Below are positions 1 through 64,000 of a stretch of DNA of 64,000 nt, piece after piece. The notes under the pieces were generated by a model, which worked only from the letters and a program-made list of their open reading frames with translations, did not search any database and was not told the origin of the DNA. Source of the DNA: Candidatus Cloacimonadales bacterium (GTDB taxonomy: Bacteria; Cloacimonadota; Cloacimonadia; Cloacimonadales; JAFGVF01); the NCBI GenBank assembly GCA_963677815.1, contig OY782499.1, positions 536,147 through 600,146 of the forward strand, in the 5' to 3' direction. Within the stretch, counting starts at the first letter, position 1. The number at the start of each line of letters is the position of its first letter. The translations under genes were made by a program, and so were the position numbers.

Positions 1-507
1 CTTACTTTTATGAACAAACTCAATCGGATCTTCAATTGTAATTATGTGTTTTTGAGAGTGGTCATTTATAGAGTCAATCATAGTCGCTAGAGTAGTTGAT
101 TTACCAGAACCTGTAGGACCTGTAACTAAGATAAGACCTTTCTCTTTATATGTTAATGATTTTAGCGTTTCAGGTAAATAAAGTTCTTCGTATGTCTTAA
201 TTTCGTTAGGAATAACACGAAAAGCTGCAGCTAAACCATTAATTTGTGTAAAAGCATTAACACGAAAACGAACATCGTTTGAGAGTTTTGTTGAGAAGTC
301 AATTTCTAATTTCTCATGAAACATCTCTATTTGAGATTCATTCATAACGCTAAATATTAGGTTTTGAATCTCTTCTTCAGACATTTGAGGTATGTTCAAT
401 TTTTTCATTTTACCATGAACACGCACCATAGGGTATGAACCTGCAGAAATGTGCAAATCCGATGCCCCAGCATCTGAAGTGAATTTTAATAATTCTTGAA
501 TTGTCAT
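1..507 (-). CDS. pilT: Type IV pilus retraction ATPase PilT, N-terminal part (gene runs off the left window edge)
   Basis: Absent from the ORF track because it has no stop in the window. My minus-strand translation from the ATG at 507-505 reads [34 protein letters not shown]...[22 protein letters not shown]...[15 protein letters not shown]. Walker A is [16 protein letters not shown] Shine-Dalgarno (512-517) lies 4 nt upstream. Confidence 0.85.
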
Positions 508-561
508 CCAGCCTCCCGAAATTTAAACTTATTTTAAAAACTAACTTAGTTTTAGTCTAAT

Positions 562-993
562 TTAGTTTTCTCCACCAGTTTCAACATCGGTAAAGGAATC
601 GATTCCCCAGCCAGTATAAGAGTTATCTTCAACGATAAATCTAACTTGTTTTCCTTCTCCTGATTCGAATTCTGAAGTAGAAGTACAAATATACTCTTGA
701 GGTGGGTTACCTACTACATCAAATTCCCATTGGTCTCTAACAGCTTGAGAAATACCAGAATCATCTAATGCATCTTCAATTTCGTAACCATCAGTTGTAC
801 CATTCATTGTGTAATAAGTGTCGTAAGCCTGTTTTACTGAACGCAAGTAAGCCTTAGGACCAGCAGCTTTACCTCTTTCTGTGTAACGAAGATAAATTGG
901 AACAGCAATAGATGCTAAAATAGTCATAATAATAATAACAGCTAAAAGTTCCACTAAACTGAATCCCTTGTCTTTTTTCATAAATCTGAACAT
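562..993 (-). CDS. Type IV pilin / pseudopilin with N-terminal prepilin methylation motif
   Basis: The leader MFRFMKKDKG|FSLVELLAVIIIMTILASIAVP has the class III signal (G/F cleavage, E+5, hydrophobic helix). GGAGG sits 6 nt upstream of the ATG at 993. The gene lies directly upstream of pilT on the same strand. Confidence 0.85.
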   Translation of the reverse strand: MFRFMKKDKGFSLVELLAVIIIMTILASIAVPIYLRYTERGKAAGPKAYLRSVKQAYDTYYTMNGTTDGYEIEDALDDSGISQAVRDQWEFDVVGNPPQEYICTSTSEFESGEGKQVRFIVEDNSYTGWGIDSFTDVETGGEN

Positions 994-1201
994 AATGTTC
1001 CTCCCAATTAAGTATTTTTTACTTTTTTTTAATTTTCACAGTTATTCATTGCACATAGCATGCCAAAAATTAACAAATTTTTACTTTTTTTATAAATCAA
1101 ATAAAACTCTTGACTCATTTAGCTTGCTCATCTTTTTCTGTAACCAAATGAAAAGTCTTACGTTTTTATTAAAATAAAGATAGATTTAAGGAGTCTAAAT
1201 A

Positions 1202-3238
1202 ATGAGAAAACTTTTACTTTTAGCAACGCTACTTGTGTCGCTTTCACTACTGCTAGTGGCATGTTCTGGAATTAAACAGAATGATGCAAACAATTCTCAA
1301 GATGAGGTTTATGTAAAATATGATGGAGGGAAAATTACCAAAGGAGATTTTACTAAAGTAGTAACATCTTTTCCTAGTGAACAACAAGAAGCTTTAAATA
1401 TGGCTGGGCAACAAGTTAAATTACTTAATTCAATGGCAAATGAAGAAGCTTTTTATGCTAAAGCTAAGCAATTAGGCTATGACAAAGAACCAGAAGTTAT
1501 TTCTCTGATACAGCAAAGACTAAAACCCTTTTATATTCAAGAATTTTATAATCAGAAAATAAGGGAAAAAGCTAGTGTCAATGACGCAGATATCAAAAAA
1601 TATTACGATGAAAATCCCGAATTTTTTACCCAAGAAGCTAAAGCAACAATAAGATATATCCAAGCTGCAGATATGGAATCAGCCCAAGATATTATAAATG
1701 ACCTTAAAGTTAAAGAGTTAAAATTTAACATTGTATCTAGTGTTAAATCAATCAACACTTATGCTAAAAATAATGATGGAATTATTAGAGAAATTGCTAA
1801 TAATGGCTATATTCAAGGTATTGGATATGATGCTCTACTCGACTCTTTAATCTTCTCACTTGATGTGAACCCAGATGAAATATATGGGCCATATCAATCA
1901 GAAACTGGTATTCATATTTTCTCGATCTTAAATAGAGAAAATGCCTTTGTTAAGCCATTTGATCAAGTTAAAGACCTTGCAGAATCTAGAGCATTAGCGG
2001 TAGCCCAGAAGAACATAAGTGACCAAATGATTGAGCAAACAAAAGATAAGTACGCTATTGAGATTGCTAATGAAATTCTTGCTAGTATTGATTTCGTTGA
2101 CACCAACAACAACAGTCCAGAACTTCTTGAAAAACAAGTGTTAACAAGTAAAATTGATCAATTTTCTTGGACAGTTAAAGACCTTATTGACAATTATAAT
2201 TCCATCAATAAAAATGAGAGAATGTTTATCTCTAAAAGCACCCCACAAGAAATTCTTGATCATCTACTAGCAAAAGAAGTCTATTATTTTATATTAAAAA
2301 AAGACAATTTCGACAAAGAACTTAATGAAACTGAGACATTTAGTAGAAACATTAGAAATATTATACTATCCTATACTTATCAAAAGCTTGTTGCTGACAA
2401 AGTTGTAGTCACTGACCAAGATATTCAAACTTACTACGACAATAATCTAGATGATTTCACAAAACCTGCTTATAGAAACATAGAATTACTGGTGTTCGAA
2501 AATATTGCTAATGCTGAAGATGCACGTATTAAATATATTTCTGCTGTTAATAAAGAAGACAATGAAGAAATTGCTAAAGTCATGAAAGATTATGCAAGTA
2601 ATGACTTTGATAAAAGATTGATTAACAACGTATATAGCAATGGTATTGTTCCTGGATATGGTAAAGATACCACCTTTAATACTGCTGTTTGGAATCTACC
2701 TGTAAACGAAGTAAGCGATATCTTAAATATCGGTAGAGATGATAATCCTGCTTTTTTCCGTGTAATTCATGAAGAAGCTATTCAATACAAACCACTTAAC
2801 CATGTTGAACCACAAATCGAAGGCAAGTTAAGACGCGAAAGATCAGCTCAATTGTTTGATTCTCTTTTAGAAGACTACAAAGATGAGTTCAATTTTGAAA
2901 TTTATGAAGAAAAGCTTAAACCAACTTTATCAGCACAACAACTTTTTGATTTAGCAGAAAGACAAGCAAAGGTTGGTAAGTATAACGATACTATTCTTTA
3001 TTATGATCAAATAATTGGTAACTTTGCTAACGGTCATGATGACTACAAAGCTATGTTTATGAAAGGTTTTACTCAATCTGAATATATGAACGATAAACAG
3101 GCAGCGATTGAAACATTTACTAAATTCTTAGCAACTTACCAGGAAGGTGAGTTAAATGCAGACGCTCAAGTTATGTTAGATATTCTAACCGGTAAAACTT
3201 CTATAGAAATAGATGATGAAATAGAACTAGAAGACTAG
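1202..3238 (+). CDS. Lipoprotein, SurA/PpiD-like peptidyl-prolyl isomerase family with TPR-like C-terminus
   Basis: A lipobox LLVAC|SG follows a signal peptide. The protein is long and SurA_N/PpiC-like, with a rotamase-like segment around GIHIFSILNRE. AAGGAG sits upstream of the ATG. The family call is by resemblance only. Confidence 0.6.
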   Translation: MRKLLLLATLLVSLSLLLVACSGIKQNDANNSQDEVYVKYDGGKITKGDFTKVVTSFPSEQQEALNMAGQQVKLLNSMANEEAFYAKAKQLGYDKEPEVISLIQQRLKPFYIQEFYNQKIREKASVNDADIKKYYDENPEFFTQEAKATIRYIQAADMESAQDIINDLKVKELKFNIVSSVKSINTYAKNNDGIIREIANNGYIQGIGYDALLDSLIFSLDVNPDEIYGPYQSETGIHIFSILNRENAFVKPFDQVKDLAESRALAVAQKNISDQMIEQTKDKYAIEIANEILASIDFVDTNNNSPELLEKQVLTSKIDQFSWTVKDLIDNYNSINKNERMFISKSTPQEILDHLLAKEVYYFILKKDNFDKELNETETFSRNIRNIILSYTYQKLVADKVVVTDQDIQTYYDNNLDDFTKPAYRNIELLVFENIANAEDARIKYISAVNKEDNEEIAKVMKDYASNDFDKRLINNVYSNGIVPGYGKDTTFNTAVWNLPVNEVSDILNIGRDDNPAFFRVIHEEAIQYKPLNHVEPQIEGKLRRERSAQLFDSLLEDYKDEFNFEIYEEKLKPTLSAQQLFDLAERQAKVGKYNDTILYYDQIIGNFANGHDDYKAMFMKGFTQSEYMNDKQAAIETFTKFLATYQEGELNADAQVMLDILTGKTSIEIDDEIELED

Positions 3239-3260
3239 TTTTCTCAGATATAAATTACTA

Positions 3261-3297
3261 ACAAGGATAAGTCATATGACTTGTCCTTGTTTTTTTT
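3261..3297 (+). terminator. Rho-independent terminator of the 1202-3238 gene
   Basis: A 13-bp stem acaaggataagtc/gacttgtccttgt (one G-U pair) with loop atat is followed by T7. Confidence 0.85.
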
Positions 3298-3375
3298 ATT
3301 TCTTCCTTATCACTCAATCTCGCATTATACTTGAACAAATTCAATAACTTAACTCTAATTTAACAGAGAATTTTC

Positions 3376-3403
3376 TTGACAGATTTACTATTTTAGATAT
3401 AAT
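3376..3403 (+). promoter_or_regulatory. Sigma70-type promoter for fusA
   Basis: TTGACA (3376-3381), a 16-nt spacer, then TATAAT (3398-3403), 30 nt upstream of the fusA ATG. Confidence 0.7.
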
Positions 3404-3433
3404 AATTTCTAAACTTTTTTAAAGGATAATCTC

Positions 3434-5527
3434 ATGGCAACTACAGAATTAGATAAAATTAGAAATATTGGTATTATGGCTCATATAGATGCGGGTAAAA
3501 CAACTACCACTGAAAGAATCCTCTTTTATACAGGAAACATTCATAGGATGGGAGAGGTTCACGATGGTAATACTACTATGGACTGGATGGAACAGGAAAA
3601 AGAAAGAGGTATTACAATTACTTCAGCAACAACAGTTTGCCATTGGAAACACAACCAAATCAATATAATTGACACACCTGGTCATGTTGATTTTACTGCT
3701 GAAGTTGAACGTTCGCTTAGAGTTCTAGATGGTGCTGTTGCTGTATTTTGTGCTGTTGGTGGTGTTGAACCTCAATCTGAAACAGTTTGGCATCAAGCAG
3801 ACAAATACAAAGTACCAAGAATTGCCTTTATCAACAAAATGGATAGAAGTGGTGCCGACTTCGAAAATGTTGTTGAAATGATTCAAGCGAGATTATCCGA
3901 TAAAGCTTTACCTATCCAATTACCAATAGGTAGTGAAGACAGTTTTGAAGGCATTATTGATTTAATCAATATGAAAGCCATATACTTTGATTCTTCTTCC
4001 TTAGGAGCTACTTTTGAAAGCAGGGAAATTCCAGAAGACCTACAAGCTGATGCAGAAATGCATCAAGAAGCTTTGATAGACTTTATTGCAGAGTTCGATG
4101 AAGCTCTTATGGAAAAATATTTAGAAGGACAAAGTTTGACTGCTTGTGAAATTATTTCACTTATTAGAAAAGCTGTTATTTCTAATAATTTCATTCCTGT
4201 TTTATGTGGTTCTTCTCTTAAGAACAAAGGAGTTCAACCCTTATTAGATGCCATAGTAGATTTCTTGCCCTCCCCTCTTGATGTTCCAGCTTTAATTGCA
4301 ACAACAGCTGACGGATTAAAAGAAGAGACTGTTTTACCTAAATTAAATTCTAAGTTTTCTGGTTATGCTTTTAAAGTAGTAACAGATAAATTTTCAGGAA
4401 AACTTGTCTATATCAGAGTTTATTCAGGTACTCTCAAAAAAGGTGACCAGTTCATCAATGTAAATAATGGAAAGAAGGAAAGAGCTGGTAGAATTCTCCA
4501 GATGTATTCAAATAGAAAGCAAGATGTTGATGAACTTCATGCAGGTGATATTGGTGCAGTATTAGGTACAAAATTTACTATGACAGGGGAAACTATCGCA
4601 GAAAAGAACTATAATATACTTCTAGCTAAAATGGATTTCCCGGATACAGTTATTTCAATTGCTATTGAAGCAAAATCTAAATCGGATGAAGCTTCACTAA
4701 AAGATGCTCTTATCAAATTCCAAGAAGAAGACCCAACAATCAAGGTTAGAGAAGATAAAGATACTGGACAAACCCTTATTTCAGGTATGGGTGAGCTTCA
4801 TCTAGAGATTATAGTTGATAGACTCTTTAGGGAATTTAATGTTAATGCTAATGTCGGCGACCCACAAGTTGCTTATAAAGAAACTATTATTGCCCCAAAT
4901 TCGGCTCATGAGTTATTTGATAGAATGCTTGGGGATAAGAGATGTTTTGCTGATGTGAAGATTAGAGTGTCTCCATTATCAGAAGAAGAAATCTCTTCAA
5001 AACAAAAAAATATTTATGAATATAAAGCAGATGAAAAACTTCCACTTAACTTCAGACATGCAATTGAAGAATCTGCAATTAATGCTCTTAATGATGGACC
5101 AATCTTTTCTGCAAATTTAGAGAGAGTTAGGGTTGAAATCTTAGAAGCAAGCACTCTTCCTGAAGAGTCCAATGATACTGGTTTTAGGATTGCTACTTCT
5201 ATGGCAGTATCTAGAGCTATCAGAGAAACTAAATCAGCTCTTCTAGAACCTATCATGCTGGTAACTGTAATAACTCCAGAAGAAAATGTGGGAGATATTA
5301 TAGCTGACATCAACAGTAAGAGAGGTAAGGTTGAAGAGATTAGAAGTCAGAACAATAATAAACAAGAAATCTTGGCTAAGGTTCCAATGAGAGAGCTTTT
5401 TGGTTATTCAACGACAATTAGATCTATTTCCTCAGGTAGAGCCATCTATACGATGGAATATGATAGTTATCAGATAGTACCAAATAATATTAAAGAAGAA
5501 ATTATTAAAAAGATTAGAGGATATTGA
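3434..5527 (+). CDS. fusA: Translation elongation factor G (stand-alone copy, not in an rpsL-rpsG-fusA-tuf context)
   Basis: G1 [10 protein letters not shown]3 DTPGH and G4 NKMD motifs are present. The 697-aa EF-G architecture is complete. Confidence 0.95.
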
Positions 5528-5568
5528 TACTAATAAGCAATTTGACTTTTTGCTCAAGTTTTGCAATA

Positions 5569-5733
5569 ATCCCGAATGGTACAGTAGAGCTTTAGAGAAG
5601 AGTGCAGATTCTTCTAGCAAAATAACTTACATAATTTAGACGCATATAACATATATATTCGGAGAAATTATGGAAGTTCCTTTTGCAGAATAATATAGTG
5701 CTATTCACAAAGGTCTACTGCATTATTTGGGAT
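5569..5733 (+). repeat. R1 repeat, copy 1 (short form, 165 nt): imperfect long palindrome / candidate structured RNA or MITE
   Basis: The ends atcccgaatggtacagtagag ... ctactgcattatttgggat pair. The right two-thirds aligns closely by eye with 39404-39503 and 48365-48459. It lacks the ~30-nt internal hairpin found in copies 2 and 3. Confidence 0.7.
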
Positions 5734-5740
5734 AATAAAA

Positions 5741-5770
5741 AGGAGTCTTATCAAGACTCCTTAATTTTTT
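5741..5770. terminator. Bidirectional terminator between fusA/R1 and gap
   Basis: The stem aggagtctt/aagactcct (9 bp, loop atc) is flanked by a T-run on the plus strand (taatttttt) and an A-run upstream, which reads as a T-run on the minus strand. Confidence 0.8.
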
Positions 5771-5791
5771 ATTTATCTTATTTCGATAGTT

Positions 5792-6793
5792 TTAAAAACT
5801 AACCATTTTCTTACCAAGTTCGGCTAATCTGTTAGAATAACCCCATTCATTATCATACCAAGTGATAATTTTAACAATACCATTTTGAACTGTTGTTAAT
5901 TCTGAATCGAAAACAGATGAAGCAGGATTACCCACAATATCACTAGATACTAATGGCAGTTCAGAGTATTCTAAAACACCTTTCATTTCATTTTCTGCTG
6001 CTTCTTTCATAAGAGCATTAATTTCGTCAGCAGTAGTTTCTTTTTCTAAAATTACTGATAAGTCCACCAAAGAACCGTCTGGAGTTGGTACTCTTACAGC
6101 CATACCATCTAAAACTCCTTTAAGAGATGGAATTACTAAACCAATAGCCTTAGCTGCACCAGTTGTAGTAGGAATCATGTTCACAGCAGCAGCTCTTGCT
6201 CTTCTTAAATCACTATGAGGTAAATCTAAGATTTTTTGATCATTAGTGTAAGAATGAATAGTAGTCATTAAGCCAGATTTAATAGTAAAATTATCATGTA
6301 ATACTTTAGCTACAGGAGCTAAACAGTTAGTTGTACATGATGCGTTAGATACTATTTTATGAGAATCTTTAAGTATCTCATCGTTTACACCTAAAACTAT
6401 AGTTGCATCAACATCACCTTTAGCAGGGACAGAAAGAGCAACTTTTTTTGCACCAGCATTAATATGCATTTGACATTGTTCTCTTTTTCTAAAGATACCT
6501 GTACATTCGAAAACTAAATCTACACCTAGTTCAGCCCAAGGAAGTGATTCAGGATTTCTTTCACTATATATGTGAATTTCTTTTCCATCAATTACTATTG
6601 AATTTTCTTTAGCTTGAACTTGACCTTGATATTGCTTATGAACAGAATCATATTTAAAAAGATGAGCTAAGGTTTTAGCATCTGTTAAGTCATTGATAGC
6701 AACAACTTCCATCACATCTGTATGTTTAGCTAAAATAGCTCTCATAACTAATCTTCCAATTCTTCCGAATCCGTTTATAGCGACTTTTTTCAT
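5792..6793 (-). CDS. gap: Glyceraldehyde-3-phosphate dehydrogenase, type I
   Basis: NGFGRIGR NAD-binding motif and the SNASCTTNCLAP active site are present. I moved the start to the ATG at 6793 (MKKVAINGFGRIGR), which has AAGGAG 8 nt upstream. The track start at 6847 adds an unsupported 18-aa extension that overlaps fba. Confidence 0.95.
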   Translation of the reverse strand: MKKVAINGFGRIGRLVMRAILAKHTDVMEVVAINDLTDAKTLAHLFKYDSVHKQYQGQVQAKENSIVIDGKEIHIYSERNPESLPWAELGVDLVFECTGIFRKREQCQMHINAGAKKVALSVPAKGDVDATIVLGVNDEILKDSHKIVSNASCTTNCLAPVAKVLHDNFTIKSGLMTTIHSYTNDQKILDLPHSDLRRARAAAVNMIPTTTGAAKAIGLVIPSLKGVLDGMAVRVPTPDGSLVDLSVILEKETTADEINALMKEAAENEMKGVLEYSELPLVSSDIVGNPASSVFDSELTTVQNGIVKIITWYDNEWGYSNRLAELGKKMVSF

Positions 6794-6815
6794 TGTAATA
6801 TTCTCCTTAGTATTC

Positions 6816-7790
6816 TTATAATAAAATTGACTTGTTGGCAGAGCCACTCATAGTAACAAGGTCCTCAACTGTTTTTTGTTGAGCTTTTTCCCCAAAAATA
6901 ATCCATTTACGAGGATCAAATCTTTTTTTATCTGGCATAAATTCTTCTGGGTCAACACCTGCAGGAGGGATAATGGCATCTGCATTTTGTCCCCAGAATT
7001 TAGCAACAGCTTCAGCAGCATCCATTTGGTAACAAGTATCTTTGTTTATTTTAACAACACCATTGGCAATAGCAGTTTGTTGTTGATAATCAGTAAGACC
7101 AGATGCACCATGAAGTACGATACCTCTTTCAAGATTGTTAGCAATAAGAAGATTGTCTATTTTTTTGATAAGATCTAAGTTTAATTTTACTTTTGAACCC
7201 TTAGTAACACCATGATTAGTTCCAACAGAAGCTGCAAAGAGGTCAACATTTGTCTTAGATACATATTCTAAAGCTTCTTCAGGAGATGTATAAAGTTCTG
7301 TTTCAGAGACTATTTCATCTTCAGTTCCTTTAATATAGCCAATTTCACCTTCAACTATAACCCCATACTTATGAGCTACAGCTACAACTTCTTTAGAAAT
7401 TCTTACATTTTCCTCGAATTTCTCGTGAGAAGCATCAATCATAACTGATGATACTAAACCGTTTTCAATACAGTAAATAACGAAATCCATGTAGTTTGGA
7501 GTTGCGTGGTCAATATGAAGACCAACACCTGCATTTTTGAATTGACTAGCAAAAGTTTTTACAGTGTTAGAAATTAAATGAGCACCTGTATAAATGTCCT
7601 GTGAATCTCCAGCAGCATACTTTACAGCACCTGAACTCATCTGTAATAATCCGTCAGAGTTATGTTTCATGTAACCTTGAATAATAGGTCTAACTGCGAA
7701 ATCGAAGACAACATTTGAGGCAATAATCCCAAATTTGTTTTTTTTAGCCTTTAAAAAGACTTCTTTCATTCTGCATCCATTGTAGAACAT
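6816..7790 (-). CDS. fba: Class II fructose-bisphosphate aldolase family protein
   Basis: Has HIDH, a LHGASG-type motif and a class II aldolase fold signature. AGGAGG sits upstream of the ATG at 7790. The gene is immediately upstream of gap. Confidence 0.85.
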   Translation of the reverse strand: MFYNGCRMKEVFLKAKKNKFGIIASNVVFDFAVRPIIQGYMKHNSDGLLQMSSGAVKYAAGDSQDIYTGAHLISNTVKTFASQFKNAGVGLHIDHATPNYMDFVIYCIENGLVSSVMIDASHEKFEENVRISKEVVAVAHKYGVIVEGEIGYIKGTEDEIVSETELYTSPEEALEYVSKTNVDLFAASVGTNHGVTKGSKVKLNLDLIKKIDNLLIANNLERGIVLHGASGLTDYQQQTAIANGVVKINKDTCYQMDAAEAVAKFWGQNADAIIPPAGVDPEEFMPDKKRFDPRKWIIFGEKAQQKTVEDLVTMSGSANKSILL

Positions 7791-7876
7791 ACGTCCTCCT
7801 GATGTGTTTTATTTTTTATTAACTCACTATTTAACTAAAATATAAACTGTCAAGTAAAATTAGCAGGCTTTCCCAG

Positions 7877-8116
7877 TTAAACTAAGTCTTTCTTTATAGC
7901 TAATGCTTTCTTTCTTATATCACACTTAAAGCAATGTATAAAGAATACTTTTTCAGGTGAATTACAGCCAGAGCAGTTAAAATCTTCTATTTTAAGAGGA
8001 TTTTCTGCACTTGAATATTTTTCAAACAATTTTTTCCTTAACTCATCATCATTGTTCTTCCATGCCTTATAAGTTGGACAAGTTGAACAATCAAATCCAC
8101 AATAACCTTTAAGCAT
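7877..8116 (-). CDS. Small Cys-rich protein, DUF3795-like
   Basis: Carries CGFDCSTCPTY...CSGC...HCFKCDIR cysteine patterns. It overlaps the upstream ORF by 8 nt, suggesting translational coupling. Confidence 0.55.
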   Translation of the reverse strand: MLKGYCGFDCSTCPTYKAWKNNDDELRKKLFEKYSSAENPLKIEDFNCSGCNSPEKVFFIHCFKCDIRKKALAIKKDLV

Positions 8117-8390
8117 TATCTTTGTTTTTAGCCTCTTTTAAAACTCTTTTTTGATTATCTAATTCTTGAATTAAAGTATTATTTTTCTTTTTTAACTCAC
8201 TAATCATTTTTCCCCTTTGTGCATTTACCCAGATAATACCGATATTCGTTACTAATAGTAAGATTATTGAGATGAACATTACTGCAATCTCAAGCCAACC
8301 AAGTCCTTTCGTTGAACGATAGATATTATAAAAGGCCAAGCCACTGAGCGAGGTTAAGACAAGGTTAATAATAGCTAATAGATATAACAT
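8109..8390 (-). CDS. Small membrane protein (2 predicted TM helices plus a charged coiled-coil tail)
   Basis: Contains hydrophobic segments LLAIINLVLTSLSGLAF and IAVMFISIILLLVTNIGIIWV followed by a KE-rich tail. Its start overlaps the fetB stop by 1 nt. Confidence 0.5.
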   Translation of the reverse strand: MLYLLAIINLVLTSLSGLAFYNIYRSTKGLGWLEIAVMFISIILLLVTNIGIIWVNAQRGKMISELKKKNNTLIQELDNQKRVLKEAKNKDNA

Positions 8391-9187
8391 TAATTTTCTC
8401 CTTTTATGAAGATATTTTTCTTCAATACATCAAATTTATTAAATGATACCTTCTTAAGGAATAATATAACTAAGAAGATAGAAAAAGCCATAGTCGAAAA
8501 GATAGCTATCATAATAGCAATCTGATATTTTATCGCAGTAAGAGGTACAGAGCCTCCAAGAATTTGTCCAGTCATCATACCTGGAAGTGAAACAAGTCCA
8601 ATTGTTGCGATTGATGCAAGAGTAGGTTTCAAAGCTCTTTTAATACTATCTCTAACGATTGGTTTTAGTGCTTCCTGTCTAGATGCCCCTAATGACAGAG
8701 TAAAAAAATACTCTTTCTCTCTACTCTTGAAAAAATCAAAGAATGTATTAGTAGCGATAATATTTCCTTTTAGTGAATTTCCTAATAACATACCGGAAAT
8801 CGGGATAAGATACTTAGCATTGAAAATATCTGCTATCTTAACAATGAAGTAATTAAAATATATAACGTTGACGAAAAGAGATATAGTTAGAGCTCCCAAT
8901 ATTGGAAAAATGAAAATTCTTTTGCATACACCATTTGAAGCAATAATGCTAAAGCTAGAGACAAAAATCATTACAAATAACCAGGCAATATTAATCCAGT
9001 AATTATTCCATTCAAAAATATATTTCAGATATATACCTACTAAGGCTAGTTGTATAGACATTCTAAATACACTTATAATTGTCTCTTTTACTAGCTTTAT
9101 TCTCATCACAACTAAAATAGTCAATGGCAATAGTAAAAGCAGATAAGCAAATAGCATTGAGGATAAGTTTAAATCTTTTGCACCCAT
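8390..9187 (-). CDS. fetB: ABC transporter permease, FetB/YbbM (UPF0014) family
   Basis: A multi-pass membrane protein immediately downstream of a YbbL-like ATPase. The track start at 9193 is a TTG. The ATG at 9187 overlaps the fetA TAA in a TAATG junction. Confidence 0.7.
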   Translation of the reverse strand: MGAKDLNLSSMLFAYLLLLLPLTILVVMRIKLVKETIISVFRMSIQLALVGIYLKYIFEWNNYWINIAWLFVMIFVSSFSIIASNGVCKRIFIFPILGALTISLFVNVIYFNYFIVKIADIFNAKYLIPISGMLLGNSLKGNIIATNTFFDFFKSREKEYFFTLSLGASRQEALKPIVRDSIKRALKPTLASIATIGLVSLPGMMTGQILGGSVPLTAIKYQIAIMIAIFSTMAFSIFLVILFLKKVSFNKFDVLKKNIFIKGEN

Positions 9188-9798
9188 TACCAACTCACTC
9201 TTCTAATCTTTGCCTTTTGCCAAACTTGGTCATGAGAGACAATTATTACTGTCTTATCCATTTTCAAAAAATAATCTAAGATAAAAGTCTTCAGCTCACT
9301 ATTTAAAGCAGAAGTTACTTCATCTAGAAGAAATATTTCCCTATCGAGAAGTTGCATTATTAAGATACCAATTCTTTGCTTCTCCCCTCCAGACAAGGAG
9401 GAAGTTGACTGAACTAGTGTATCTGGAGCTAACCTCAAATCATGTAACATTTTCTTAATCTTCAATTCATTATATACAATCTTAGAATTTGATTGATAAG
9501 CCAAAACCCCTTTTATAAAATCAATAACTTTCATTGGAGGAATTGAGATTTCTTGGGGTAAGTAAGCTATCTTCTGCCTTATTTCCCTAACACTTTGAGA
9601 AGTTAAAAGCATATTATCAATATAGATTTCCCCTGAATCAGGCTTGGTAAAACCCATAATTAGCTTTAAAAGTGTAGATTTCCCTTTACCTGAAGGAGCA
9701 TCTAATAAGACCTTTTCCCCTAGAGAGACATTAAGAGAAAAATCGGAAAATAGGTCTTTATTTGTAAAACTTAGACTTATATCTTTTAGCTTTATCAT
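9187..9798 (-). CDS. fetA: ABC transporter ATP-binding protein, FetA/YbbL family
   Basis: Walker A is PSGKGKST, the ABC signature is LSGGEKQR, and Walker B is IFLLDE. Confidence 0.8.
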   Translation of the reverse strand: MIKLKDISLSFTNKDLFSDFSLNVSLGEKVLLDAPSGKGKSTLLKLIMGFTKPDSGEIYIDNMLLTSQSVREIRQKIAYLPQEISIPPMKVIDFIKGVLAYQSNSKIVYNELKIKKMLHDLRLAPDTLVQSTSSLSGGEKQRIGILIMQLLDREIFLLDEVTSALNSELKTFILDYFLKMDKTVIIVSHDQVWQKAKIRRVSW

Positions 9799-9816
9799 AA
9801 CTAATTGCCTAGTATT

Positions 9817-12800
9817 TTAAATCTCATAATTAAATAAATCTTTAATTTGGTCAACAGACATTGATTTAAGAATATTATCATTATTCTCAATAATTTCTTC
9901 GAAAAGTTCTTTCTTACTATTCTGTAATGAAATTATTTTTTCTTCAACTGTCCCTTTGGAGATAAGTTTATAGACTTGAACTTTTTTAGTTTGTCCTATT
10001 CTATGAGCCCTATCAATAGCTTGATTTTCTATCATTGGATTCCACCATGGATCTGTTAGAATGACTGTGTCAGCCGAGGTTAGGTTTAAACCATAGCCAC
10101 CTGTTTTCAAGCTTATAAGAAAGACTTTTATTTTAGTGTTATTATTGAAATTTTCAATATGCTTTTGTCTGTCCTTAGTCTTACCATCAAGATATTCATA
10201 AGGGATTTCATGCTTTTCTAACATTTTTTTAATGATTTGAAGCATACCTATAAACTGGCTGAAAACTAAGATTTTTCTATCTGAATCTATGGCATCAAGA
10301 ATTAGTTCTTGGAGAAGTTCAACCTTACTAGAAATCTCAAAATCGGATTTAATTGATTTTTCAACTAGACTAGGATGGTCGCAGATTTGTCTAAGTTTCA
10401 TCAGAGCCGTTAAAATATTAATATAATTTATCTTATTTTCACCATTATTATCTTGATTTTGATTGAAATAAGATTTATTAATATCTTCTAGAAGTTGCAT
10501 ATAAACTTTTTCTTGAACTGGAGAAAGCTTACAAAAAGCAATTTGTTCTTGCTTGTTAGGAAGTTCCAATAAAACATCTCTCTTCTTTCTTCTCAAAATG
10601 AAGGGTGAAATCATCTTATTTAAATCTTCTCTTCTACTAACATTTTCAGCTCCAGAGAAAGTTCTCACAAATCTCTGCTTGCTCATAAGATAGTTTGGCA
10701 ATAGAAAATCAAACAAGGACCATATTTCTGAAATATCATTTTCTAAAGGTGTACCAGTAAGGGCTATCCTATGCTGAGATTTTAATTTTTTTATTGCTTT
10801 AGTTCTTAGGGCTGACACATTTTTAATGTGTTGGGCTTCATCAAGAACTACATAATAGAAGTTAGTTTCTCCCAAGACTTCTATGTCGTTTTGAATAATA
10901 GAATAAGAAGCAATCAAGATATCATAATTAACTTTCTCAAGCATTTCTAATCTTTCTTGTTTACTGCCCTCATAAATGACAAAAGATTTATCAAGTTTGA
11001 ATTTTTTAAATTCTGCTGCCCAGTTATAAATCAATGTCTTAGGACAAATAATTATACTCTTATGGCCTGCTGGAACTTCTGCCAAAACCGAAATAGCTTG
11101 TATAGTCTTTCCCAATCCCATTTCATCTGCTAGAATACCATTTAGTTGATAGTGTTCAAGCATCTTTAGCCATTTATAACCAGATCTTTGATAAGACCGC
11201 ATAATATGATTTATAAAGAAGGGTACTTCTGGTGAATTTTTCAGCTTACCAGAAATTAAATCTTGTGACATTGAGTCAATATACTTATCCCCATAGAGCT
11301 TAATTGCAGGATTATCATTTACTAACTTAAAGAAATAAGGAATATTTTGATAGCTCATTGAATAGACTTTATCTTTAGATTCTTCTGATTTGTTTAGTAA
11401 ATTCTCCATCTGGTTAAAGACTTCCCTATTTTCGAAAAAGATTAGCCTACCATCTGCCAAAGTCATGAATTTTTGATTTGATTTAAAGAATTTCTTGAGC
11501 TCTTGGTGGGTAAATTTAAAATCTTTATACTTGTAAGTTACTTCATACTTAAACCAATTAATCTCATCTTTTGTCTGAGTTTTAATCTCTGCTTGTAGGT
11601 GAACTTTATAGACAAAGTCTTTTTTTAATTCATCAGAAAGTTGAATATTCCAATCTTCATTAGATAATTCAAATATAGCTTTTTTAAGTAGGTCAATACT
11701 AAGAGCTCCCTCGAAATATAGCTGAGAATCACTTTCTAGTCTCTGGTACTGAGGATTTGGTAGTTTTTCCAAAAACTCAAATACTTCCTTGAAAACAACA
11801 GGTGGGATATAAAACCAAGCCTTTTCCCCAACTTCATATTCATAATTTATTAAATTAGAGTTCAACCTTATCATTGATAAAGGTAAAGAAATAATATCAT
11901 TATAGATAAGAGAACCATTCATTACAACTGCTTCCCCTTCCTTACTAAGTTGGAAATAAATCTTTGGTCTATTATCATAAATTGCAGGTAGTTCTATGTC
12001 CTCATCTATATCAAGGTAGTAGTTGGCTAAATTCAGTTGTTTAGCAACAACAGCATGATAATAAACAATATCTTTGGGACTAAGAATAATACCAGTCTCT
12101 AACATCTCTTTAAAGATATTGCTTTTGAAGGGTAAATCTACTTTATAAAGTTCATTTCTAATAAAAATATATATGGAATTAAAATAAAAAGATGCTGAAA
12201 TATCATGTTCAAATTCAGCTCTTAAAAGAGCTTTATCTTTCGTTAGTTTTTTAACATTAAAATGAATAGGTAACTTATTATCTTGCCAAACTATCTTATC
12301 CCCTGTTTCAGCAATAAAGATTTTATCTTGTAAGTTTCTTAAATGGGGTAATATGAGATTTAAATCATTCTTATAAAATGAAAAGAAAGAGTTTTTACTA
12401 CTATAAGAACATTTATAATGGTTCAGTACTGCTAGAAGTGTTAGTTCTTCTTCTCGAAAAACAAGCATCTGCCTTTCAGCTCTTTTTAAGTCTCTACTAG
12501 AAGCTTTTTTAACTTCTTTTCCTGCCTTCATATAAGAAATAATCTTTAAATCAAAATCTTCATATCCATTAAAATTCAATCTAATCTTATCTGATTTCTG
12601 ATTAAACAATTCTGAAAGTGTAATATAACTCTTGGCATAACGAGTTTGAAAATCTTCATCAAATTTCAAATCTGAACGATTATAAACTTCAACAATATCA
12701 TCCTCTAAAATATCATCAGATAAATATTTGTAAGCATAGTCTATCACTGTCAAATAATGATTGCAAGATTTATCTAAATCTTCAGAACAATAATGTTCAA

Positions 12801-13014
12801 GAATAGTAGCATTCTCAGCATCATACTTAATTCTTACTATACCTGGAAAAAACTTCTTTAGATAATTTTGTGCGAAAAAACTAAGATTATAATGACCATT
12901 CTGATCTAAACTCTTCCAGAATAAGATGTCACCCTTCTCAGTCTTGATGACATGATCTCTAAAGTACCAAGAATTTGCATGAATATTATACTCTTTTCTA
13001 AATAATTTTGCCAT
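9817..13014 (-). CDS. SNF2-family DEAD/DEAH-box helicase with a ~600-aa uncharacterised N-terminal region
   Basis: Motif I is ADEMGLGKT, motif II is LDEAQHIKN, and motif VI is QAIDRAHRIGQ. The helicase core occupies about the last 460 aa. Confidence 0.85.
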   Translation of the reverse strand: MAKLFRKEYNIHANSWYFRDHVIKTEKGDILFWKSLDQNGHYNLSFFAQNYLKKFFPGIVRIKYDAENATILEHYCSEDLDKSCNHYLTVIDYAYKYLSDDILEDDIVEVYNRSDLKFDEDFQTRYAKSYITLSELFNQKSDKIRLNFNGYEDFDLKIISYMKAGKEVKKASSRDLKRAERQMLVFREEELTLLAVLNHYKCSYSSKNSFFSFYKNDLNLILPHLRNLQDKIFIAETGDKIVWQDNKLPIHFNVKKLTKDKALLRAEFEHDISASFYFNSIYIFIRNELYKVDLPFKSNIFKEMLETGIILSPKDIVYYHAVVAKQLNLANYYLDIDEDIELPAIYDNRPKIYFQLSKEGEAVVMNGSLIYNDIISLPLSMIRLNSNLINYEYEVGEKAWFYIPPVVFKEVFEFLEKLPNPQYQRLESDSQLYFEGALSIDLLKKAIFELSNEDWNIQLSDELKKDFVYKVHLQAEIKTQTKDEINWFKYEVTYKYKDFKFTHQELKKFFKSNQKFMTLADGRLIFFENREVFNQMENLLNKSEESKDKVYSMSYQNIPYFFKLVNDNPAIKLYGDKYIDSMSQDLISGKLKNSPEVPFFINHIMRSYQRSGYKWLKMLEHYQLNGILADEMGLGKTIQAISVLAEVPAGHKSIIICPKTLIYNWAAEFKKFKLDKSFVIYEGSKQERLEMLEKVNYDILIASYSIIQNDIEVLGETNFYYVVLDEAQHIKNVSALRTKAIKKLKSQHRIALTGTPLENDISEIWSLFDFLLPNYLMSKQRFVRTFSGAENVSRREDLNKMISPFILRRKKRDVLLELPNKQEQIAFCKLSPVQEKVYMQLLEDINKSYFNQNQDNNGENKINYINILTALMKLRQICDHPSLVEKSIKSDFEISSKVELLQELILDAIDSDRKILVFSQFIGMLQIIKKMLEKHEIPYEYLDGKTKDRQKHIENFNNNTKIKVFLISLKTGGYGLNLTSADTVILTDPWWNPMIENQAIDRAHRIGQTKKVQVYKLISKGTVEEKIISLQNSKKELFEEIIENNDNILKSMSVDQIKDLFNYEI

Positions 13015-13178
13015 ATTTTTTACCCCAACAGCAATTATAGAGAGTTAACTTAATATGTATAGTTATTTTTTTGATATTATCAATTAGATGGATGCAAGTT
13101 TATTATATTTCTAGCGTTAACTATGATTCTTGTAATTTGAAATTTGTTAATAAAAATGATAAATTTCCTTATGAATAA

Positions 13179-13210
13179 CTAAAAACAAATAGGGGTTAAC
13201 CCCTATTTGT
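13179..13210 (-). terminator. Terminator of kamE (hairpin overlaps the stop codon)
   Basis: An 11-bp stem acaaatagggg/cccctatttgt with loop ttaa. On the minus strand it is followed by a TTTTT run. Confidence 0.75.
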
Positions 13211-13952
13211 TTAATCTTTCAGCTAATGTTATTGAAATGTAAGAAGCAACATCAGTGGAATAAGAACCGGTACCAAAACCTGCATCATATCCTAATTCTA
13301 CAGCAAGTTCATGATTTATTCTTGGTCCACCACAAACAAAGAGCATTTTATCTCTTAAACCCTCTGCTTCTGCCATCTCCATTAGTTTAGTTAAATTCTT
13401 TATATGGATATCTTTTTGGGTAACAATTTGTGAAACTAAAATAGCATCAGCATTTTCTTCTCTAGCTTTTTTTAATAATTCTTCACATGGAACCTGAGCA
13501 CCCATATTGATAGCATTAATATTTCTGTATCTTTCTAAGCCATAACGATGATTATAACCCTTCATATTCATAATTGCATCAATTCCCACAGTATGAGCAT
13601 CACTCTCAATACAAGCCCCAATAATAGTGATACTTCTACCAATATGTTCATCTATATAATCTTCATTCTCATACATATCCATGACATTTGTTTCAACAAC
13701 TTTAACATGGATTTGAGTCAAATCAACAGAGGCACTAGATGTGCCATAAGCTATGAATTGAGTGAAACCTTCATGTAAGTCATTCATATAACAAACATCT
13801 ATATCATCAACTCCCATTTTAACTAATATCTGGCGAGCTGCTTCTTTACCTTGTTCATTACAGGGAACAGGAAGTGAAAATGAGAACTGCATTCTACCAT
13901 CGTTAAGAGTATCACCGTAAGGACGTATTTGGGTTTTATCTATTGTACTCAT
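13203..13952 (-). CDS. kamE: Lysine 5,6-aminomutase beta subunit (B12-binding)
   Basis: Has the DxHxxG cobalamin-binding motif (ESDAHTVGID). The size (249 aa) and the position directly downstream of kamD both fit. Confidence 0.85.
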   Translation of the reverse strand: MSTIDKTQIRPYGDTLNDGRMQFSFSLPVPCNEQGKEAARQILVKMGVDDIDVCYMNDLHEGFTQFIAYGTSSASVDLTQIHVKVVETNVMDMYENEDYIDEHIGRSITIIGACIESDAHTVGIDAIMNMKGYNHRYGLERYRNINAINMGAQVPCEELLKKAREENADAILVSQIVTQKDIHIKNLTKLMEMAEAEGLRDKMLFVCGGPRINHELAVELGYDAGFGTGSYSTDVASYISITLAERLNK

Positions 13953-13961
13953 CTTTCCTCC

Positions 13962-15524
13962 TTATTTATTTAATCCTAATTCTTCTTTCATCTTTTCCAT
14001 AAAAGGATTCAAATATGCTTGGTCTCTTTGGAAAACACCTTCAAGACCTTTACCACGTTCTTCTGGACGTTTAATATCAGCAAACTCACCATCTCTCATA
14101 GCATTGAAAAGACCTTGTTCTGCAACTCTTTGTAAGAATTCAGTAGCTTCTTCTAAAACACTATTAGCCCTCTTGTTAATAAAGCCATCTGGGTCAAGAG
14201 TAACTTCTTTAGCAAAATCTTTAGTAGCTGAGAAAAGATAATTAGCATTTTCAATCGCCATAGCTCTATCTGCCAAGTGAGGTGTATGAATAGCTTCAGT
14301 TAACATACCAAGTAATTGAACACCTTGATTTGTAACCTGGCCTATAAAGTTAAACATAGCATCCATAAGATGTGTTTTAAAGATATTACCTGAAGCAAAC
14401 TTTGTTGGAGGCATATATTTAGTAGGTGCTGTTGGGAAAAGTGTGCTTGTAAGTAAAGCATGGGATAATTCATAAGAGAAAGAGTTTTCTACAGTTGGGT
14501 CAATTTCATGGGCATGACCAAGACCCATCTTCTCAGGTTCTAAACCAGAAATATAAGCAAACTGCTCATTAATAAGCTGAGAAGCAGTAACTGTGTATGC
14601 CTTCTCAATAGCATCAGAAGTAGTAAGATAGTTATCTTCACCTGTCTGAATTTCGATTCCTGCATAAGCATTAATCATTCTAGAGAAATATTGGTCAAGA
14701 ATTGTTCTTTTAGGATTGATATCACGGAAAAGAATACCATACATAGCATCATTAAGCATAACATCTAATCTTTCAATTGCTCCCATAGCTGCTATCTCAG
14801 GCATACATAAACCGGAAGCATAGTTGGTTAAGGAAATGTATCTTTTAAGTTCATCCCCTACTTCATCCAAAGCCTTACGCATTATCTTGAAATTCTCTTG
14901 AGTAGCAAAAGTTCCACCAAATCCAACTGTTGTTGCACCATAAGGAACATAGTCTAATAAAGATTGAGCTGTAGATCTAATAACTGCTATAATATCTGCA
15001 CCTTGACGTGCCGCAGCCTTAGCCTGAGTCACATCCTCATAAATATTTCCTGTTGCTACGATAACATAAAGGGCTGGTCTTCTGCGTGGACCATACTCTT
15101 TGAACTTGCCTTCTCTTAATTCTCTTTGAGATTTTATGTGAGCTAACGACTTGGTAACTAGTTCATCTAATTTAGCTAAAACTAACTTATCATCTGCTTT
15201 CTCAACCTGTGACAAATCTAATTCACCCTCAACAAGTGCATTTCCAACTTCTTGAACAGTCATATCTTTTGATATCATAGCATTTACAACCCAGTAAGCT
15301 GCACCACGATTAAGAATATTCTTCTCTTTAAGATGATCTACCACAATATTAGGTATAGGTTCGCCACCTTCAATTGCACCATCCATACCCATAAGCCTGA
15401 GAATTGTTCTCTCAATAGCTACTGAACTATATCCGTTGAAAAGCCATTCAAATGACTCAGCTATCTGCTTTGCATAACCACGAGCTGTGGCTATTTTCTC
15501 AGGAGCAATATTTAATTTAAGCAC
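13962..15524 (-). CDS. kamD: Lysine 5,6-aminomutase alpha subunit
   Basis: A 520-aa protein with KamD-like sequence throughout. It uses a GTG start at 15524 with GGAGGA 3 nt upstream, and it is paired with kamE. Confidence 0.85.
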   Translation of the reverse strand: MLKLNIAPEKIATARGYAKQIAESFEWLFNGYSSVAIERTILRLMGMDGAIEGGEPIPNIVVDHLKEKNILNRGAAYWVVNAMISKDMTVQEVGNALVEGELDLSQVEKADDKLVLAKLDELVTKSLAHIKSQRELREGKFKEYGPRRRPALYVIVATGNIYEDVTQAKAAARQGADIIAVIRSTAQSLLDYVPYGATTVGFGGTFATQENFKIMRKALDEVGDELKRYISLTNYASGLCMPEIAAMGAIERLDVMLNDAMYGILFRDINPKRTILDQYFSRMINAYAGIEIQTGEDNYLTTSDAIEKAYTVTASQLINEQFAYISGLEPEKMGLGHAHEIDPTVENSFSYELSHALLTSTLFPTAPTKYMPPTKFASGNIFKTHLMDAMFNFIGQVTNQGVQLLGMLTEAIHTPHLADRAMAIENANYLFSATKDFAKEVTLDPDGFINKRANSVLEEATEFLQRVAEQGLFNAMRDGEFADIKRPEERGKGLEGVFQRDQAYLNPFMEKMKEELGLNK

Positions 15525-15554
15525 CAGTCCTCCAATATTTTATTATTTTTTGTA

Positions 15555-15582
15555 AATTTATCAAACGGGTATAAATAGTCAA
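15555..15582 (-). promoter_or_regulatory. Sigma70-type promoter for kamD-kamE
   Basis: Read on the minus strand: TTGACT (15582-15577), a 16-nt spacer, then TAAATT (15560-15555), about 30 nt upstream of the GTG. Confidence 0.55.
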
Positions 15583-15593
15583 GAAAAAAAAGT

Positions 15594-15733
15594 CTATGGG
15601 ATGAGACCATCTTTGGTCTCAGGTGGAAGCAGGGATGCTTTCACTACTCCTAACTGGGAAAACGGGTATCTTGCCCGTACCAAGCTTTCCAAGCTTGCTT
15701 TTGTGGAAGCAGGGATGCTTCCACTCCATACAA
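15594..15733 (+). repeat. R2 motif, tandem composite A1 (two-hairpin, 15594-15650) plus A2 (three-hairpin, 15651-15733)
   Basis: Hairpins are tgagacca-tctt-tggtctca, gtggaagca-ggga-tgctttcac, acgggta-tct-tgcccgt, caagc-tttccaa-gcttg and gtggaagca-ggga-tgcttccac. The composite ends in the family tail ccactccatacaa. Confidence 0.75.
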
Positions 15734-15753
15734 AATTTCTTCTCTCATTGCTT

Positions 15754-15780
15754 GGGTGGGCTTTTTTATTTCGCCCACCC
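15754..15780. terminator. GC-rich hairpin (terminator-like) between R2-A and the 3' end of the FGE-domain gene
   Basis: An 8-bp stem gggtgggc/gcccaccc with an 11-nt T-rich loop. There is no clean U-tail on either strand, so its function is uncertain. Confidence 0.4.
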
Positions 15781-15832
15781 TCGCATTTCTTTCAGAAATT
15801 TCTTTTGTTGTTTATAGTTTAGCTCAAAAAAA

Positions 15833-17458
15833 CTAATTTAACCTACGAGCCAAGCGGAAGCCCAGATAGTTGTAGCAATTAGACGGGTAATAGTAGTTGC
15901 GATAAGCTACCCGGCAGAAGTTAGCAAAGCCGTACCAGCTACCGCCCCGATACACACGGCGATAGCCACTAGCAGGTCCCACCGGATTAGTCTGAGCATT
16001 GGAAGAATAAGATCCATACCAATCATTACACCACTCATAAACATTACCGGACATATCATATATACCTAAACCATTAGGAGCCTTAGTTCCTACATTGTGT
16101 GTCGTGGAACTGGAATTATCATAATACCAAGCCACACTATTAATATCATCAGAACCTGCATAAAGGTAATCTGGATTATAAGTCCCACCTCTGGCTGCAT
16201 ATTCCCATTCTGCTTCTGTTGGTAACCTGTAGCCATTGGCTGAGTAATCACATTCCCAAGTACTAGTATTATAGCATGGTGTTAAACCTTCTTGAATACT
16301 TCTGGCATTACAGTATTCAACTGCATCATACCAGCTTACTTGTTCCACAGGTTTATCTAAACCTGAGAAATAAGAAGGATTAGTCCCCATCACAGCTTGA
16401 TATTCAGCTTGAGTAACTTCATATTTACCTATATAAAACGATGAGAGACTTACTTGGTGGGTTGGGACTTCGTCAGAATCTCCTGTTCCTGTTGTTCTTC
16501 CCATAGTGAAAGTCCCTGCAGGTACTAAAACAAAATTATCTGGTATCGTATATATTTCCTCTTCTACAAAAGCACTTTCAAAATCTTGATAAAAGCTTTT
16601 AACTCGATAAAGGTAAATAGATGATGATTCAATATCGCTATCTTCATACTCTTGAGAATTTGCACCCAAGACTGCATACTCTTCTATCCAGTCTTCATTA
16701 TCCTTTTTCCTTGCTATTTTAAATCCATCTTCACCCTGATTATTGTCTACCCAAGACAAATAAACTGATATAAGAGATGTTTGGACTATTTGTAAATTGC
16801 TTGGTGGTGTGAACTCATTATTAACAGAAGTTTCAATAAAATCTGAGTTTACTGTTTCATAATAACTCATTACTCTGTATACATATTCAGAATTAGGCAG
16901 AATTGAATTATCTTCATACTCTAGAGAATTTTGTTCCAATACAGCATATTCTTCTATCCAGTCGTCAGTATCCTTTTTCCTTGCTATTTTAAAGCCTTCT
17001 TCCCACTGATTATTGTCTTCCCAAGTCAATCGAACTGATGTAGGAGATGTTTGGACTATTTGCAAATTTCTTGGTGGTGAGAACTCAGTATTAATAGTAG
17101 TTTCAATAAACTCTGAGCTTATCTCATCATAACATGCCTTCACCCTATACTTATACTCACTATTAGGTATGATATTGCTATCAATATACTCCGTTAAACT
17201 CTCTGTTACTGTAGCATAATCTACATTCCAATCTTCATTATCCTTTTTTCTTGCGATTTTAAATCCTTCTTCACTCAATGAGTTATCTTGCCAAGTTAAC
17301 CTACATTTATTAACAGCTATTTGTTCAATATTGAGATTAGAAGGTCCTGGTAATGTGTAAGAGGGGTCATAAGGATTCACAAAATCATCATTATCACATG
17401 ACCCTATTATTAAAGCAGTAAGTATTAATATTATTAAATTAATAAGTTTTTTTTGCAT
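15833..17458 (-). CDS. Lipoprotein with three Fn3-like repeats and a C-terminal formylglycine-generating-enzyme (SUMF1/FGE-sulfatase) domain
   Basis: Lipobox IIGSC. There are three ~90-aa repeats (LTWxDNxxxEEGFKIARKKDxxDW...YxYRV). The FGE-type C-terminus includes GNVYEWCNDWY and RVYRGGSW. I moved the start to the ATG at 17458, which has AGGAGG upstream. The track start at 17497 overlaps the upstream gene. Confidence 0.8.
   Translation of the reverse strand: MQKKLINLIILILTALIIGSCDNDDFVNPYDPSYTLPGPSNLNIEQIAVNKCRLTWQDNSLSEEGFKIARKKDNEDWNVDYATVTESLTEYIDSNIIPNSEYKYRVKACYDEISSEFIETTINTEFSPPRNLQIVQTSPTSVRLTWEDNNQWEEGFKIARKKDTDDWIEEYAVLEQNSLEYEDNSILPNSEYVYRVMSYYETVNSDFIETSVNNEFTPPSNLQIVQTSLISVYLSWVDNNQGEDGFKIARKKDNEDWIEEYAVLGANSQEYEDSDIESSSIYLYRVKSFYQDFESAFVEEEIYTIPDNFVLVPAGTFTMGRTTGTGDSDEVPTHQVSLSSFYIGKYEVTQAEYQAVMGTNPSYFSGLDKPVEQVSWYDAVEYCNARSIQEGLTPCYNTSTWECDYSANGYRLPTEAEWEYAARGGTYNPDYLYAGSDDINSVAWYYDNSSSTTHNVGTKAPNGLGIYDMSGNVYEWCNDWYGSYSSNAQTNPVGPASGYRRVYRGGSWYGFANFCRVAYRNYYYPSNCYNYLGFRLARRLN
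16560..17345 (-). repeat. Intragenic tandem repeat, 3 x 270 nt (the Fn3-like modules)
   Basis: cttctatccagtc at 16681 and 16951, and ctacattccaatc at 17221, give an exact 270-nt period. Units 2 and 3 are highly similar at the DNA level. Confidence 0.8.
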
Positions 17459-17466
17459 CTTTCCTC

Positions 17467-19455
17467 CTAATTTCCTGCAATAACAGTTCTTATCCAACTA
17501 TAGAGGGAGTAGATAGCCACTCCTGAAGCTGTATAATAGCTATAATCTCTTATATCTCGCCAAGTTTGAGTTTTATCTTTATAATCTAGGGCATCAACAG
17601 GGTTTGTAGTATTTTCATATTGGTCATAATAGGAATTAGCTATAATGTTAGAAGTTATAGCTCCTCCCAGAATTAAACTAGCTAGACCTGTAGATATCCA
17701 AGCTCTTCTTTTATGTTTATCATAATGATATTGTTTTGAACCTGCATAAGTTTCTAAGGGAATGGTAATCTCCTTGTGTTCATTTTCAGTAACGGTAAGT
17801 TTCCCTTGGTAGTCTAAGAATTGAGGGTGAGTAACCTTGAGGTCATAATCACCATAGAGGAGGGAAAGGAGGGCTGGGCTTTTATTCTCAGCTAAGTCAT
17901 TATCTAGATAAATATTAGCATCATTGACTGCTCGATTATTGTTGTATTTATCAACTGTTAAGAGGGAAACTGAGCCTAGTCTAGCTTGTGGTTCTAAGTT
18001 TATAACTTCTTCAGCTCCTACGATAAGATTAATCTCTTTACTGGCATCGAAATGTTTATCTCTTCTGCCTGTAATCTGGTATTTACCTGGCTCTAGATTG
18101 ATGTCCAAATTATCATTGCCCATTTTGACATCATTCAGATATATATCACATTGAGGAGCAGTAATTTTGAGACTTCCAAAGTTTTGAGTTAGGACATATT
18201 CTTTCTTAATAGTCTCATTAGCTGGGATTACTAATTCTTCTTCTACTGGCAACCATAAGTCTTGGGATATCTTGATAGTGTAAGTTCCTGCCATTAGTTT
18301 TGGGTTATGGTAGGGTAGTTTTCCAATCTCTTCTCCGTTTAGACTTAGTAAAGCATTTGGAGTAGAAAGACAGCTAATAGTAACATCTGAAAAATTGGGA
18401 ATTAAGTCTTGGCTTATATCCACTTCATCTCCATCTTGGATCTCAAAAGATTTTGTGACTTTTTGATAAGTATCTAATTCTAAGCTTAATTGGTGCTGTC
18501 CGCTTTCAAGCCTAGTCTCAAGCAAAGGAGTTTTACCAAGGACTTGGTCATCTAAGATTATTCTAGCACCAGGAGGATTTGACTTGATAGAAATCAATCC
18601 ATACTTAGGTCTAAGTTCATACTTTGCTAATCTCAAGGTCTGGTTTGAGGCAAGATTAAATGTTGCTGTTTCTGGATAAAACAAGTCTTTTTCTATAGTG
18701 ATAGTATATTTTCCAGGGAAATGACTTCCTTGATAAGGAGTTAAACCAACTCTTAATCCGTTAAGGCTAACGCTTGCTTCTTCAGGTTGAGATTCAATAA
18801 TAACTAAGCCAGGAGGGGAGAATTTCTCCTCACTTTCCCCCACTTCTAAAGATATATCAATATTTTTATCTGCTTGGGAAATATCAACTATTTTTGTCAG
18901 GGTCTCAAATCCTTCTTTAGCAAATTTAAACTGATAAGTGCCTTTGGGTAGTTTATATTGAGCATAATTGTTTTTAGCCTTGAAGGGTGCGTTGTTGTCA
19001 TAGGAAACCATCACATTTTCAGTATTTAATTTAAAAGTGATAGTTTTTAAGTCAGAAGTAATATCACGTAAACCTTCCCCCTTCTCATCAAGTGTCATTT
19101 TATATACTTTCCCACTCACTAGAGGATATGGGAAGTCATAACGGTGGTCAGCGAAACCATCTTTAGCAAGGATAATATACTTGGCCCTTTCTTTAAGCAC
19201 CACCCAGTAAGACCCACCTTTATTAATCTGAGATATTTTACTGTTCATGTTTTTAAAAAATACATCTTTTAATCCACAGTTAATAATTACTAGGGCTCCT
19301 AATTTATTTCGATTATCCATTTTTAAATTGTTATCAAGATCATACAAACCCATGTGTAGAGGTTCTTCTTCTAAATCCGATACTATTTCAAACTGAGCTC
19401 CAAAAAGTAGTGTCGCCTGTATAACCAATAAGATAAATATTACAAACTGTTTCAT
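17467..19455 (-). CDS. PEGA-domain repeat protein with signal peptide and C-terminal TM anchor
   Basis: Contains repeated PEGA-like units (e.g. PPGARIILDDQVLGKTP, EEASVSLNGLRVGLTP). It has an N-terminal signal peptide and a C-terminal hydrophobic segment WISTGLASLILGGAITSNIIA. Confidence 0.7.
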   Translation of the reverse strand: MKQFVIFILLVIQATLLFGAQFEIVSDLEEEPLHMGLYDLDNNLKMDNRNKLGALVIINCGLKDVFFKNMNSKISQINKGGSYWVVLKERAKYIILAKDGFADHRYDFPYPLVSGKVYKMTLDEKGEGLRDITSDLKTITFKLNTENVMVSYDNNAPFKAKNNYAQYKLPKGTYQFKFAKEGFETLTKIVDISQADKNIDISLEVGESEEKFSPPGLVIIESQPEEASVSLNGLRVGLTPYQGSHFPGKYTITIEKDLFYPETATFNLASNQTLRLAKYELRPKYGLISIKSNPPGARIILDDQVLGKTPLLETRLESGQHQLSLELDTYQKVTKSFEIQDGDEVDISQDLIPNFSDVTISCLSTPNALLSLNGEEIGKLPYHNPKLMAGTYTIKISQDLWLPVEEELVIPANETIKKEYVLTQNFGSLKITAPQCDIYLNDVKMGNDNLDINLEPGKYQITGRRDKHFDASKEINLIVGAEEVINLEPQARLGSVSLLTVDKYNNNRAVNDANIYLDNDLAENKSPALLSLLYGDYDLKVTHPQFLDYQGKLTVTENEHKEITIPLETYAGSKQYHYDKHKRRAWISTGLASLILGGAITSNIIANSYYDQYENTTNPVDALDYKDKTQTWRDIRDYSYYTASGVAIYSLYSWIRTVIAGN

Positions 19456-19561
19456 TTATTCCTCGTTTTCACCTAATAGTAAATTTCATTCATTATTTTC
19501 TTCCTGTTTATGTAGTCAAGAATTTAATTAATTTAAAGCTAAAAAATTGGGAAGGAAGCTT

Positions 19562-19639
19562 TTCAATCCTCAAGTTATTCTTTCCAATAGCTTATCTTTA
19601 AATAAGTCGATAAAATTTCACATCTTTACCTTTTCTTGA
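19562..19639 (+). repeat. R3 repeat, copy 1 (78 nt)
   Basis: 70 of 78 positions are identical to 39576-39653 (ttcaatcctcaagtta...atagcttatctttaaa...gtcgataa...tttaccttttcttga). Confidence 0.85.
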
Positions 19640-19768
19640 AATTTTTTCAAGATTGTTTATTGGTAACAAAGCCTCTTCTGTCGGAAGGCCTGTCTTCCCT
19701 AGCTTTAGCGAAGGGAGATGGAGATTCTCTCCGCCATCTGCGTAACCGCGGGCTGAAATCCCAATACC

Positions 19769-19897
19769 CTATGGACTGGCAGCATCTTGCTGCCAGATTA
19801 ACAGGCTTTGTAAGCCTGTTGTGGATGCAAGATGCACCCACTCCATACAATCCTTTCTCTATTTTAAATTTCTTGTTTTTATTTTTACACAGCCTGG
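19769..19897 (+). repeat. R2 motif, copy B (three-hairpin core 19769-19850 plus downstream module tttttacacagcctgg at 19883-19897)
   Basis: The sequence is ctatggactgg, then hp1 ctggcagca-tct-tgctgccag, hp2 acaggc-tttgtaa-gcctgt, hp3 gtggatgca-aga-tgcacccac, then the tail ccactccatacaa. Confidence 0.8.
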
Positions 19898-19934
19898 CCC
19901 GTCTTCCCAGTTAGGAAACAGCTTCTTTACTTTT

Positions 19935-19990
19935 AGATTGTTACTTACTCATTAAATCATTGGCATTTTATCGAGAGAGTAACAATGAAG
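19935..19990 (+). repeat. R4 hairpin repeat, copy 1
   Basis: agattgttacttactc-attaaatcattggcattttatc-gagagagtaacaat aligns with 62114-62174 and with the reverse complement of 48603-48666. Confidence 0.65.
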
Positions 19991-20149
19991 AGACAGGAAA
20001 TAAGGCAAGTGAGTGATACTGAATCAAGCCTTACCCAAGTGAAAAAGCAACTAAAGGTGATTAAATTGCATTCTAGAGATATAATCTTGACATATCATAA
20101 GCTCTAATCTTTCTATTCAGAACATATAAATAAAATAAAGGGGCACAAA

Positions 20150-22849
20150 ATGAAAAAACATTTATTAATCCTAATAGTGTTTGTTTTTGTTGTAGGTCTA
20201 GTAGCTCAGAGTGTAATAACTCCTCAAGGTAGTGGAACAGAAACTGATCCTTATCAAGTTACTAGTTATGAAAATTTAAATTGGATAACTTCTCGAGCAG
20301 ATGATGCTCAAGTACCATTCTTAGACAGATTGTCTGCTTATTATATCCAAACTGAAAATATTGAATTCCCAGCTGAAATATCAGAATGGGATAACAATCA
20401 AGGGTTTCTTCCTATTGGTTACGGAACACTATCCGAGTCATTTCCATTCTCAGGCTATTATGATGGTCAAGGACATACACTTTCTAACCTATATATTAAT
20501 AGACCTTCTGAAGATGGAATTGCCTTATTCGGTCTTTTGATTACAGGAACTGTTATGAATCTTGGACTTGTAGATGTTGAGATAACAGGGTCATGGGGTG
20601 TTGCAGGTATTGTTAGTGAAATGGATACTAACTCTCTTGTTGAAAACTGCTTTGTAACAGGTGACCTTATTGGTGAATCATTTGTTGGTGGTATTACAGG
20701 ATATAATTTTGAATCTGAAATTAGTAATTGCTATTTCATAGGTAGCTTAGATGCACTTGAAGGTCTTGCTGGCATTGCTGGTTTTAATGATACAGCAGTT
20801 ATTACTAATTCTTATGCTGTAGCTACTGTCACTGATACAGATTACGCTGGAATCATTACTGGCTTAGCTGATGGTGGTTCTATCTCCAATACTTTTTGGG
20901 ATAATGACCTAGCTAATGGCATTGCTGGTATTTTTGAAATCTCTGAGAGCGAAATTGTTAATACTGTAGGTAAAACTACTGAAGAAATGAAAAGCCAAGC
21001 TACTTTCACAGATGCAGGTTGGGATTTTACAAGTCTATGGCAAATAAATGAAAATATTAATGCATCTTACCCATCTTTCCAGTGGCAAGAAACTAGCAAT
21101 ATTACCGACCCTACTTTACCTCCAATGAACCTAACAGCAGATGTTAATGCTTCTAATGTTGTTCTTAGCTGGGAAGAGCCATTAGATTTATCTCAAGGTG
21201 CTTGGATTACTAAAGCTGCTGAAGAAAATAATGATGGTATTGGAGTTAATGGTCCAGCAGAATTTGGTGTTGCTCATAAGTACACTGAAGAAGAATTACT
21301 TGTTTATCAAGGTTTAAATATCTCTTCAATTAAATTCTTCCCTCGTGAAGCTTCTGCTACTTATACTGTTTCAGTATGGGGTGGAGAAAGTGGTCAAGAC
21401 CTTCTTTATAGTCAAGAAGCTACTGATTTTGTTAATGAAGCTTGGAATGAACACCAATTAACTAGTCCTGTAGCTATTCCTACTTCAGGTCCTATTTATA
21501 TTGGTTACATGATAGATACTCCTGCTGGTTTCCCTGCTGGTTGTGATGCAGGTCCTGCTGTTGAAGGTGGAGACCAAATTCATTTCGTAGGTGAAGCTTG
21601 GGATGCTCTTTCAGCTGTAGCAACTCCTAATATCAACTGGAATATTCAAGCTTTTGTTTCACCTGAAGGTGGAGACAGAGCTACTACAAGTCCGCTTGTA
21701 AAAGCAAATAAGAATCTTAAGAATAATACCAATATTTCTGATTTCTTGGCTGGTAATTTAAATCCTGTAGTTACAAGTAGAGTAAGACTTGATAGAGACG
21801 TTACTGGATATAAAATCTATCGTGATAATGCAGAGATTGGTCAAATTGCTGCAGATATCTTAACTTACACTGATTCTAATCTTGATAATGCTACTTATAC
21901 ATATCATGTTACAGCTATGTATGGTGATTCAGAATCTGCAAATTCAAACAATGTTGTAGTAACTGTTAATGTATTAAATCCTGATGAAATAATTATTTCA
22001 GATTCTTTTGAAGATTATGCTGATTTTTCTATCCAATTTGGTGATTGGACTCTTGTTGATGGTGATTTAGCACCTACTTATGGCTTCAGTGGAACAACAT
22101 TCCCTAATGCTGAATCTATGTTTGCTTATATCGTATTTAATCCAGCTCAAACAACTCCTCCACTAGAAGACCAAGCTTACCAAGCTCCAGATGGAAGTAA
22201 ATATCTGGCTTCTTTCGCAGCTACAACTCCTCCAAACAATGACTGGTTAATTTCACCAGCTTTTTCCATAGGTACCAGTGGGGCAGTTTCCTTCTTAGCT
22301 AAGTCTATTACTAACCAATATGGTTTAGAGAAATTCAATGTCTTAGTATCACTTGGTTCAACAAACCCAAATGATTTCAATTCTATCTCCGGAAATGCTC
22401 CTATAGAAGCTCCGATTACTTGGACTCCTTATACTTATGACTTAACTCAGTTTGCTACTAACACAATTAGAATAGCTATCCAGTGTGTTTCAAACGATGC
22501 ATTTGTATTTATGCTTGATAATATTGTAATTACTTCTAATGGTATGGATAATGAAGATAGTGTTATTCCCGCTCTTTCAACTTCTTTAAGTAATTATCCA
22601 AATCCATTTAATCCACAAACTACTATCAATTACTCTATCCCAAAAGCTGGTAAAGTAAGCTTAGATGTTTATAATCTTGCAGGACAAAAGGTAAAAACAC
22701 TTGTAAATGATAGAAAAACTGCTGGTTCTCATAATGTAGTTTGGAATGGTAAAGACGATGCAGGTAATAATGTATCATCAGGCATCTATTTCTACAGAAT
22801 TACAAGTGGTAATGAAAGTAAAACCAACAAAATGATCTTGATGAAATAG
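20150..22849 (+). CDS. Secreted protein with GLUG-like repeats, a choice-of-anchor-J-like region and a T9SS (Por-type) C-terminal sorting domain
   Basis: Has a signal peptide and repeated G-rich motifs (GGITGYN, GLAGIAGFN). The C-terminus NYPNPFNPQTTINYSIPKAGKVSLDVYNLAGQKV...GIYFYRI is typical of T9SS/FlgD-Ig-like tails. Confidence 0.75.
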   Translation: MKKHLLILIVFVFVVGLVAQSVITPQGSGTETDPYQVTSYENLNWITSRADDAQVPFLDRLSAYYIQTENIEFPAEISEWDNNQGFLPIGYGTLSESFPFSGYYDGQGHTLSNLYINRPSEDGIALFGLLITGTVMNLGLVDVEITGSWGVAGIVSEMDTNSLVENCFVTGDLIGESFVGGITGYNFESEISNCYFIGSLDALEGLAGIAGFNDTAVITNSYAVATVTDTDYAGIITGLADGGSISNTFWDNDLANGIAGIFEISESEIVNTVGKTTEEMKSQATFTDAGWDFTSLWQINENINASYPSFQWQETSNITDPTLPPMNLTADVNASNVVLSWEEPLDLSQGAWITKAAEENNDGIGVNGPAEFGVAHKYTEEELLVYQGLNISSIKFFPREASATYTVSVWGGESGQDLLYSQEATDFVNEAWNEHQLTSPVAIPTSGPIYIGYMIDTPAGFPAGCDAGPAVEGGDQIHFVGEAWDALSAVATPNINWNIQAFVSPEGGDRATTSPLVKANKNLKNNTNISDFLAGNLNPVVTSRVRLDRDVTGYKIYRDNAEIGQIAADILTYTDSNLDNATYTYHVTAMYGDSESANSNNVVVTVNVLNPDEIIISDSFEDYADFSIQFGDWTLVDGDLAPTYGFSGTTFPNAESMFAYIVFNPAQTTPPLEDQAYQAPDGSKYLASFAATTPPNNDWLISPAFSIGTSGAVSFLAKSITNQYGLEKFNVLVSLGSTNPNDFNSISGNAPIEAPITWTPYTYDLTQFATNTIRIAIQCVSNDAFVFMLDNIVITSNGMDNEDSVIPALSTSLSNYPNPFNPQTTINYSIPKAGKVSLDVYNLAGQKVKTLVNDRKTAGSHNVVWNGKDDAGNNVSSGIYFYRITSGNESKTNKMILMK

Positions 22850-22873
22850 TATCAAATAAGCTTGAAATATCGT

Positions 22874-22903
22874 AGAGACGTATTGCATACGTCTCTTTTT
22901 TTT
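22874..22903 (+). terminator. Rho-independent terminator of the 20150-22849 gene
   Basis: The stem agagacgtat/atacgtctct is followed by T8. Confidence 0.9.
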
Positions 22904-22917
22904 GGCTCAATTTCTAC

Positions 22918-22975
22918 CTATGGACTGAGACCATCTCTGGTCTCAGGTGGAAGTAAGGATACTTCCACTCCATAC
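22918..22975 (+). repeat. R2 motif, copy C (minimal two-hairpin form)
   Basis: The sequence is ctatggact, then hp1 ctgagacca-tctc-tggtctcag, hp3 gtggaagta-agga-tacttccac, then tccatac. tatgga near the 5' end can pair with tccata at the 3' end. Confidence 0.8.
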
Positions 22976-23052
22976 TTTAATTTGGAGAAATACTAAAAAA
23001 TTAAAACTTGCCAAAAAAACTCTAACATTTAAATAGAGGATAGGAGGATAAT

Positions 23053-25815
23053 ATGCCAAAATTTAAGTTTCTTGATTTCAATTATAATCTGTTAAAAGTC
23101 GATGACTTTTTAGAAGCTAAAGATTCTTCAATAGTAATTTACCCTACCCTAAATAATGCAAACATGGCTCAAGCATACAGTCAGCATTCATGGCAGTTTG
23201 AAGATATCTTATATCTAGCAATAGAAGATTTTACAGACATGGTTTTACCCAGTAGTAAGATAATCTTAGAAGATGATAAGCGAGTTATCGCTTTATATAA
23301 GATGTTAACAGAAGAAGAGAAATTATTTTTTAAAATAACTGATTTCTTTGATTTTATTAAATTAGCAAACAAGATTTTCACTTTATTTGATGAATTAGCA
23401 GTTGAATTATTAGATTTCACCAATCTTATCCAAGTTTTGGAAGATACAAATTCTAATTTATTCCCTTGGCAAATTGAATATTATGATAAGATTTTACATC
23501 TTTTACAACGGTATGAATCTTGGTTAAAAGAAAGCAGTTTAGAAGACAAAATATTTCTCAAAAAAATAGAGAAGATTTCTCTTGATTATTTTAAAACATA
23601 TAAACATATCTATGTTATTAATCAATTTTATTATACTGGACTAGAAAGAGAAATTATCAGACAATTAGAAGAATTAGGAAAAGATGTTACTTTAGTTTAT
23701 CAATTACCAGAGGCTTATGTTGACAAGGAAACATTTAATGCTCAAGACTTTAAATACTCAGATTTAGCAACTTTTGCTCATAAAGATATTGAAATGAAAC
23801 TTGTTGTTGATAGAAATCATTTTACTATGATGAATTCTTTATGTAGAATTATTAGTCAAGATGAAGTAAAGCAGGTTATTGATCGGGATTTCTATGAAAC
23901 AGCTTATGGTCGTTTATTATCTAGAGATACTTTTGATATTTCTTATAGTAGGTCTTTTGTAAATAGTAAATTATATACTTTTCTGGGCATAATTCAGCAA
24001 CTAATAGAATCTATTGATTATTATAACAATCAATACTATTTGCCAATAAATGTTGTGGTCAGAGCATATTTAAATAGTGATTTCATAAATTATTTTGCTA
24101 TAGAAAATCAAGAGAATTTACTAGAAGAATTATATAACTTGAGTGATAGAGGTCTTCTCTACTGTGATATTAAGGGAGACATGGGAAAAGAAACCCCTTC
24201 ACCAGCCTTAAAAGCATCGCTTCAATCCATCTTTAGATTGTTAAAGAAGGTAAGTGAAATTAGATCAATTAATAGCTTAATCTCCCTCTTCGATGTAGAG
24301 GATGGTATTATCTTGGATAATATTTGCTCTTGGGAAGAATTAAAATACTCTAACATTAAGGAAGTTCTCTATACAGAATTAGCCAATTTAAAATCATACA
24401 CTTATAACAAACTAATAGATAATTGGTCTTGTTTATCCAACAAAGCAGAACATATAGTTATTTTTAAACTATTTTGTGATGGTTTGAAAGCTAAAAAGAT
24501 TAAGTACACTAGTGATGAAAAAAAAAAGGGAGTGAGAATAAACTCTCTGCTTGACAGCAGAAATAATAATTACGAATCACTAATCTTCTTAAACATGATA
24601 GAAGGTGTCTTGCCTACCAAGAGAACAAGTCTTTTCCTCTTTAATGAAAAACAGAGAGAAGTTTTAGGATTAAAAACCTATGAGGGTATTAGGCTAAGAG
24701 AGAAGTATTACTTTCAAAGGTTAGTTCTCACAGCTAAAAAATCATATTTTTTAGCAATTGAAAGTATCGACCAGAATATCTCAATTTCATCCTTTTTGGA
24801 AGAGTTGCCTTTAGTTAAGGATTTCAAAGCATCTATGCAAGCTGATTCTGGTTATAAGCTCTTACTGGCAGGTCTTGACCAGCAGGACAAAGAAGTTGCA
24901 GGTGATGATTTTTGGCAGATTAAACTGGATGCTCAAGATTTAGCTGATGGTAATTCTTTTGTGAAATTATCCTATACTAAATTAAGATCTTTAATGGATA
25001 ATCCATTAGCCTATCTTATTCATGATTGGGCAAGGGTGGATGAAAGGGAAATATTACAAGATGCTCAGTTAGATTATAAATTTATAGGTATTTTTGCTCA
25101 AGATTATGTTAATCATATTATAGCAAGAATAAAAGATACTTTTATAAATCAAAAAGTTTTCTACAAATTCCAATTTATGAAAGAGGATAGACTAGAAGAA
25201 ATATATGATTCTTTTCTAATAAATTATAGATTTAAAGAATACTATATTCCTCATAATTACTCTGTTACTTTTTTAACTAGAATTCTCAAAAGAGCTTTAG
25301 TTGAAGGTATGGGTTACTTTTTCAGAAGTGTGGTTCATAATAAGTTAAAACTCTCAGAAAAACACATAAACTTAATTCCTGAAGAAGGATTCTCTTACCA
25401 AAGAAAACAAAAATATAAGTCCTTTATTGAGGAGGCAGAAAATAAATATCACCTAGGGGTCAATGTAACTGGTGATGCTGATTTAAGAATAGAAAATGCT
25501 GATGATGACAGTAAAGTAGTTATAGATTTTAAGACAGGTAGATATTCAACAGATCAATTGGCTCTGTATCTTTATATTTATTACTGGGATGATGTTGTTA
25601 TGGGAAATGAAGTTAATTCAGGTATTTTTCAGATTCTTAGACAAGAGTGGAAGGGGCAAAGGACTACAGCAGAAGAGACGATAAATAAACTTAAAAATAA
25701 GATAATAGAAGTTTTAGATGAAATAGCTCTTAAGGGATTTTCTTTACCAGATGCTTCTACTAAAGCAAAAAAATTTAGCAAAATAACAAGAGCAGATTTG
25801 GCAATCAGGAGGTAA
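23053..25815 (+). CDS. addB: AddB-like PD-(D/E)XK nuclease family protein
   Basis: A 920-aa protein with a C-terminal nuclease motif (DLRIE...VVIDFKTGRY...LYLYIYY). It lies immediately upstream of a UvrD/AddA-like helicase, with a 2-nt gap. Confidence 0.65.
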   Translation: MPKFKFLDFNYNLLKVDDFLEAKDSSIVIYPTLNNANMAQAYSQHSWQFEDILYLAIEDFTDMVLPSSKIILEDDKRVIALYKMLTEEEKLFFKITDFFDFIKLANKIFTLFDELAVELLDFTNLIQVLEDTNSNLFPWQIEYYDKILHLLQRYESWLKESSLEDKIFLKKIEKISLDYFKTYKHIYVINQFYYTGLEREIIRQLEELGKDVTLVYQLPEAYVDKETFNAQDFKYSDLATFAHKDIEMKLVVDRNHFTMMNSLCRIISQDEVKQVIDRDFYETAYGRLLSRDTFDISYSRSFVNSKLYTFLGIIQQLIESIDYYNNQYYLPINVVVRAYLNSDFINYFAIENQENLLEELYNLSDRGLLYCDIKGDMGKETPSPALKASLQSIFRLLKKVSEIRSINSLISLFDVEDGIILDNICSWEELKYSNIKEVLYTELANLKSYTYNKLIDNWSCLSNKAEHIVIFKLFCDGLKAKKIKYTSDEKKKGVRINSLLDSRNNNYESLIFLNMIEGVLPTKRTSLFLFNEKQREVLGLKTYEGIRLREKYYFQRLVLTAKKSYFLAIESIDQNISISSFLEELPLVKDFKASMQADSGYKLLLAGLDQQDKEVAGDDFWQIKLDAQDLADGNSFVKLSYTKLRSLMDNPLAYLIHDWARVDEREILQDAQLDYKFIGIFAQDYVNHIIARIKDTFINQKVFYKFQFMKEDRLEEIYDSFLINYRFKEYYIPHNYSVTFLTRILKRALVEGMGYFFRSVVHNKLKLSEKHINLIPEEGFSYQRKQKYKSFIEEAENKYHLGVNVTGDADLRIENADDDSKVVIDFKTGRYSTDQLALYLYIYYWDDVVMGNEVNSGIFQILRQEWKGQRTTAEETINKLKNKIIEVLDEIALKGFSLPDASTKAKKFSKITRADLAIRR

Positions 25816-25817
25816 CA

Positions 25818-28800
25818 ATGGAACATATAGTTAAGAAAGTAATTATGGCATCAGCTGGTACTGGTAAAACCTATCGTTTGTCTCTTGAATTTATTTCTTT
25901 GCTTCTAAAATATAAAGACTACCCAGAGTTTGATTTTAGTCAAATTATCGTTATGACTTTTACACGAAAAGCTACAGCTGAGATAAGAGAAAAAATTTTG
26001 GATTTCCTCTATACTTTAGCTAATGACGAAAAAGAATCTGAGATAATTATTAAAAATCTGAAGAAAATAAGTGGCTATGTTTGGAATGAATCAGATAGGT
26101 CTTATATCAAGAATCATCTTTTGACTGAGATACTACAAAGAAAGGATTTGCTTCAAGTCTCTACTATAGATTCATTTACTACAAACATTTTCAAAAGCAT
26201 GATAGCACCCTACTTAAGAATAAAAGATTTTTCTATTGATAATAATTCTAATGATGAGATTGTACCTCTTCTTCTAGACTATATTTTCTCTCAAGATGTA
26301 TTTCCTCTCTTTGAACCTCTGCTTATTCGTTTAAAAACAAGGACTGTTGAAGGAACTCAAGGTTTTATTAGGTCTTTAATCAATAATCGTTGGATTTTAG
26401 ATTATTATGAAAATGGTTCTATGACAGGTCTTTTCAGCCAAGCCCTTAATCTTGATAAGAAAATGCTCGAAGAACTAAAAGAAAGAAATTGGAAAATATT
26501 CAAAGAGACATATATGGGTATAGTTGAAGAATATAATAACTTAGTTTATGAAAGTGAGAATAAGCCCTGGCATAAACATATTCGTAAAGACTATAAGAAT
26601 ATGCTACATCTTGATGAAAACCTGCAAATAAGTGTTACTAGTGTTATGGAAACTCTTTTAGACAATCCTCAAGAAGTAATCAGGAAGATTAAAGTATTCT
26701 TTGATACCCCTATGCCTTTCCCAAAATCAAGAAAAAAAGCTCTTAAAGAAGTCTTCGAGCAATTCGAAAGACAATTCCTTGACCTATTACCAGCCTTAGC
26801 TGATTATTATCTCATAGCTGAACTTCTCACCAAAGAACAAGAAGTTCTAACAGGTTGGAAAAGCCTCTGCCAACAGTATGATAAGTTAAAATTCTCCTTA
26901 GGTAAATTTACTTACAACGATATTACTTTTTATAGCTATAAGTATTTATATGAAGAATCTTTATCATTAATTGATAGAGAGGAAGGAATAGTAACTAACC
27001 TTTTTTATGAACAACTAGTTTCTAGAATCCGTTTCTTGCTAATAGACGAATTTCAAGATACATCTTTTAATCAATTTTCTATACTTATGCCAATCATTAA
27101 TGAGCTTGTAAGTGGATATTCTGTTAAAGATTATTCAGGTGTAATTATTGTTGGAGACCCTAAGCAATCTATTTACGGTTGGAGAGGCGGAGAACGGGGA
27201 ATCATGGAAACTATGCCAAAGAAACTAGGAGTAGTAGCCGAAGACCTGAGTCAGTGTTACCGTTCTACCAGGCCAGTTATAGATATGGTAAATCATATTT
27301 TTACAAATGAAGACTTCCAAAATTCTTTTGCTTCAGACAACCAAGCTTGGGTCTATTCTCCTGTAACAGCTAAGAACTGGGATGAAAATAAGCAGATGTA
27401 TAGGGAGGATAAGGAAGAAGGTGGAGAATTATTCTACTGGGAATTTAATAATCAAATGCAGGAGAGTCAGGATTCTGATGAAGATTCTGAGGCTAATGAA
27501 AATGATAATATAACAAATTCTTATGCCCTTTTTGCTGAACAAATCAAGTTATTGCATCAACAAGGAAAAATTACTTGGGGAGAAACTGCAATTTTAGTTA
27601 GAACTCATACAGATGCAGATAATATAACCAATGAACTTAATAAATTGAATATTCCTAACAATATTGAATCTTCTGGAAAACTTTTAGAACATAAAGCAGT
27701 TGAACTACTATTAACCCTTCTCAAATTTCGCCTATTAAAGGATAGGTTCTCTCTCCTAGAAATTCTACGATCTGATTTGATTATGCTTGATGGAAACTCT
27801 CTAAAAGATCTACTAAAAATCTATCATGCTCAAGGTTATGATTTGGATAAAAAGACCGAATTTGAACTTATTTATAATATTCCTCAAGTTAAAAGCTTGT
27901 TTGATTTTATTAATAAAGACTACACTTGTCAGTCGCATTTCTTAAGAGAATTTATTAAGAATTATGATTTTAGCCGTATTTGTTCAAATGAAATTGATTG
28001 GAAAAATGTATATACTTTTATCGAGCTGGTTATAAGCTTTGAATTAGCTAAACTAAATACTTCAGTTTTTGATTTATTTAGCTTTTTAGATTACTGCCAA
28101 AAACAGATTAAAAGTGATAGTGAAATTCTCCAAGAAGGATTGCAGATAGAAGATAGTATTTCAATTTTAACAGTTCATAAATCAAAAGGACTAGGCTTTA
28201 AAAATGTATTTCTCTACTGGAAGTTGTCTAATAAAAAAGCTCCTAACTTAGGAGATGAATTCAAAATAGTTTATTCCTTCGACAGACAAACTTATTTAAA
28301 TCTGACAGACTTCATAATCTACTCAACTTCTTTGGATGAAAAGGTCCTTAATCTCTCCAACTCAAATGACTTAATGCAAGATTACTTGGATAGAAATATT
28401 ATCGAAGCTATTGATGTCTTCTATGTTGCACTGACTAGAGCAGAACAGAAGCTAGGTCTATTCTTTAGTTATTCTAGTAAGAGTGATTTTACTAATTATC
28501 TAGCTTCCTTGAAAAATGAAGCCTACATTATAGGATTATTAGTAATAGCCTACAAAGAATTCTTTGTTAAGCATGATGGAGAAAACTTATCTTCTGACAG
28601 TCTGGCCTATTATCATTATCTTAAAGAATCTACTCTTGAAAAAGAAGAGACAGCTTTAACTAAACAAGAGCCTGACCATGTAAACTATCTGAAAAACTTC
28701 TTAACAGATTATTCACTTCCAAAATTTCAAGAAAATCAGCATAAAGAAAATCTCAAGAAAATATATCTTGAAGATAGACACCAGTTATATGGCAATGTAG

Positions 28801-29231
28801 CTCATGAATTCCTTACCTATATTACATATGTAGATAAAGAAGATAATTGTCCAGATAAAGCCCAATTTAAAATGGGTAAAAACATGGTTTACCGTAAATT
28901 CGGAAGTTTGCTATCTCAAAAAGAATTGGAAGATGTTATTAACTCTTGCTTAGTCTTTATTCAAAATAATCAGCAAATATTCTCACAAAAATGGGATAAA
29001 GTTTTCACGGAAAAGACTGTTTTTAAGAATAGCCAAGAATATCGTATTGATAGAATTATGGTCAATTCTAACAATAAAAAAATTATGATAATAGATTATA
29101 AAACTGGTGGTATAAATGATGAAAATCAAGTTCAACACTATATTGATATTATTAGTGATTTAGCCTTTGTAAAAGCTGAGGGATATGAGGTAAAAGGACT
29201 CTTTCTTACCATCCCCATATCTTTTACTTGA
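25818..29231 (+). CDS. addA: AddA/UvrD-like ATP-dependent helicase-nuclease
   Basis: Walker A is ASAGTGKTY and motif II is LIDEFQDTS. It also has VGDPKQSIYGWRG, VHKSKGLGF and a C-terminal RecB-type nuclease (IDRIMV...IIDYKTG). Confidence 0.75.
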   Translation: MEHIVKKVIMASAGTGKTYRLSLEFISLLLKYKDYPEFDFSQIIVMTFTRKATAEIREKILDFLYTLANDEKESEIIIKNLKKISGYVWNESDRSYIKNHLLTEILQRKDLLQVSTIDSFTTNIFKSMIAPYLRIKDFSIDNNSNDEIVPLLLDYIFSQDVFPLFEPLLIRLKTRTVEGTQGFIRSLINNRWILDYYENGSMTGLFSQALNLDKKMLEELKERNWKIFKETYMGIVEEYNNLVYESENKPWHKHIRKDYKNMLHLDENLQISVTSVMETLLDNPQEVIRKIKVFFDTPMPFPKSRKKALKEVFEQFERQFLDLLPALADYYLIAELLTKEQEVLTGWKSLCQQYDKLKFSLGKFTYNDITFYSYKYLYEESLSLIDREEGIVTNLFYEQLVSRIRFLLIDEFQDTSFNQFSILMPIINELVSGYSVKDYSGVIIVGDPKQSIYGWRGGERGIMETMPKKLGVVAEDLSQCYRSTRPVIDMVNHIFTNEDFQNSFASDNQAWVYSPVTAKNWDENKQMYREDKEEGGELFYWEFNNQMQESQDSDEDSEANENDNITNSYALFAEQIKLLHQQGKITWGETAILVRTHTDADNITNELNKLNIPNNIESSGKLLEHKAVELLLTLLKFRLLKDRFSLLEILRSDLIMLDGNSLKDLLKIYHAQGYDLDKKTEFELIYNIPQVKSLFDFINKDYTCQSHFLREFIKNYDFSRICSNEIDWKNVYTFIELVISFELAKLNTSVFDLFSFLDYCQKQIKSDSEILQEGLQIEDSISILTVHKSKGLGFKNVFLYWKLSNKKAPNLGDEFKIVYSFDRQTYLNLTDFIIYSTSLDEKVLNLSNSNDLMQDYLDRNIIEAIDVFYVALTRAEQKLGLFFSYSSKSDFTNYLASLKNEAYIIGLLVIAYKEFFVKHDGENLSSDSLAYYHYLKESTLEKEETALTKQEPDHVNYLKNFLTDYSLPKFQENQHKENLKKIYLEDRHQLYGNVAHEFLTYITYVDKEDNCPDKAQFKMGKNMVYRKFGSLLSQKELEDVINSCLVFIQNNQQIFSQKWDKVFTEKTVFKNSQEYRIDRIMVNSNNKKIMIIDYKTGGINDENQVQHYIDIISDLAFVKAEGYEVKGLFLTIPISFT

Positions 29232-29263
29232 CATATAAAAGACCATTAACAAAGTTGTTTTTG

Positions 29264-29356
29264 TCAGGTCCGGTGCAACTTTAACCCTCGAACCATGTCA
29301 GGTCAGGAATGAAGCAGCATTAAGAGGTGCTTAAAGTGTGCAACCGGTAGCCTGGC
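29264..29356 (+). ncRNA. ffs: Signal recognition particle RNA (small, 4.5S-type)
   Basis: Has the conserved domain IV core gtcaggtcaGGAAtgaagcagc (GGAA tetraloop plus the AGCAGC symmetric-loop strand). The 5' gtcaggtccgg pairs with the 3' ccggtagcctggc. A T7 run follows. Confidence 0.8.
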
Positions 29357-29493
29357 TTTTTTTATATCCAATTTTATAAAAACCCACTTATAACAAGATT
29401 ATTCCCAAACACAAGAAAAAAATATCGAAAAAAACTTGCCAAAAAAGCAATTCCTACTAAATTAGTATATAATACTAAATAAAAGGATGAAAG

Positions 29494-29910
29494 ATGCAGT
29501 TAACAACAAAAACTGAATACTCTGTAAGAGCTTTGGTAACCCTAAGTGAAAGTGTAGATTCATTAAAATCTATTAATGAAATTTGTACCAAACAAAATTT
29601 ACCAAAGAAGTACGTTGAACAACTCTTTAGAAAGCTAAAAAAACAGTCTGTTATTGCTAGTGTATCAGGTTCAAAAGGTGGGTATTATTTAAAAACACCT
29701 GCAAAGGAAATTACCTTAGGCACAATTATGGAGATTGTAGAAAATCATCCTTATGAAGTAAGTTGCGAAAGGAACTCCGTTGAACTAGAATACTGTCAAG
29801 TAGAGAATTGTCAGTATAGACACCTTTGGCATGAAATATATGGAAATATTAAAGATTATCTTAATACAATAAGCTTAGAAAATATAAAAGAAAGGATAGA
29901 TAAGGAGTAA
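29494..29910 (+). CDS. Rrf2-family transcriptional regulator (IscR-like)
   Basis: Has an N-terminal wHTH of Rrf2 type (MQLTTKTEYSVRALVTL) and C-terminal Cys residues (SCERN...YCQVENCQ). It is the first gene of a nifS-iscU operon. Confidence 0.8.
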   Translation: MQLTTKTEYSVRALVTLSESVDSLKSINEICTKQNLPKKYVEQLFRKLKKQSVIASVSGSKGGYYLKTPAKEITLGTIMEIVENHPYEVSCERNSVELEYCQVENCQYRHLWHEIYGNIKDYLNTISLENIKERIDKE

Positions 29911-29913
29911 GGG

Positions 29914-31095
29914 ATGGAAAACAAGAGAATTTACTTAGATAATTGTGTCACAACAAAACCAGACCCTCAAATATTCGATGTAATGAGAGATTTTTGGGAG
30001 AATGAATATTGGTATCCTGCAAATTTCTTCACAGCAGGAGAAGAAATTAATGCAAAATTAGATAATTTCAAAAGAACATTTGCTCAAACTATCAAAGCTC
30101 AAGCTAATGAAATCCACTTCACAAGAGGTGGTACTTCTGCTAATAATATAGCTATTAAAGGTCTCTTAATGGCTAATTCTCAAAAAGGTACTCACATAAT
30201 CTGTTCTGTTGTTGATTATCCTGATATTCTTACTAATTATGCCTTTTTTGAAAAGAGCGGTTTTGAAGTTACCTATCTAAGCCCAGATGAAAATGGTTAT
30301 GTCTCAGCTGATAAGCTCAAAGATGCTATTAGACCAGATACTATTCTCTTTTCAACAACTTGGGTTAATCATGTTGTTGGAACTATTCAACCTCTTGCAG
30401 AATATTCTCAAGTTCTAAAAGAGGCCGACCATAAAATATATATGCATGTTGATGCAGGTCAAGCTTATGGTAAATTCCCAATGGATATGAACAATGTTGC
30501 TATTGATACTATGTCTGTTTCAGGCCATAAGATTCATGGACCTCAAGGTGTTGGTTTCTTATATAAGAGGACAAAAACTCCTCTTGCTCAAGTTGTGCAT
30601 GGAGTTAATCGAGTTGATAACTTAGAAACAGGAGGGATTAACATTGCTTCCCTAGCTGGTTTTGCTAAGGCTGCTGAAATTACTTTTGCTGACCTAGATT
30701 CAACTACTAGTAAAATAAGAGAGTTATCTGACTACTTACTAAACAGACTTATGACAGAGATTCCTGACGTGGAGCTTAATGGTGCACCAGGTTTAGGCAG
30801 AGCATGTCATAATGTTAATGTTTCAATTGATTACATTGAAGGTGAAGCAATGGGAATGATGCTTGATTTACAAGGAATTACTGCAGCCACTGGTTCAGCC
30901 TGTGCTTCCCAAGGCTTAAAACCAAGTTATGTACTTATGGCTATGGGTAAAAATCATATGCAATCACATGGATCAATGAAGTTTACCCTTAGTAAATATA
31001 CCAGCAAAGAAGAATTAGATATTACAGTTGATAAATTAAAAGAAATTGTTGTTGAACTTAGAAAGAGAAGTCCATTATATCAAGAAAATAAATAG
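29914..31095 (+). CDS. nifS: Cysteine desulfurase (NifS/IscS class)
   Basis: The PLP lysine motif SVSGHKIHGPQG and the active-site loop ATGSACAS are both present. Confidence 0.9.
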   Translation: MENKRIYLDNCVTTKPDPQIFDVMRDFWENEYWYPANFFTAGEEINAKLDNFKRTFAQTIKAQANEIHFTRGGTSANNIAIKGLLMANSQKGTHIICSVVDYPDILTNYAFFEKSGFEVTYLSPDENGYVSADKLKDAIRPDTILFSTTWVNHVVGTIQPLAEYSQVLKEADHKIYMHVDAGQAYGKFPMDMNNVAIDTMSVSGHKIHGPQGVGFLYKRTKTPLAQVVHGVNRVDNLETGGINIASLAGFAKAAEITFADLDSTTSKIRELSDYLLNRLMTEIPDVELNGAPGLGRACHNVNVSIDYIEGEAMGMMLDLQGITAATGSACASQGLKPSYVLMAMGKNHMQSHGSMKFTLSKYTSKEELDITVDKLKEIVVELRKRSPLYQENK

Positions 31096-31113
31096 ATAAA
31101 TATAGAGGAAATT

Positions 31114-31734
31114 ATGCAATATTCACAAAAAGTTTTAGACCATTTTATGAAGCCTCACAATGTAGGTGAGATAAAAGATGCTGATGCTGTTGCAACTGAA
31201 GGTTCTCCAGCTTGTGGAGACCAAGTAACAGTTTACTTAAAAATTAATGATGAAACTAAAGTTATTGAAGATATCAAGTTCAAATCTTATGGCTGTGCTT
31301 CCAATATAGCAACTGGTTCTATGATAACAGATATGGCAATGGGTAAAACCATTGATGAGGCCTTAGAAATAACTTGGAGAGAAGCAATGGAAGAGTTAGA
31401 TGGTTTACCTCCAACAAAAGCCCACTGTTCAGTGCTAGCAGCCGACACTCTTCACCAAGCTATCAAAAATTATCAAATTTCCCATGGTTTAAGAAAGATT
31501 GAAGACTTTTCCAAGGAAACTATTATTGATGAACTTAAACACGTTATTTACCCGCAAGTCGGAGAAGATATTGTTACCTTAAAAATGGTTAAATATGTAG
31601 GCTTTGATGATGGTGTTGCTATTATTGATATTGAGATACCATCTTTTGATAAATATAGAGAAAATGTAGCTGAAGAAATCCGTGAACACTTAGAGAAGTA
31701 TGATCAGATTAAAGATTTACAGATAAATATGTAA
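31114..31734 (+). CDS. iscU: Fe-S scaffold IscU/NifU N-terminal domain fused to a DUF59/MIP18-like C-terminal domain
   Basis: Three scaffold cysteines are present (GSPACGD, SYGCASNIA, KAHCSVLA). The C-terminal ~70 aa (IIDELKHVIYPQVGEDIVTLKMVKYVGF...) resembles DUF59. Confidence 0.8.
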   Translation: MQYSQKVLDHFMKPHNVGEIKDADAVATEGSPACGDQVTVYLKINDETKVIEDIKFKSYGCASNIATGSMITDMAMGKTIDEALEITWREAMEELDGLPPTKAHCSVLAADTLHQAIKNYQISHGLRKIEDFSKETIIDELKHVIYPQVGEDIVTLKMVKYVGFDDGVAIIDIEIPSFDKYRENVAEEIREHLEKYDQIKDLQINM

Positions 31735-31792
31735 TACATTAATCCAAAATAAATCAATAAGACTTAATTGCCATAGAAGGCGAAACAAATAA

Positions 31793-31822
31793 AGGGTTCC
31801 TCATAAAGGAACCCTGTTTATA
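31793..31822. terminator. Bidirectional terminator between iscU and eno
   Basis: The stem agggttcc/ggaaccct has loop tcataaa. T-rich tracts follow on both strands. Confidence 0.75.
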
Positions 31823-31834
31823 TAGTATTTTCTA

Positions 31835-33130
<1,296 letters not shown>

Positions 33131-33149
33131 TTATTTATCTTTTTGTGTA

Positions 33150-34100
33150 TTAACTTTGGTTAACACTAAAAATTTCTTTCATTGTCTTTACTGAACCTAG
33201 CATGGCTGTTGCTTCATAAGGAACAACAACAGTCTTATCACCTTGTTTAACAATATGTTGAAATGCTTCAACATATTTTAAGGCTATTTGATATTGAGCT
33301 GGGTCCATTGAAGTTTGCTTCATAGCCTCTGCTATTAGTTCAATAGCTTTCTTTTCAGCATCAGCTACTAATAATCTAGCTTCAGCTTTACCTTCAGCTT
33401 CGAGCACCTTAGATTTCTTGTTACCTTCAGCTACTTTAATAGCAGATTCTCTTTCTCCATCTGCTTGTAAGATTTTTGCCCTTCTGTCTCTTTCAGCTCT
33501 CATCTGCTTTTCCATAGCTGCTTTGATTTCTTGAGGTGGGTCTATATCTTGCAATTCAACACGATTAACTTTCACTCCCCATTTATCAGTAGCTTCATCA
33601 AGAATCATACGAAGCTTACTATTTACAGTGTCCCTAGATGTCAAGGTTTTATCTAAATCAAGTTCACCAATAACGTTACGAAGCGTTGTTTGTGTGAGCT
33701 TTTCAATAGCTTGAGGAAGGTTTCTAATCTCATAAGTTGCTTTGTATGGATCAGTAATTTGGAAATATAAAAGGGCATTAATATTTATCGTTACATTATC
33801 GCTAGTAATAACATTCTGACGAGGGAAATCATAAACTGTTTCTCTCAAATCAATCCTATGTTCTGTTTTTTCTGAAATATAATTTTGTCCTTTGAAATCT
33901 GTTTTGATATTTCTCCAAGTAATAGGTCTTTTCTGATCTAAAATAGGTACTATTAAATGAAGCCCACTTTGAAGTGTTCTACTATATGTACCTAATCTCT
34001 CTATTATAACAACTTCTGCTTGCCTTACAATTATAATACCCTTAGCTATTATAATCACTATTAATATAACAATGACTGCTACTGCTAATAAAGCTTCCAT
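33150..34100 (-). CDS. SPFH/Band-7 (stomatin/prohibitin-like) membrane protein
   Basis: Has an N-terminal TM helix, SPFH core sequence, and a coiled-coil A/E/K-rich region. It is paired with an upstream NfeD gene. Confidence 0.85.
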   Translation of the reverse strand: MEALLAVAVIVILIVIIIAKGIIIVRQAEVVIIERLGTYSRTLQSGLHLIVPILDQKRPITWRNIKTDFKGQNYISEKTEHRIDLRETVYDFPRQNVITSDNVTININALLYFQITDPYKATYEIRNLPQAIEKLTQTTLRNVIGELDLDKTLTSRDTVNSKLRMILDEATDKWGVKVNRVELQDIDPPQEIKAAMEKQMRAERDRRAKILQADGERESAIKVAEGNKKSKVLEAEGKAEARLLVADAEKKAIELIAEAMKQTSMDPAQYQIALKYVEAFQHIVKQGDKTVVVPYEATAMLGSVKTMKEIFSVNQS

Positions 34101-34112
34101 TTTTTCCTCCTC

Positions 34113-34544
34113 TTATAATTTCTTAACTATTAATTTATTACCTTCTATCTTGAGAACCTCAACCTTGTCACCATTACTTGCTTGAGAATTATCTTCTAGT
34201 AATGCAGACCAGATTTCACCACCAACTTTAACTTGTCCTCTTCCATCTTGTGGGATAGCATCAACTACTAGACCCTTCTGCCCCACTAAAGCATATACAT
34301 TTGTTTCTACTTTATTCTTTTTTAAGAGTTTCTCATAAACTTTTCTCATAAGTAGAAATACTACAAAAGATATTATACCGAAAATTAGAATTTGCAACCA
34401 TATTGGTGCTCCAAGACTTGAAATTGGACTTGTTATTAAGCCTCCAATACCTAGACTTATGAAAAAAACTGCAGGGTCAAATATTTCAATTATTATACAT
34501 AAGACACCAATTATTAACCAAATTAGCCAAGCTTCTATTACCAT
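34113..34544 (-). CDS. NfeD-family membrane protein
   Basis: Has TM helices plus a C-terminal OB-like GQVKVGGEIWSA motif. I moved the start to the ATG at 34544, which has AAGGAG upstream. The track start at 34574 lacks an SD. Confidence 0.8.
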   Translation of the reverse strand: MVIEAWLIWLIIGVLCIIIEIFDPAVFFISLGIGGLITSPISSLGAPIWLQILIFGIISFVVFLLMRKVYEKLLKKNKVETNVYALVGQKGLVVDAIPQDGRGQVKVGGEIWSALLEDNSQASNGDKVEVLKIEGNKLIVKKL

Positions 34545-34603
34545 ACTTGCTCCTTTTAAAATAATAACCGACATAAGCCGGTTATTATCAATTGTGTTAA
34601 TTG

Positions 34604-35518
34604 TTATTTCTCAGACGACTTATCAACGTCTCCTTTGTCCTTATCTTTATAGACACGTTTTACATGCCGTTTTCTACCATAATTATAGCCATAGCCACTA
34701 TAATTTCCATACTTATATCCTTTACTATAATAATTACCATATAATTGACTTGTTTGAGCTCCCACAATACCTAATACTTTAAATATTAGTCTTGAACCCA
34801 ATACGATTAATGGAACTGCTAAGGCTAAAATACCAAAAGCAATAATAAACTGTTTTGCTAGGCCTTCAGCATACTTAGATGAAGAAACTCCCTTTTTGAA
34901 GTTTTCTGAAAAAGCTATTAAGTAGAGATCATAATCTTTGTTTTGAAGGGAATATTTTAAACTATTCAATCTCTTAATCTGATTGTTTGTTTCTTCAATA
35001 TCTTGAGTATATCCTTTAATGTTAGGATTTTCTCTTCTTAATTTTTCTAAATTTTTGATTTTCTCTTGCATTACTACTAAGCTATCATTATAAGCTTCAA
35101 TTGAACCAGAACTTAAAGCAGTTGAGTAGTCACTTGAAAATTTAATAAGATTTGCATCTGCTTTAACTCTAGTATTAAATTCTTTTGTTTCACTTACAGG
35201 AACTCTAACAATGTACTCATACTTAGATAAAATTGAACCACGATGTTTTTCTACATATTCAGGCAAGAAATCAAGACCTTCAATAAAAGTATCATAATCT
35301 TTTACTTCTAGAGCCATTTGGAAAATAGCGTTATAGTTTGATCTTTTTGCACTATCCCATCTGTATAAGAGTTCGTCTTGGAGGTTAGCAGTTGTCTTAG
35401 CTCCTCTATATTCTGAGGTTGCGAAAGGCAAACCTACTCTCCAAAAAGCGTATGCTAAGGCTGACAAAATCATGAAAATTATAATTATCTTAGTATTTTT
35501 GTAACTTCTTCTACTCAC
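34604..35518 (-). CDS. Membrane protein with central coiled coil and a Gly/Tyr-rich basic tail (DUF4349-like, tentative)
   Basis: Has N- and C-terminal TM segments. The tail is GNYYSKGYKYGNYSGYGYNYGRKRH. No catalytic motif was recognised. Confidence 0.45.
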   Translation of the reverse strand: MSRRSYKNTKIIIIFMILSALAYAFWRVGLPFATSEYRGAKTTANLQDELLYRWDSAKRSNYNAIFQMALEVKDYDTFIEGLDFLPEYVEKHRGSILSKYEYIVRVPVSETKEFNTRVKADANLIKFSSDYSTALSSGSIEAYNDSLVVMQEKIKNLEKLRRENPNIKGYTQDIEETNNQIKRLNSLKYSLQNKDYDLYLIAFSENFKKGVSSSKYAEGLAKQFIIAFGILALAVPLIVLGSRLIFKVLGIVGAQTSQLYGNYYSKGYKYGNYSGYGYNYGRKRHVKRVYKDKDKGDVDKSSEK

Positions 35519-35657
35519 ATTCTCTCCTTCTCATTTAACATAAAATAAAACATATCCAAGAATAATCATTAATCTAATACTTGTCAATTATATTTTGAAT
35601 AATTTCTATTAACTTTACTTTTTTTATATTTTTATACTTCAGCTTTTAAATTTATTT

Positions 35658-37340
35658 CTATTGCTTCTTCAATATTTCTTTAGCATGTTTCAGGGAAGTT
35701 TCACTAGTTGTTCCAGCCAGCATTCTAGAAATTTCGAGTTCTCTATCCTTCTTGTTTAATCCTTCTATTGCTATCTCTGTTTTATCTGAAATTATCTTCT
35801 TTACTATTTTGAAATGACTTGTTGCTCTAGCTGCAACTTGGGGTAAATGTGTAATACAGATAATTTGATGTTTATGTCCAATTCGAGCAATATAATCAGC
35901 TATATAAAGGGCTGTGTTTCCCCCGATACCAACATCAATCTCATCAAAAATAATTGTTCTAGCCAAAAGCTTATCAGCTAAAATTTTCTTTAAAGCCAAT
36001 AACATTCTTGATAATTCTCCGCCAGAAGCAGAATCTTTCAAAGGTTGAAGTTCCACCCCTAAATTAGCAGAAAACAAAAGATTAATCTTATCGTAGCCCA
36101 TAGCAGTCATATCTTTTAATTTATTAACTGAAGACACAGTGTTAAATTCAAATTTAACCTTAGCATTAGCAAGGGATAGATGTTCAATGTTTTCTTCTAT
36201 CTGTTTTTTTAACTTTTCAGCATTTCCTTTCCTTAAATCAGATACTTCATCTGCTAAACTTAATAACTTAATTTCCATATCAGAAATTATATCTTTTTGC
36301 TTTGAAATATCCTTTGCTAATGCTGTTTTATTTAGGAGAAATTCATTTATTTCATTATAGTAGTCAAGTAATAATTGGACACTATTAACATGATATTTGC
36401 TTTTAATTCCTTCAATTTGCTTTATTCTTTCTTCAACAAGAGTCAACCTCTCTTGATCTAAAGATACTATATCCTCTACTTCTCTCAAACTTGTAATACC
36501 GTCTTCTATAAGTGATTTAGCATCATGAAAGAAATCATTTGCTGTTTTAATTTGTTCTAAATCTGCAGAGAATTCATTTAGCTTATTTAAAGTAATAGAT
36601 AATCTATCAATTAAAGAATTTTCGCTTTCATATAAATCCTGGATTGTTTCACGGCTAATAGTCAGAATATTCTCAGCATTAACCAAAACATTGTATTCAT
36701 GATCAAGCTCTTCCACTTCATCTACTCTAAGATTAAGTTCTTCTATTTCAGCTACTTGATATTCATATAATTTAGTTTTCTCTTCTAGTTCTTTATTCTT
36801 CTGAATCAGTTTCTTTAGTTTGTTTTTCTCATTTATCCAATTAGTATAATGAAGGTTAAGTTCTTCTCTCATACTATCTAATTTACCATAAGAATCTAAT
36901 ATTTGTAATTGATACTCTTGTTCATTCAAGTTCAATTGTTCATTCTGAGAATGAAAATCTAATAAGACGTCACGAAACTCTTTAATAATTGAATTTGTTA
37001 CCCTTCTCCCATTAATGAAAGAAGCAGTCTTTCCTTTAACAGATATTTCTTTAACAAAAAAGAGTTCATTTTCCTCTGTTTCTATAGAATATTTATCTAT
37101 TAGTTCACTCAATTGCCTATTAGCTTCATCTATTTCGAAATCAACTTCTAAGTAGATGTTTTTATCTTTCTCATAGAAATAATTACCCCTTACCATACCA
37201 CCTAAAACTAGATTTAATCCACCAACTAAAACAGATTTACCTGCTCCAGTTTCACCAGTGATTACATTCATTCCCTTATGAAAATTTAGTTCTAAATCCT
37301 TAATTAAGACAAAGTTTTTAAACTTTATTCTGGAAATCAT
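35658..37340 (-). CDS. recN: DNA repair protein RecN
   Basis: Walker A is GETGAGKS. It has long coiled coils and a C-terminal SGGELSR signature followed by IFDEIDVGIGG. Confidence 0.92.
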   Translation of the reverse strand: MISRIKFKNFVLIKDLELNFHKGMNVITGETGAGKSVLVGGLNLVLGGMVRGNYFYEKDKNIYLEVDFEIDEANRQLSELIDKYSIETEENELFFVKEISVKGKTASFINGRRVTNSIIKEFRDVLLDFHSQNEQLNLNEQEYQLQILDSYGKLDSMREELNLHYTNWINEKNKLKKLIQKNKELEEKTKLYEYQVAEIEELNLRVDEVEELDHEYNVLVNAENILTISRETIQDLYESENSLIDRLSITLNKLNEFSADLEQIKTANDFFHDAKSLIEDGITSLREVEDIVSLDQERLTLVEERIKQIEGIKSKYHVNSVQLLLDYYNEINEFLLNKTALAKDISKQKDIISDMEIKLLSLADEVSDLRKGNAEKLKKQIEENIEHLSLANAKVKFEFNTVSSVNKLKDMTAMGYDKINLLFSANLGVELQPLKDSASGGELSRMLLALKKILADKLLARTIIFDEIDVGIGGNTALYIADYIARIGHKHQIICITHLPQVAARATSHFKIVKKIISDKTEIAIEGLNKKDRELEISRMLAGTTSETSLKHAKEILKKQ

Positions 37341-38191
37341 ATTCGCCCCATGTGCATCTTCTTACGCATAATCTGATAGAAAGTCTTGTTTGATAATTTA
37401 ATAAAATCTACCTTCTTGGTCGCACCATTAATTTTTATGACATCCCCCTCCTCCAAGGAGATAACATTTACCCCATCAACTTGTAGCATTGGTTGGTCAT
37501 GACAAGAAATCAATTCAAATGAAAGTAAATCCTTGGCTGAAAAGACAATTGGCCTAATTGAAAGGATATGAGGATTTAGTGGACAAAAGACTATTGCTTC
37601 CATAAGAGGGTCGAGAATAGGTCCACCTCCAGAAAGAGAATAAGCTGTGGAACCAGTAGGAGTTGAAGCAACTAAGCCATCACATCGAGTAGTATAGATA
37701 AGTCTATTGTTAGTCCTAATTTTTACCTCTATCATCTTGGGAGTGTTCGCTCTAAAGAGAACTGCATCATTTAAGGCTAAATCCCTATATATTAACTTAT
37801 TATCTCTGTACACTTTTATATCAAGCAAGAGACGAGATTGTACTTTATACCTGTTATTAATTAGCAGTTGGATTGACCTTTCTAAAAGCTCAGGTTTGGT
37901 CTCAGAAAGAAATCCTAGTTTACCTATATTAATTCCTAGAAGAGGGGCATTAGTAAGTAAGGCATACTTCTTTGCCCTCAAAATTGTTCCATCGCCACCA
38001 AAAACTAATATTGAATTTAAAGTTATCCCTTTCCCATACTGAAAGGCTTTTACAAAGTCTGGTAGAATATCTAATTGATCATCAAAACCATAAAATTCAA
38101 TATCATAATTATCGTTAAGACTTTTAATAATCTCACTCTGTTTTTGCCTATCATAATATTCTGTATGGATAAAAAGACCAAATTTATTCAT
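37337..38191 (-). CDS. nadK: NAD kinase
   Basis: Has the GGDGT motif (VFGGDGTILRA) and a C-terminal NAD-kinase fold. It overlaps recN by 4 nt. Confidence 0.9.
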   Translation of the reverse strand: MNKFGLFIHTEYYDRQKQSEIIKSLNDNYDIEFYGFDDQLDILPDFVKAFQYGKGITLNSILVFGGDGTILRAKKYALLTNAPLLGINIGKLGFLSETKPELLERSIQLLINNRYKVQSRLLLDIKVYRDNKLIYRDLALNDAVLFRANTPKMIEVKIRTNNRLIYTTRCDGLVASTPTGSTAYSLSGGGPILDPLMEAIVFCPLNPHILSIRPIVFSAKDLLSFELISCHDQPMLQVDGVNVISLEEGDVIKINGATKKVDFIKLSNKTFYQIMRKKMHMGRI

Positions 38192-39257
38192 AATTCACCG
38201 ATTCTATAATCCTTAAATATGATTCATATACCTTTTGGGGTAGTTCCCCTCTTGCAAGAGCATCTAAAACCCCACAATTATCTTCATGGGTGTGGCTACA
38301 ATTGTTAAAATAACAGGCATACCTATCAAAACCTGGAAAGTTATTATAGACTAAACTGACATTATCCCTTTTTAAGGCTAATGTTTTTATACCTGGTGTA
38401 TCTACTATGAAGCCACCAAAATCCCATTCTAATAGTTTTGAATTTGTTGTAGTGTGGCGTCCCTTTTCATTATAATCACTTATCTGCCCAACCTTCAAAT
38501 CTAAACTAGGCATTAAGGCATTTATAACAGAAGATTTACCTACTCCTGACTGTCCAGAGAATACCGATATCTTATTTGTTATTAATTCTTTGAGCTGCTC
38601 AATTCCTTGGCCACTTTCAGCAGAAACAAAAAAGCTTTTATAACCACTTTCAATATAATAGGCTAGCATTTCTTGATAATATTCTAAATCATCAACTAAG
38701 TCTATCTTATTCACACAAATAACCGGTTCTATATTATCAATACCACATTGAATAATAAATCTATCTATAATACCTAACTTTAGCATAGGTTGGACACATG
38801 AAACTGTGATAATAGCATAATCCATGTTACTAGCAATTAGAATTTCTTTTTGATAGGAACCTTCAGAATACCTCATTAGCTTATTTTTTCGATCTATTAA
38901 CTCTTCAATCCTGTAAGGAGAACCTTGAGAAGTATCTATCTTTACCTTATCACCAATTGCCATTACCCGTCTTTGATTGAACATAAACTGCTTAAGACGA
39001 CCACCAAGCAAGGCTGTGACTTCTTGACCATTTAATCTAACCTTAAACATATTGTTGGTCATAATTTCTGTAATAAGACCATCTTCTAGATTTACATCTC
39101 GTTTAAGAGTCTTCTTATTCCTGTTTTGCCCCCTACTTATAGCCTTTTTTTCATGACCATAGTCATAATCTAAAAAATCATCAACATCATCAATATGAAT
39201 ATTTTTTAAATTACGCTCAGTTGACTTAATCCTTACTTTATCTTTTCTTTTATCCAT
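38184..39257 (-). CDS. rsgA: Ribosome small-subunit-dependent GTPase A
   Basis: Shows circularly permuted GTPase order (NKIDL before GQSGVGKSS) and a C-terminal zinc motif CYFNNCSHTHEDNCGV. Confidence 0.9.
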   Translation of the reverse strand: MDKRKDKVRIKSTERNLKNIHIDDVDDFLDYDYGHEKKAISRGQNRNKKTLKRDVNLEDGLITEIMTNNMFKVRLNGQEVTALLGGRLKQFMFNQRRVMAIGDKVKIDTSQGSPYRIEELIDRKNKLMRYSEGSYQKEILIASNMDYAIITVSCVQPMLKLGIIDRFIIQCGIDNIEPVICVNKIDLVDDLEYYQEMLAYYIESGYKSFFVSAESGQGIEQLKELITNKISVFSGQSGVGKSSVINALMPSLDLKVGQISDYNEKGRHTTTNSKLLEWDFGGFIVDTPGIKTLALKRDNVSLVYNNFPGFDRYACYFNNCSHTHEDNCGVLDALARGELPQKVYESYLRIIESVNYE

Positions 39258-39283
39258 TTGTACCCATTTTTTGTTCTTTGTTC

Positions 39284-39503
39284 AACCCAGATGGTGTAGT
39301 AGAACTTTATTAATACTTCGCTAAAGCTACGTATCTCAGGTGAAGAGTGCAGATTATTCTAGCAAAATCCCCTTCTTCGAGGGGGATACAGAGGGTGATT
39401 CCTTAAACTACGCATATAATATATATATTCGGAGAAATTATGGAAGTTACTTTTGCAGAATAATATAGTGCTATTCACAAAGGTCTATTGCATTATTTGG
39501 GTT
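39284..39503 (+). repeat. R1 repeat, copy 2 (long form, 220 nt)
   Basis: The left arm aacccagatggtgtagtagaactttattaata pairs with the right arm tattcacaaaggtctattgcattatttgggtt. Of 32 positions, 24 are Watson-Crick, 5 are G-U/U-G and 3 are mismatches. The left end lies 27 nt from the rsgA start codon. Confidence 0.75.
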
Positions 39504-39575
39504 CAAGTATCAAATCTAATGGTTTTGTTGTAAAGATTTTTTTTAGAAGAGTTTAGTTTGAACATATTGAGAGTG

Positions 39576-39653
39576 TTCAATCCTCAAGTTACTATTTCTA
39601 ATAGCTTATCTTTAAACATGTCGATAATATTGCACATATTTACCTTTTCTTGA
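39576..39653 (+). repeat. R3 repeat, copy 2 (78 nt)
   Basis: About 90% identical to 19562-19639. Confidence 0.85.
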
Positions 39654-40169
39654 CTTTGGTGAAAAATTATGATTAGTAACATATACCCTACATTGGATTG
39701 GATTTCCGATAAGACACATCTTTTTTCAAGTAGCAGGAGTAAATTCATAAAAATCTCGGAGAGATGCAGATATAATAGGCATCCTTCCAGGATTAATGAG
39801 GATATATTTCAATATCCGAAATTTAGACAAGAATGTATTTATAAGTCAATTTGAAAAACTTAGCTATAAACTTAAAAATGTGCATGAATTGCTTTAGTTA
39901 GCACGAGTACATGCTATCTTTCAATTGTTTAGATTGAACAGTCTCAACATATTTACCATGGATTTGTAACCAAGTTATTGATTGTATATCTATTTAAATT
40001 TAAGATCTTAAAGAAGTTCTTGACATAAATTTGCAAATTACATAACTTTGGATTATGATAATTGATGTTGAAAAATAAATTGTCAGAGTATGAAATTTTA
40101 TTAGATTAACCGGTCCAGTTTCATTATAAGCTTTTAGTTTATAAAAAATATAATTAACTAATATATTAA

Positions 40170-41138
40170 ATGGATGTAAAAATGAAGAGACTTCTTCTAA
40201 TGTTATTAATTCTATTTATCATAATTCTACAATTATATGCTGATAGATATGAGTCAGTTCTTGTTGATACAATATACTGTGAACCTAACTCTATGACTGG
40301 GGATATTATTTATAATATGGAGTATAATGATTATTACTATTTCCCCAATGAACCATCCTTAAACATTGCTTATGATCAGAACTCTTTTCTAGGACCAGGT
40401 GTCACTGAATGTAGATCATTTGTTACATTCGAGACTAAACCAGTACCTAATAATTACCTTATATCAAATGTAATACTTCAACTTTACTGTTGGTATTATT
40501 GGGATAATGGGATAGAGTATATATGGCCACACTACTATTCGACCCCCTACACAGTCAATATTGATCATATACAATATGAGACAATAGCTCCTTCTGTTTT
40601 TGATATTGAATCACTTACTTCCAATGTAGGGGTCTTGCAGGACAGTGCTTATGTTGGTTGGGTCTCTTCTCTGGTTTCCGAGAGCTATCTTGACGATATT
40701 GAACAATCACGAGAATATTCGCAGTTTAGGCTGAGATTCCCACCAGGCCATGATATAGTCGGATATTCATCAGATTATGTATATTATGAAAATAACCCAT
40801 CTTCGTTTAGTTCATTTAATCCACACCTAATTGTAACCTACCATAAAACAGTTTCAAATTCTCAAGATGTTGAATCTATACCGAATCAGTTAATCAAACA
40901 AGTTTATCCACAACCTAGTAAAAATAATTTCAATATTGAATTTATGGATAAAGATAATAAACCCATTAATCTGTCTCTTTATGACCTTCGAGGTAGATTA
41001 GTTCACTCTGAAATCAATGTAGCTAAAAAAAATGGAATTGCAAAAATTCCAGTTTTAGATTATCCATCAGGCATATATTTTCTCAAGGTTAAAGCTGACA
41101 AGAAAAGCGAAGTTAGGAAAATAACTATTTTGAAATAA
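40170..41138 (+). CDS. Secreted protein of unknown function with T9SS C-terminal sorting domain (tandem paralog 1)
   Basis: Has a signal peptide and the C-terminal tail YPQPSKNNFNIEF...LSLYDLRGRLV...GIYFLKVK. An alternative start is the ATG at 40182. Confidence 0.7.
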   Translation: MDVKMKRLLLMLLILFIIILQLYADRYESVLVDTIYCEPNSMTGDIIYNMEYNDYYYFPNEPSLNIAYDQNSFLGPGVTECRSFVTFETKPVPNNYLISNVILQLYCWYYWDNGIEYIWPHYYSTPYTVNIDHIQYETIAPSVFDIESLTSNVGVLQDSAYVGWVSSLVSESYLDDIEQSREYSQFRLRFPPGHDIVGYSSDYVYYENNPSSFSSFNPHLIVTYHKTVSNSQDVESIPNQLIKQVYPQPSKNNFNIEFMDKDNKPINLSLYDLRGRLVHSEINVAKKNGIAKIPVLDYPSGIYFLKVKADKKSEVRKITILK

Positions 41139-41162
41139 ATGCCCAAACAAGAGGAGAAAAAG

Positions 41163-42119
41163 ATGAAAATGAAAATCCTTTTATTACTATTTTTAATTCA
41201 CACGATAATACCGATTTATGCTCAAGAAGACGATTCAGTTCTTGTTGATACAATATACTCTGAACCTATACCTATGACTGGGAATATTATCTACAACATG
41301 GAATCTCATGATTATTACCATTACCCCAATATGACATCCTTAATTATTGCATATAATATGAGATTTGATTTACCTGTTGGCATTGAAGAAAGTAGATCGT
41401 TTATTACATTTGATACTAAGCCAGTGCCTAATAATTACATTATAGCAAGTGTAACTCTTCAACTTTATTGTTGTTACTATTGGGATAACAGCATAGATCT
41501 TATATGGCCTCACTACTATTCGACCCCATACTCAGTCATTATTGACCACATCCAATTTGAGACCTTAACTCCTTCCGTTTTTGATCTTGAACCCCTTACA
41601 GCTAATGTGGGGGTCTTGCAGGATAGTGCTTATATTGGTTGGGTCTCCTTTCCGATTACCGAGAGCTATCTTAACGATATTGAACAAACTAGAGAATATT
41701 CGCAGTTTAGGCTGAGATTCCCTCCAGGTCATGATATAGTCGGATATTCATCAGATTATGTTGCATATGCAAATAACCCATCTTCATCTAATTCATTTGA
41801 TCCACACCTAATCGTAACCTACCATAAATCAGTGTCAAATTCTCAAGAGGTTGAACCCTTGCAGACTCAGCTAATCAAACTGATATATCCACAACCTAGT
41901 AAAAATAATTTCAATATTGAATTTATGGATAAAGATAATAAACCCATTAATCTGTCTCTTTATGATCTCCGAGGTAGATTAGTTCACTCTGAAATCAATG
42001 TAGCTAAAAAAAATGGAATTGCAAAAATTCCAACTTTAGATTATCCATCAGGCATATATTTCCTCAAGGTTAAAGATGGAAATAAAAGCGAAGTTAGGAA
42101 AATAACTATTTTGAAATAG
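41163..42119 (+). CDS. Secreted protein of unknown function with T9SS C-terminal sorting domain (tandem paralog 2)
   Basis: I chose the ATG at 41163 (MKMKILLLLFL), which has GAGGAG 6 nt upstream. The track ATG at 41139 directly abuts the paralog-1 stop and lacks an SD. Confidence 0.7.
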   Translation: MKMKILLLLFLIHTIIPIYAQEDDSVLVDTIYSEPIPMTGNIIYNMESHDYYHYPNMTSLIIAYNMRFDLPVGIEESRSFITFDTKPVPNNYIIASVTLQLYCCYYWDNSIDLIWPHYYSTPYSVIIDHIQFETLTPSVFDLEPLTANVGVLQDSAYIGWVSFPITESYLNDIEQTREYSQFRLRFPPGHDIVGYSSDYVAYANNPSSSNSFDPHLIVTYHKSVSNSQEVEPLQTQLIKLIYPQPSKNNFNIEFMDKDNKPINLSLYDLRGRLVHSEINVAKKNGIAKIPTLDYPSGIYFLKVKDGNKSEVRKITILK

Positions 42120-42355
42120 AATAATCTATTTCTTAAGCTACACCATATAGATATTTTAAGAGTAACTTGGAACTTACCTGCTTTAGATATTAAGATGATA
42201 AATTGTTAATAATAACCTAGCCCTTGCTTTTGAGAGATTCAAGATTTTTATATTGACTATCTACAGAATTATTTTTTTATGGTAAAAACTACTAATTATA
42301 ATATTCTATATTAATAAATTATAAAAATAAAAAATTAAAAAGTGATGGAGGAAAT

Positions 42356-43417
42356 ATGAAAACTGGTGGAAACCGTTATGGAACTCACAGAGTAATTGAA
42401 CCTAAGGGTGTTTTACCGCAACCAGCAAGAGTTGTGGATAATGATATGACAGAGATATGGGATAATGAGATGCTTATAGATGTTATAAGATTAAATATTG
42501 ACTCTGCTTCATTTCATCAAATAAAAACCAAATTAGCCAATCAAGGCCATAAAGAAGATTTAGCTCAAGCATTTGCTGATCATGTTATAGATTTAACAGA
42601 AAGAACTGGAAAGCACAAGAATGAAGATACTGGTTCAGGTGGAATGCTAATTGGCAGAATTGCTAAATTAGGACCAAACTTCGAGATGAAAGAAGAGGTA
42701 AAAGAAGGTGATTTAATTGCTTCATTAGTATCTTTATCATTAACTCCTTTAAAAGTTAAACAAGTTAAGAAAGTTATCTTAGAAAAAGACCAAGTAGAGA
42801 TTGAAGGACAAGCTATTCTTTTCTCTTCAGGAATCTATGCAAAACTTCCAGAAGATATGGATATCAACCTTGCTTTATCAGTACTTGATGTAGCTGGTGC
42901 TCCTGCTCAAGCTGAAAGATTAGCTAAAGCTGGTGATACTGTTGTTGTTCTTGGTGCTGGTGGAAAATCAGGTGTATTATGTAATGCAGTTAGCCGTGAA
43001 AGAGTCGGTGTTTCTGGAAAAGTTATCGGTATTGTCCATAATGAACATAGTGTTGAACCAGCTTTAAAATCTGGCTGTAACGAAGTTTATGTTGGTGATG
43101 CAACTAATGCTATCCAAATAGAAGAAATAGTTCATAAAGCTACTGATGGTAAGATGGCTGATTTAGTTATCAACGTAGTTAATGTTGAAAACACAGAGAT
43201 GTCAACTATTATGGCTTGTAAAGATAGAGGAACAGTTTATTTCTTCTCAATGGCTACCTCCTTCACAAAAGCTGCTTTAGGTGCTGAAGGAATCGGTGCT
43301 GACGTTGATATGATCTTAGGTAATGGTTATGCTCATAATCATGCTTTGATTTCAATTGATTTATTAAAACGCAACTCATATTTAATGGAGTTATTCAAAC
43401 AAAGATATACTGATTAA
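42356..43417 (+). CDS. kdd: L-erythro-3,5-diaminohexanoate dehydrogenase
   Basis: The N-terminus NRYGTHRVIEPKGVLPQPA and a Rossmann GAGGKSG motif resemble Kdd. The gene is adjacent to kamA. Confidence 0.7.
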   Translation: MKTGGNRYGTHRVIEPKGVLPQPARVVDNDMTEIWDNEMLIDVIRLNIDSASFHQIKTKLANQGHKEDLAQAFADHVIDLTERTGKHKNEDTGSGGMLIGRIAKLGPNFEMKEEVKEGDLIASLVSLSLTPLKVKQVKKVILEKDQVEIEGQAILFSSGIYAKLPEDMDINLALSVLDVAGAPAQAERLAKAGDTVVVLGAGGKSGVLCNAVSRERVGVSGKVIGIVHNEHSVEPALKSGCNEVYVGDATNAIQIEEIVHKATDGKMADLVINVVNVENTEMSTIMACKDRGTVYFFSMATSFTKAALGAEGIGADVDMILGNGYAHNHALISIDLLKRNSYLMELFKQRYTD

Positions 43418-43431
43418 GCAAGGGAGGATAG

Positions 43432-44676
43432 ATGTCCCAACTTATTGATATTAAAACTATTGCCACTGAAGAAGAATGGAATAGCTGGCACTGGCAATTA
43501 AAAAATAGAGTTACTACATACGAAGATTTAAAGAAATACATAGAACTTACTCCTGAAGAAGAAGAAGTTTTCTCTGGTGGAAACTTCCCTTTCAGAATGG
43601 CTATTACTCCTTATTATCTTTCTATCATTGACCAAAAGAATCCTAATGACCCTGTCAGAATGCAGGCAATTCCGAAGATTCAAGAATCTAAATTAGTTAC
43701 AACAGATATGGATGATCCTCTTCATGAAGATACTGATTCTCCTACTCCTGGATTAACTCATAGATATCCAGACAGAACCTTATTACTTCTAACAGACCAA
43801 TGCTCTATGTATTGCCGTCATTGTACTAGAAGAAGAAAAGCTGGTGAACACGATGCTCCAATGCCAAAGGATAATGTATCAAAAGCTATTGAATACATCA
43901 GAAACACCAAAGAGGTTAGAGATGTTATTCTTTCTGGTGGTGACCCATTAACACTTTCAACAGCCAGATTAGAAGAAGTTATTTCTGAAATCGCAGCTAT
44001 CGACCATGTTGATATCATCAGAATCGGTTCTAGAATCCCAGTAGTACTTCCACAAAGAATTGATGAAGAATTAATCACTATGCTTAAGAAGTATCCTATG
44101 ATTTGGTTAAATACTCATTTCAATCATCCAAATGAAATGACTCCTGAAGCTCAAGCAGCTTTAGCAAAATTAGCAAATGCTGGTGTTGTTCTAGGCAACC
44201 AATCAGTTCTCCTTAAAGGTATTAATGACCATGTTGATGTAATGAAGAAGTTAGTTCATTCTCTTGTCAAGAATAGAGTTAGACCTTACTATATCTACCA
44301 ATGTGATCTTTCTGAAGGTATTTCTCATTTCAGAACCCCTATCTCTAAAGGTATTGAAATTATGGAATCTCTTAGAGGTCATACTTCAGGTTTATGTATC
44401 CCAACCTACGTTGTTGATGCTCCTGGTGGTGGTGGTAAAATACCTGTTCTTCCTAATTACATTGTTTCTCAAATGCCAGGTAGAACTATTCTTCGTAACT
44501 ATGAAGGCTTTATCACAACTTATACTGAACCTGAATATAAGGAACAAAATGACAGCGATTACTGCCAACTAGTTTCTGAAGAAAGAAAATCTACTGAAGG
44601 CCTTATGAGTCTTCTTAGAGGTGATAAAATCTCAATAGGACCTGCTGAAACCAAAAGAAATAAAAGACACAAATAA
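43432..44676 (+). CDS. kamA: Lysine 2,3-aminomutase (radical SAM)
   Basis: Has the radical SAM motif CSMYCRHCTRRR and KamA-type flanking sequence (RMAITPYYLSLI-like, SGGDPL). Confidence 0.92.
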   Translation: MSQLIDIKTIATEEEWNSWHWQLKNRVTTYEDLKKYIELTPEEEEVFSGGNFPFRMAITPYYLSIIDQKNPNDPVRMQAIPKIQESKLVTTDMDDPLHEDTDSPTPGLTHRYPDRTLLLLTDQCSMYCRHCTRRRKAGEHDAPMPKDNVSKAIEYIRNTKEVRDVILSGGDPLTLSTARLEEVISEIAAIDHVDIIRIGSRIPVVLPQRIDEELITMLKKYPMIWLNTHFNHPNEMTPEAQAALAKLANAGVVLGNQSVLLKGINDHVDVMKKLVHSLVKNRVRPYYIYQCDLSEGISHFRTPISKGIEIMESLRGHTSGLCIPTYVVDAPGGGGKIPVLPNYIVSQMPGRTILRNYEGFITTYTEPEYKEQNDSDYCQLVSEERKSTEGLMSLLRGDKISIGPAETKRNKRHK

Positions 44677-44704
44677 TCTGATTATTTGTTAATGATATGT
44701 TAAA

Positions 44705-44731
44705 AGGCTGATTTAAAATCAGCCTTTTTTC
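44705..44731 (+). terminator. Rho-independent terminator of kamA
   Basis: The stem aggctgatt/aatcagcct is followed by T6. Confidence 0.9.
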
Positions 44732-44782
44732 ATTCATAATTATTTCAGACTCTCTCCAAAGAAGAGTGGGAGCAAAATATAA

Positions 44783-45011
44783 GGCTCAAGCTCAAGTCTG
44801 GTGGAAAAAATTTAATAAAATATAAAATTTTATCATTAGTGTGATTATCCAAAGTATCCCTGAAAGGGATATAAGACCTATCCTTTCAGGATTATATCTT
44901 ATTCTGCTAAAATAATACTATCAATAGTAACTTATAATCCGTAAACTACTGTAATACAATATCTAGTGCAAAATAATGCAACATAATTTCCACCAGACTT
45001 GAACTTGAGCC
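44783..45011. repeat. 25-nt inverted-repeat pair bounding a 179-nt AT-rich segment (MITE-like or long-stem element)
   Basis: ggctcaagctcaagtctggtggaaa (44783-44807) matches the reverse complement of 44987-45011 (ggctcaagttcaagtctggtggaaa) at 24 of 25 positions. Confidence 0.75.
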
Positions 45012-45078
45012 AAATATAATAGTAAATGAAGAAGTTTATTCTCATCAGTCTTACGACGAAGATGGCGGAGAAAATCTC

Positions 45079-45206
45079 CAGACTGTGTAAAAATGAAAAT
45101 GAGATTTTCAGATGGAGCAAGGGTTGTATGGAGTGGATGCATCTTGCATCTACAACAGGCTCTGAAAGCCTGTTTAATCTGGAGGCAAGATGCCTCCAGT
45201 CCATAG
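45079..45206 (-). repeat. R2 motif, copy D (three-hairpin core 45206-45124 plus downstream module tttttacacagtctgg, read on the minus strand)
   Basis: The minus strand reads ctatggactgg, then hp1 ctggaggca-tct-tgcctccag, hp2 acaggc-tttcaga-gcctgt, hp3 gtagatgca-aga-tgcatccac, then the tail ccactccatacaa. Confidence 0.8.
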
Positions 45207-45436
45207 ATCAACCTTCCCAGTTAGGAAGCATCACTGCTGGCATTCAGACTCTGTGAAACTCTGTGTTAAGGATCTTTCTTCTTTTTAGTGCAATTAGTGT
45301 AATCCGTGGATAGACTATTTCTTTTTACACAGTCTGCTCCACCGTCCGACAGAAGAGAATAATAGGAGACCGGAGTTCCTCAGCTCTAGGCAAAGGACTT
45401 CGGACGAAGCAGACCCACTCTACTTGAAAGAAATCC

Positions 45437-48247
45437 TTATTTCATCAATACCATCTTCCCACTTATAGCCTTACTAGTAGTTTTTATTTTATATAGATAT
45501 ACTCCAGAAGCTACTTTATTACCCTGCTTGTCTCTTCCCGTCCATAGGACTTTTTGTTTACCTGCTAACTGTTCTTCATTAAGCAAAGTCTTTACTAATT
45601 GCCCTTTCAAGTTATAAATATCTACTTTCACTGGTCCAGTTTTTGGTAAATCATAAGAAATAGTAGTTTCAGGATTAAAAGGATTAGGATAATTATAAGT
45701 TGTAAAAGTAAGAGGAACTACTTCATCAGAATTATTTGGGACAAAGTAAGATAAGTCAATTAAATCACAAAAAACTCCTGGATTATTCGATAAATCATTT
45801 TCAATTCTACTAACATAAATACTATTATTATCAATCACACTTATTGCTGGTTTATATTGATATGTGAGATTTAAAGGTAAGGCAAATCCATCTTGAAATT
45901 GGTCTAATTGACCTTGAAAATTAATAGTCCTTAAATACACCCTCTGACTACCTGGAAGCTCTTGAGTATAAGCAAGCACAAATCTATCTTCCAAGGCTTT
46001 AAGAGAAAAGTCACTAACATACTCAGCTAATGTTTCTTGCCACACTTCCTCAAAATTATTATCTAAATTATAGCAGGATATTACTAATTCATCATTATTA
46101 TTATGGAACTTATAAAATCTATTATCAATTACATGGGATTCAATAATGTTATTATTAGTGCAAGGAAAAGTATAGTTAACTGTTTGTGACAAATCATCCA
46201 GATTAATATCAAAGACTTTGTATGTATCATTTGTGGAATATGAGAAGAGTAATCTATTTTGATAAGAAGAGATATTTCTATTTCTCGAAATATAATCATA
46301 ATCATCAGTAAAACTTTGACCTTCAGCAGTCCAACCATTAGCCAGTTCCCCTTCAGCGTCTATCTGAGTAATTTTGAAGTCTCCATTATATCTACTTATA
46401 AGATAATTGTCTTCAACTGCTAATAAGTCTAAATTCTCAATGGGTATATAAGAGATGGCAAGCATATTACCATCTTCAATTTTATTAAAAACATAATCTG
46501 CTCCTCCCCAATCAGAAGTCTTGTAAACAAACCAGCCATTACCCTCTTCAATGTCAGTCAAATAATCATAAGAATAATCTCCACCAAATCCACCGTGGAG
46601 TATCATTGTCTCTATGCTTCCATCTTCCTTGAATAATTTAGCTCTTTGACTTACACTAACTCCTGTACCATAATGATAAATATTATAATAAACTAGATAG
46701 CTATTTTCTGATATTCTATGCAAAGAACTATTTCCACAATCAGTAAGAATATTTTCTAATCCTATTGGCATACCACTTTCATCTACCCCACTCTCCAAAA
46801 AACAGTTCCATGAAAACATTACTGCATTATTATTATCATTCCAAATGAATGAATTGACCTTGTCTATCTCATAAGGAAATGACACAGCTATTTCCTGAGG
46901 ATTTGAAGTTGCATCAGATGCCGATTCATAAGCAATAAAATGTTGTTTATAAGCAGAATAATACCCAAGTCTATGATTAACAATAAAGGAAGCACTTGTA
47001 GCTCCTAGATTAACAAAAAGGGCAGAATCTTCACCACAGTCTCCCGATATATAATCCTCAGCAAAAATCAGAGAGTTATCATTGAGATTATAACTATAAA
47101 AACCTACCTTAACACCATAATTTGCTTGCAAATAGTCTGTTTTACTTACAAGTACAAGCCTATAGTTTTCACCTACTATCTCACTATCTACACTGGTAAT
47201 TTGATCAAAAATATAATTAAATCCATCAAAAATCGAGCCGAATATCTCATAGTGATTAGTTGAATTAATTAAACTTCCATCAATGTTATATTCTCTTAAA
47301 AGAAGAACATCACCTATCGATACAGCTAAAAATTCATTTTCTGAAATTTTTTGTACATCTAGCAAAGGATATTCTAAAGTAGTAGTAGTAAATTCACCAA
47401 GTAGTCGATCATAGATAAAGACGTCAGGATATTGCCCCATAGAACTAAATAAGTTTGCAGAAGCTTCTGTAATTAATCCAAAGAGTACTTTATCATTACT
47501 TAGCTCTAATATCTTGCATGTCTTATATAAATTTTCATCAAAGACACTCGAAACATAAGAGTTGTAATTATCAATCTCATGGTCTGTATTACCTATTCTT
47601 ATGAATAGCTTACTCTCGTCAGGTTGTAACCACATGTAGGTAAGTCCATCACTTGTTATTGCTCCAGTATAAGACACAAGATTTTCACCCTCGGCAATAA
47701 TATTCTGACTTATTATTTGTGGTATATTATTTACAAGATTAATCTTATAATTGGTCAGACAATCATCGTAATCTACCGAGCCATAGTTCACTAGTACATA
47801 GATATCATTTTCATCTTCCAATAACTGAACCTCTTTTAATATTCCATCTGCATACTCAAGTAAGTAAATTTCTAAAGGTAAGTCCCATAAATCTAAACCA
47901 GCACTTGAAATCTTCTTAACCAATAGCCTGTTTCCATCTTCCCAATATATAAAAAAGTTGCCATCTGCACTTCTTTTAATTTCGAATAACCATTCTTCAT
48001 CTATCTGAAAGTTTAAATCAATAGCCTGCTCTAATAATGGGTCTCCAGTTTGAGAATATTTTTCTAATAAGAGTTGATTATTTAAAGTATAAAATATTAT
48101 TGTTCCTTCTGGAATATTTTCTTTATAAACTATTGAACTTTTACTTCTTTGATACATACAAGCAGATTGGTCCCATATAACCTGAGATAATAGACAACTG
48201 ATAGCAGTCAAGAATAGTATAGCAAGTACAAGATTTTTCTTATTCAC
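45437..48247 (-). CDS. Large secreted protein of unknown function with T9SS C-terminal sorting domain
   Basis: Has a signal peptide and the C-terminus NYPNPFNPETTISYDLPKTGPVKVDIYNLKGQLV...GVYLYKI. AGGAGGA sits upstream of the ATG. Confidence 0.75.
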   Translation of the reverse strand: MNKKNLVLAILFLTAISCLLSQVIWDQSACMYQRSKSSIVYKENIPEGTIIFYTLNNQLLLEKYSQTGDPLLEQAIDLNFQIDEEWLFEIKRSADGNFFIYWEDGNRLLVKKISSAGLDLWDLPLEIYLLEYADGILKEVQLLEDENDIYVLVNYGSVDYDDCLTNYKINLVNNIPQIISQNIIAEGENLVSYTGAITSDGLTYMWLQPDESKLFIRIGNTDHEIDNYNSYVSSVFDENLYKTCKILELSNDKVLFGLITEASANLFSSMGQYPDVFIYDRLLGEFTTTTLEYPLLDVQKISENEFLAVSIGDVLLLREYNIDGSLINSTNHYEIFGSIFDGFNYIFDQITSVDSEIVGENYRLVLVSKTDYLQANYGVKVGFYSYNLNDNSLIFAEDYISGDCGEDSALFVNLGATSASFIVNHRLGYYSAYKQHFIAYESASDATSNPQEIAVSFPYEIDKVNSFIWNDNNNAVMFSWNCFLESGVDESGMPIGLENILTDCGNSSLHRISENSYLVYYNIYHYGTGVSVSQRAKLFKEDGSIETMILHGGFGGDYSYDYLTDIEEGNGWFVYKTSDWGGADYVFNKIEDGNMLAISYIPIENLDLLAVEDNYLISRYNGDFKITQIDAEGELANGWTAEGQSFTDDYDYISRNRNISSYQNRLLFSYSTNDTYKVFDINLDDLSQTVNYTFPCTNNNIIESHVIDNRFYKFHNNNDELVISCYNLDNNFEEVWQETLAEYVSDFSLKALEDRFVLAYTQELPGSQRVYLRTINFQGQLDQFQDGFALPLNLTYQYKPAISVIDNNSIYVSRIENDLSNNPGVFCDLIDLSYFVPNNSDEVVPLTFTTYNYPNPFNPETTISYDLPKTGPVKVDIYNLKGQLVKTLLNEEQLAGKQKVLWTGRDKQGNKVASGVYLYKIKTTSKAISGKMVLMK

Positions 48248-48264
48248 TTTATCCTCCTCTGTTT

Positions 48265-48459
48265 AACCCAGATTGTGCAATAGAGCTTTAGTAATACTTC
48301 GCTAAAGCTACGTATCACAGGCGAAGAGTGCATATTCTTTTAGCAAAATAGCTTACAGAATTCCGACGCATATAATATATATATTCGGAAGAATTATGTA
48401 AGTTACTTTTGCAAAAGAATATAGTGCTATTCTCAAAGATCTATTGCATTATTTGGGTT
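48265..48459 (+). repeat. R1 repeat, copy 3 (195 nt)
   Basis: The ends aacccagattgtgcaatagag ... atctattgcattatttgggtt pair. The left end is 18 nt from the start codon at 48247 and abuts its Shine-Dalgarno. Confidence 0.75.
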
Positions 48460-48544
48460 TAATTCATCACAACATATTTCATGCATTATTTATTCCAATT
48501 GTACATTAACTGGTTAAATTATTATCTCCAAAGATTCTTAATAT

Positions 48545-48574
48545 TTGACATTTGTATCAGTTTTTTACTATAAA
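48545..48574 (+). promoter_or_regulatory. Sigma70-type promoter candidate reading towards R4 copy 2 and the pirin gene
   Basis: TTGACA (48545-48550), an 18-nt spacer, then TATAAA (48569-48574). Confidence 0.5.
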
Positions 48575-48602
48575 GTTTCCTGAAAATTCATAAGCTTACG
48601 GT

Positions 48603-48666
48603 CTCTTGATTGTTACTCTCTCAATAAAAAGCCAATGATTTATAGAGTGATTAACAATCAAGGAAG
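48603..48666 (-). repeat. R4 hairpin repeat, copy 2 (inverted relative to copies 1 and 3)
   Basis: The reverse complement ccttgattgttaatcactctataaatcattggctttttattgagagagtaacaatcaagag aligns with 62114-62174. Confidence 0.7.
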
Positions 48667-48756
48667 TATATTTATCCTAATAATATTATTCACAAGGTCA
48701 AGCTTAATATTTGGAGAATCTGAGAAAATGATTATACATATTAAATGGAGATAACA

Positions 48757-49452
48757 ATGATTAAAATATATAGAAAAGATAAACTAGGAAAAGCAGACCA
48801 TGGTTGGCTAAAAAGTAGATTTCACTTCTCTTTTGCAGAATATTATGACCCAAAAAGGATTCATTTTGGTAATTTAAGAGTAGTTAATGATGATTTGATT
48901 GCCCCTAATACAGGTTTTGATATGCACCCTCATAATGATATGGAAATTATATCTTATGTTATAAAGGGTGAGCTTACTCACCAAGATTCAATGGGCAATA
49001 AAAGAGCAGTAAAACGTGGACAGGTCCAGTATATGAGTGCTGGAAAAGGCGTCATGCATAGTGAACATAATTTAGGAAATGAGACAACAAGACTACTTCA
49101 AATCTGGATTTTCCCTAGGCAACATGACCTTGATCCAAATTATGGAGATTTAAGGTATAAGTGGGAAGATAGAGTAAACAAATTACTTCACATCGTCTCC
49201 CCTTCCGATGGTCCATCTCAAGTTAAGATCCAACAAGATGCAAATATCTATGTATCATATTTAGAAGCTAAAGAAGAGATTAAATTTGATTTAGTAAAAA
49301 ACAGACAGCTCTACTTTATTCAAATTGAAGGTTCTTCTAGAATAAATTCTTCTCTAATCTATGAAGGTGATGGAGCTGAAATCTTTGATGAAGATATCAT
49401 AATTACTGCTAAGGGAAATAGTCATTTTATGATTATTGAATTACCTAAGTAA
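48757..49452 (+). CDS. Pirin-family (cupin) protein
   Basis: Contains DHGWLKSRFHFSFAEYYDP and the metal-binding HPHNDMEIISYV. I preferred the ATG at 48757, which has GGAG 6 nt upstream and the typical pirin N-terminus, over the track ATG at 48745. Confidence 0.88.
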   Translation: MIKIYRKDKLGKADHGWLKSRFHFSFAEYYDPKRIHFGNLRVVNDDLIAPNTGFDMHPHNDMEIISYVIKGELTHQDSMGNKRAVKRGQVQYMSAGKGVMHSEHNLGNETTRLLQIWIFPRQHDLDPNYGDLRYKWEDRVNKLLHIVSPSDGPSQVKIQQDANIYVSYLEAKEEIKFDLVKNRQLYFIQIEGSSRINSSLIYEGDGAEIFDEDIIITAKGNSHFMIIELPK

Positions 49453-49948
49453 TAAAAAGGGCTCTCTCCAAAGTAGAGAGGATTCCATGATAGATATTGT
49501 CGTAAAAAGTTAACATGGAGTCTATTTAAGAAAGTCAATACACCTATAATCCTGAAGGGATGTAGATATAATAGGCAGGGTTCGTTAGACCCTGTATATA
49601 TGAAACCTAAACTTATCTGAGCCCTGGAAGGGCACAGGCTGTAGACAAACCCCTTAAATATAAAATATGATAAAAAAACTGATTTTATATGCAAAAAAGA
49701 AGAAGTGTATAAAGTCGCTATATCTTTATCCAAACTCTTCACTGCAATGTATTTAAATACTATTTTGTTCGAGTTTGAATAAATCTATTAGCGATCTCTT
49801 TTTGAAAAAAGAGACCAAAAACTCAGAGAAGTTGACTTTGTCAACACTCTGAGCCCTGGAAGGGCGATAATATAATGAATATTTTGTTGATGTCAAATCC
49901 TCTCTACGTGAGAGCGAACCGAAAAAAGTGTTGATTTTTGTAGACAGT

Positions 49949-49972
49949 AAAAGGGAGTATTTACTCCCTTTT
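49949..49972. terminator. Terminator-like hairpin just downstream of the 49990-51300 gene
   Basis: The stem aagggagta/tactccctt has weak T tracts on both sides. Confidence 0.5.
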
Positions 49973-49989
49973 CTGCTATTTATATTGTC

Positions 49990-51300
49990 CTAATTACTTA
50001 TTGCTTTTAGTAGTTTCTCAGCTTCTTCGTGGTTAATTTTACCCTGTTCCAACAGGTCTAAAATTTTTAACCTACTTTTCTCATTGTCAGATAATCTCTC
50101 TTCTGTTCTAAAAGCAGGTTTTCTATCACCATAAACTCTATCATGTCTATTTCTCATGTTTTCACTCTTCATATCCTGCCTCTGCTTTTGCATATCAGCT
50201 TTCATATCTTTCATTGATTCTTTAATAGTAACATCAGCTTCTTTGAGAGCAGTTTGTACAGAATTCTTAATCACTTCTCCTAAGTTAGCAAAAGCTCCTC
50301 CAATAGACTTTCTTAGAGCTGGTGAAGCTAGAACTTTGGTAACCTTACTAACTTCATTCATAGCTCTATTAATCTCCTGATTAAGTTTGTTATTATTAAA
50401 TTTCTTGCTTTCTTCTTCAAGACTGGTATCATCATTTAGTAACTCAATTCCACCTATTTCGGTAGAGACTTCCACAGAAACTTTACCTAGTTCATCATTT
50501 ATCACTTCACTGGTAAACATTACTCCCTCATCTAGTTTTGAAGTAATTGTGTTCTTAAGAAAAGAAGAAACTGTTCCCATCTCAGACTGAGCTTTAATAT
50601 CTAGATTAATCTCATGAGGTAAAATAATTTTTACTTTACCAATTTCACTATCTATTTTACTTTGATTTTGCTTAATTGGAAGTAGCTGGTATTCGATGTT
50701 TCCTGTCTCACTACTGATGGTTACATTGGATACTTCTGCTTCTTTTATACTTATCTGGGCTACCTCTGATTCACATTTAAGCTCATCTGCTTTGATACCT
50801 TGGATGTCTATATTCCCAACCTCAGTTGAGCAAAAAAAGTTAGTATAATCACCTTTCTTCACTCTTATAGCACCAATTTCAGATTCTATAGTTACACTAC
50901 CTGAAGCTTGGTCAAGAGTGATTGACCCTATTTCACTTTCAATATTAAAATCTGCCTTGACATGTTCAAATCTAATCTTACCCATTTCAGATTCAACTCT
51001 AACTTTCATATTATCTGGTATTAAAACAATGATTCTTGAAGCATCTAAATCTACATTTCTAGTCTCAAGATCATCCTCTAAATCTCCAGTATCAACTGCT
51101 ATTCGCCCTTGATCAGAAAATACTTGAGTAAGCAAATCATCTGTCCAAGCATAGTTAACAGCTTCATTCATTTGAATTTCACCCTTAATTCTTACTTCAT
51201 CAGACTGACCCTTAGCCATGATAACAGTTAACTTTTCAGTTCTAACATCAATTTCTTTAAAATTTCCCTTGTAGTTAAATTCAAACTTCATAGTATTCAT
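49990..51300 (-). CDS. DUF4097-like (LiaG-like beta-helical putative adhesin) protein with C-terminal SHOCT-like helix
   Basis: Has repeated SE(I/M/V)G.I motifs typical of DUF4097, a K/E-rich linker, and a C-terminal RLKILDLLEQGKINHEEAEKLLKAI. Confidence 0.65.
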   Translation of the reverse strand: MNTMKFEFNYKGNFKEIDVRTEKLTVIMAKGQSDEVRIKGEIQMNEAVNYAWTDDLLTQVFSDQGRIAVDTGDLEDDLETRNVDLDASRIIVLIPDNMKVRVESEMGKIRFEHVKADFNIESEIGSITLDQASGSVTIESEIGAIRVKKGDYTNFFCSTEVGNIDIQGIKADELKCESEVAQISIKEAEVSNVTISSETGNIEYQLLPIKQNQSKIDSEIGKVKIILPHEINLDIKAQSEMGTVSSFLKNTITSKLDEGVMFTSEVINDELGKVSVEVSTEIGGIELLNDDTSLEEESKKFNNNKLNQEINRAMNEVSKVTKVLASPALRKSIGGAFANLGEVIKNSVQTALKEADVTIKESMKDMKADMQKQRQDMKSENMRNRHDRVYGDRKPAFRTEERLSDNEKSRLKILDLLEQGKINHEEAEKLLKAISN

Positions 51301-51301
51301 C

Positions 51302-51661
51302 TTATTTCTCCTTTTCTAACATTTTTAATGCATCTTCTACTGAAACATCTCCTTGGTCTATCATATCTAAAATATCTAAACCTTTAGGCTTGGGTAGCTC
51401 ACTTCCAGTTAAGACTTTTACAATATCTGACAGCCTATTCTTTACTGTTGGATAGGATATCCCTAACCGCTTCTCTACTTCTTTGATTGAACCATGGGAC
51501 ATCAAAAATACTTTGATAAATTCAATCTGTTCACTAGTTAGTTCTCCAAACCCGTTCTGTTGAAAGTGACCTTCTATCTTAGTAGAACAATTACTACACT
51601 CATAACGAGTAATTATAAGTTCCCCTTCACAAACAGGACATTTTGTTAAATTCTTTTTCAT
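51302..51661 (-). CDS. DUF2089-family zinc-ribbon plus HTH protein
   Basis: Contains CPVCEGEL...YECSNCST and then SIKEVEKRLGISYPTVKNRL. I moved the start to the ATG at 51661, which has GAGGTG upstream. The track start at 51772 adds an implausible AT-rich extension. Confidence 0.7.
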   Translation of the reverse strand: MKKNLTKCPVCEGELIITRYECSNCSTKIEGHFQQNGFGELTSEQIEFIKVFLMSHGSIKEVEKRLGISYPTVKNRLSDIVKVLTGSELPKPKGLDILDMIDQGDVSVEDALKMLEKEK

Positions 51662-51883
51662 ATTCACCTCATTTACAAAATTAATTACAAAATAAAATAT
51701 GTCAAGCATTATATTAACAATTTTAATATCTATATTAAATATATTAATTTTATATTGAGATTTAATACACATCTTTATACTTAATCCTTAGTATTTTACA
51801 TAAGAGAATAAATTTTACATCTGTATTTATTTAACTATATAAAAAAACACTTTACAGCTTTGTAATTAAATTGTATTTTTGCT

Positions 51884-53248
51884 ATGAGAGATTTAATCAA
51901 GAAAACTGAGGATATAATGCAAAAACTTTTGGTGTTGAACTTACTAAGTAATGAGGATTTTCAAGAAACTTTATTAAAAGAAAAAGAAATAATTGAAATC
52001 ATTAGCTTAGAAGACTATCTAGATATTGAAGATACCCATCTTGTTTTCTCAGATCTTGAAAACTTAGCTAAAATTGATTTCTTAAAATCAAGTAACATAG
52101 TGGGTGTTACTAATAACATAAATGAGATACCATCTTTTTATGACAAAGATATTTTCTCTACAGTTCCTGTTACTATCGATTCAACAGCGATCCATAAACT
52201 ACTTCTTAAGTATATTTCAATTAATAGTATAGAGTTACTTAAAGATACTTTCAAAGTCTATAAATATTATGCTTTTGATGATTTCATTTATTATGCAGAT
52301 AGTGTTTTTATGAAATCTCCTATGGGAGTTGCTTTTGTTAATGCAAACTTAGAAATAGTTCTCTTTAATCCTACCTTCGCTGATGTCTTTCATAACCTAT
52401 ATTATAATCGTCCTAAATTAGGAGAAATGTTAACCTTTAAGTTTTCTTTGAAAGATAAAGAGTTTTGGGATAATATAGTTAAAGAGGGCACGGATTTTAA
52501 AGGAATTAATCTAAAGCTTAAAGGTAAGTGGAAAGATGCTAGCAAGAATTATGAAATCAAAGTTAACCCAATTTATAAGCAGACTCAACTAATCGGATAT
52601 TCTGTCATAATTGAAGATATAAGTGAATTTACTACAGCTAACTCAGATTTAAAACGCTATTATAAATATCTTCTTGAGCAAAATAATCGTTTAGAAAAAG
52701 CTTATAAAGAAGTTGAAATTAGAAATGAAAAGTTGAAGGTTGCTTATGAAAAAGTTAATGCTCTTTCTAATCGTGATTACTTAACTCAAGCTCCTAATAG
52801 GAAATATTTCCTAGAAAAAATTGAATACGAACAACTCAGATTTAAACGGACTCAAAACACCTTTATTCTTGCCTATGGTGATATTGATGATTTTAAGAAG
52901 GTAAATGACACCTATGGTCATGAAACTGGAGACTATGTTTTAATAAGTCTAACTAACATTCTTAGACAAACAATTAGGAATATTGATTTCTTCTGTCGTT
53001 GGGGTGGTGAAGAGTTTCTAATATTCTTAGCAGAATCAGATATTGAGCTTGGTAAAATGGTTGTCGAAAGAATATTAAATGAAATCAGAAACTACAACTT
53101 TATCTATAACGGTAATAATATTAAAATTACTATGACTTTTGGACTAGCTGTCTATGATAAAGATCAACATATTAATCAAATCATAGACATAGCTGACCAA
53201 AAACTCTACTGGGGTAAAAAACATAACAAAAATCAAATAGTTACTTGA
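51884..53248 (+). CDS. Diguanylate cyclase (GGDEF) with N-terminal PAS-like sensory region
   Basis: Has the active site RWGGEEFLIF and an upstream DIDDFKKVNDTYGH motif. Confidence 0.85.
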   Translation: MRDLIKKTEDIMQKLLVLNLLSNEDFQETLLKEKEIIEIISLEDYLDIEDTHLVFSDLENLAKIDFLKSSNIVGVTNNINEIPSFYDKDIFSTVPVTIDSTAIHKLLLKYISINSIELLKDTFKVYKYYAFDDFIYYADSVFMKSPMGVAFVNANLEIVLFNPTFADVFHNLYYNRPKLGEMLTFKFSLKDKEFWDNIVKEGTDFKGINLKLKGKWKDASKNYEIKVNPIYKQTQLIGYSVIIEDISEFTTANSDLKRYYKYLLEQNNRLEKAYKEVEIRNEKLKVAYEKVNALSNRDYLTQAPNRKYFLEKIEYEQLRFKRTQNTFILAYGDIDDFKKVNDTYGHETGDYVLISLTNILRQTIRNIDFFCRWGGEEFLIFLAESDIELGKMVVERILNEIRNYNFIYNGNNIKITMTFGLAVYDKDQHINQIIDIADQKLYWGKKHNKNQIVT

Positions 53249-54038
53249 AATAATTAGTGTATTGTTCCATTAAGGACTTTAATCTTTTAATTGAAATTTT
53301 ATTCTCCCAGTAACCATCTTCTTTAAAATAGGATCCAACTATTAATCCATCTGCATACTCTAAGTAAGAATGCATATTCTTATCAGTAATTCCAGAACCT
53401 ATCAAAACAGGAATATTTACATTTTCCTTAACACTTTTTAACTCTTTTAAATCTGCTGATACTCCTGTTGAAGAACCAGTGATGATTAATCCATCACTAG
53501 CAAAAAATTGAGCAGCTTTAGCAGTTTCAACAATATCTACATCATTAGTAATTGCATGAGCAGAGTGCTTTTTCTTAATGTCTGTTATTACTTTAACATT
53601 TTCTGCACCAATGGCTTTTCGATATCTTAACAAATCACCTGCACAAGAGTTCATTAAACCTTCATCAGCAACATGAGAAAAAACAAAACCCTCTGCTCTA
53701 ATGAAATCAGCCCCAGAACAAAAAGCGGCAGCTAAAGCTTCCTGATTTGCTCCTGCAAGAACTTGGACACCAAGCTTTATATCAAATCTCTGCTTTAATT
53801 CATAGGCGATAATAGCCATAGAAGCTGTTATCTCTGGTCCAACCTTTCCATTAAGATATGGTATATCATGCATATTTTCTATAATCATATTTTCTATACC
53901 ATTATCATGATAGGTTTGAGCTTCTTTAAGAGTGAAGTCTATTATCTCTCTCATCTTGTATGAAGATTTAGGAGTACCTGGTAAAGCTTGAACATGAAGC
54001 ATTCCTATTATAGTTTTATTAAATAAATCAGACTTCAT
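53241..54038 (-). CDS. BtpA/SgcQ-family TIM-barrel protein
   Basis: The N-terminus IIGMLHVQALPGTP and overall sequence are BtpA-like. The 3' end overlaps the convergent GGDEF gene by 8 nt. Confidence 0.7.
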   Translation of the reverse strand: MKSDLFNKTIIGMLHVQALPGTPKSSYKMREIIDFTLKEAQTYHDNGIENMIIENMHDIPYLNGKVGPEITASMAIIAYELKQRFDIKLGVQVLAGANQEALAAAFCSGADFIRAEGFVFSHVADEGLMNSCAGDLLRYRKAIGAENVKVITDIKKKHSAHAITNDVDIVETAKAAQFFASDGLIITGSSTGVSADLKELKSVKENVNIPVLIGSGITDKNMHSYLEYADGLIVGSYFKEDGYWENKISIKRLKSLMEQYTNYFK

Positions 54039-55090
54039 TAGAGTAATTTCTCGTCATTTTCTTTTAAGTATTCTACAACCTTCTTTACTTCTTCTGCTCT
54101 CTCTTTTTTGGATAAAAGAATAGCATCATCTGTTTCTACCAAGACTAAATCTTCAACACCTATCAAGGAAACAAACTTATTTGATCTGATATAGTTGCCT
54201 TTTGAATCTATAACAAATGCTTTACCACTGATAGTATTATTATTGTTATCTGTTTCTGAAATATCAGCTAATGCTCTCCATGAACCAACATCACTCCAAC
54301 CTAAATCTACAGGAATAACTGCTCTTTTTTCAGCTTTTTCCATGATACCTATATCGACTGGTATTTTTGGCATTTGAGCATATAGTTCAGCAATATCGGA
54401 GCTTTCTCCATTCATATTCCATTCTTTTTCTATTAAATCTAAAACTTCAGTTACTTCAGGTAAGAACTTTCTATAAGTTTCTTCAATAGTTCCTATAGTC
54501 CATGAGAACATACCGCTATTCCAGAAGAAATTGCCAGCTTTAAGAAAATCTTGAGCAGTTTCATAGTTAGGCTTTTCCTTGAATTGAGCAACCTTATAAG
54601 ACCATTCATTCTCTTTATCACCTGCTTGAATATAGCCATAACCTGTAGCTGGATAAGTTGGAATAATTCCGAAAGTAACTAAATTACCAGACCTAGCTAA
54701 CTCTTGAGATTTATTCATATTCTCCCAGAATACATCAACTTTAGTGATCAAATGATCAGCAGGAAGAACTACCATTGTTTCAGTTAAGGCTGCAAATCTT
54801 TTGATATAGGCATAAGAAAGAGCTATGCAAGGAGCTGTATTCATACCAAATGGTTCAATAATTATGTTTTTCGAAGGTAAGTCTGGTAGATGTTTTTTCA
54901 CTAAAGAAACTTGAGATTCAGCTGTGACAACATATATTTTTTCTGCAGGTAACTCCTCTAAGAGTCTATCCATTGTTAGTCTTATCATGGATTTATCACC
55001 TACGACATCTAAAAACTGTTTAGGTTTAGCCATTCTACTTTGAGGCCAAAATCTTGTTCCTGAACCACCAGCCATAATAACAGCAATCAT
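54038..55090 (-). CDS. manC: Mannose-1-phosphate guanylyltransferase
   Basis: Has the MAGGSGTRFWPQSR nucleotidyltransferase motif. I moved the start to the ATG at 55090, which has AAGGAG upstream. It forms a TAATG junction with the downstream BtpA-like gene. Confidence 0.85.
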   Translation of the reverse strand: MIAVIMAGGSGTRFWPQSRMAKPKQFLDVVGDKSMIRLTMDRLLEELPAEKIYVVTAESQVSLVKKHLPDLPSKNIIIEPFGMNTAPCIALSYAYIKRFAALTETMVVLPADHLITKVDVFWENMNKSQELARSGNLVTFGIIPTYPATGYGYIQAGDKENEWSYKVAQFKEKPNYETAQDFLKAGNFFWNSGMFSWTIGTIEETYRKFLPEVTEVLDLIEKEWNMNGESSDIAELYAQMPKIPVDIGIMEKAEKRAVIPVDLGWSDVGSWRALADISETDNNNNTISGKAFVIDSKGNYIRSNKFVSLIGVEDLVLVETDDAILLSKKERAEEVKKVVEYLKENDEKLL

Positions 55091-55109
55091 TTTAACTCCT
55101 TTCTCGTTA

Positions 55110-55748
55110 TTAGTTTCTATAATCAATAATTTGTGTATTCTCAGTAGTTTCAATCGACCAAGGTCCTCCTTCAGGACTGTCATTCAAAACTATGTTTGAG
55201 AAAACTATGGTAACACTATTTCCAGAGTCCCCTAAATATTTAACCTCTTCTACTAAATTACTTTCTTTATTTATCTTGAAATCAATGTTAAGAATATTAG
55301 CTAATGAATTAGCTTCAGATAGCTCAATATCTACTTTATAATAATCATCTTCTTCACTAATATTAACTAAATCATCTTTCCATACTTTTTGGATTAGATT
55401 TTCTAAGTTCAAAGATACAAAAGAAGAATCAGCATAAGTAATAATATAAACATCTTCTTCAACTTGGTAGTAATACACTAAGCTATCAACTAAAGAGATA
55501 ATTTCTTCTTTAGGACTTTGATAAGCTATATGTAAGTACCTTTTATCAAAGTATATTTTTCCAATAGCTTCATTGGTATAATCTGCATCAGCAAAATAAG
55601 AAGTATGATTAATATCAGCTTGAAAACTAGACATATCATTATATCTATTTACTAATTGTTCATAAAGTTGATGAGAAGATATTGCTAGCAAATTTGAAAA
55701 AACACTCAGCAATAGGATTATAGTTAGATTTGTTTTATTCAATACCAT
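55110..55748 (-). CDS. LolA-like outer-membrane lipoprotein carrier family protein
   Basis: Has a signal peptide, a LolA-like N-terminal region (YNDMSSFQADINHTSY) and the conserved position downstream of ftsK. Confidence 0.55.
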   Translation of the reverse strand: MVLNKTNLTIILLLSVFSNLLAISSHQLYEQLVNRYNDMSSFQADINHTSYFADADYTNEAIGKIYFDKRYLHIAYQSPKEEIISLVDSLVYYYQVEEDVYIITYADSSFVSLNLENLIQKVWKDDLVNISEEDDYYKVDIELSEANSLANILNIDFKINKESNLVEEVKYLGDSGNSVTIVFSNIVLNDSPEGGPWSIETTENTQIIDYRN

Positions 55749-58158
55749 ATATTTTGAGGTCCTCCAAACTAGCGATCACTTCTCTTGATTTAGAACCTTT
55801 GTGAGGTCCAACTATATTTGCCTGTTCTAGCATATCAATTAATCTTCCAGCTCTGGCATAACCAATTTTGAAGCTTCTTTGCAACATTGAAACAGATGCA
55901 ACATCTGATGTAACCACTAACCGAGCTGCTTCAATAAAAAGCTCATCATCATAATCGAAGACTTCTGCATCTTCAGGAGAAGCAACAATCTTCTCCATTC
56001 TAAAAGCTGGTTTTGGTTGCGTTTCCAAATATTCTATTATATCATTAATCTCATTATCAGCAACATAAGCTCCATGAATTCTTTGAATCTTACTAGTTCC
56101 AGGAGGAACAAAAAGCATATCCCCTTTACCTAAAAGCTTTTCAGCTCCCATCTCATCTAAGATAACCCTAGAGTCAACACGTGAAGATACCTGGAAGGCT
56201 ATTCTAGCAGGGAAGTTAGCTTTGATAACACCTGTAATAACCTTCATTGAAGGTCTTTGTGTTGCAAGAATTATATGCATACCAACAGCACGGGCCATTT
56301 GAGCTAACCTTGTAATTGGTACTTCAATCTCTTTACCAGCTGTCATTATCAAATCTGCAAACTCATCTACAATTATTACTATATATGGCATTTTATCATA
56401 TTGATTTTCTTCATCTTTCTTGAGCTTACTATTCATCTTTTCGACTTTTTTATTATAGCTAGCCATTTCTCGAACCTTAAGTTCTTGAAGTTGTCCATAC
56501 CTTCTTTCCATCTCTTCAACAGCCCATTTGAAGGTCTCTAACACCTCTTCTGGATCAGTTACTACATCAGTCCATAAATGAGGAATATTACCATAGCCGG
56601 CTAATTCTACTCGTTTTGGGTCTATAAGAATCATTCTTACTTCATCAGGACTAGTTCTTAAAAGAAGATTAACAATAATAGTATTAATACAAACCGACTT
56701 ACCAGAACCAGTAGCACCAGCTATTAGTAAATGGGGCATTTTCGCTAAATCAGCGACAACAGCTCTACCAGAAATATCTTTACCTAATCCTATTGCTAAC
56801 TTACTATCATTCTTCTCCATTTCTTCAGAAAGCATAATTTCTTTAAGATAAATAGTATCCCTGTGCTTATTAGGTATTTCTATACCCACTAATCCCCTAC
56901 CTGGAATCGGAGCTTGGATTCTTATTGAAGTTGCTTTTAAGGCAAGACCTAAGTCATCAGCATAAGAGTTAAATTTATTTACTTTAACCCCTGGAGCAGG
57001 TTTAAGCTCGTACTGAGTGATTATTGGACCTATATTAACGTTAACTACTTCTGCTTCAATACCAAATTCAGCTAGTTTTTCCTTAAGAATAGTCGATGTT
57101 TTCTTAATATTTGCTTCAATTTCATTTTTATCAAAATCTGTAATTCTTTTATCAATTGTCAAAAATTTATCAATACTTGGTTTAATATATTTTTCTAGAT
57201 CACCAGATTCGCCCTCAATATTAGCAGGTTTTTGCCTTTTAACTGAAACAAGTTTAGTCTCTTCAAACTGGTTAATTTTAAAATCTTCTTGATTTTTTCT
57301 AGGCTTGCTTTTTTCATTAATACTATCTTCCACAAAAACATCATCTTCATAATCAGCTTTTATATTTGATAAATCATGATGATTGTTTATTGCGATTTCA
57401 GGTTCAGCTTCAAGCTTTTTAGCTTTAGTTTTACTTTCAGCTTCCAAATCTTCTGCTTGATTAGATGTTTTTCTTCTATCTTTTTTTATTTCTGGGTCAT
57501 CAATATAATCATCTTCTTCATCATTATTTTTACGGAAAAATGGGAAAAGAAGTGCTTTACCAACTGCTATAAAAGTCGTCTTTACAGGTTCCCAACCAAA
57601 GATTAAGAGGATATCTAGAATAAGAGTAATTATTAGGAAAGCAGTTGTTCCATTAGCCCCAATAATCTTTATCAAGCCATTATTAATAGCAGAAGAAATT
57701 AGACCATTTATAACTGTAGGTGCTTCAATAAAGAAGTTTGTAAGCAGTAATTGAATAAAGAAAAAGAAACCCATTACTAAAGTAATATTATGCCTTAAAC
57801 TTGAATTTTTATTTCCAAACAGACCTATCAAATTCTTAATAATAAATCCTAGGAAAAGCACAATCACTAAATAATGACCTAATAGATAAGACAACCAATA
57901 TCCAAAAATAGCCCCTAAGGGACCAACATTGTTTACTAAATCCAGATTATTATTAAAAACAGATAGTAAGCCTTGGCTTTTAACTTGCTCTTGAATAAGA
58001 TTGAAATCATTTCTTAAATCATTATTCTTGATTATTAAAGCATAGATGATTAAAGAGCAAAATATAACAGAAAGAACTCTCAATATCTTAATTAATACAG
58101 CTCTATATTCGTGATTTGCTACCTTAGGAACTTCTTTTCTCTTCTTTTTTGCCATCAA
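55735..58158 (-). CDS. ftsK: DNA translocase FtsK/SpoIIIE
   Basis: Has N-terminal TM helices, Walker A AGATGSGKS, Walker B IVDEFADL and a C-terminal gamma wHTH domain. Confidence 0.93.
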   Translation of the reverse strand: MMAKKKRKEVPKVANHEYRAVLIKILRVLSVIFCSLIIYALIIKNNDLRNDFNLIQEQVKSQGLLSVFNNNLDLVNNVGPLGAIFGYWLSYLLGHYLVIVLFLGFIIKNLIGLFGNKNSSLRHNITLVMGFFFFIQLLLTNFFIEAPTVINGLISSAINNGLIKIIGANGTTAFLIITLILDILLIFGWEPVKTTFIAVGKALLFPFFRKNNDEEDDYIDDPEIKKDRRKTSNQAEDLEAESKTKAKKLEAEPEIAINNHHDLSNIKADYEDDVFVEDSINEKSKPRKNQEDFKINQFEETKLVSVKRQKPANIEGESGDLEKYIKPSIDKFLTIDKRITDFDKNEIEANIKKTSTILKEKLAEFGIEAEVVNVNIGPIITQYELKPAPGVKVNKFNSYADDLGLALKATSIRIQAPIPGRGLVGIEIPNKHRDTIYLKEIMLSEEMEKNDSKLAIGLGKDISGRAVVADLAKMPHLLIAGATGSGKSVCINTIIVNLLLRTSPDEVRMILIDPKRVELAGYGNIPHLWTDVVTDPEEVLETFKWAVEEMERRYGQLQELKVREMASYNKKVEKMNSKLKKDEENQYDKMPYIVIIVDEFADLIMTAGKEIEVPITRLAQMARAVGMHIILATQRPSMKVITGVIKANFPARIAFQVSSRVDSRVILDEMGAEKLLGKGDMLFVPPGTSKIQRIHGAYVADNEINDIIEYLETQPKPAFRMEKIVASPEDAEVFDYDDELFIEAARLVVTSDVASVSMLQRSFKIGYARAGRLIDMLEQANIVGPHKGSKSREVIASLEDLKIYGIE

Positions 58159-58171
58159 CTATTTCCTTCTT

Positions 58172-59251
58172 TTATACATTGAATCTAATGTTTAAAATAT
58201 CTCCATCTTTTACAATATAACTTTTACCTTCCAAACGGAAAAGTCCTTTATCTCGTAAAGCTTTTTCACTTCCCAAAGCCATTAAGTCTTCATAATTGAA
58301 ACATTCAGCTCTGATAAATCCTCTTGCTAAATCTGAATGTATCTTTCCTGCAGCCTCAACCGCATTAGCACCATTTTCTATAGTCCAAGCCCTAACTTCA
58401 TCACTGCCAACTGTAAAGAAACTTAAGTAACCTAGTATATCATAAGAGAATTTGGTTAATCTATCCCGAGCAGATTCGACTATTCCCATATCTTCCATAA
58501 AGACTTCTTTTTCTTCTTCATCAAGACCATTTAGCTCTGATTCAAATTTACCAGCAAACTCTAGAATTGGAAATTTCTTAGCTAAATCATCGATTATAGC
58601 TTGATTTTGACCATATTGATTTTCATCTGTATTTAAGATTACCAAGAGGGGTTTCTGACTTACAAACTGGAAACCTCTGATTGATTTCTCTTCTTCTTCA
58701 GGAAGTTCTAAAGTTCTTAGTGCTTTTTCATTATTCAAATGTTCAATAACACTATTTATCGCCTTCTCTTCTATCTGCAGAGCAGGTGTTTTGATACCTC
58801 TTTTGTAGCTTAAGGCTATTTTCTCTAATCTTTTCTCAGCAATTATTAAGTCAGAAATAATCATTTCTGCTTCGATTGTCTCAATCTCTGATAAGGGATC
58901 TGGACTACCATACATTTCATCCAAAACTGAATCAGAGAAATTTCTAACAACTAAAGCTAGGGCATCAGTATTCTTTAATAATACCATGCCTTGACCAGAC
59001 ATTAATTCTTGCTTTTGATCACTTTTATTTACTCCAGCAAAATCTATATATTCTATTGTTGCATAAACAGTCTTTTTAGGATTATACATCTCAGATAACT
59101 TAGTAATTCTTTCATCTACTACATTGATTATTGATTGATTTGGTTCTGATTCTCCTTGACTATAAGCAGAAACTTCAATATCCATACCTGTAAGAGCATT
59201 AAAAATTGTTGTTTTACCACTTTTAGGTAATCCTATTAATCCTATTCTCAT
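58172..59251 (-). CDS. ychF: Ribosome-binding ATPase YchF
   Basis: Has an Obg-like G domain (GLIGLPKSGKTT) and a C-terminal TGS-like YchF domain (FIRAEC...). Confidence 0.85.
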   Translation of the reverse strand: MRIGLIGLPKSGKTTIFNALTGMDIEVSAYSQGESEPNQSIINVVDERITKLSEMYNPKKTVYATIEYIDFAGVNKSDQKQELMSGQGMVLLKNTDALALVVRNFSDSVLDEMYGSPDPLSEIETIEAEMIISDLIIAEKRLEKIALSYKRGIKTPALQIEEKAINSVIEHLNNEKALRTLELPEEEEKSIRGFQFVSQKPLLVILNTDENQYGQNQAIIDDLAKKFPILEFAGKFESELNGLDEEEKEVFMEDMGIVESARDRLTKFSYDILGYLSFFTVGSDEVRAWTIENGANAVEAAGKIHSDLARGFIRAECFNYEDLMALGSEKALRDKGLFRLEGKSYIVKDGDILNIRFNV

Positions 59252-59254
59252 AAA

Positions 59255-59968
59255 CTATCCTCTATTATTTTTTAAATATATTATCTCTTGTCTTGTTAGG
59301 GCTCGCCAATGTCCTTGAGGTAATTGACCTAACTGTATCTGCCCTATTTGAGTCCTCTTCAAACTAAGAACTTTAAGTTCAACTGCTTCTAACATTCTTC
59401 TAATTTGTCTTTTCTTGCCTTCTTTTAGCACAAATTTCAATGATGTTTTTCTCTCACCATTTCTTCTAACGAATACTCCTGCAGGTTGAGTTACACCATC
59501 TCCGATATCAATTCCTTCCCTAAGTTGGGTTAGTTGGGATTTATTAACCTTTCCAGCTACTACAACTTGATATACTTTTTCTAGCTTATATTTAGGGTGC
59601 AAAATCTTGTTTATTAATTCTCCATCATTAGTTAGTAGTAACAAACCTTCAGAATCCTTATCTAAACGTCCAACTGGCTTAAGGAAATCAAGTTCTGCTG
59701 GTAGCATAGTATAAACTGTTCTCCTATCAAACTCATCAGATCTGGTTACAACTAAACCTTTAGGCTTATTAACCATTATATAAACAAGAGGTACATCCAG
59801 GGAAATTATTTGCCCATCTAATTGAATTTTATCCTCATGTTCAGCAATATCTGTAGCTAATTCTTGGCAGACCTTTCCATTTATCTTAACCTGCCCATTA
59901 AGAATATATTCCTCAGCTTTCCTTCTCGAACAACCAGTACTTTTTGCAATGAATTTATTTATTCTCAT
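59255..59968 (-). CDS. RsuA/RluB-family pseudouridine synthase
   Basis: Has an N-terminal S4 domain and the catalytic motif GRLDKDSEGLLLLTNDG. Confidence 0.88.
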   Translation of the reverse strand: MRINKFIAKSTGCSRRKAEEYILNGQVKINGKVCQELATDIAEHEDKIQLDGQIISLDVPLVYIMVNKPKGLVVTRSDEFDRRTVYTMLPAELDFLKPVGRLDKDSEGLLLLTNDGELINKILHPKYKLEKVYQVVVAGKVNKSQLTQLREGIDIGDGVTQPAGVFVRRNGERKTSLKFVLKEGKKRQIRRMLEAVELKVLSLKRTQIGQIQLGQLPQGHWRALTRQEIIYLKNNRG

Positions 59969-60478
59969 TTACCAATCTTCCAATGTGTTTTGTATAATTT
60001 TTGTGAAGAGGTCTTCAAAAATTCCCTCCTCTGCATCCTGCCTATTATCATATTCAGCAGAAGTTACAGCATTATTAACAGAATATCTCTTAAATAATGC
60101 TAGATTTTTATTCTCATATAGGACACTATCATTAACCAAATCAGTCATTTTTACTGAGAAGTTCATTTTAACTTGATATTCTTCAACATTGTTTGCTGAA
60201 TCTGAACTATAAATTATTTCCTCATAAAGAATAACAGCTGTTTCCAGTAGAACATCTGGACTCTCAGTTACAAGCAATAAACGTCCATCTCTTTGAAAAC
60301 TATCCGAAAGATATTCAAAGACTTCTAAATCAATATCACTTTCTGTAGTTTTATTTTCTACAGGTACTAATCGTATAGATTTTAGATAAGGATATTGATT
60401 TGTCCGAAATGAGTAAGAGCATCCGAACATTGCAATAAAACTAATTATTATAAAAATTTTAATAAATTTCTTGACCAT
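59969..60478 (-). CDS. Small lipoprotein, LptE-like (tentative)
   Basis: Has the lipobox AMFGC|SYSFR. Its size and beta-rich composition resemble LptE. Confidence 0.45.
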   Translation of the reverse strand: MVKKFIKIFIIISFIAMFGCSYSFRTNQYPYLKSIRLVPVENKTTESDIDLEVFEYLSDSFQRDGRLLLVTESPDVLLETAVILYEEIIYSSDSANNVEEYQVKMNFSVKMTDLVNDSVLYENKNLALFKRYSVNNAVTSAEYDNRQDAEEGIFEDLFTKIIQNTLEDW

Positions 60479-60589
60479 GTTTGTAAGGTCTATAAATTAT
60501 TGTATTTGTCAAGAAATAGTTTTTAATTGTATTTTTATAATTAATTCTTATTAATAAAATGTAATATTAAATAGATAATCGGAGGAAAA

Positions 60590-61246
60590 ATGGAGAAAAA
60601 GTTTCTGTCGAAAAGTGAAGCTGCAGAATACTTAAAAGTTACCGAAAGTGTTATTGATGAGATGATTTCACAGAAAGTTCTAGAAGTAAAAACTAGTGGA
60701 AAAACCATCAAGATTGATGTAAATTCTATTGATAGTTGGCTTGAAAGCCTAAATGAACAAGAGGTCAGAGATTTGGCCATGAAGAAGACAATCTGCCGTT
60801 TTAGAGAATATTTTAGAACAGAATGTATTTTCTTAGACTTTGAAGCCAAAACCAAATATGAAGCAATTCGCGTGATGTCAGAGAAAGCTAAAGAATTAAA
60901 GCTTGTTAAAGATGCTCGTTGGCTTTATGAAGTTGTAGTGGCTCGTGAAGAACTTGTTTCTACAGCAGTAGGAAATGGTGTTGCCCTTCTTCATCCAAGA
61001 CACCTTCACCCATCCAAAATTAAAAAACCTACTGTCCTCTTCGGAAGATGCCCTGAAGGTGTTGATTTTGATTCACCAGATGAAAAGCCAGTAACTCTTT
61101 TCTTTATGTTACTTTTACACGATGACAAACAGCATCTTTTCTCATTATCATATCTTTCCAAAGTTATGTTAAATGATGAGAACATCAAAATTCTTAATCA
61201 AACTAACGACATTAAAGAGATTCATTCTTTACTTGCAGATCTCTAG
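60590..61246 (+). CDS. Fusion protein: N-terminal excisionase/MerR-type HTH plus C-terminal PTS EIIA(Ntr/Fru)-type domain
   Basis: The N-terminus LSKSEAAEYLKVTESVIDEMI is HTH_17-like. The C-terminal part has the EIIA-2 phosphorylation-site-like motif GVALLHPRH. Confidence 0.7.
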   Translation: MEKKFLSKSEAAEYLKVTESVIDEMISQKVLEVKTSGKTIKIDVNSIDSWLESLNEQEVRDLAMKKTICRFREYFRTECIFLDFEAKTKYEAIRVMSEKAKELKLVKDARWLYEVVVAREELVSTAVGNGVALLHPRHLHPSKIKKPTVLFGRCPEGVDFDSPDEKPVTLFFMLLLHDDKQHLFSLSYLSKVMLNDENIKILNQTNDIKEIHSLLADL

Positions 61247-61352
61247 TCTATAATATTGTCTTTCAACACTTAAACGCTTACGCAAATAGTCTTTTTTAAA
61301 GTTTTTTCAACTAATTTTAAGACTTAGTATTATAATTATTTTATCATCTTAT

Positions 61353-61387
61353 ATAGCGAAGTGTTCATTCATTTCGCTATTTTTTTA
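61353..61387 (+). terminator. Hairpin plus T7 located 11 nt upstream of the radC start codon
   Basis: The stem atagcgaa/ttcgctat has a 12-nt loop and is followed by TTTTTTT. It lies 107 nt downstream of the HTH-EIIA stop. Confidence 0.65.
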
Positions 61388-61398
61388 CCAGAGGTTAT

Positions 61399-62094
61399 AT
61401 GCAAGATACAAAACTTCCTACAAAGGATTATCAAGTTGGTCACAAAAATAGAATACAAACACGCTATATGAATGAAAGTTTAGAGAACTTTCAGGCTCAT
61501 GAAATTTTAGAATTAATCCTCTCTTTAACTATTATTAGAAAAGATACCAAAGTGTTAGCAAAGACTTTACTAGCAACTTTTGGAGGTCTTAATTCGGTAA
61601 TGAATGCAACTGTTGAAGATCTGCAAGAGGTTACCGGAGTTGGTCTTAAGACGGCAACAACTATTAAGTTATTTAAAGATGTTAATGTATATCTGATGCG
61701 AGAACAAATGAATCGTATTCATATCTTTAAATCAGTTGAAGCTGTTCATAACTATCTCGTTTTAAAATATAGAGGTGTAAAGAATGAGGAATTTAGAGTA
61801 CTGTATGTAAATAGTAAAAATATCCTGTTAAAAGATGCTATAATATCAAAAGGTATTTCAACCAAAACCCTTATTGACTTTAGATTAATTGCTAAAGAAG
61901 TTTGTAATATTTCAGCTACTGGGGTTATCGTAGTTCATAATCATCCCTCTGGAGACTGTAAACCCTCTAATCAGGATATTACCACTACCAACAGTTTGAA
62001 GTCCTTTTTAAAGTACCTAAATGTTAGATTACTTGATCATTTTATAGTCGGTTATGATGAGATTTATTCTTTTGCTGAAGAAGGATTGATTTAG
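61399..62094 (+). CDS. radC: RadC-family JAB/MPN domain protein
   Basis: Has the JAMM motif HNHPSG...S..D and an N-terminal HhH region. Confidence 0.88.
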   Translation: MQDTKLPTKDYQVGHKNRIQTRYMNESLENFQAHEILELILSLTIIRKDTKVLAKTLLATFGGLNSVMNATVEDLQEVTGVGLKTATTIKLFKDVNVYLMREQMNRIHIFKSVEAVHNYLVLKYRGVKNEEFRVLYVNSKNILLKDAIISKGISTKTLIDFRLIAKEVCNISATGVIVVHNHPSGDCKPSNQDITTTNSLKSFLKYLNVRLLDHFIVGYDEIYSFAEEGLI

Positions 62095-62113
62095 TCTTTC
62101 ATTTTTATTCAAG

Positions 62114-62174
62114 TCCTCGATTGTTAGTCTCTCAATGAATTATTGGCTTTTTATTGAGAGACTAACAATCAAGA
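62114..62174 (+). repeat. R4 hairpin repeat, copy 3 (between convergent radC and htrA-like genes)
   Basis: An 18-bp perfect stem gattgttagtctctcaat/attgagagactaacaatc with loop gaattattggcttttt. Confidence 0.8.
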
Positions 62175-62195
62175 CACTATAATGATTAATATTAA

Positions 62196-63350
62196 CTATT
62201 TCAATTCTTCTATTTCATATATTATTTGCTTACTCTCATTGTTTCTAATAATATCAAGATATACCTGATCCCCAACAAAAATGTCAATCACAGCTAGATT
62301 TATATCATTCCTGTCAGTAAGCTCCACACCATTTATTCCAATTAATTTATCACCCAGTAACAGCCCAGCTTCTTTGCAAGCAGAATTATCTTTAATCTGT
62401 ACAACAGTTAGTTCTTGTTGATTGTTCGCTCTTGAAGAACTTGCTTGCACCTTGAAACCATAGTCAATTGTTCTTATCTTACCAAATTGTACAAGCTCAT
62501 ATACAACCTTTTTGACCCTGTTTATCGGAATCGCAAATCCAATGCCAACTGAACCTCCTGATTCAGATAGAATAAAAGTATTAATTCCAATAACTTGCCC
62601 ATTGACATTCACTAATGGTCCCCCACTATTACCAGGATTAATCGCAGCATCTGTTTGAATCATTCTCTTATAAATTTTATTATCACTTGTACTCGGATCT
62701 GAGAAGTTTCTATTTAAGGCTGAAATTACACCAAATGATAAAGTTGGTTTTGAGTCTTTAATTATAAAACTATAAGGATTACCTAGAGCTATCGCCCAAC
62801 GACCTATTTGTAGCTTATCTGAATCTGCTATTTCGGCACAATCATGATTATCTCCAGCTATTTTTAATACTGCTATATCATGTTCATCAGCTACTCCTAT
62901 CAGTTTAGCTTGACTATGTTGGCCATCATTAGCTACTACTGTTATTTCAATAGCCTTTTCAACAACATGGGCATTGGTTATTATATAGCCATCCTTAGTT
63001 ATTATTACTCCAGTTCCAACAGATTTAACATCTCTGTAACGTGGATAATAACCAAAGAATTGATCAAAGATTGAATAAGGTCTATTCCGCACACTTTCTC
63101 TCTTGAGAACATTAACAGATACAACAGCCTTGGAAATCTCTTGAGCTGATAAAACAATTTTACTTTCTAAATCTAATGCTGCAATTGAATCTTGCAAGAT
63201 AGCTGACTTGAAGGCATCAAATTCCTCTTGAGTAATATATTTATGCTTTTCTTCAGTTACTTCTTCCTTAAAGAAACCAATATATATCAAGACAACATTA
63301 AATATTATTGATATTGCTACTATATATATGGATGTTTTGCTATGTTTCAC
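62196..63350 (-). CDS. HtrA/DegP-family serine protease with one PDZ domain
   Basis: Has an N-terminal TM helix and the catalytic residues TNAHV, D and GNSGGPL. A PDZ-like C-terminus is present. Confidence 0.88.
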   Translation of the reverse strand: MKHSKTSIYIVAISIIFNVVLIYIGFFKEEVTEEKHKYITQEEFDAFKSAILQDSIAALDLESKIVLSAQEISKAVVSVNVLKRESVRNRPYSIFDQFFGYYPRYRDVKSVGTGVIITKDGYIITNAHVVEKAIEITVVANDGQHSQAKLIGVADEHDIAVLKIAGDNHDCAEIADSDKLQIGRWAIALGNPYSFIIKDSKPTLSFGVISALNRNFSDPSTSDNKIYKRMIQTDAAINPGNSGGPLVNVNGQVIGINTFILSESGGSVGIGFAIPINRVKKVVYELVQFGKIRTIDYGFKVQASSSRANNQQELTVVQIKDNSACKEAGLLLGDKLIGINGVELTDRNDINLAVIDIFVGDQVYLDIIRNNESKQIIYEIEELK

Positions 63351-63360
63351 GTGAAACCTC

Positions 63361-64000
63361 TTATAATATTTGTTTGATAATTGTCTTTATTTCATTAATA
63401 TCACAACTGGTATTGTAACATGGGCCATTTGGTCGGGTATTTAAAATCCCAATCACTGGCACTTTGTTTATATCTTTGATACCCTCAGTTAAATCCCTAT
63501 GACAAGCTACAGCAAGGATAATCTTAGGTCTAAGCTCAGTTATTATCTTCCTTGCAAGGGTCCCACCAGTCGCTATCTTGACTTCAATCCCAGTCTTAGT
63601 CTTAATATCTCTAAAATCCTGTATGACACATTTTCCACAAGCATGGCAATTATTAATATCATTCGTAACCTTATAAGGACATTGAGCATATTGTAGGCAA
63701 TGTGGAAGGAGTATCAAAATATCTTTCTTATCATATTTAGCTAATTGCTTTCGGGTTATACGATTATTGAAACTAATTAAATAATTAGTAATTTTGATGT
63801 AGGATTTGCTTTCACTGTTAAAAAACTTATGAACTAAGGGATAGATGAGCTGGTAAAAAAAATAATAGCTTATTTGTGGTAATACTAATAATCTTTTAGA
63901 TTTAACATTAAAGATAGAGATTATAATACCAAATGTTATCAGAGCTAATAAGGTCCAGCTAGTATATATTATATGTTCTATTCTTATTTCAAATAATGAG
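63361..64000 (-). CDS. DUF116-family membrane protein (5' end beyond the right window edge)
   Basis: The Cys-rich C-terminal domain reads LLPHCLQYAQCPYK...CHACGKC...AVACHRDL. The track start at 63717 is an internal TTG. My translation shows the frame stays open to position 64000 and includes a TM segment WTLLALITFGIIISIF. Confidence 0.7.
   Translation of the reverse strand, partial: SLFEIRIEHIIYTSWTLLALITFGIIISIFNVKSKRLLVLPQISYYFFYQLIYPLVHKFFNSESKSYIKITNYLISFNNRITRKQLAKYDKKDILILLPHCLQYAQCPYKVTNDINNCHACGKCVIQDFRDIKTKTGIEVKIATGGTLARKIITELRPKIILAVACHRDLTEGIKDINKVPVIGILNTRPNGPCYNTSCDINEIKTIIKQIL

What the first reader, a model, noticed from the sequence alone, without database searches (positions are those of the whole stretch)
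45040..45430. R2 copy D sits inside a ~390-nt GC-enriched structured island enclosed by a perfect 15-bp long-range inverted repeat
cagactgtgtaaaaa (45079-45093, plus strand) is the exact reverse complement of tttttacacagtctg (45322-45336). The pair is 228 nt apart and encloses the R2 core (45124-45206). The same module, tttttacacagYctgg, follows the R2-B core at nearly the same distance: a 32-nt gap at 19883-19897 versus a 30-nt gap here. The conserved unit is therefore at least 130 nt.

Further shared pieces exist between the 19.6-19.9 kb and 45.0-45.4 kb islands. They are ctcttctgtcgga (19671-19683 and, on the minus strand, around 45354-45342), ggaga-N3-tctccgccatct (19717-19736 and, on the minus strand, around 45082-45062), and ttcccagttaggaa (19904-19917 and 45214-45227). 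These pieces occur in different order and orientation.

A further stem, gtctgct...cgtccga // tcggacg.agcagac, spans about 45332-45413. This is mosaic architecture like E. coli BIMEs, or a large multi-domain RNA lying downstream of the 936-aa T9SS cargo gene on the same strand.
Basis: seen in the sequence. Interest (0 to 1): 0.65.

Follow-up and report, generated by a model that had tools for sequence, protein, structure and literature searches.

The report
BIME-like mosaic of nested REP repeats
The GC-rich island is a cluster of small palindromic "REP" DNA repeats nested inside one another, of the kind copied by dedicated RAYT transposases, sitting in a Cloacimonadota genome; it is a known type of selfish DNA in a phylum where I found no description of it, not a large RNA gene.

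Summary
The perfect 15-bp inverted repeat (45079-45093 / 45322-45336) and every shared module are present. Some coordinates are off by 1-3 nt.

The window comes from a Cloacimonadota chromosome. Each module of the island belongs to a repeat family that flanks a RAYT (REP-associated tyrosine transposase) gene in related genomes:
- The R2 core is an inverted doublet of 27-nt REP units (TATGGA tag plus a 9-bp hairpin). It flanks RAYT clade 1.
- ctcttctgtcgga and ggagaNNNtctccgccatct together form a second REP, which flanks clade 2.
- ttcccagttaggaa is the tag of repeats that flank clade 4.
- The IR module and its neighbouring sequence recur just 3' of a clade-3 RAYT.

RAYT flanks from relatives match the window only at four GC-rich intergenic islands.

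In island D, the 258-nt segment bounded by the IR splits a REP-2 unit. Deleting that segment and one GAG copy restores an intact REP-2. Both strands fold about equally well, no Rfam family matches, and close relatives lack the island at this site.

Verdict: this is a BIME-like mosaic of nested REP/REPIN elements. It is a new member of a known kind. How the nested insertion happened is unresolved.

The parts
45041..45078 (-). 3' part of a split REP-2 unit. It holds the rest of the hairpin, GAGATTTTCTCCGCC (45078-45064), followed by ATCTTCGTCGTAAGACTGATGAG.
   Evidence: 87% identity over 46 nt to the repeats on both sides of the RAYT clade-2 gene in L026, and 85% in L028. Joined to 45337-45357, it rebuilds an intact REP-2.
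45079..45093 (.). Right arm of the perfect 15-bp inverted repeat (CAGACTGTGTAAAAA on the + strand).
   Evidence: The same module lies 33-35 nt from the G-type REP of long-form R2 copies in island B, island D and L014.
45094..45125 (.). Conserved 32-nt linker between the IR arm and the R2 doublet.
   Evidence: It is part of the 130-nt block shared with island B (84%) and with L014 (89%).
45127..45153 (+). G-type REP-1 unit: TATGGA tag plus GTGGATGCA-tct-TGCATCTAC.
   Evidence: Tag-plus-hairpin scan. The same unit type forms arrays flanking RAYT clade-1 genes in L007 and L027.
45154..45174 (.). Central hairpin AACAGGCT-ctgaa-AGCCTGTT. This is the long linker of long-form R2.
   Evidence: Alignment and pair counts. 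It is absent from short-form R2 copies.
45179..45205 (-). C-type REP-1 unit: TATGGA tag plus CTGGAGGCA-tct-TGCCTCCAG. It lies tail-to-tail with the G-type unit, and together they form the R2 core, a REPIN-like doublet.
   Evidence: Stems covary between copies.
45214..45227 (-). TTCCTAACTGGGAA, the tag of the repeat family that flanks RAYT clade 4. Here it is a tag without its hairpin.
   Evidence: Exact copies at 19904-19917 and 45214-45227. Seven exact TAACTGGGAA cores flank the clade-4 RAYT in L035. L033 4190-4210 is 95% identical.
45228..45321 (-). Segment between the left IR arm and the R2 doublet. Positions 45282-45332, which include the IR arm, resemble the sequence immediately 3' of a clade-3 RAYT gene.
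   Evidence: 85% over 52 nt to L033 3589-3640, which starts 19 nt after the RAYT stop codon. 45249-45272 matches L016 5604-5627 at 96% over 24 nt; the meaning of that match is unknown.
45322..45336 (.). Left arm of the perfect 15-bp inverted repeat (TTTTTACACAGTCTG on the + strand).
45337..45357 (-). 5' part of the split REP-2 unit: tag CTCTTCTGTCGGAC plus the first arm of the hairpin, GGTGGAG.
   Evidence: 95-100% identity over 21-24 nt to the flanks of RAYT clade-2 genes in L026, L028 and L034.
45370..45414 (-). GC-rich hairpin just downstream of the stop codon of the 936-aa gene. It overlaps a degenerate, inverted copy of the REP-2 tag (TCGGACGAAGCAGAC, 45400-45414).
   Evidence: The hairpin appears in the minimum-energy folds. 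The similarity to the tag was read from the sequence. The consensus scan did not call a terminator here.
45012..48561 (.). A 3.55-kb segment absent from relative L031. It contains island D, the 936-aa T9SS cargo gene and a copy of the R1 repeat. Island D begins 25 nt inside its left edge.
   Evidence: BLAST against L030, L031 and L032, gene tables and the Por_Secre_tail match.
19669..19917 (+). Island B, a mosaic of the same families. In order: REP-2 variant (19669-19745), REP-3 unit GTAACCGCGGGCTGAAATCCC (19742-19768), R2 doublet (19769-19848), linker, IR module (19882-19896), clade-4-type tag (19904-19917).
   Evidence: 19669-19745 is 88% identical over 77 nt to an L026 RAYT flank. 19732-19774 matches the L033 RAYT-3 arrays.
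15586..15735 (+). Island A, an R2 doublet. Its linker carries an inserted clade-4-type REP (CTCCTAACTGGGAA plus hairpin) and a CCAAGCTT hairpin.
22916..22977 (+). Island C, a short-form R2 doublet with no linker hairpin.

Best explanation
The island is a BIME-like mosaic of REP elements, the repetitive extragenic palindromes mobilised by RAYT (Y1/HUH) transposases.

The genome lineage carries at least four cognate pairs of RAYT clade and REP family. Each REP is a short unpaired tag followed by an 8-9-bp GC-rich hairpin. REP-1 is TATGGA plus a 9-bp stem, and it occurs as tail-to-tail doublets of two subtypes. That doublet is the 'R2 core', a REPIN-like unit. REP-2 is CTCTTCWGTCGGAC plus GGTGGAGAnnnTCTCCGCC.

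In island D, a 258-nt segment (45079-45336) is bounded by the perfect 15-bp inverted repeat. It carries a REP-1 doublet, a clade-4-type tag and a fragment resembling the 3' flank of a clade-3 RAYT. This segment sits inside the hairpin of a REP-2 unit and splits it in two.

Shown here:
- the anatomy of the units;
- the match between repeat family and RAYT clade in related genomes;
- the split of REP-2 and its reconstruction;
- presence or absence of the island among relatives.

Inferred from the known biochemistry of E. coli TnpA-REP (PMC3333891):
- RAYTs bind the folded hairpin and its tag on single-stranded DNA.
- They cut nearby through a phosphotyrosine intermediate.
- They move or recombine REP doublets preferentially next to or into resident REPs, which builds mosaics of mixed order and orientation.

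Likely consequence for the host (inference): the island provides stable hairpins at the 3' ends of two convergent genes, and it marks the edge of a strain-variable gene cassette.
For: 1. A 183-aa ORF in L007 is flanked on both sides by tandem R2 units. It matches Pfam Y1_Tnp at 43 bits against a cut-off of 23. Its best NCBIfam hit is REP_Tyr_transpos.

2. All 22 aligned homologues match REP_Tyr_transpos better than IS200. The HUH histidines (H115, H117) and Y175 are invariant. The AlphaFold model of P0001 (pLDDT 86.7) has 4er8, E. coli TnpA-REP bound to a REP hairpin, as its best PDB fold match (E = 4e-6). All 30 significant matches are Y1 transposases.

3. Six RAYT loci were fetched by protein identity alone, not by repeat. 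All six carry repeat arrays on both flanks, and the family follows the RAYT clade:
- clade 1 with REP-1 (L027);
- clade 2 with REP-2 (L026, L028, L034);
- clade 3 with REP-3 (L033);
- clade 4 with TAACTGGGAA-tagged repeats (L035).
Three control loci of 21 kb each, fetched through the aminomutase gene, have no such arrays.

4. RAYT flanks from relatives match the window only at four intergenic islands: 15586-15735, 19669-19774, 22916-22975 and 45036-45360. Almost all of 45036-45360 is covered by such modules.

5. The window's own chromosome (2,879,990 bp) is on record with P0001 (clade 1) and P0014 (clade 4).

6. Removing 45079-45336 and one GAG copy gives a REP-2 that is identical at 49 of 53 columns to an intact unit beside the L026 RAYT. 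The rebuilt hairpin GGTGGAGATTTTCTCCGCC occurs intact in L034. A second case is L020, where a 177-nt IR-plus-R2 segment splits a REP-2-like hairpin.

7. Hairpin stems covary between copies. Among 64 units, several C-type stem variants are all paired. In long-form R2, 90% of cells are paired against 32-45% in the slid controls, and 5 pairs change on both sides.

8. Both strands are about equally stable.

9. The island is missing at the orthologous site in L030, L031 and L032.
Against: - The RAYT loci come from related genomes.
- No whole-genome census was possible. Copy number rests on about 240 kb of held sequence.
- The tags are not the GTAG or CGTC tags of described REP superfamilies (PMC3733652).
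- The REP-1 stems are perfect, whereas E. coli TnpA-REP needs a stem mismatch (PMC3333891).
- The RAYT scores against NCBIfam REP_Tyr_transpos fall below its curated cut-off (65 against 80 bits for the L007 protein).
- Y1 transposition leaves no terminal inverted repeats and no target duplication. The 15-bp IR and the GAG repeat at the split therefore fit a RAYT-mediated insertion poorly.
- No clade-2 or clade-3 RAYT was seen on the window's chromosome among the listed hits.
- The clade-3 and clade-4 associations each rest on one locus.
Confidence: 0.85

Rival explanations
1. The 258-nt IR-bounded segment is a MITE moved by a DDE transposase that targets REP hairpins. The REP-1 doublet inside it is a passenger. 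This rival concerns how the nesting arose. It is compatible with the REP/RAYT identity of the modules.
For: - The terminal inverted repeat is a perfect 15 bp.
- A 3-bp direct repeat (GAG) lies at the junctions, and excision cleanly restores the target.
- L020 has 3 extra nt at a similar split.
- There is precedent: IS elements of five families insert into REPs, and ISPsy8 always breaks the REP at the same point with a 3-base direct repeat (PMC1525189).
Against: - Only one copy with both arms was found in about 240 kb. Elsewhere the module occurs singly, at a fixed distance from long-form R2 (B, L014, L020, L023) or beside a RAYT gene (L033).
- No transposase gene with these ends was found.
- A 3-bp repeat has a chance probability of roughly 1 in 64.
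- The 16-mer gives only scattered single matches in viral contigs.
Confidence: 0.2
2. The island encodes a large structured non-coding RNA, or a set of RNA domains, transcribed with or after the T9SS cargo gene.
For: - Folding is more stable than in shuffled sequence (z = -4.8 on the minus strand).
- Hairpin stems covary.
- The island lies downstream of a gene on the same strand.
Against: - The opposite strand folds about as well (z = -4.4).
- There are no Rfam matches.
- The modules recur in other orders, orientations and gene contexts.
- The modules form arrays around transposase genes.
- The island is absent at the orthologous site in close relatives.
- Covariation is equally expected for hairpins recognised on single-stranded DNA.
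Confidence: 0.04
3. The island is a host regulatory element, namely a bidirectional terminator or mRNA-stabilising hairpins, that evolved in place for the convergent gene pair and is not mobile DNA.
For: - It lies between convergent genes.
- It forms GC-rich hairpins in an AT-rich genome.
- REPs in E. coli are known to affect termination and mRNA stability (PMC3733652).
Against: - The same units occur between divergent and tandem genes (islands A, B and C).
- They flank RAYT genes.
- They differ in presence between near-identical loci.
- The consensus scan found no terminator.

A host role as a side effect of mobile REPs is not excluded.
Confidence: 0.05

Closest known systems
E. coli REP / BIME elements with TnpA-REP (the REPtron; Ton-Hoang et al. 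2012, PMC3333891)
   Same: - Short tagged palindromes of more than one subtype, paired in inverse orientation.
- Separated by short or long linkers.
- Found as tandem arrays whose copy number varies.
- Flank a Y1/HUH transposase gene.
- Clustered into mosaics.
- The best fold match of the transposase is 4er8.
   Different: - The tag is TATGGA (REP-1) or GTCGGAC (REP-2), not GTAG.
- The stems are perfect 9-bp helices without the mismatch that the E. coli enzyme needs.
- There are four RAYT clades, and the RAYTs carry an N-terminal extension of about 85 aa.
- The host is a low-GC Cloacimonadota genome.
REPIN-RAYT systems of Pseudomonas (Bertels and Rainey 2011, PMC3116915; Bertels et al. 2017, PMC5581495)
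   Same: - Inverted REP doublets act as the unit.
- Several RAYT paralogues are present per genome.
- RAYT genes are flanked by their own REPINs.
- Each paralogue appears once per genome.
   Different: - The sequence families are unrelated.
- Units of different families are interleaved and nested within one island.
- Group 2 or 3 membership of these RAYTs was not tested.
GTAG- and CGTC-tagged REP superfamilies (Di Nocera et al. 2013, PMC3733652)
   Same: - Stems of 8-9 bp and loops of 3-5 nt.
- An unpaired tag at one end.
- Head-to-head or tail-to-tail dimers.
- Several families within one genome.
   Different: - The tags match neither consensus cleanly.
- Cloacimonadota is not among the 8 phyla listed in that paper.
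REP-targeting insertion sequences (ISPsy8, IS1397, ISKpn1, IS621, ISPpu9; Tobes and Pareja 2006, PMC1525189)
   Same: A mobile segment sits inside a REP hairpin and leaves a 3-bp direct repeat, as at 45078/45079 and 45336/45337.
   Different: The inserted segment is 258 nt, encodes no transposase and itself carries REP units.

Membership tests
REP / REPIN-RAYT system | Short (20-40 nt) palindromic units repeated in extragenic DNA | tested here: met
   The units are 27-28 nt (a 6-nt tag, a 9-bp stem and a 3-4-nt loop). 64 units were found in about 220 kb. All four window islands are intergenic. Whole-genome copy number could not be counted.
REP / REPIN-RAYT system | A conserved unpaired tag at the foot of the hairpin (GTAG or CGTC in described families) | tested here: inconclusive
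   A conserved tag is present: TATGGA for REP-1, and GTCGGAC within CTCTTCWGTCGGAC for REP-2. It is neither GTAG nor a clean CGTC (PMC3733652).
REP / REPIN-RAYT system | The units flank a RAYT gene on both sides, in inverted orientation (Nunvar et al. 2010, PMC2817692) | tested here: met
   This holds at seven RAYT loci in related genomes: L007, L026, L027, L028, L033, L034 and L035.
REP / REPIN-RAYT system | The transposase is a Y1/HUH enzyme of the RAYT type | tested here: met
   Pfam Y1_Tnp is above its cut-off. The HUH motif and catalytic Tyr are invariant. REP_Tyr_transpos is the best NCBIfam for 22 of 22 proteins, but the one score shown against the model's curated 80-bit cut-off, 65 bits for the L007 protein, falls below it. 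The best fold match is 4er8.
REP / REPIN-RAYT system | REPs organised as inverted doublets (REPINs) | tested here: met
   Every R2 is one C-type and one G-type unit placed tail-to-tail.
REP / REPIN-RAYT system | RAYT binds and cleaves the single-stranded REP | not testable with these tools
   This needs biochemistry. Here it is inferred from E. coli TnpA-REP (PMC3333891).
BIME (bacterial interspersed mosaic element) | REPs of different subtypes in alternating orientation, separated by defined short or long linkers, often in tandem arrays of variable length | tested here: met
   C-type and G-type units alternate. Linkers are 0-6 nt, or about 25 nt with a hairpin. Arrays have periods of about 68 nt in L007 and about 116 nt in L027, and L024 carries an array with less regular spacing.
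BIME (bacterial interspersed mosaic element) | An IHF site in the long linker (BIME-1) | not tested
   No test was run.
MITE (DDE-mobilised) | Terminal inverted repeats and a target-site duplication | tested here: met
   A 15-bp perfect IR, and GAG on both sides of 45079-45336.
MITE (DDE-mobilised) | Multiple dispersed copies with both ends, and a parent IS with the same ends | tested here: not met
   Only one two-armed copy was found in the held sequence. No IS with these ends was seen. The sampling is limited.
Described structured RNA family (Rfam 15) | A match to a covariance model | tested here: not met
   There were no matches in any island, even at E up to 10 for island D and 0.5 for islands A-C.

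The most novel reading that the evidence does not exclude
The IR-bounded 258-nt unit is an active composite element that inserts specifically into the apex of hairpins belonging to a different REP family. On this reading, REP-in-REP nesting across RAYT systems is what builds these mosaics. Island D and L020 would then be natural snapshots of the integration step of REPIN or BIME spread, a step that has so far been proposed only from in vitro strand-exchange assays.
Probability: 0.2. Interest if true: 0.55.

Novelty: new member of a known kind. Interest (0 to 1): 0.35.

Why it matters
It explains a dense set of GC-rich intergenic islands in an AT-rich Cloacimonadota genome as selfish or domesticated DNA rather than RNA genes. 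This should prevent them from being annotated as sRNAs or riboswitches.

It extends REP-RAYT systems to a candidate phylum of the FCB group. The tags are not GTAG, and at least four RAYT clades are each paired with their own repeat family. That gives specialists new substrate and enzyme pairs for testing how Y1 enzymes read a tag plus a hairpin.

The clean split of one REP by a segment that carries another is a rare sequence-level record of how mosaics form.

The islands also mark the edges of strain-variable cassettes that carry T9SS cargo genes.

Tried and rejected
- **Rfam at gathering and lenient thresholds:** only SRP RNA elsewhere in the window, and nothing in the islands.
- **tRNA or tmRNA:** none found.
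- **Ribozyme or tRNA-like three-way junction for R2:** I considered this and dropped it once the unit proved to be two inverted copies of a tagged hairpin. The complementarity between the two hairpin loops is a trivial result of that inversion.
- **RAYT gene in the window:** none (tblastn).
- **Promoter and terminator scans of the island:** nothing above the shuffled background. An extended -10 reading of TGTGTAAAAAT was considered but has no support.
- **Genome-collection scan:** it also returned Atopobium, Nitrospira and other hits. These are chance matches inside coding sequence.
- **Metagenome scan with a long-form R2 pattern:** it gave a single contig, so no broad census was possible.
- **Viral-contig scans:** none for REP-1, one contig for REP-2, and 82 chance singles for the IR 16-mer.
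- **PDB search by single sequence:** nothing found. A profile and a fold search were needed.
- **REP-3 tag as the origin of the IR module:** the similarity between CTGCGTAA and CTGTGTAA is only 7 of 8 nt, so I leave it as a lead.

Full report
**Observation**

The sequence at 45040-45430 is as described. The 15-mer at 45079-45093 is the exact reverse complement of 45322-45336, with 228 nt between them. Perfect inverted repeats of at least 15 bp spaced 20-400 nt apart occur at three places in the window. First-order Markov simulations of the 64 kb give 0.03.

The same module lies at 19882-19896. The other shared pieces are all present, within 1-3 nt of the stated coordinates. The island has 44.5% GC, against 30% for intergenic DNA. 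It lies between a lysine 2,3-aminomutase gene (+) and a 936-aa gene (-) that carries a Por_Secre_tail domain.

**Source organism**

A pattern built from the conserved ends of R2 found matches in Candidatus Cloacimonadota genomes. The other hits were chance matches inside genes. The aminomutase is 100% identical to a protein recorded on a 2,879,990-bp chromosome, and 95-98% identical to proteins of several other Cloacimonadales chromosomes.

**What R2 is**

Each R2 consists of two units of one design. The design is the hexamer TATGGA, then a 9-bp stem, a 3-4-nt loop beginning TC, and the return stem.

There are two subtypes:
- C-type: CTGnnnGCA / TGCnnnCAG.
- G-type: GTGGAWGCA / TGCWTCCAC.

One unit of each subtype lies tail-to-tail, with the tags on the outside. 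The linker between them is 0-6 nt in the short form (island C). In the long form (islands B and D) it is about 25 nt and forms its own hairpin.

Stem positions vary between copies while pairing is kept. In long-form R2, 90% of cells are paired, against 32-45% when partners are slid, and five pairs change on both sides.

**Link to a transposase**

In locus L007 a 183-aa ORF is flanked on both sides by tandem R2 units. The evidence that it is a RAYT-type enzyme is as follows:
- It matches Pfam Y1_Tnp above the cut-off, and its best NCBIfam hit is REP-associated tyrosine transposase.
- Homologues are numerous in Cloacimonadota, and JGI names several of them RayT.
- The HUH histidines and a C-terminal tyrosine are invariant.
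- All 22 aligned members score better against the RAYT model than against IS200.
- An AlphaFold model of P0001 (pLDDT 86.7), the copy recorded on the window's own chromosome, has E. coli TnpA-REP bound to a REP hairpin (4er8) as its best PDB match. The IS608, IS200 and ISDra2 transposases follow.

**Four clades, four repeat families**

By identity the RAYTs fall into clades: 65-89% within a clade and 48-64% between clades. I fetched six RAYT loci by exact protein look-up, so they were chosen without regard to repeats.

| RAYT clade | Locus or loci | Flanking repeat family |
|---|---|---|
| 1 | L027 | REP-1 doublets |
| 2 | L026, L028, L034 | CCTCTTCWGTCGGAC-GGTGGAGAnnnTCTCCGCC, as inverted pairs |
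| 3 | L033 | Arrays of GTAACCGCGGGCTGGAATCCCGCGAC |
| 4 | L035 | Repeats tagged CTTCCTAACTGGGAA |

Nineteen nt after the stop codon of the clade-3 gene lies a sequence 85% identical over 52 nt to 45282-45332, and this stretch includes the IR module.

Three control loci of 21 kb each, fetched through the aminomutase gene, have no such arrays. When the RAYT flanks were searched against the window, they matched only 15586-15735, 19669-19774, 22916-22975 and 45036-45360.

**Anatomy of island D**

Read on the minus strand, the parts are:

| Coordinates | Part |
|---|---|
| 45357-45337 | REP-2 tag and first hairpin arm |
| 45336-45322 | IR arm |
| 45321-45228 | Segment resembling the clade-3 RAYT 3' flank |
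| 45227-45214 | Clade-4-type tag |
| 45206-45126 | R2 doublet |
| 45125-45094 | Conserved 32-nt linker |
| 45093-45079 | IR arm |
| 45078-45041 | Remainder of the REP-2 unit |

Deleting 45079-45336 and one of the two flanking GAG triplets gives a sequence identical at 49 of 53 columns to an intact REP-2 beside the L026 RAYT. The rebuilt hairpin GGTGGAGATTTTCTCCGCC occurs intact in L034. The long-range IR therefore marks the ends of a segment nested in another repeat.

L020, from another genome and another gene context, shows a 177-nt IR-plus-R2 segment that splits a REP-2-like hairpin and leaves 3 extra nt. In island B the IR module abuts a clade-4-type tag with half a hairpin.

**The IR module**

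In the first 219 kb examined, exact TTTTTACACAG occurred only next to long-form R2. It lies 33-35 nt from the G-type unit in B, D and L014. It lies 72-74 nt from the C-type unit in L020, L023 and L029, and 116 nt in D. In every case it reads outward.

One further copy sits beside the clade-3 RAYT in L033, without an adjacent R2. Only island D has both arms. I cannot say what the module is. It may be related to the REP-3 tag (CTGCGTAA against CTGTGTAA), but that similarity is short.

**RNA or DNA**

- Island D folds well on both strands: RNA z = -4.8 and -4.4, and DNA z = -5.9.
- Island B gives z = -3.3 and -5.0.
- There are no Rfam matches.
- The units lie between tandem, divergent and convergent genes.

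These results fit DNA palindromes rather than one strand-specific RNA.

**Variation among relatives**

Relative to L031, the window has an extra 3.55 kb (45012-48561). This segment holds island D, the T9SS gene and an R1 repeat. At the same place L030 carries a restriction-modification pair, and L032 carries a different T9SS gene. Association of BIMEs with strain-specific segments is reported for E. coli (cited in PMC1525189).

**Mechanism**

Shown here:
- the unit anatomy;
- the pairing of repeat family with RAYT clade;
- the nesting in island D;
- the variability among relatives.

Inferred from E. coli TnpA-REP (PMC3333891):
- The enzyme acts on single-stranded DNA.
- It needs the hairpin and its 5' tag.
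- It cuts on both strands of a BIME.
- It catalyses strand exchange that can diversify, amplify and integrate BIMEs next to resident REPs.

That model predicts mosaics of this kind. It does not predict terminal inverted repeats or a target duplication. The IR and the GAG repeat therefore leave room for a DDE-type, REP-targeting insertion, for which there is precedent (ISPsy8 leaves a 3-base repeat; PMC1525189). I give that reading of the nesting step about 0.2.

**Comparison with what is known**

The system works like REP/BIME-RAYT, and it meets the tests I could run: extragenic tagged palindromes, inverted doublets, RAYT genes flanked by their own family, and a Y1/HUH enzyme.

It differs in several ways:
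- the tag sequences are not GTAG or CGTC (PMC3733652);
- the REP-1 stems are perfect;
- the RAYTs have an N-terminal extension;
- there are four clades;
- the host phylum is Cloacimonadota.

Full-text searches found no paper that describes REPs or RAYTs in Cloacimonadota.

**Limits**

- The RAYT flanks were seen only in related genomes.
- Copy numbers come from about 240 kb of sequence.
- The clade-3 and clade-4 links each rest on one locus.
- No clade-2 or clade-3 RAYT was seen on this chromosome among the listed hits. Its REP-2 copies, both degenerate or split, may be orphans.

Noticed in passing
One copy lies directly upstream of the 936-aa T9SS gene. The copy at 39275 carries an inserted hairpin of the type that flanks the clade-4 RAYT in L035. 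It may be a shared promoter or leader of cargo-gene cassettes.
   Followed up: partly
window 45012-48561, compared with L030, L031 and L032: The site between the lysine 2,3-aminomutase and Pirin genes is a strain-variable hotspot. It is empty in L031, holds an EcoRV-like restriction-modification pair in L030, and holds different T9SS cargo genes in the window and in L032.
   Followed up: partly
window 44777-44807 and 44987-45017: A 31-nt inverted repeat (90%) with 179 nt between its arms. Relative to L031, the stretch 44774-44867 is an inverted duplicate of the sequence that follows the aminomutase terminator.
   Followed up: partly
window 19562-19654 and 39576-39668; 19936-19999, 48596-48664 and 62114-62182: Two further intergenic repeat families (84-86% identity, 64-93 nt), located next to gene starts. 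They were not matched by any RAYT flank.
   Followed up: no
L028 2004-3459 and L033 981-2000: A reverse-transcriptase gene (RVT_1, with an HRDC gene in L028) lies about 0.5 kb (L028) and about 1 kb (L033) from the clade-2 and clade-3 RAYT genes in two genomes.
   Followed up: no
L007 793-1060 and 3960-4340; L033 3745-4095: Tandem REP arrays have regular periods of 68 nt and 53 nt. A paper on CRISPR annotation lists unusually long direct repeats (37-46 bp) as 'CRISPRs' in Ca. Cloacamonas acidaminovorans (PMC5011713). Such arrays might be misannotated REP arrays.
   Followed up: no
L036 (IMG/VR contig IMGVR_UViG_3300001336_000216) 2570-2601: An intact REP-2 unit occurs on a 19.6-kb contig that is classed as viral.
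   Followed up: no
window 29262-29360: Bacterial small SRP RNA (75.5 bits). It is the only Rfam match in the window.
   Followed up: yes
window 16639-17295; 40170-42119: Three 270-nt tandem repeats lie inside the 554-aa ORF. Separately, there is a tandem pair of paralogous genes (322 and 326 aa, 73-84% identical at the DNA level).
   Followed up: no

Follow-up and report, generated by a model that had tools for sequence, protein, structure and literature searches.

Insertion sequences of the IS1380 family typically duplicate 4-5 bp of their target (ISfinder). The piggyBac transposons of eukaryotes have CCC...GGG termini and a palindromic target that resembles TTAA. The Correia elements (CREE) of Neisseria and the ERIC/IRU elements of enterobacteria are abundant intergenic palindromic MITEs, often found in leaders or 3' UTRs, and their targets resemble promoter or A+T-rich motifs, so that insertions land beside genes. 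R1, the repeat described here, is like them in these respects, but the Correia and ERIC elements duplicate TA, are documented to bring promoters, IHF sites or processing by RNases, and differ from R1 in their transposase family. MITEs that are derived from bacterial insertion sequences and mobilised in trans have been reviewed as a general class, as have the outward promoters of IS1380 elements, the fusion promoters of CREE, and CREE duplications that resemble a -10 hexamer (PMC9330008). The IS1380 transposases are the prokaryotic outgroup for piggyBac, and the target of piggyBac is TTAA (PMC10813416).

In the window, by which we mean the whole 64,000-nt stretch of Candidatus Cloacimonadales DNA that was analysed, reading of the sequence base by base revealed three copies of R1, all in + orientation. 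Copy 3 (48267-48457, +) is a 191-nt form of the MITE that runs from CCC to GGG, has imperfect terminal inverted repeats, and folds into a hairpin over its whole length. Direct reading of its flanks gave a 5-bp target-site duplication, TTTAA, at 48262-48266 on the left and 48458-48462 on the right. Copy 2 (39286-39501, +) belongs to a 216-nt subfamily with two internal modules, one of which, a G+C-rich hairpin at 39369-39384, is terminator-like on the minus strand; its duplication, read in the same way, is TTCAA (39281-39285 and 39502-39506). Copy 1 (5571-5731, +) is the 161-nt core form and is flanked by the directly read duplication ATAAT (5566-5570 and 5732-5736). The ends given in the first-pass annotation (48265, 48459 and 39284) were about right, except that each of them takes in 2 nt of the target duplication. 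No open reading frame of 60 aa or more was found within the R1 copies of the window.

Two of the copies lie beside the start of a gene on the minus strand. Copy 3 is 8 nt away from the Shine-Dalgarno sequence AGGAGGA (48252-48258, minus) and 19 nt away from the GTG start codon (48245-48247, minus) of a gene at 45437-48247 (minus), which encodes a 936-aa secreted protein with a T9SS C-terminal sorting domain (Por_Secre_tail and FlgD_ig in Pfam) and an N-terminus that, as read from the translation, is signal-peptide-like. The first-pass annotation had recognised this adjacency and had located the ribosome-binding site correctly, but it had R1 directly adjoining that site and 18 nt from an ATG. 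Copy 2 is separated by 28 nt, rather than the 27 nt first reported, from the ATG (39255-39257, a start backed by orthologue alignment) of rsgA (38184-39257, minus), whose product is the RsgA GTPase by Pfam. Copy 1 lies between fusA and gap, whose 3' ends converge on it, and Pfam confirmed EF-G and GAPDH on its two sides. Pfam also matched a pirin and, in all, two proteins of the Por_Secre_tail (T9SS) kind. To the left of both copy 2 and copy 3 lies coding sequence on the strand opposite to R1.

A scan with the core motif AATATAGTGCTATTCNCAAAG found R1 in at least 105 blocks of 8 kb from four Candidatus Cloacimonadota/Cloacimonadales MAGs (JAEKNW01, CAXXJV01, OY829950 and OY782831), a set that does not include the window's own 2.88-Mb genome. 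The best DNA identity between the window and the scanned genomes was 76-83%, which is that of related species. Among the matches listed, we collected 76 complete non-redundant copies, 73 of them from the four genomes and 3 from the window. Their lengths ranged from 159 to 274 nt with modes at 161, 191 and about 214 nt. Every one of the 76 started with CCC, ended with GGG and had imperfect terminal inverted repeats (CCCRRATGGTGCAGTAGA... and ...TCTAYTGCATTATTTGGG), and the terminal helix was 97% paired. A perfect 5-bp direct duplication was present in 56 of the 74 copies for which both flanks were available. Nine different sequences were duplicated, with TTAAA (24) and TTTAA (18) as the most common and the others likewise A+T-rich (ATAAT, ATTAT, TTCAA, TTAAT and similar). 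Because these flanks are direct rather than inverted and vary from copy to copy, they are target-site duplications and not parts of the element. The reconstructed target was T(85%)-T(100%)-W-A(100%)-A(81%), and its logo showed no base preference outside the pentamer. Numerous copies lay at contig ends in JAEKNW01.

We also screened the loci for an autonomous element, taking any two R1-like ends that were 0.4-4 kb from each other and had matching duplications. Among the loci screened, a transposase was found between such ends in one alone, L051 (from OY829950), in which an element of 1,694 bp at 2124-3817 is flanked by a TTTAA duplication. The ends of this element (CCCAAATAATGCAGTA... and ...TGCATTATTTGGG) match those of R1 without a difference for 16 and 13 nt; its single open reading frame encodes a transposase of 469 aa. 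The protein matched the Pfam family DDE_Tnp_1_4 with 90.9 bits (cut-off 34.7) and the NCBIfam IS1380 model NF033539 with an E value of 1.1e-51 over 416 of 419 positions, at 175.8 bits against a curated cut-off of 180; the next-best NCBIfam family, IS1634, reached only 57.5 bits. Among annotated sequences, those on plasmids came closest in tblastn: an 'IS1380 family transposase' at 32% identity with 94% coverage (E 4e-52), and ISEcp1 at 27% identity. No homologue of the L051 transposase was found in the window or in the other fetched loci. A second candidate, L048 81-1434, was rejected as an autonomous element; it consists of ordinary genes between two MITEs. Since R1 has the ends and the duplication of what is probably an IS1380-family element, it is presumably moved in trans by a DDE transposase of that family, to judge from these sequence matches.

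A described insertion sequence of this family is ISEcp1, which in its database record is 1,656 bp long with the ends CCTAGATTCTACGT and CCTAAATTCCACGT. The partner of R1 in L051 resembles it: at 1,694 bp it is of similar size, its transposase shows homology along the entire protein, and its duplication is A+T-rich and 5 bp long. The ISEcp1 ends begin CCTAGATT and CCTAAATT and the R1 ends begin CCCAGATT and CCCAAATA, the full R1 ends used in this comparison being CCCAGATTGTGCAA and CCCAAATAATGCAG. The partner element starts CCCAAAT... where ISEcp1 has CCTAGAT and CCTAAAT, so that both have ends of the form CC-AGAT or CC-AAAT. R1 itself, unlike ISEcp1, has no transposase, has 13-16 terminal nucleotides in common with the insertion sequence, and has no outward promoter that we could detect. 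To our knowledge, the target of ISEcp1 is less strict than the TTWAA of R1. The resemblance to piggyBac lies in the CCC...GGG ends and the TTAA-like target; R1, in contrast, duplicates the 5 bp TTWAA rather than the 4 bp TTAA, and its host is bacterial. We regard a relationship of R1 and IS1380 to piggyBac as a lead only.

Insertion-free versions of the two start-proximal sites were found in relatives. A metagenome scan with RsgA recovered three orthologous loci with 77-83% protein identity, and R1 was present in none of the three. In L106, L107 and L109 R1 was absent upstream of rsgA and of the 936-aa protein gene. L106 is syntenic with the rsgA locus on both sides, and removing R1 and one duplication from the window leaves a region upstream of rsgA that is as long as that of L106. 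The minus strand of the window after excision of R1 and one TTGAA reads ...CTTTACAACAAAACCATTAGATTTGATACTTGAACAAAGAACAAAAAATGGGTACAAATG, and it aligns without a gap to L106, ...CTTTACAACATAACTACCTAATATGATAAGTGAGTAAAGAAGACAAAACAGGTAATTATG. An orthologue of the 936-aa protein (P0002; 86% identical and of equal length) is encoded in L109, a contig of GCA_016342615.1, without R1 upstream. The intergenic region between this gene and the divergent pirin gene measures 188 nt in the R1-free L109 and 497 nt in the window, and on the same contig rsgA also lacks an upstream R1. The absence of both insertions from orthologues that are 77-87% identical in DNA or protein shows copies 2 and 3 to be recent arrivals, specific to this lineage, and not conserved regulatory features. 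An R1 downstream of fusA in JAEKNW01 (L019) was considered as an ancient orthologue of copy 1 and rejected; the alignment shows an independent insertion, oriented the other way round, flanked by TTTAA and placed about 240 nt from the fusA stop.

These data identify R1 as a non-autonomous transposable element, a MITE. Like other MITEs derived from bacterial insertion sequences, it is short, non-coding, multicopy and intergenic, it has inverted repeats of the IS type and a duplication of fixed length, and it has both empty sites and an autonomous relative. Unlike them, R1 forms one long hairpin in its entirety, not at its ends alone, and it occurs in modular length classes (161, 191 and about 214 nt). 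We found no description of the R1 family, or of any MITE from Cloacimonadota, in the searchable literature.

The first-pass annotation had proposed that R1 inserts repeatedly at a constant distance from start codons, with a spacing of 15-30 nt that might be found again at other copies. We called genes in all loci with a simple home-made ORF heuristic and measured the distance from each copy to its flanking genes; the resulting statistics describe the sister genomes and the window, not the window's own 2.88-Mb genome. No called ORF contained any of the 76 copies, though 84% of TTAAA/TTTAA sites are genic. In-silico excision of R1 uncovered at most one convincing gene disruption, in L069, where a long reading frame was restored. 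The 64 R1 ends that face a start codon were at a median distance of 190 nt, with a range from 19 to more than 1000 nt. Copy 3 of the window is the closest to a start among the 64 ends listed, and none is nearer than 19 nt. The null distribution came from every TTAAA/TTTAA site that these intergenic regions contain once R1 is excised. Eight of the 64 start-facing ends (12.5%) fell at 13-35 nt from the start, as against 11.7% of the null sites (p = 0.84), and 3.4% of the null lies at 12 nt or less. The constant spacing was thus not a property of the family, whose distances fit the TTWAA null, and the sister genomes gave no sign of a bias toward starts. This is the outcome that the first-pass annotation had named as speaking against a positional rule, here obtained in sister genomes. 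R1 as a repeat clearly exceeds chance; its closeness to starts does not. In the window, two of the four start-facing ends are at 13-35 nt, for which the same null gives a probability of about 0.07. Ends that face a stop codon were enriched within 12 nt of it (12 of 68 vs 8%, p = 0.011), which fits the presence of TAA inside the target TTAAA.

Orientation relative to genes was unbiased. Start-facing ends were co-oriented with the gene in 34 cases and anti-oriented in 30, and stop-facing ends divided 34 to 34. Between co-directional genes, 17 copies were sense and 10 antisense. Six of the eight start-proximal copies were antisense, with the left arm toward the gene, a proportion that is not significant; both start-proximal copies of the window are antisense to their gene. 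The closeness of R1 to starts is explained by the choice of TTWAA as target together with selection against hits in genes and ribosome-binding sites, and two copies abutting start codons are ordinary given this preference and purifying selection. Of the three readings offered in the first-pass annotation (promoter or leader donation, antisense regulation, and insertion-site preference), the last alone has direct evidence, and the preference is for the 5-bp TTWAA, not for a distance from the start.

We next considered how rsgA and the 936-aa protein gene might be transcribed. With only 19 and 28 nt between R1 and the starts, the earlier deduction that any promoter of the two genes lies inside or beyond R1 holds. 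The promoter-like box TTTACA-17-GATACT, which had been reported upstream of copy 2, is present at 39506-39534 (minus), about 6 nt from where it had been placed, and is conserved in the R1-free relatives, as TTTACA-17-GATAAG in L106 and as TTTACA in L107. The target pentamer of copy 2 overlaps the final base of the -10-like hexamer, this base being also the last of the right duplication, and R1 follows directly after the hexamer. Should this box be the promoter, R1 in reverse complement has to be part of the rsgA leader, as had been anticipated, and it probably is. Upstream of copy 3, we found by eye the candidate TTGGAA-16-TATGTT, which is weak and poorly conserved with L109. A Bacteroidota-type TAnnTTTG box (TACTTTTG) on the plus strand at about 48404-48412 was rejected; it has no -33 TTTG and faces away from the abutted genes. 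On the minus strand R1 folds at -46 to -62 kcal/mol, with z from -2 to -6.6; in folds of the leaders this hairpin was self-contained, and sequestration of the Shine-Dalgarno sequence or the start codon by R1 was not seen. A terminator scan of the R1 region gave counts at chance level. In copy 2, the hairpin at 39384-39369 is followed by a U-run in the orientation of the rsgA leader, an arrangement common to the copies of about 214 nt in three genomes, and by its sequence this hairpin might attenuate or block read-through.

Taken together, we hold it very likely that R1 is a MITE mobilised by IS1380-type elements at TTWAA, and that its closeness to starts comes from its targets and from selection rather than from regulatory design. 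An IS1380-family DDE transposase would mobilise R1 in trans through a 5-bp staggered cut at TTWAA. Such targets are common in the A+T-rich DNA near genes, in the spacers between promoter and ribosome-binding site and at TAA stop codons. Insertions within genes or ribosome-binding sites are lost, so that the survivors are intergenic, some of them right beside start codons, as the statistics of the sister genomes show. Upstream of rsgA, copy 2 hit a TTGAA overlapping the last base of the conserved -10-like hexamer, and copy 3 hit a TTAAA that lies 3 nt upstream of the AGGAGGA of the 936-aa protein gene. Because both reading frames are intact, we infer that both genes are still expressed. They would be transcribed from promoters beyond R1, so that each 5' leader would include R1 in reverse complement, folded into a long, self-contained hairpin whose end lies 8-28 nt ahead of the translation start. 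If regulation is affected at all, whether through mRNA stability, RNase processing or, in copy 2, partial termination, this would be a by-product of the insertion and would not account for the spacing.

The same arrangement could be read as regulatory in origin. An outward promoter at the left end of R1 might drive rsgA and the 936-aa protein gene, as in ISEcp1 and ISPme1 or in the fusion promoters of Correia elements. The lack of promoter space between R1 and the two starts, the full-length, intact state of both reading frames and the tendency of the left arm to face the gene in the start-proximal copies (6 of 8, not significant) are all compatible with this, and strong outward promoters are known in IS1380-family elements (PMC9330008). 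Nevertheless, sigma-70-like matches in and around R1 were at the level of shuffled sequences (5 vs 4.2 and 11 vs 7.6), by a consensus that may not be that of Cloacimonadota, and the final 60 nt of the outward-reading left arm had no match at all to this consensus, which may not be the host's. Moreover, R1 has only the terminal 13-16 nt in common with the insertion sequence, and therefore did not inherit its subterminal region; its orientation to downstream genes is random; and rsgA already has a conserved promoter-like box beyond R1. We found no evidence that R1 has a promoter-donating role, and consider this reading very unlikely. Somewhat less doubtful, though still unlikely, is that the R1 hairpin was domesticated and kept at the two sites as a leader module that tunes expression, as ERIC or Correia elements may do through stability, RNase III or RNase E. 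If transcription starts from the upstream box, R1 necessarily lies in the leader; the minus-strand hairpin is long and stable and ends just before the Shine-Dalgarno sequence, and the subfamily of copy 2 carries its terminator-like hairpin in leader orientation. Against this, both insertions are missing at the nearest orthologous loci, so there is no sign of selective retention, and the family has neither positional nor orientation enrichment. Expression may well be affected, but nothing shows selection for such an effect. The outward promoter and the bias of position or orientation that mark regulatory use were thus looked for in R1 and not found.

What a purely DNA-level selfish element does not explain is the wobble bias on the plus strand and the compensatory changes. 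In the 47 unique copies of 159-162 nt (out of 68 unique copies of mixed length), the whole of R1 forms one long hairpin of 55 consensus pairs, with 97.8% of the cells paired. Compensatory double changes were observed at six pairs, including swaps from C-G to G-C and from A-U to U-A, and the covariation exceeded that of all 500 shuffles and all slid controls, although the copies are related by descent. Polymorphic mismatches on the plus strand comprised nine G.U sites and one A.C site (202 vs 7 cells). The mean fold energy was -65.8 kcal/mol for the plus strand and -47.4 kcal/mol for the minus strand, and the plus strand was the more stable in 75 of the 76 copies, a figure that, like the covariation, overstates independence because the copies share descent. 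One could read this signal, and the antisense orientation of both start-proximal copies of the window, as the mark of a plus-strand R1 RNA that regulates the leaders of copies 2 and 3 near the ribosome-binding site. A full-length plus-strand transcript, however, needs an outside promoter, which a mobile element cannot bring, and copies 2 and 3 have opposite-strand coding sequence on their left. The orientation to neighbouring genes is random across the family, which speaks against systematic antisense action, and R1 matches no Rfam family. The kinship of the copies inflates both the 75 of 76 and the shuffle test, and strand-biased deamination or an asymmetric requirement of the transposon ends could give the same pattern. 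We judge antisense regulation to be highly improbable. A more general version, in which R1 is under strand-specific structural selection and acts as a single-stranded hairpin, either as an RNA module or as an ssDNA intermediate of transposition, is doubtful but the least remote of these alternatives. The strand bias may come from differing needs of the two transposon ends, from a phase as ssDNA, from deamination that favours one strand, or from selection acting on the RNA of source copies. Were R1 an RNA module, it would alter the fate of any transcript that carries it, including the leaders of rsgA and of the T9SS cargo gene; strand-specific selection, if true, would make R1 a regulatory MITE family like Correia or ERIC, or offer a view into the mechanism of IS1380 transposition, in an uncultured phylum.

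R1 has consequences for annotation. R1 and its relatives account for many long 'empty' intergenic regions and for contig breaks in Cloacimonadota assemblies, and hairpins of the R1 type should not be taken for regulatory RNAs or promoters. The family is a good case of an IS1380-type transposase whose target, TTWAA, is strict. With rsgA and the gene of a large T9SS-secreted protein, a hairpin of about 200 nt was recently gained between the presumed promoter and the ribosome-binding site, which constitutes a natural experiment on how much a leader tolerates. The plus-strand wobble bias is the small signal that the mobile-element reading leaves over.

In Rfam 15 at the gathering score, the sole match in the window was the SRP RNA at 29262-29360, with none for R1, and a relaxed search over copy 3 returned only sub-threshold noise of the miRNA-hairpin type. 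Beside copy 2 lies a separate block of about 390 nt (39556-39951, approximate borders), which is missing from the orthologous locus L106, is unrelated to R1, and contains the repeat D7 (39576-39668). The intergenic region of copy 3 also holds R2, a different palindromic repeat of 69 nt (48596-48664, +).

Among the polymorphic non-Watson-Crick pairs of the R1 hairpin, G.U on one strand makes up nearly all (9 sites vs 1) in A3, an alignment of 47 unique copies of this miniature element, and several internal pairs have both of their bases exchanged. A selfish element that exists only as DNA does not account for such a difference between the strands. An internal G+C-rich hairpin module (CCCCTTCTTYGAGGGGG) is present in some R1 copies, namely those of a subfamily of ~214 nt found in related Cloacimonadota genomes (L022, L047, L069, L087 and L088) and in the window. 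Read on the minus strand, the module precedes ATTTTGCT and has the score of an intrinsic-terminator-like site; in R1 copy 2, upstream of rsgA, it lies at 39369-39384 and has the same orientation as the rsgA leader.

The IS1380-family partner of R1 is a complete insertion sequence at L051 2124-3817 (OY829950.1, ~2,034,124-2,035,817), with CCC...GGG ends and a TTTAA duplication. With a TTWAA target and ends of CCC it resembles piggyBac, which has a TTAA target and CCC...GGG ends, and it may serve as a bacterial comparator for target choice of the piggyBac type. R1 copies are at times arranged head-to-tail with one shared TTAAA, or one copy is nested in another (L062 6705-7059; L086; L032; L037), which shows that the duplicated target is used repeatedly. 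These arrangements generate composite repeats and, in turn, breaks in short-read assemblies; many R1 copies of JAEKNW01, a Cloacimonadota MAG, are located at contig ends.

R1 copy 2 is adjoined by a block of ~390 nt (39556-39951) that is missing at the orthologous locus L106. The block contains a 61-aa ORF (39669-39854) and a 93-nt core, D7 (39576-39668), of which a related copy (19562-19654) lies ~500 nt upstream of a different, plus-strand gene (20150). D7 has 11 matches in the fetched loci. The block could be a second element, mobile or promoter-bearing.

R1 copy 3 shares its intergenic region with a 69-nt palindromic repeat, R2 (TCTCTTGATTGTTACTCTCTC...GAGTGATTAACAATCAAGGA), at a distance of 135 nt. 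R2 occurs at 48596-48664 (+), 62114-62182 (-) and 19936-19999 (-), folds into one hairpin of ~-20 kcal/mol whichever strand is taken, and is probably another small family of the MITE or REP type.

A further repeat of ~100 nt, R3, has two copies in the window, at 19775-19875 (+) and 45106-45200 (-), and two further matches in the fetched Cloacimonadota loci. It consists of three successive 9-bp hairpins with loops of 3 nt, CTGGCAGCA-TCT-TGCTGCCAG, ACAGGCTTT-GTA-AAGCCTGT and GTGGATGCA-AGA-TGCACCCAC, and its stems show compensatory changes between the two window copies (CTGGCAG/CTGCCAG vs CTGGAGG/CCTCCAG). R3 had no match in Rfam; it may belong to the REP/BIME-like elements or represent a structured RNA. 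The sole Rfam family at gathering score across the window was the bacterial small SRP RNA (RF00169, 75.5 bits; 29262-29360, + strand).

A gene for a T9SS-tail protein is duplicated in tandem (40170-41138 and 41139-42119; 73-84% identical over 200-300 nt), and the orthologous contig L109 has a single 276-aa gene at this place. Three tandem 270-nt repeats lie at 16639-17295, within the ORF 15833-17497.
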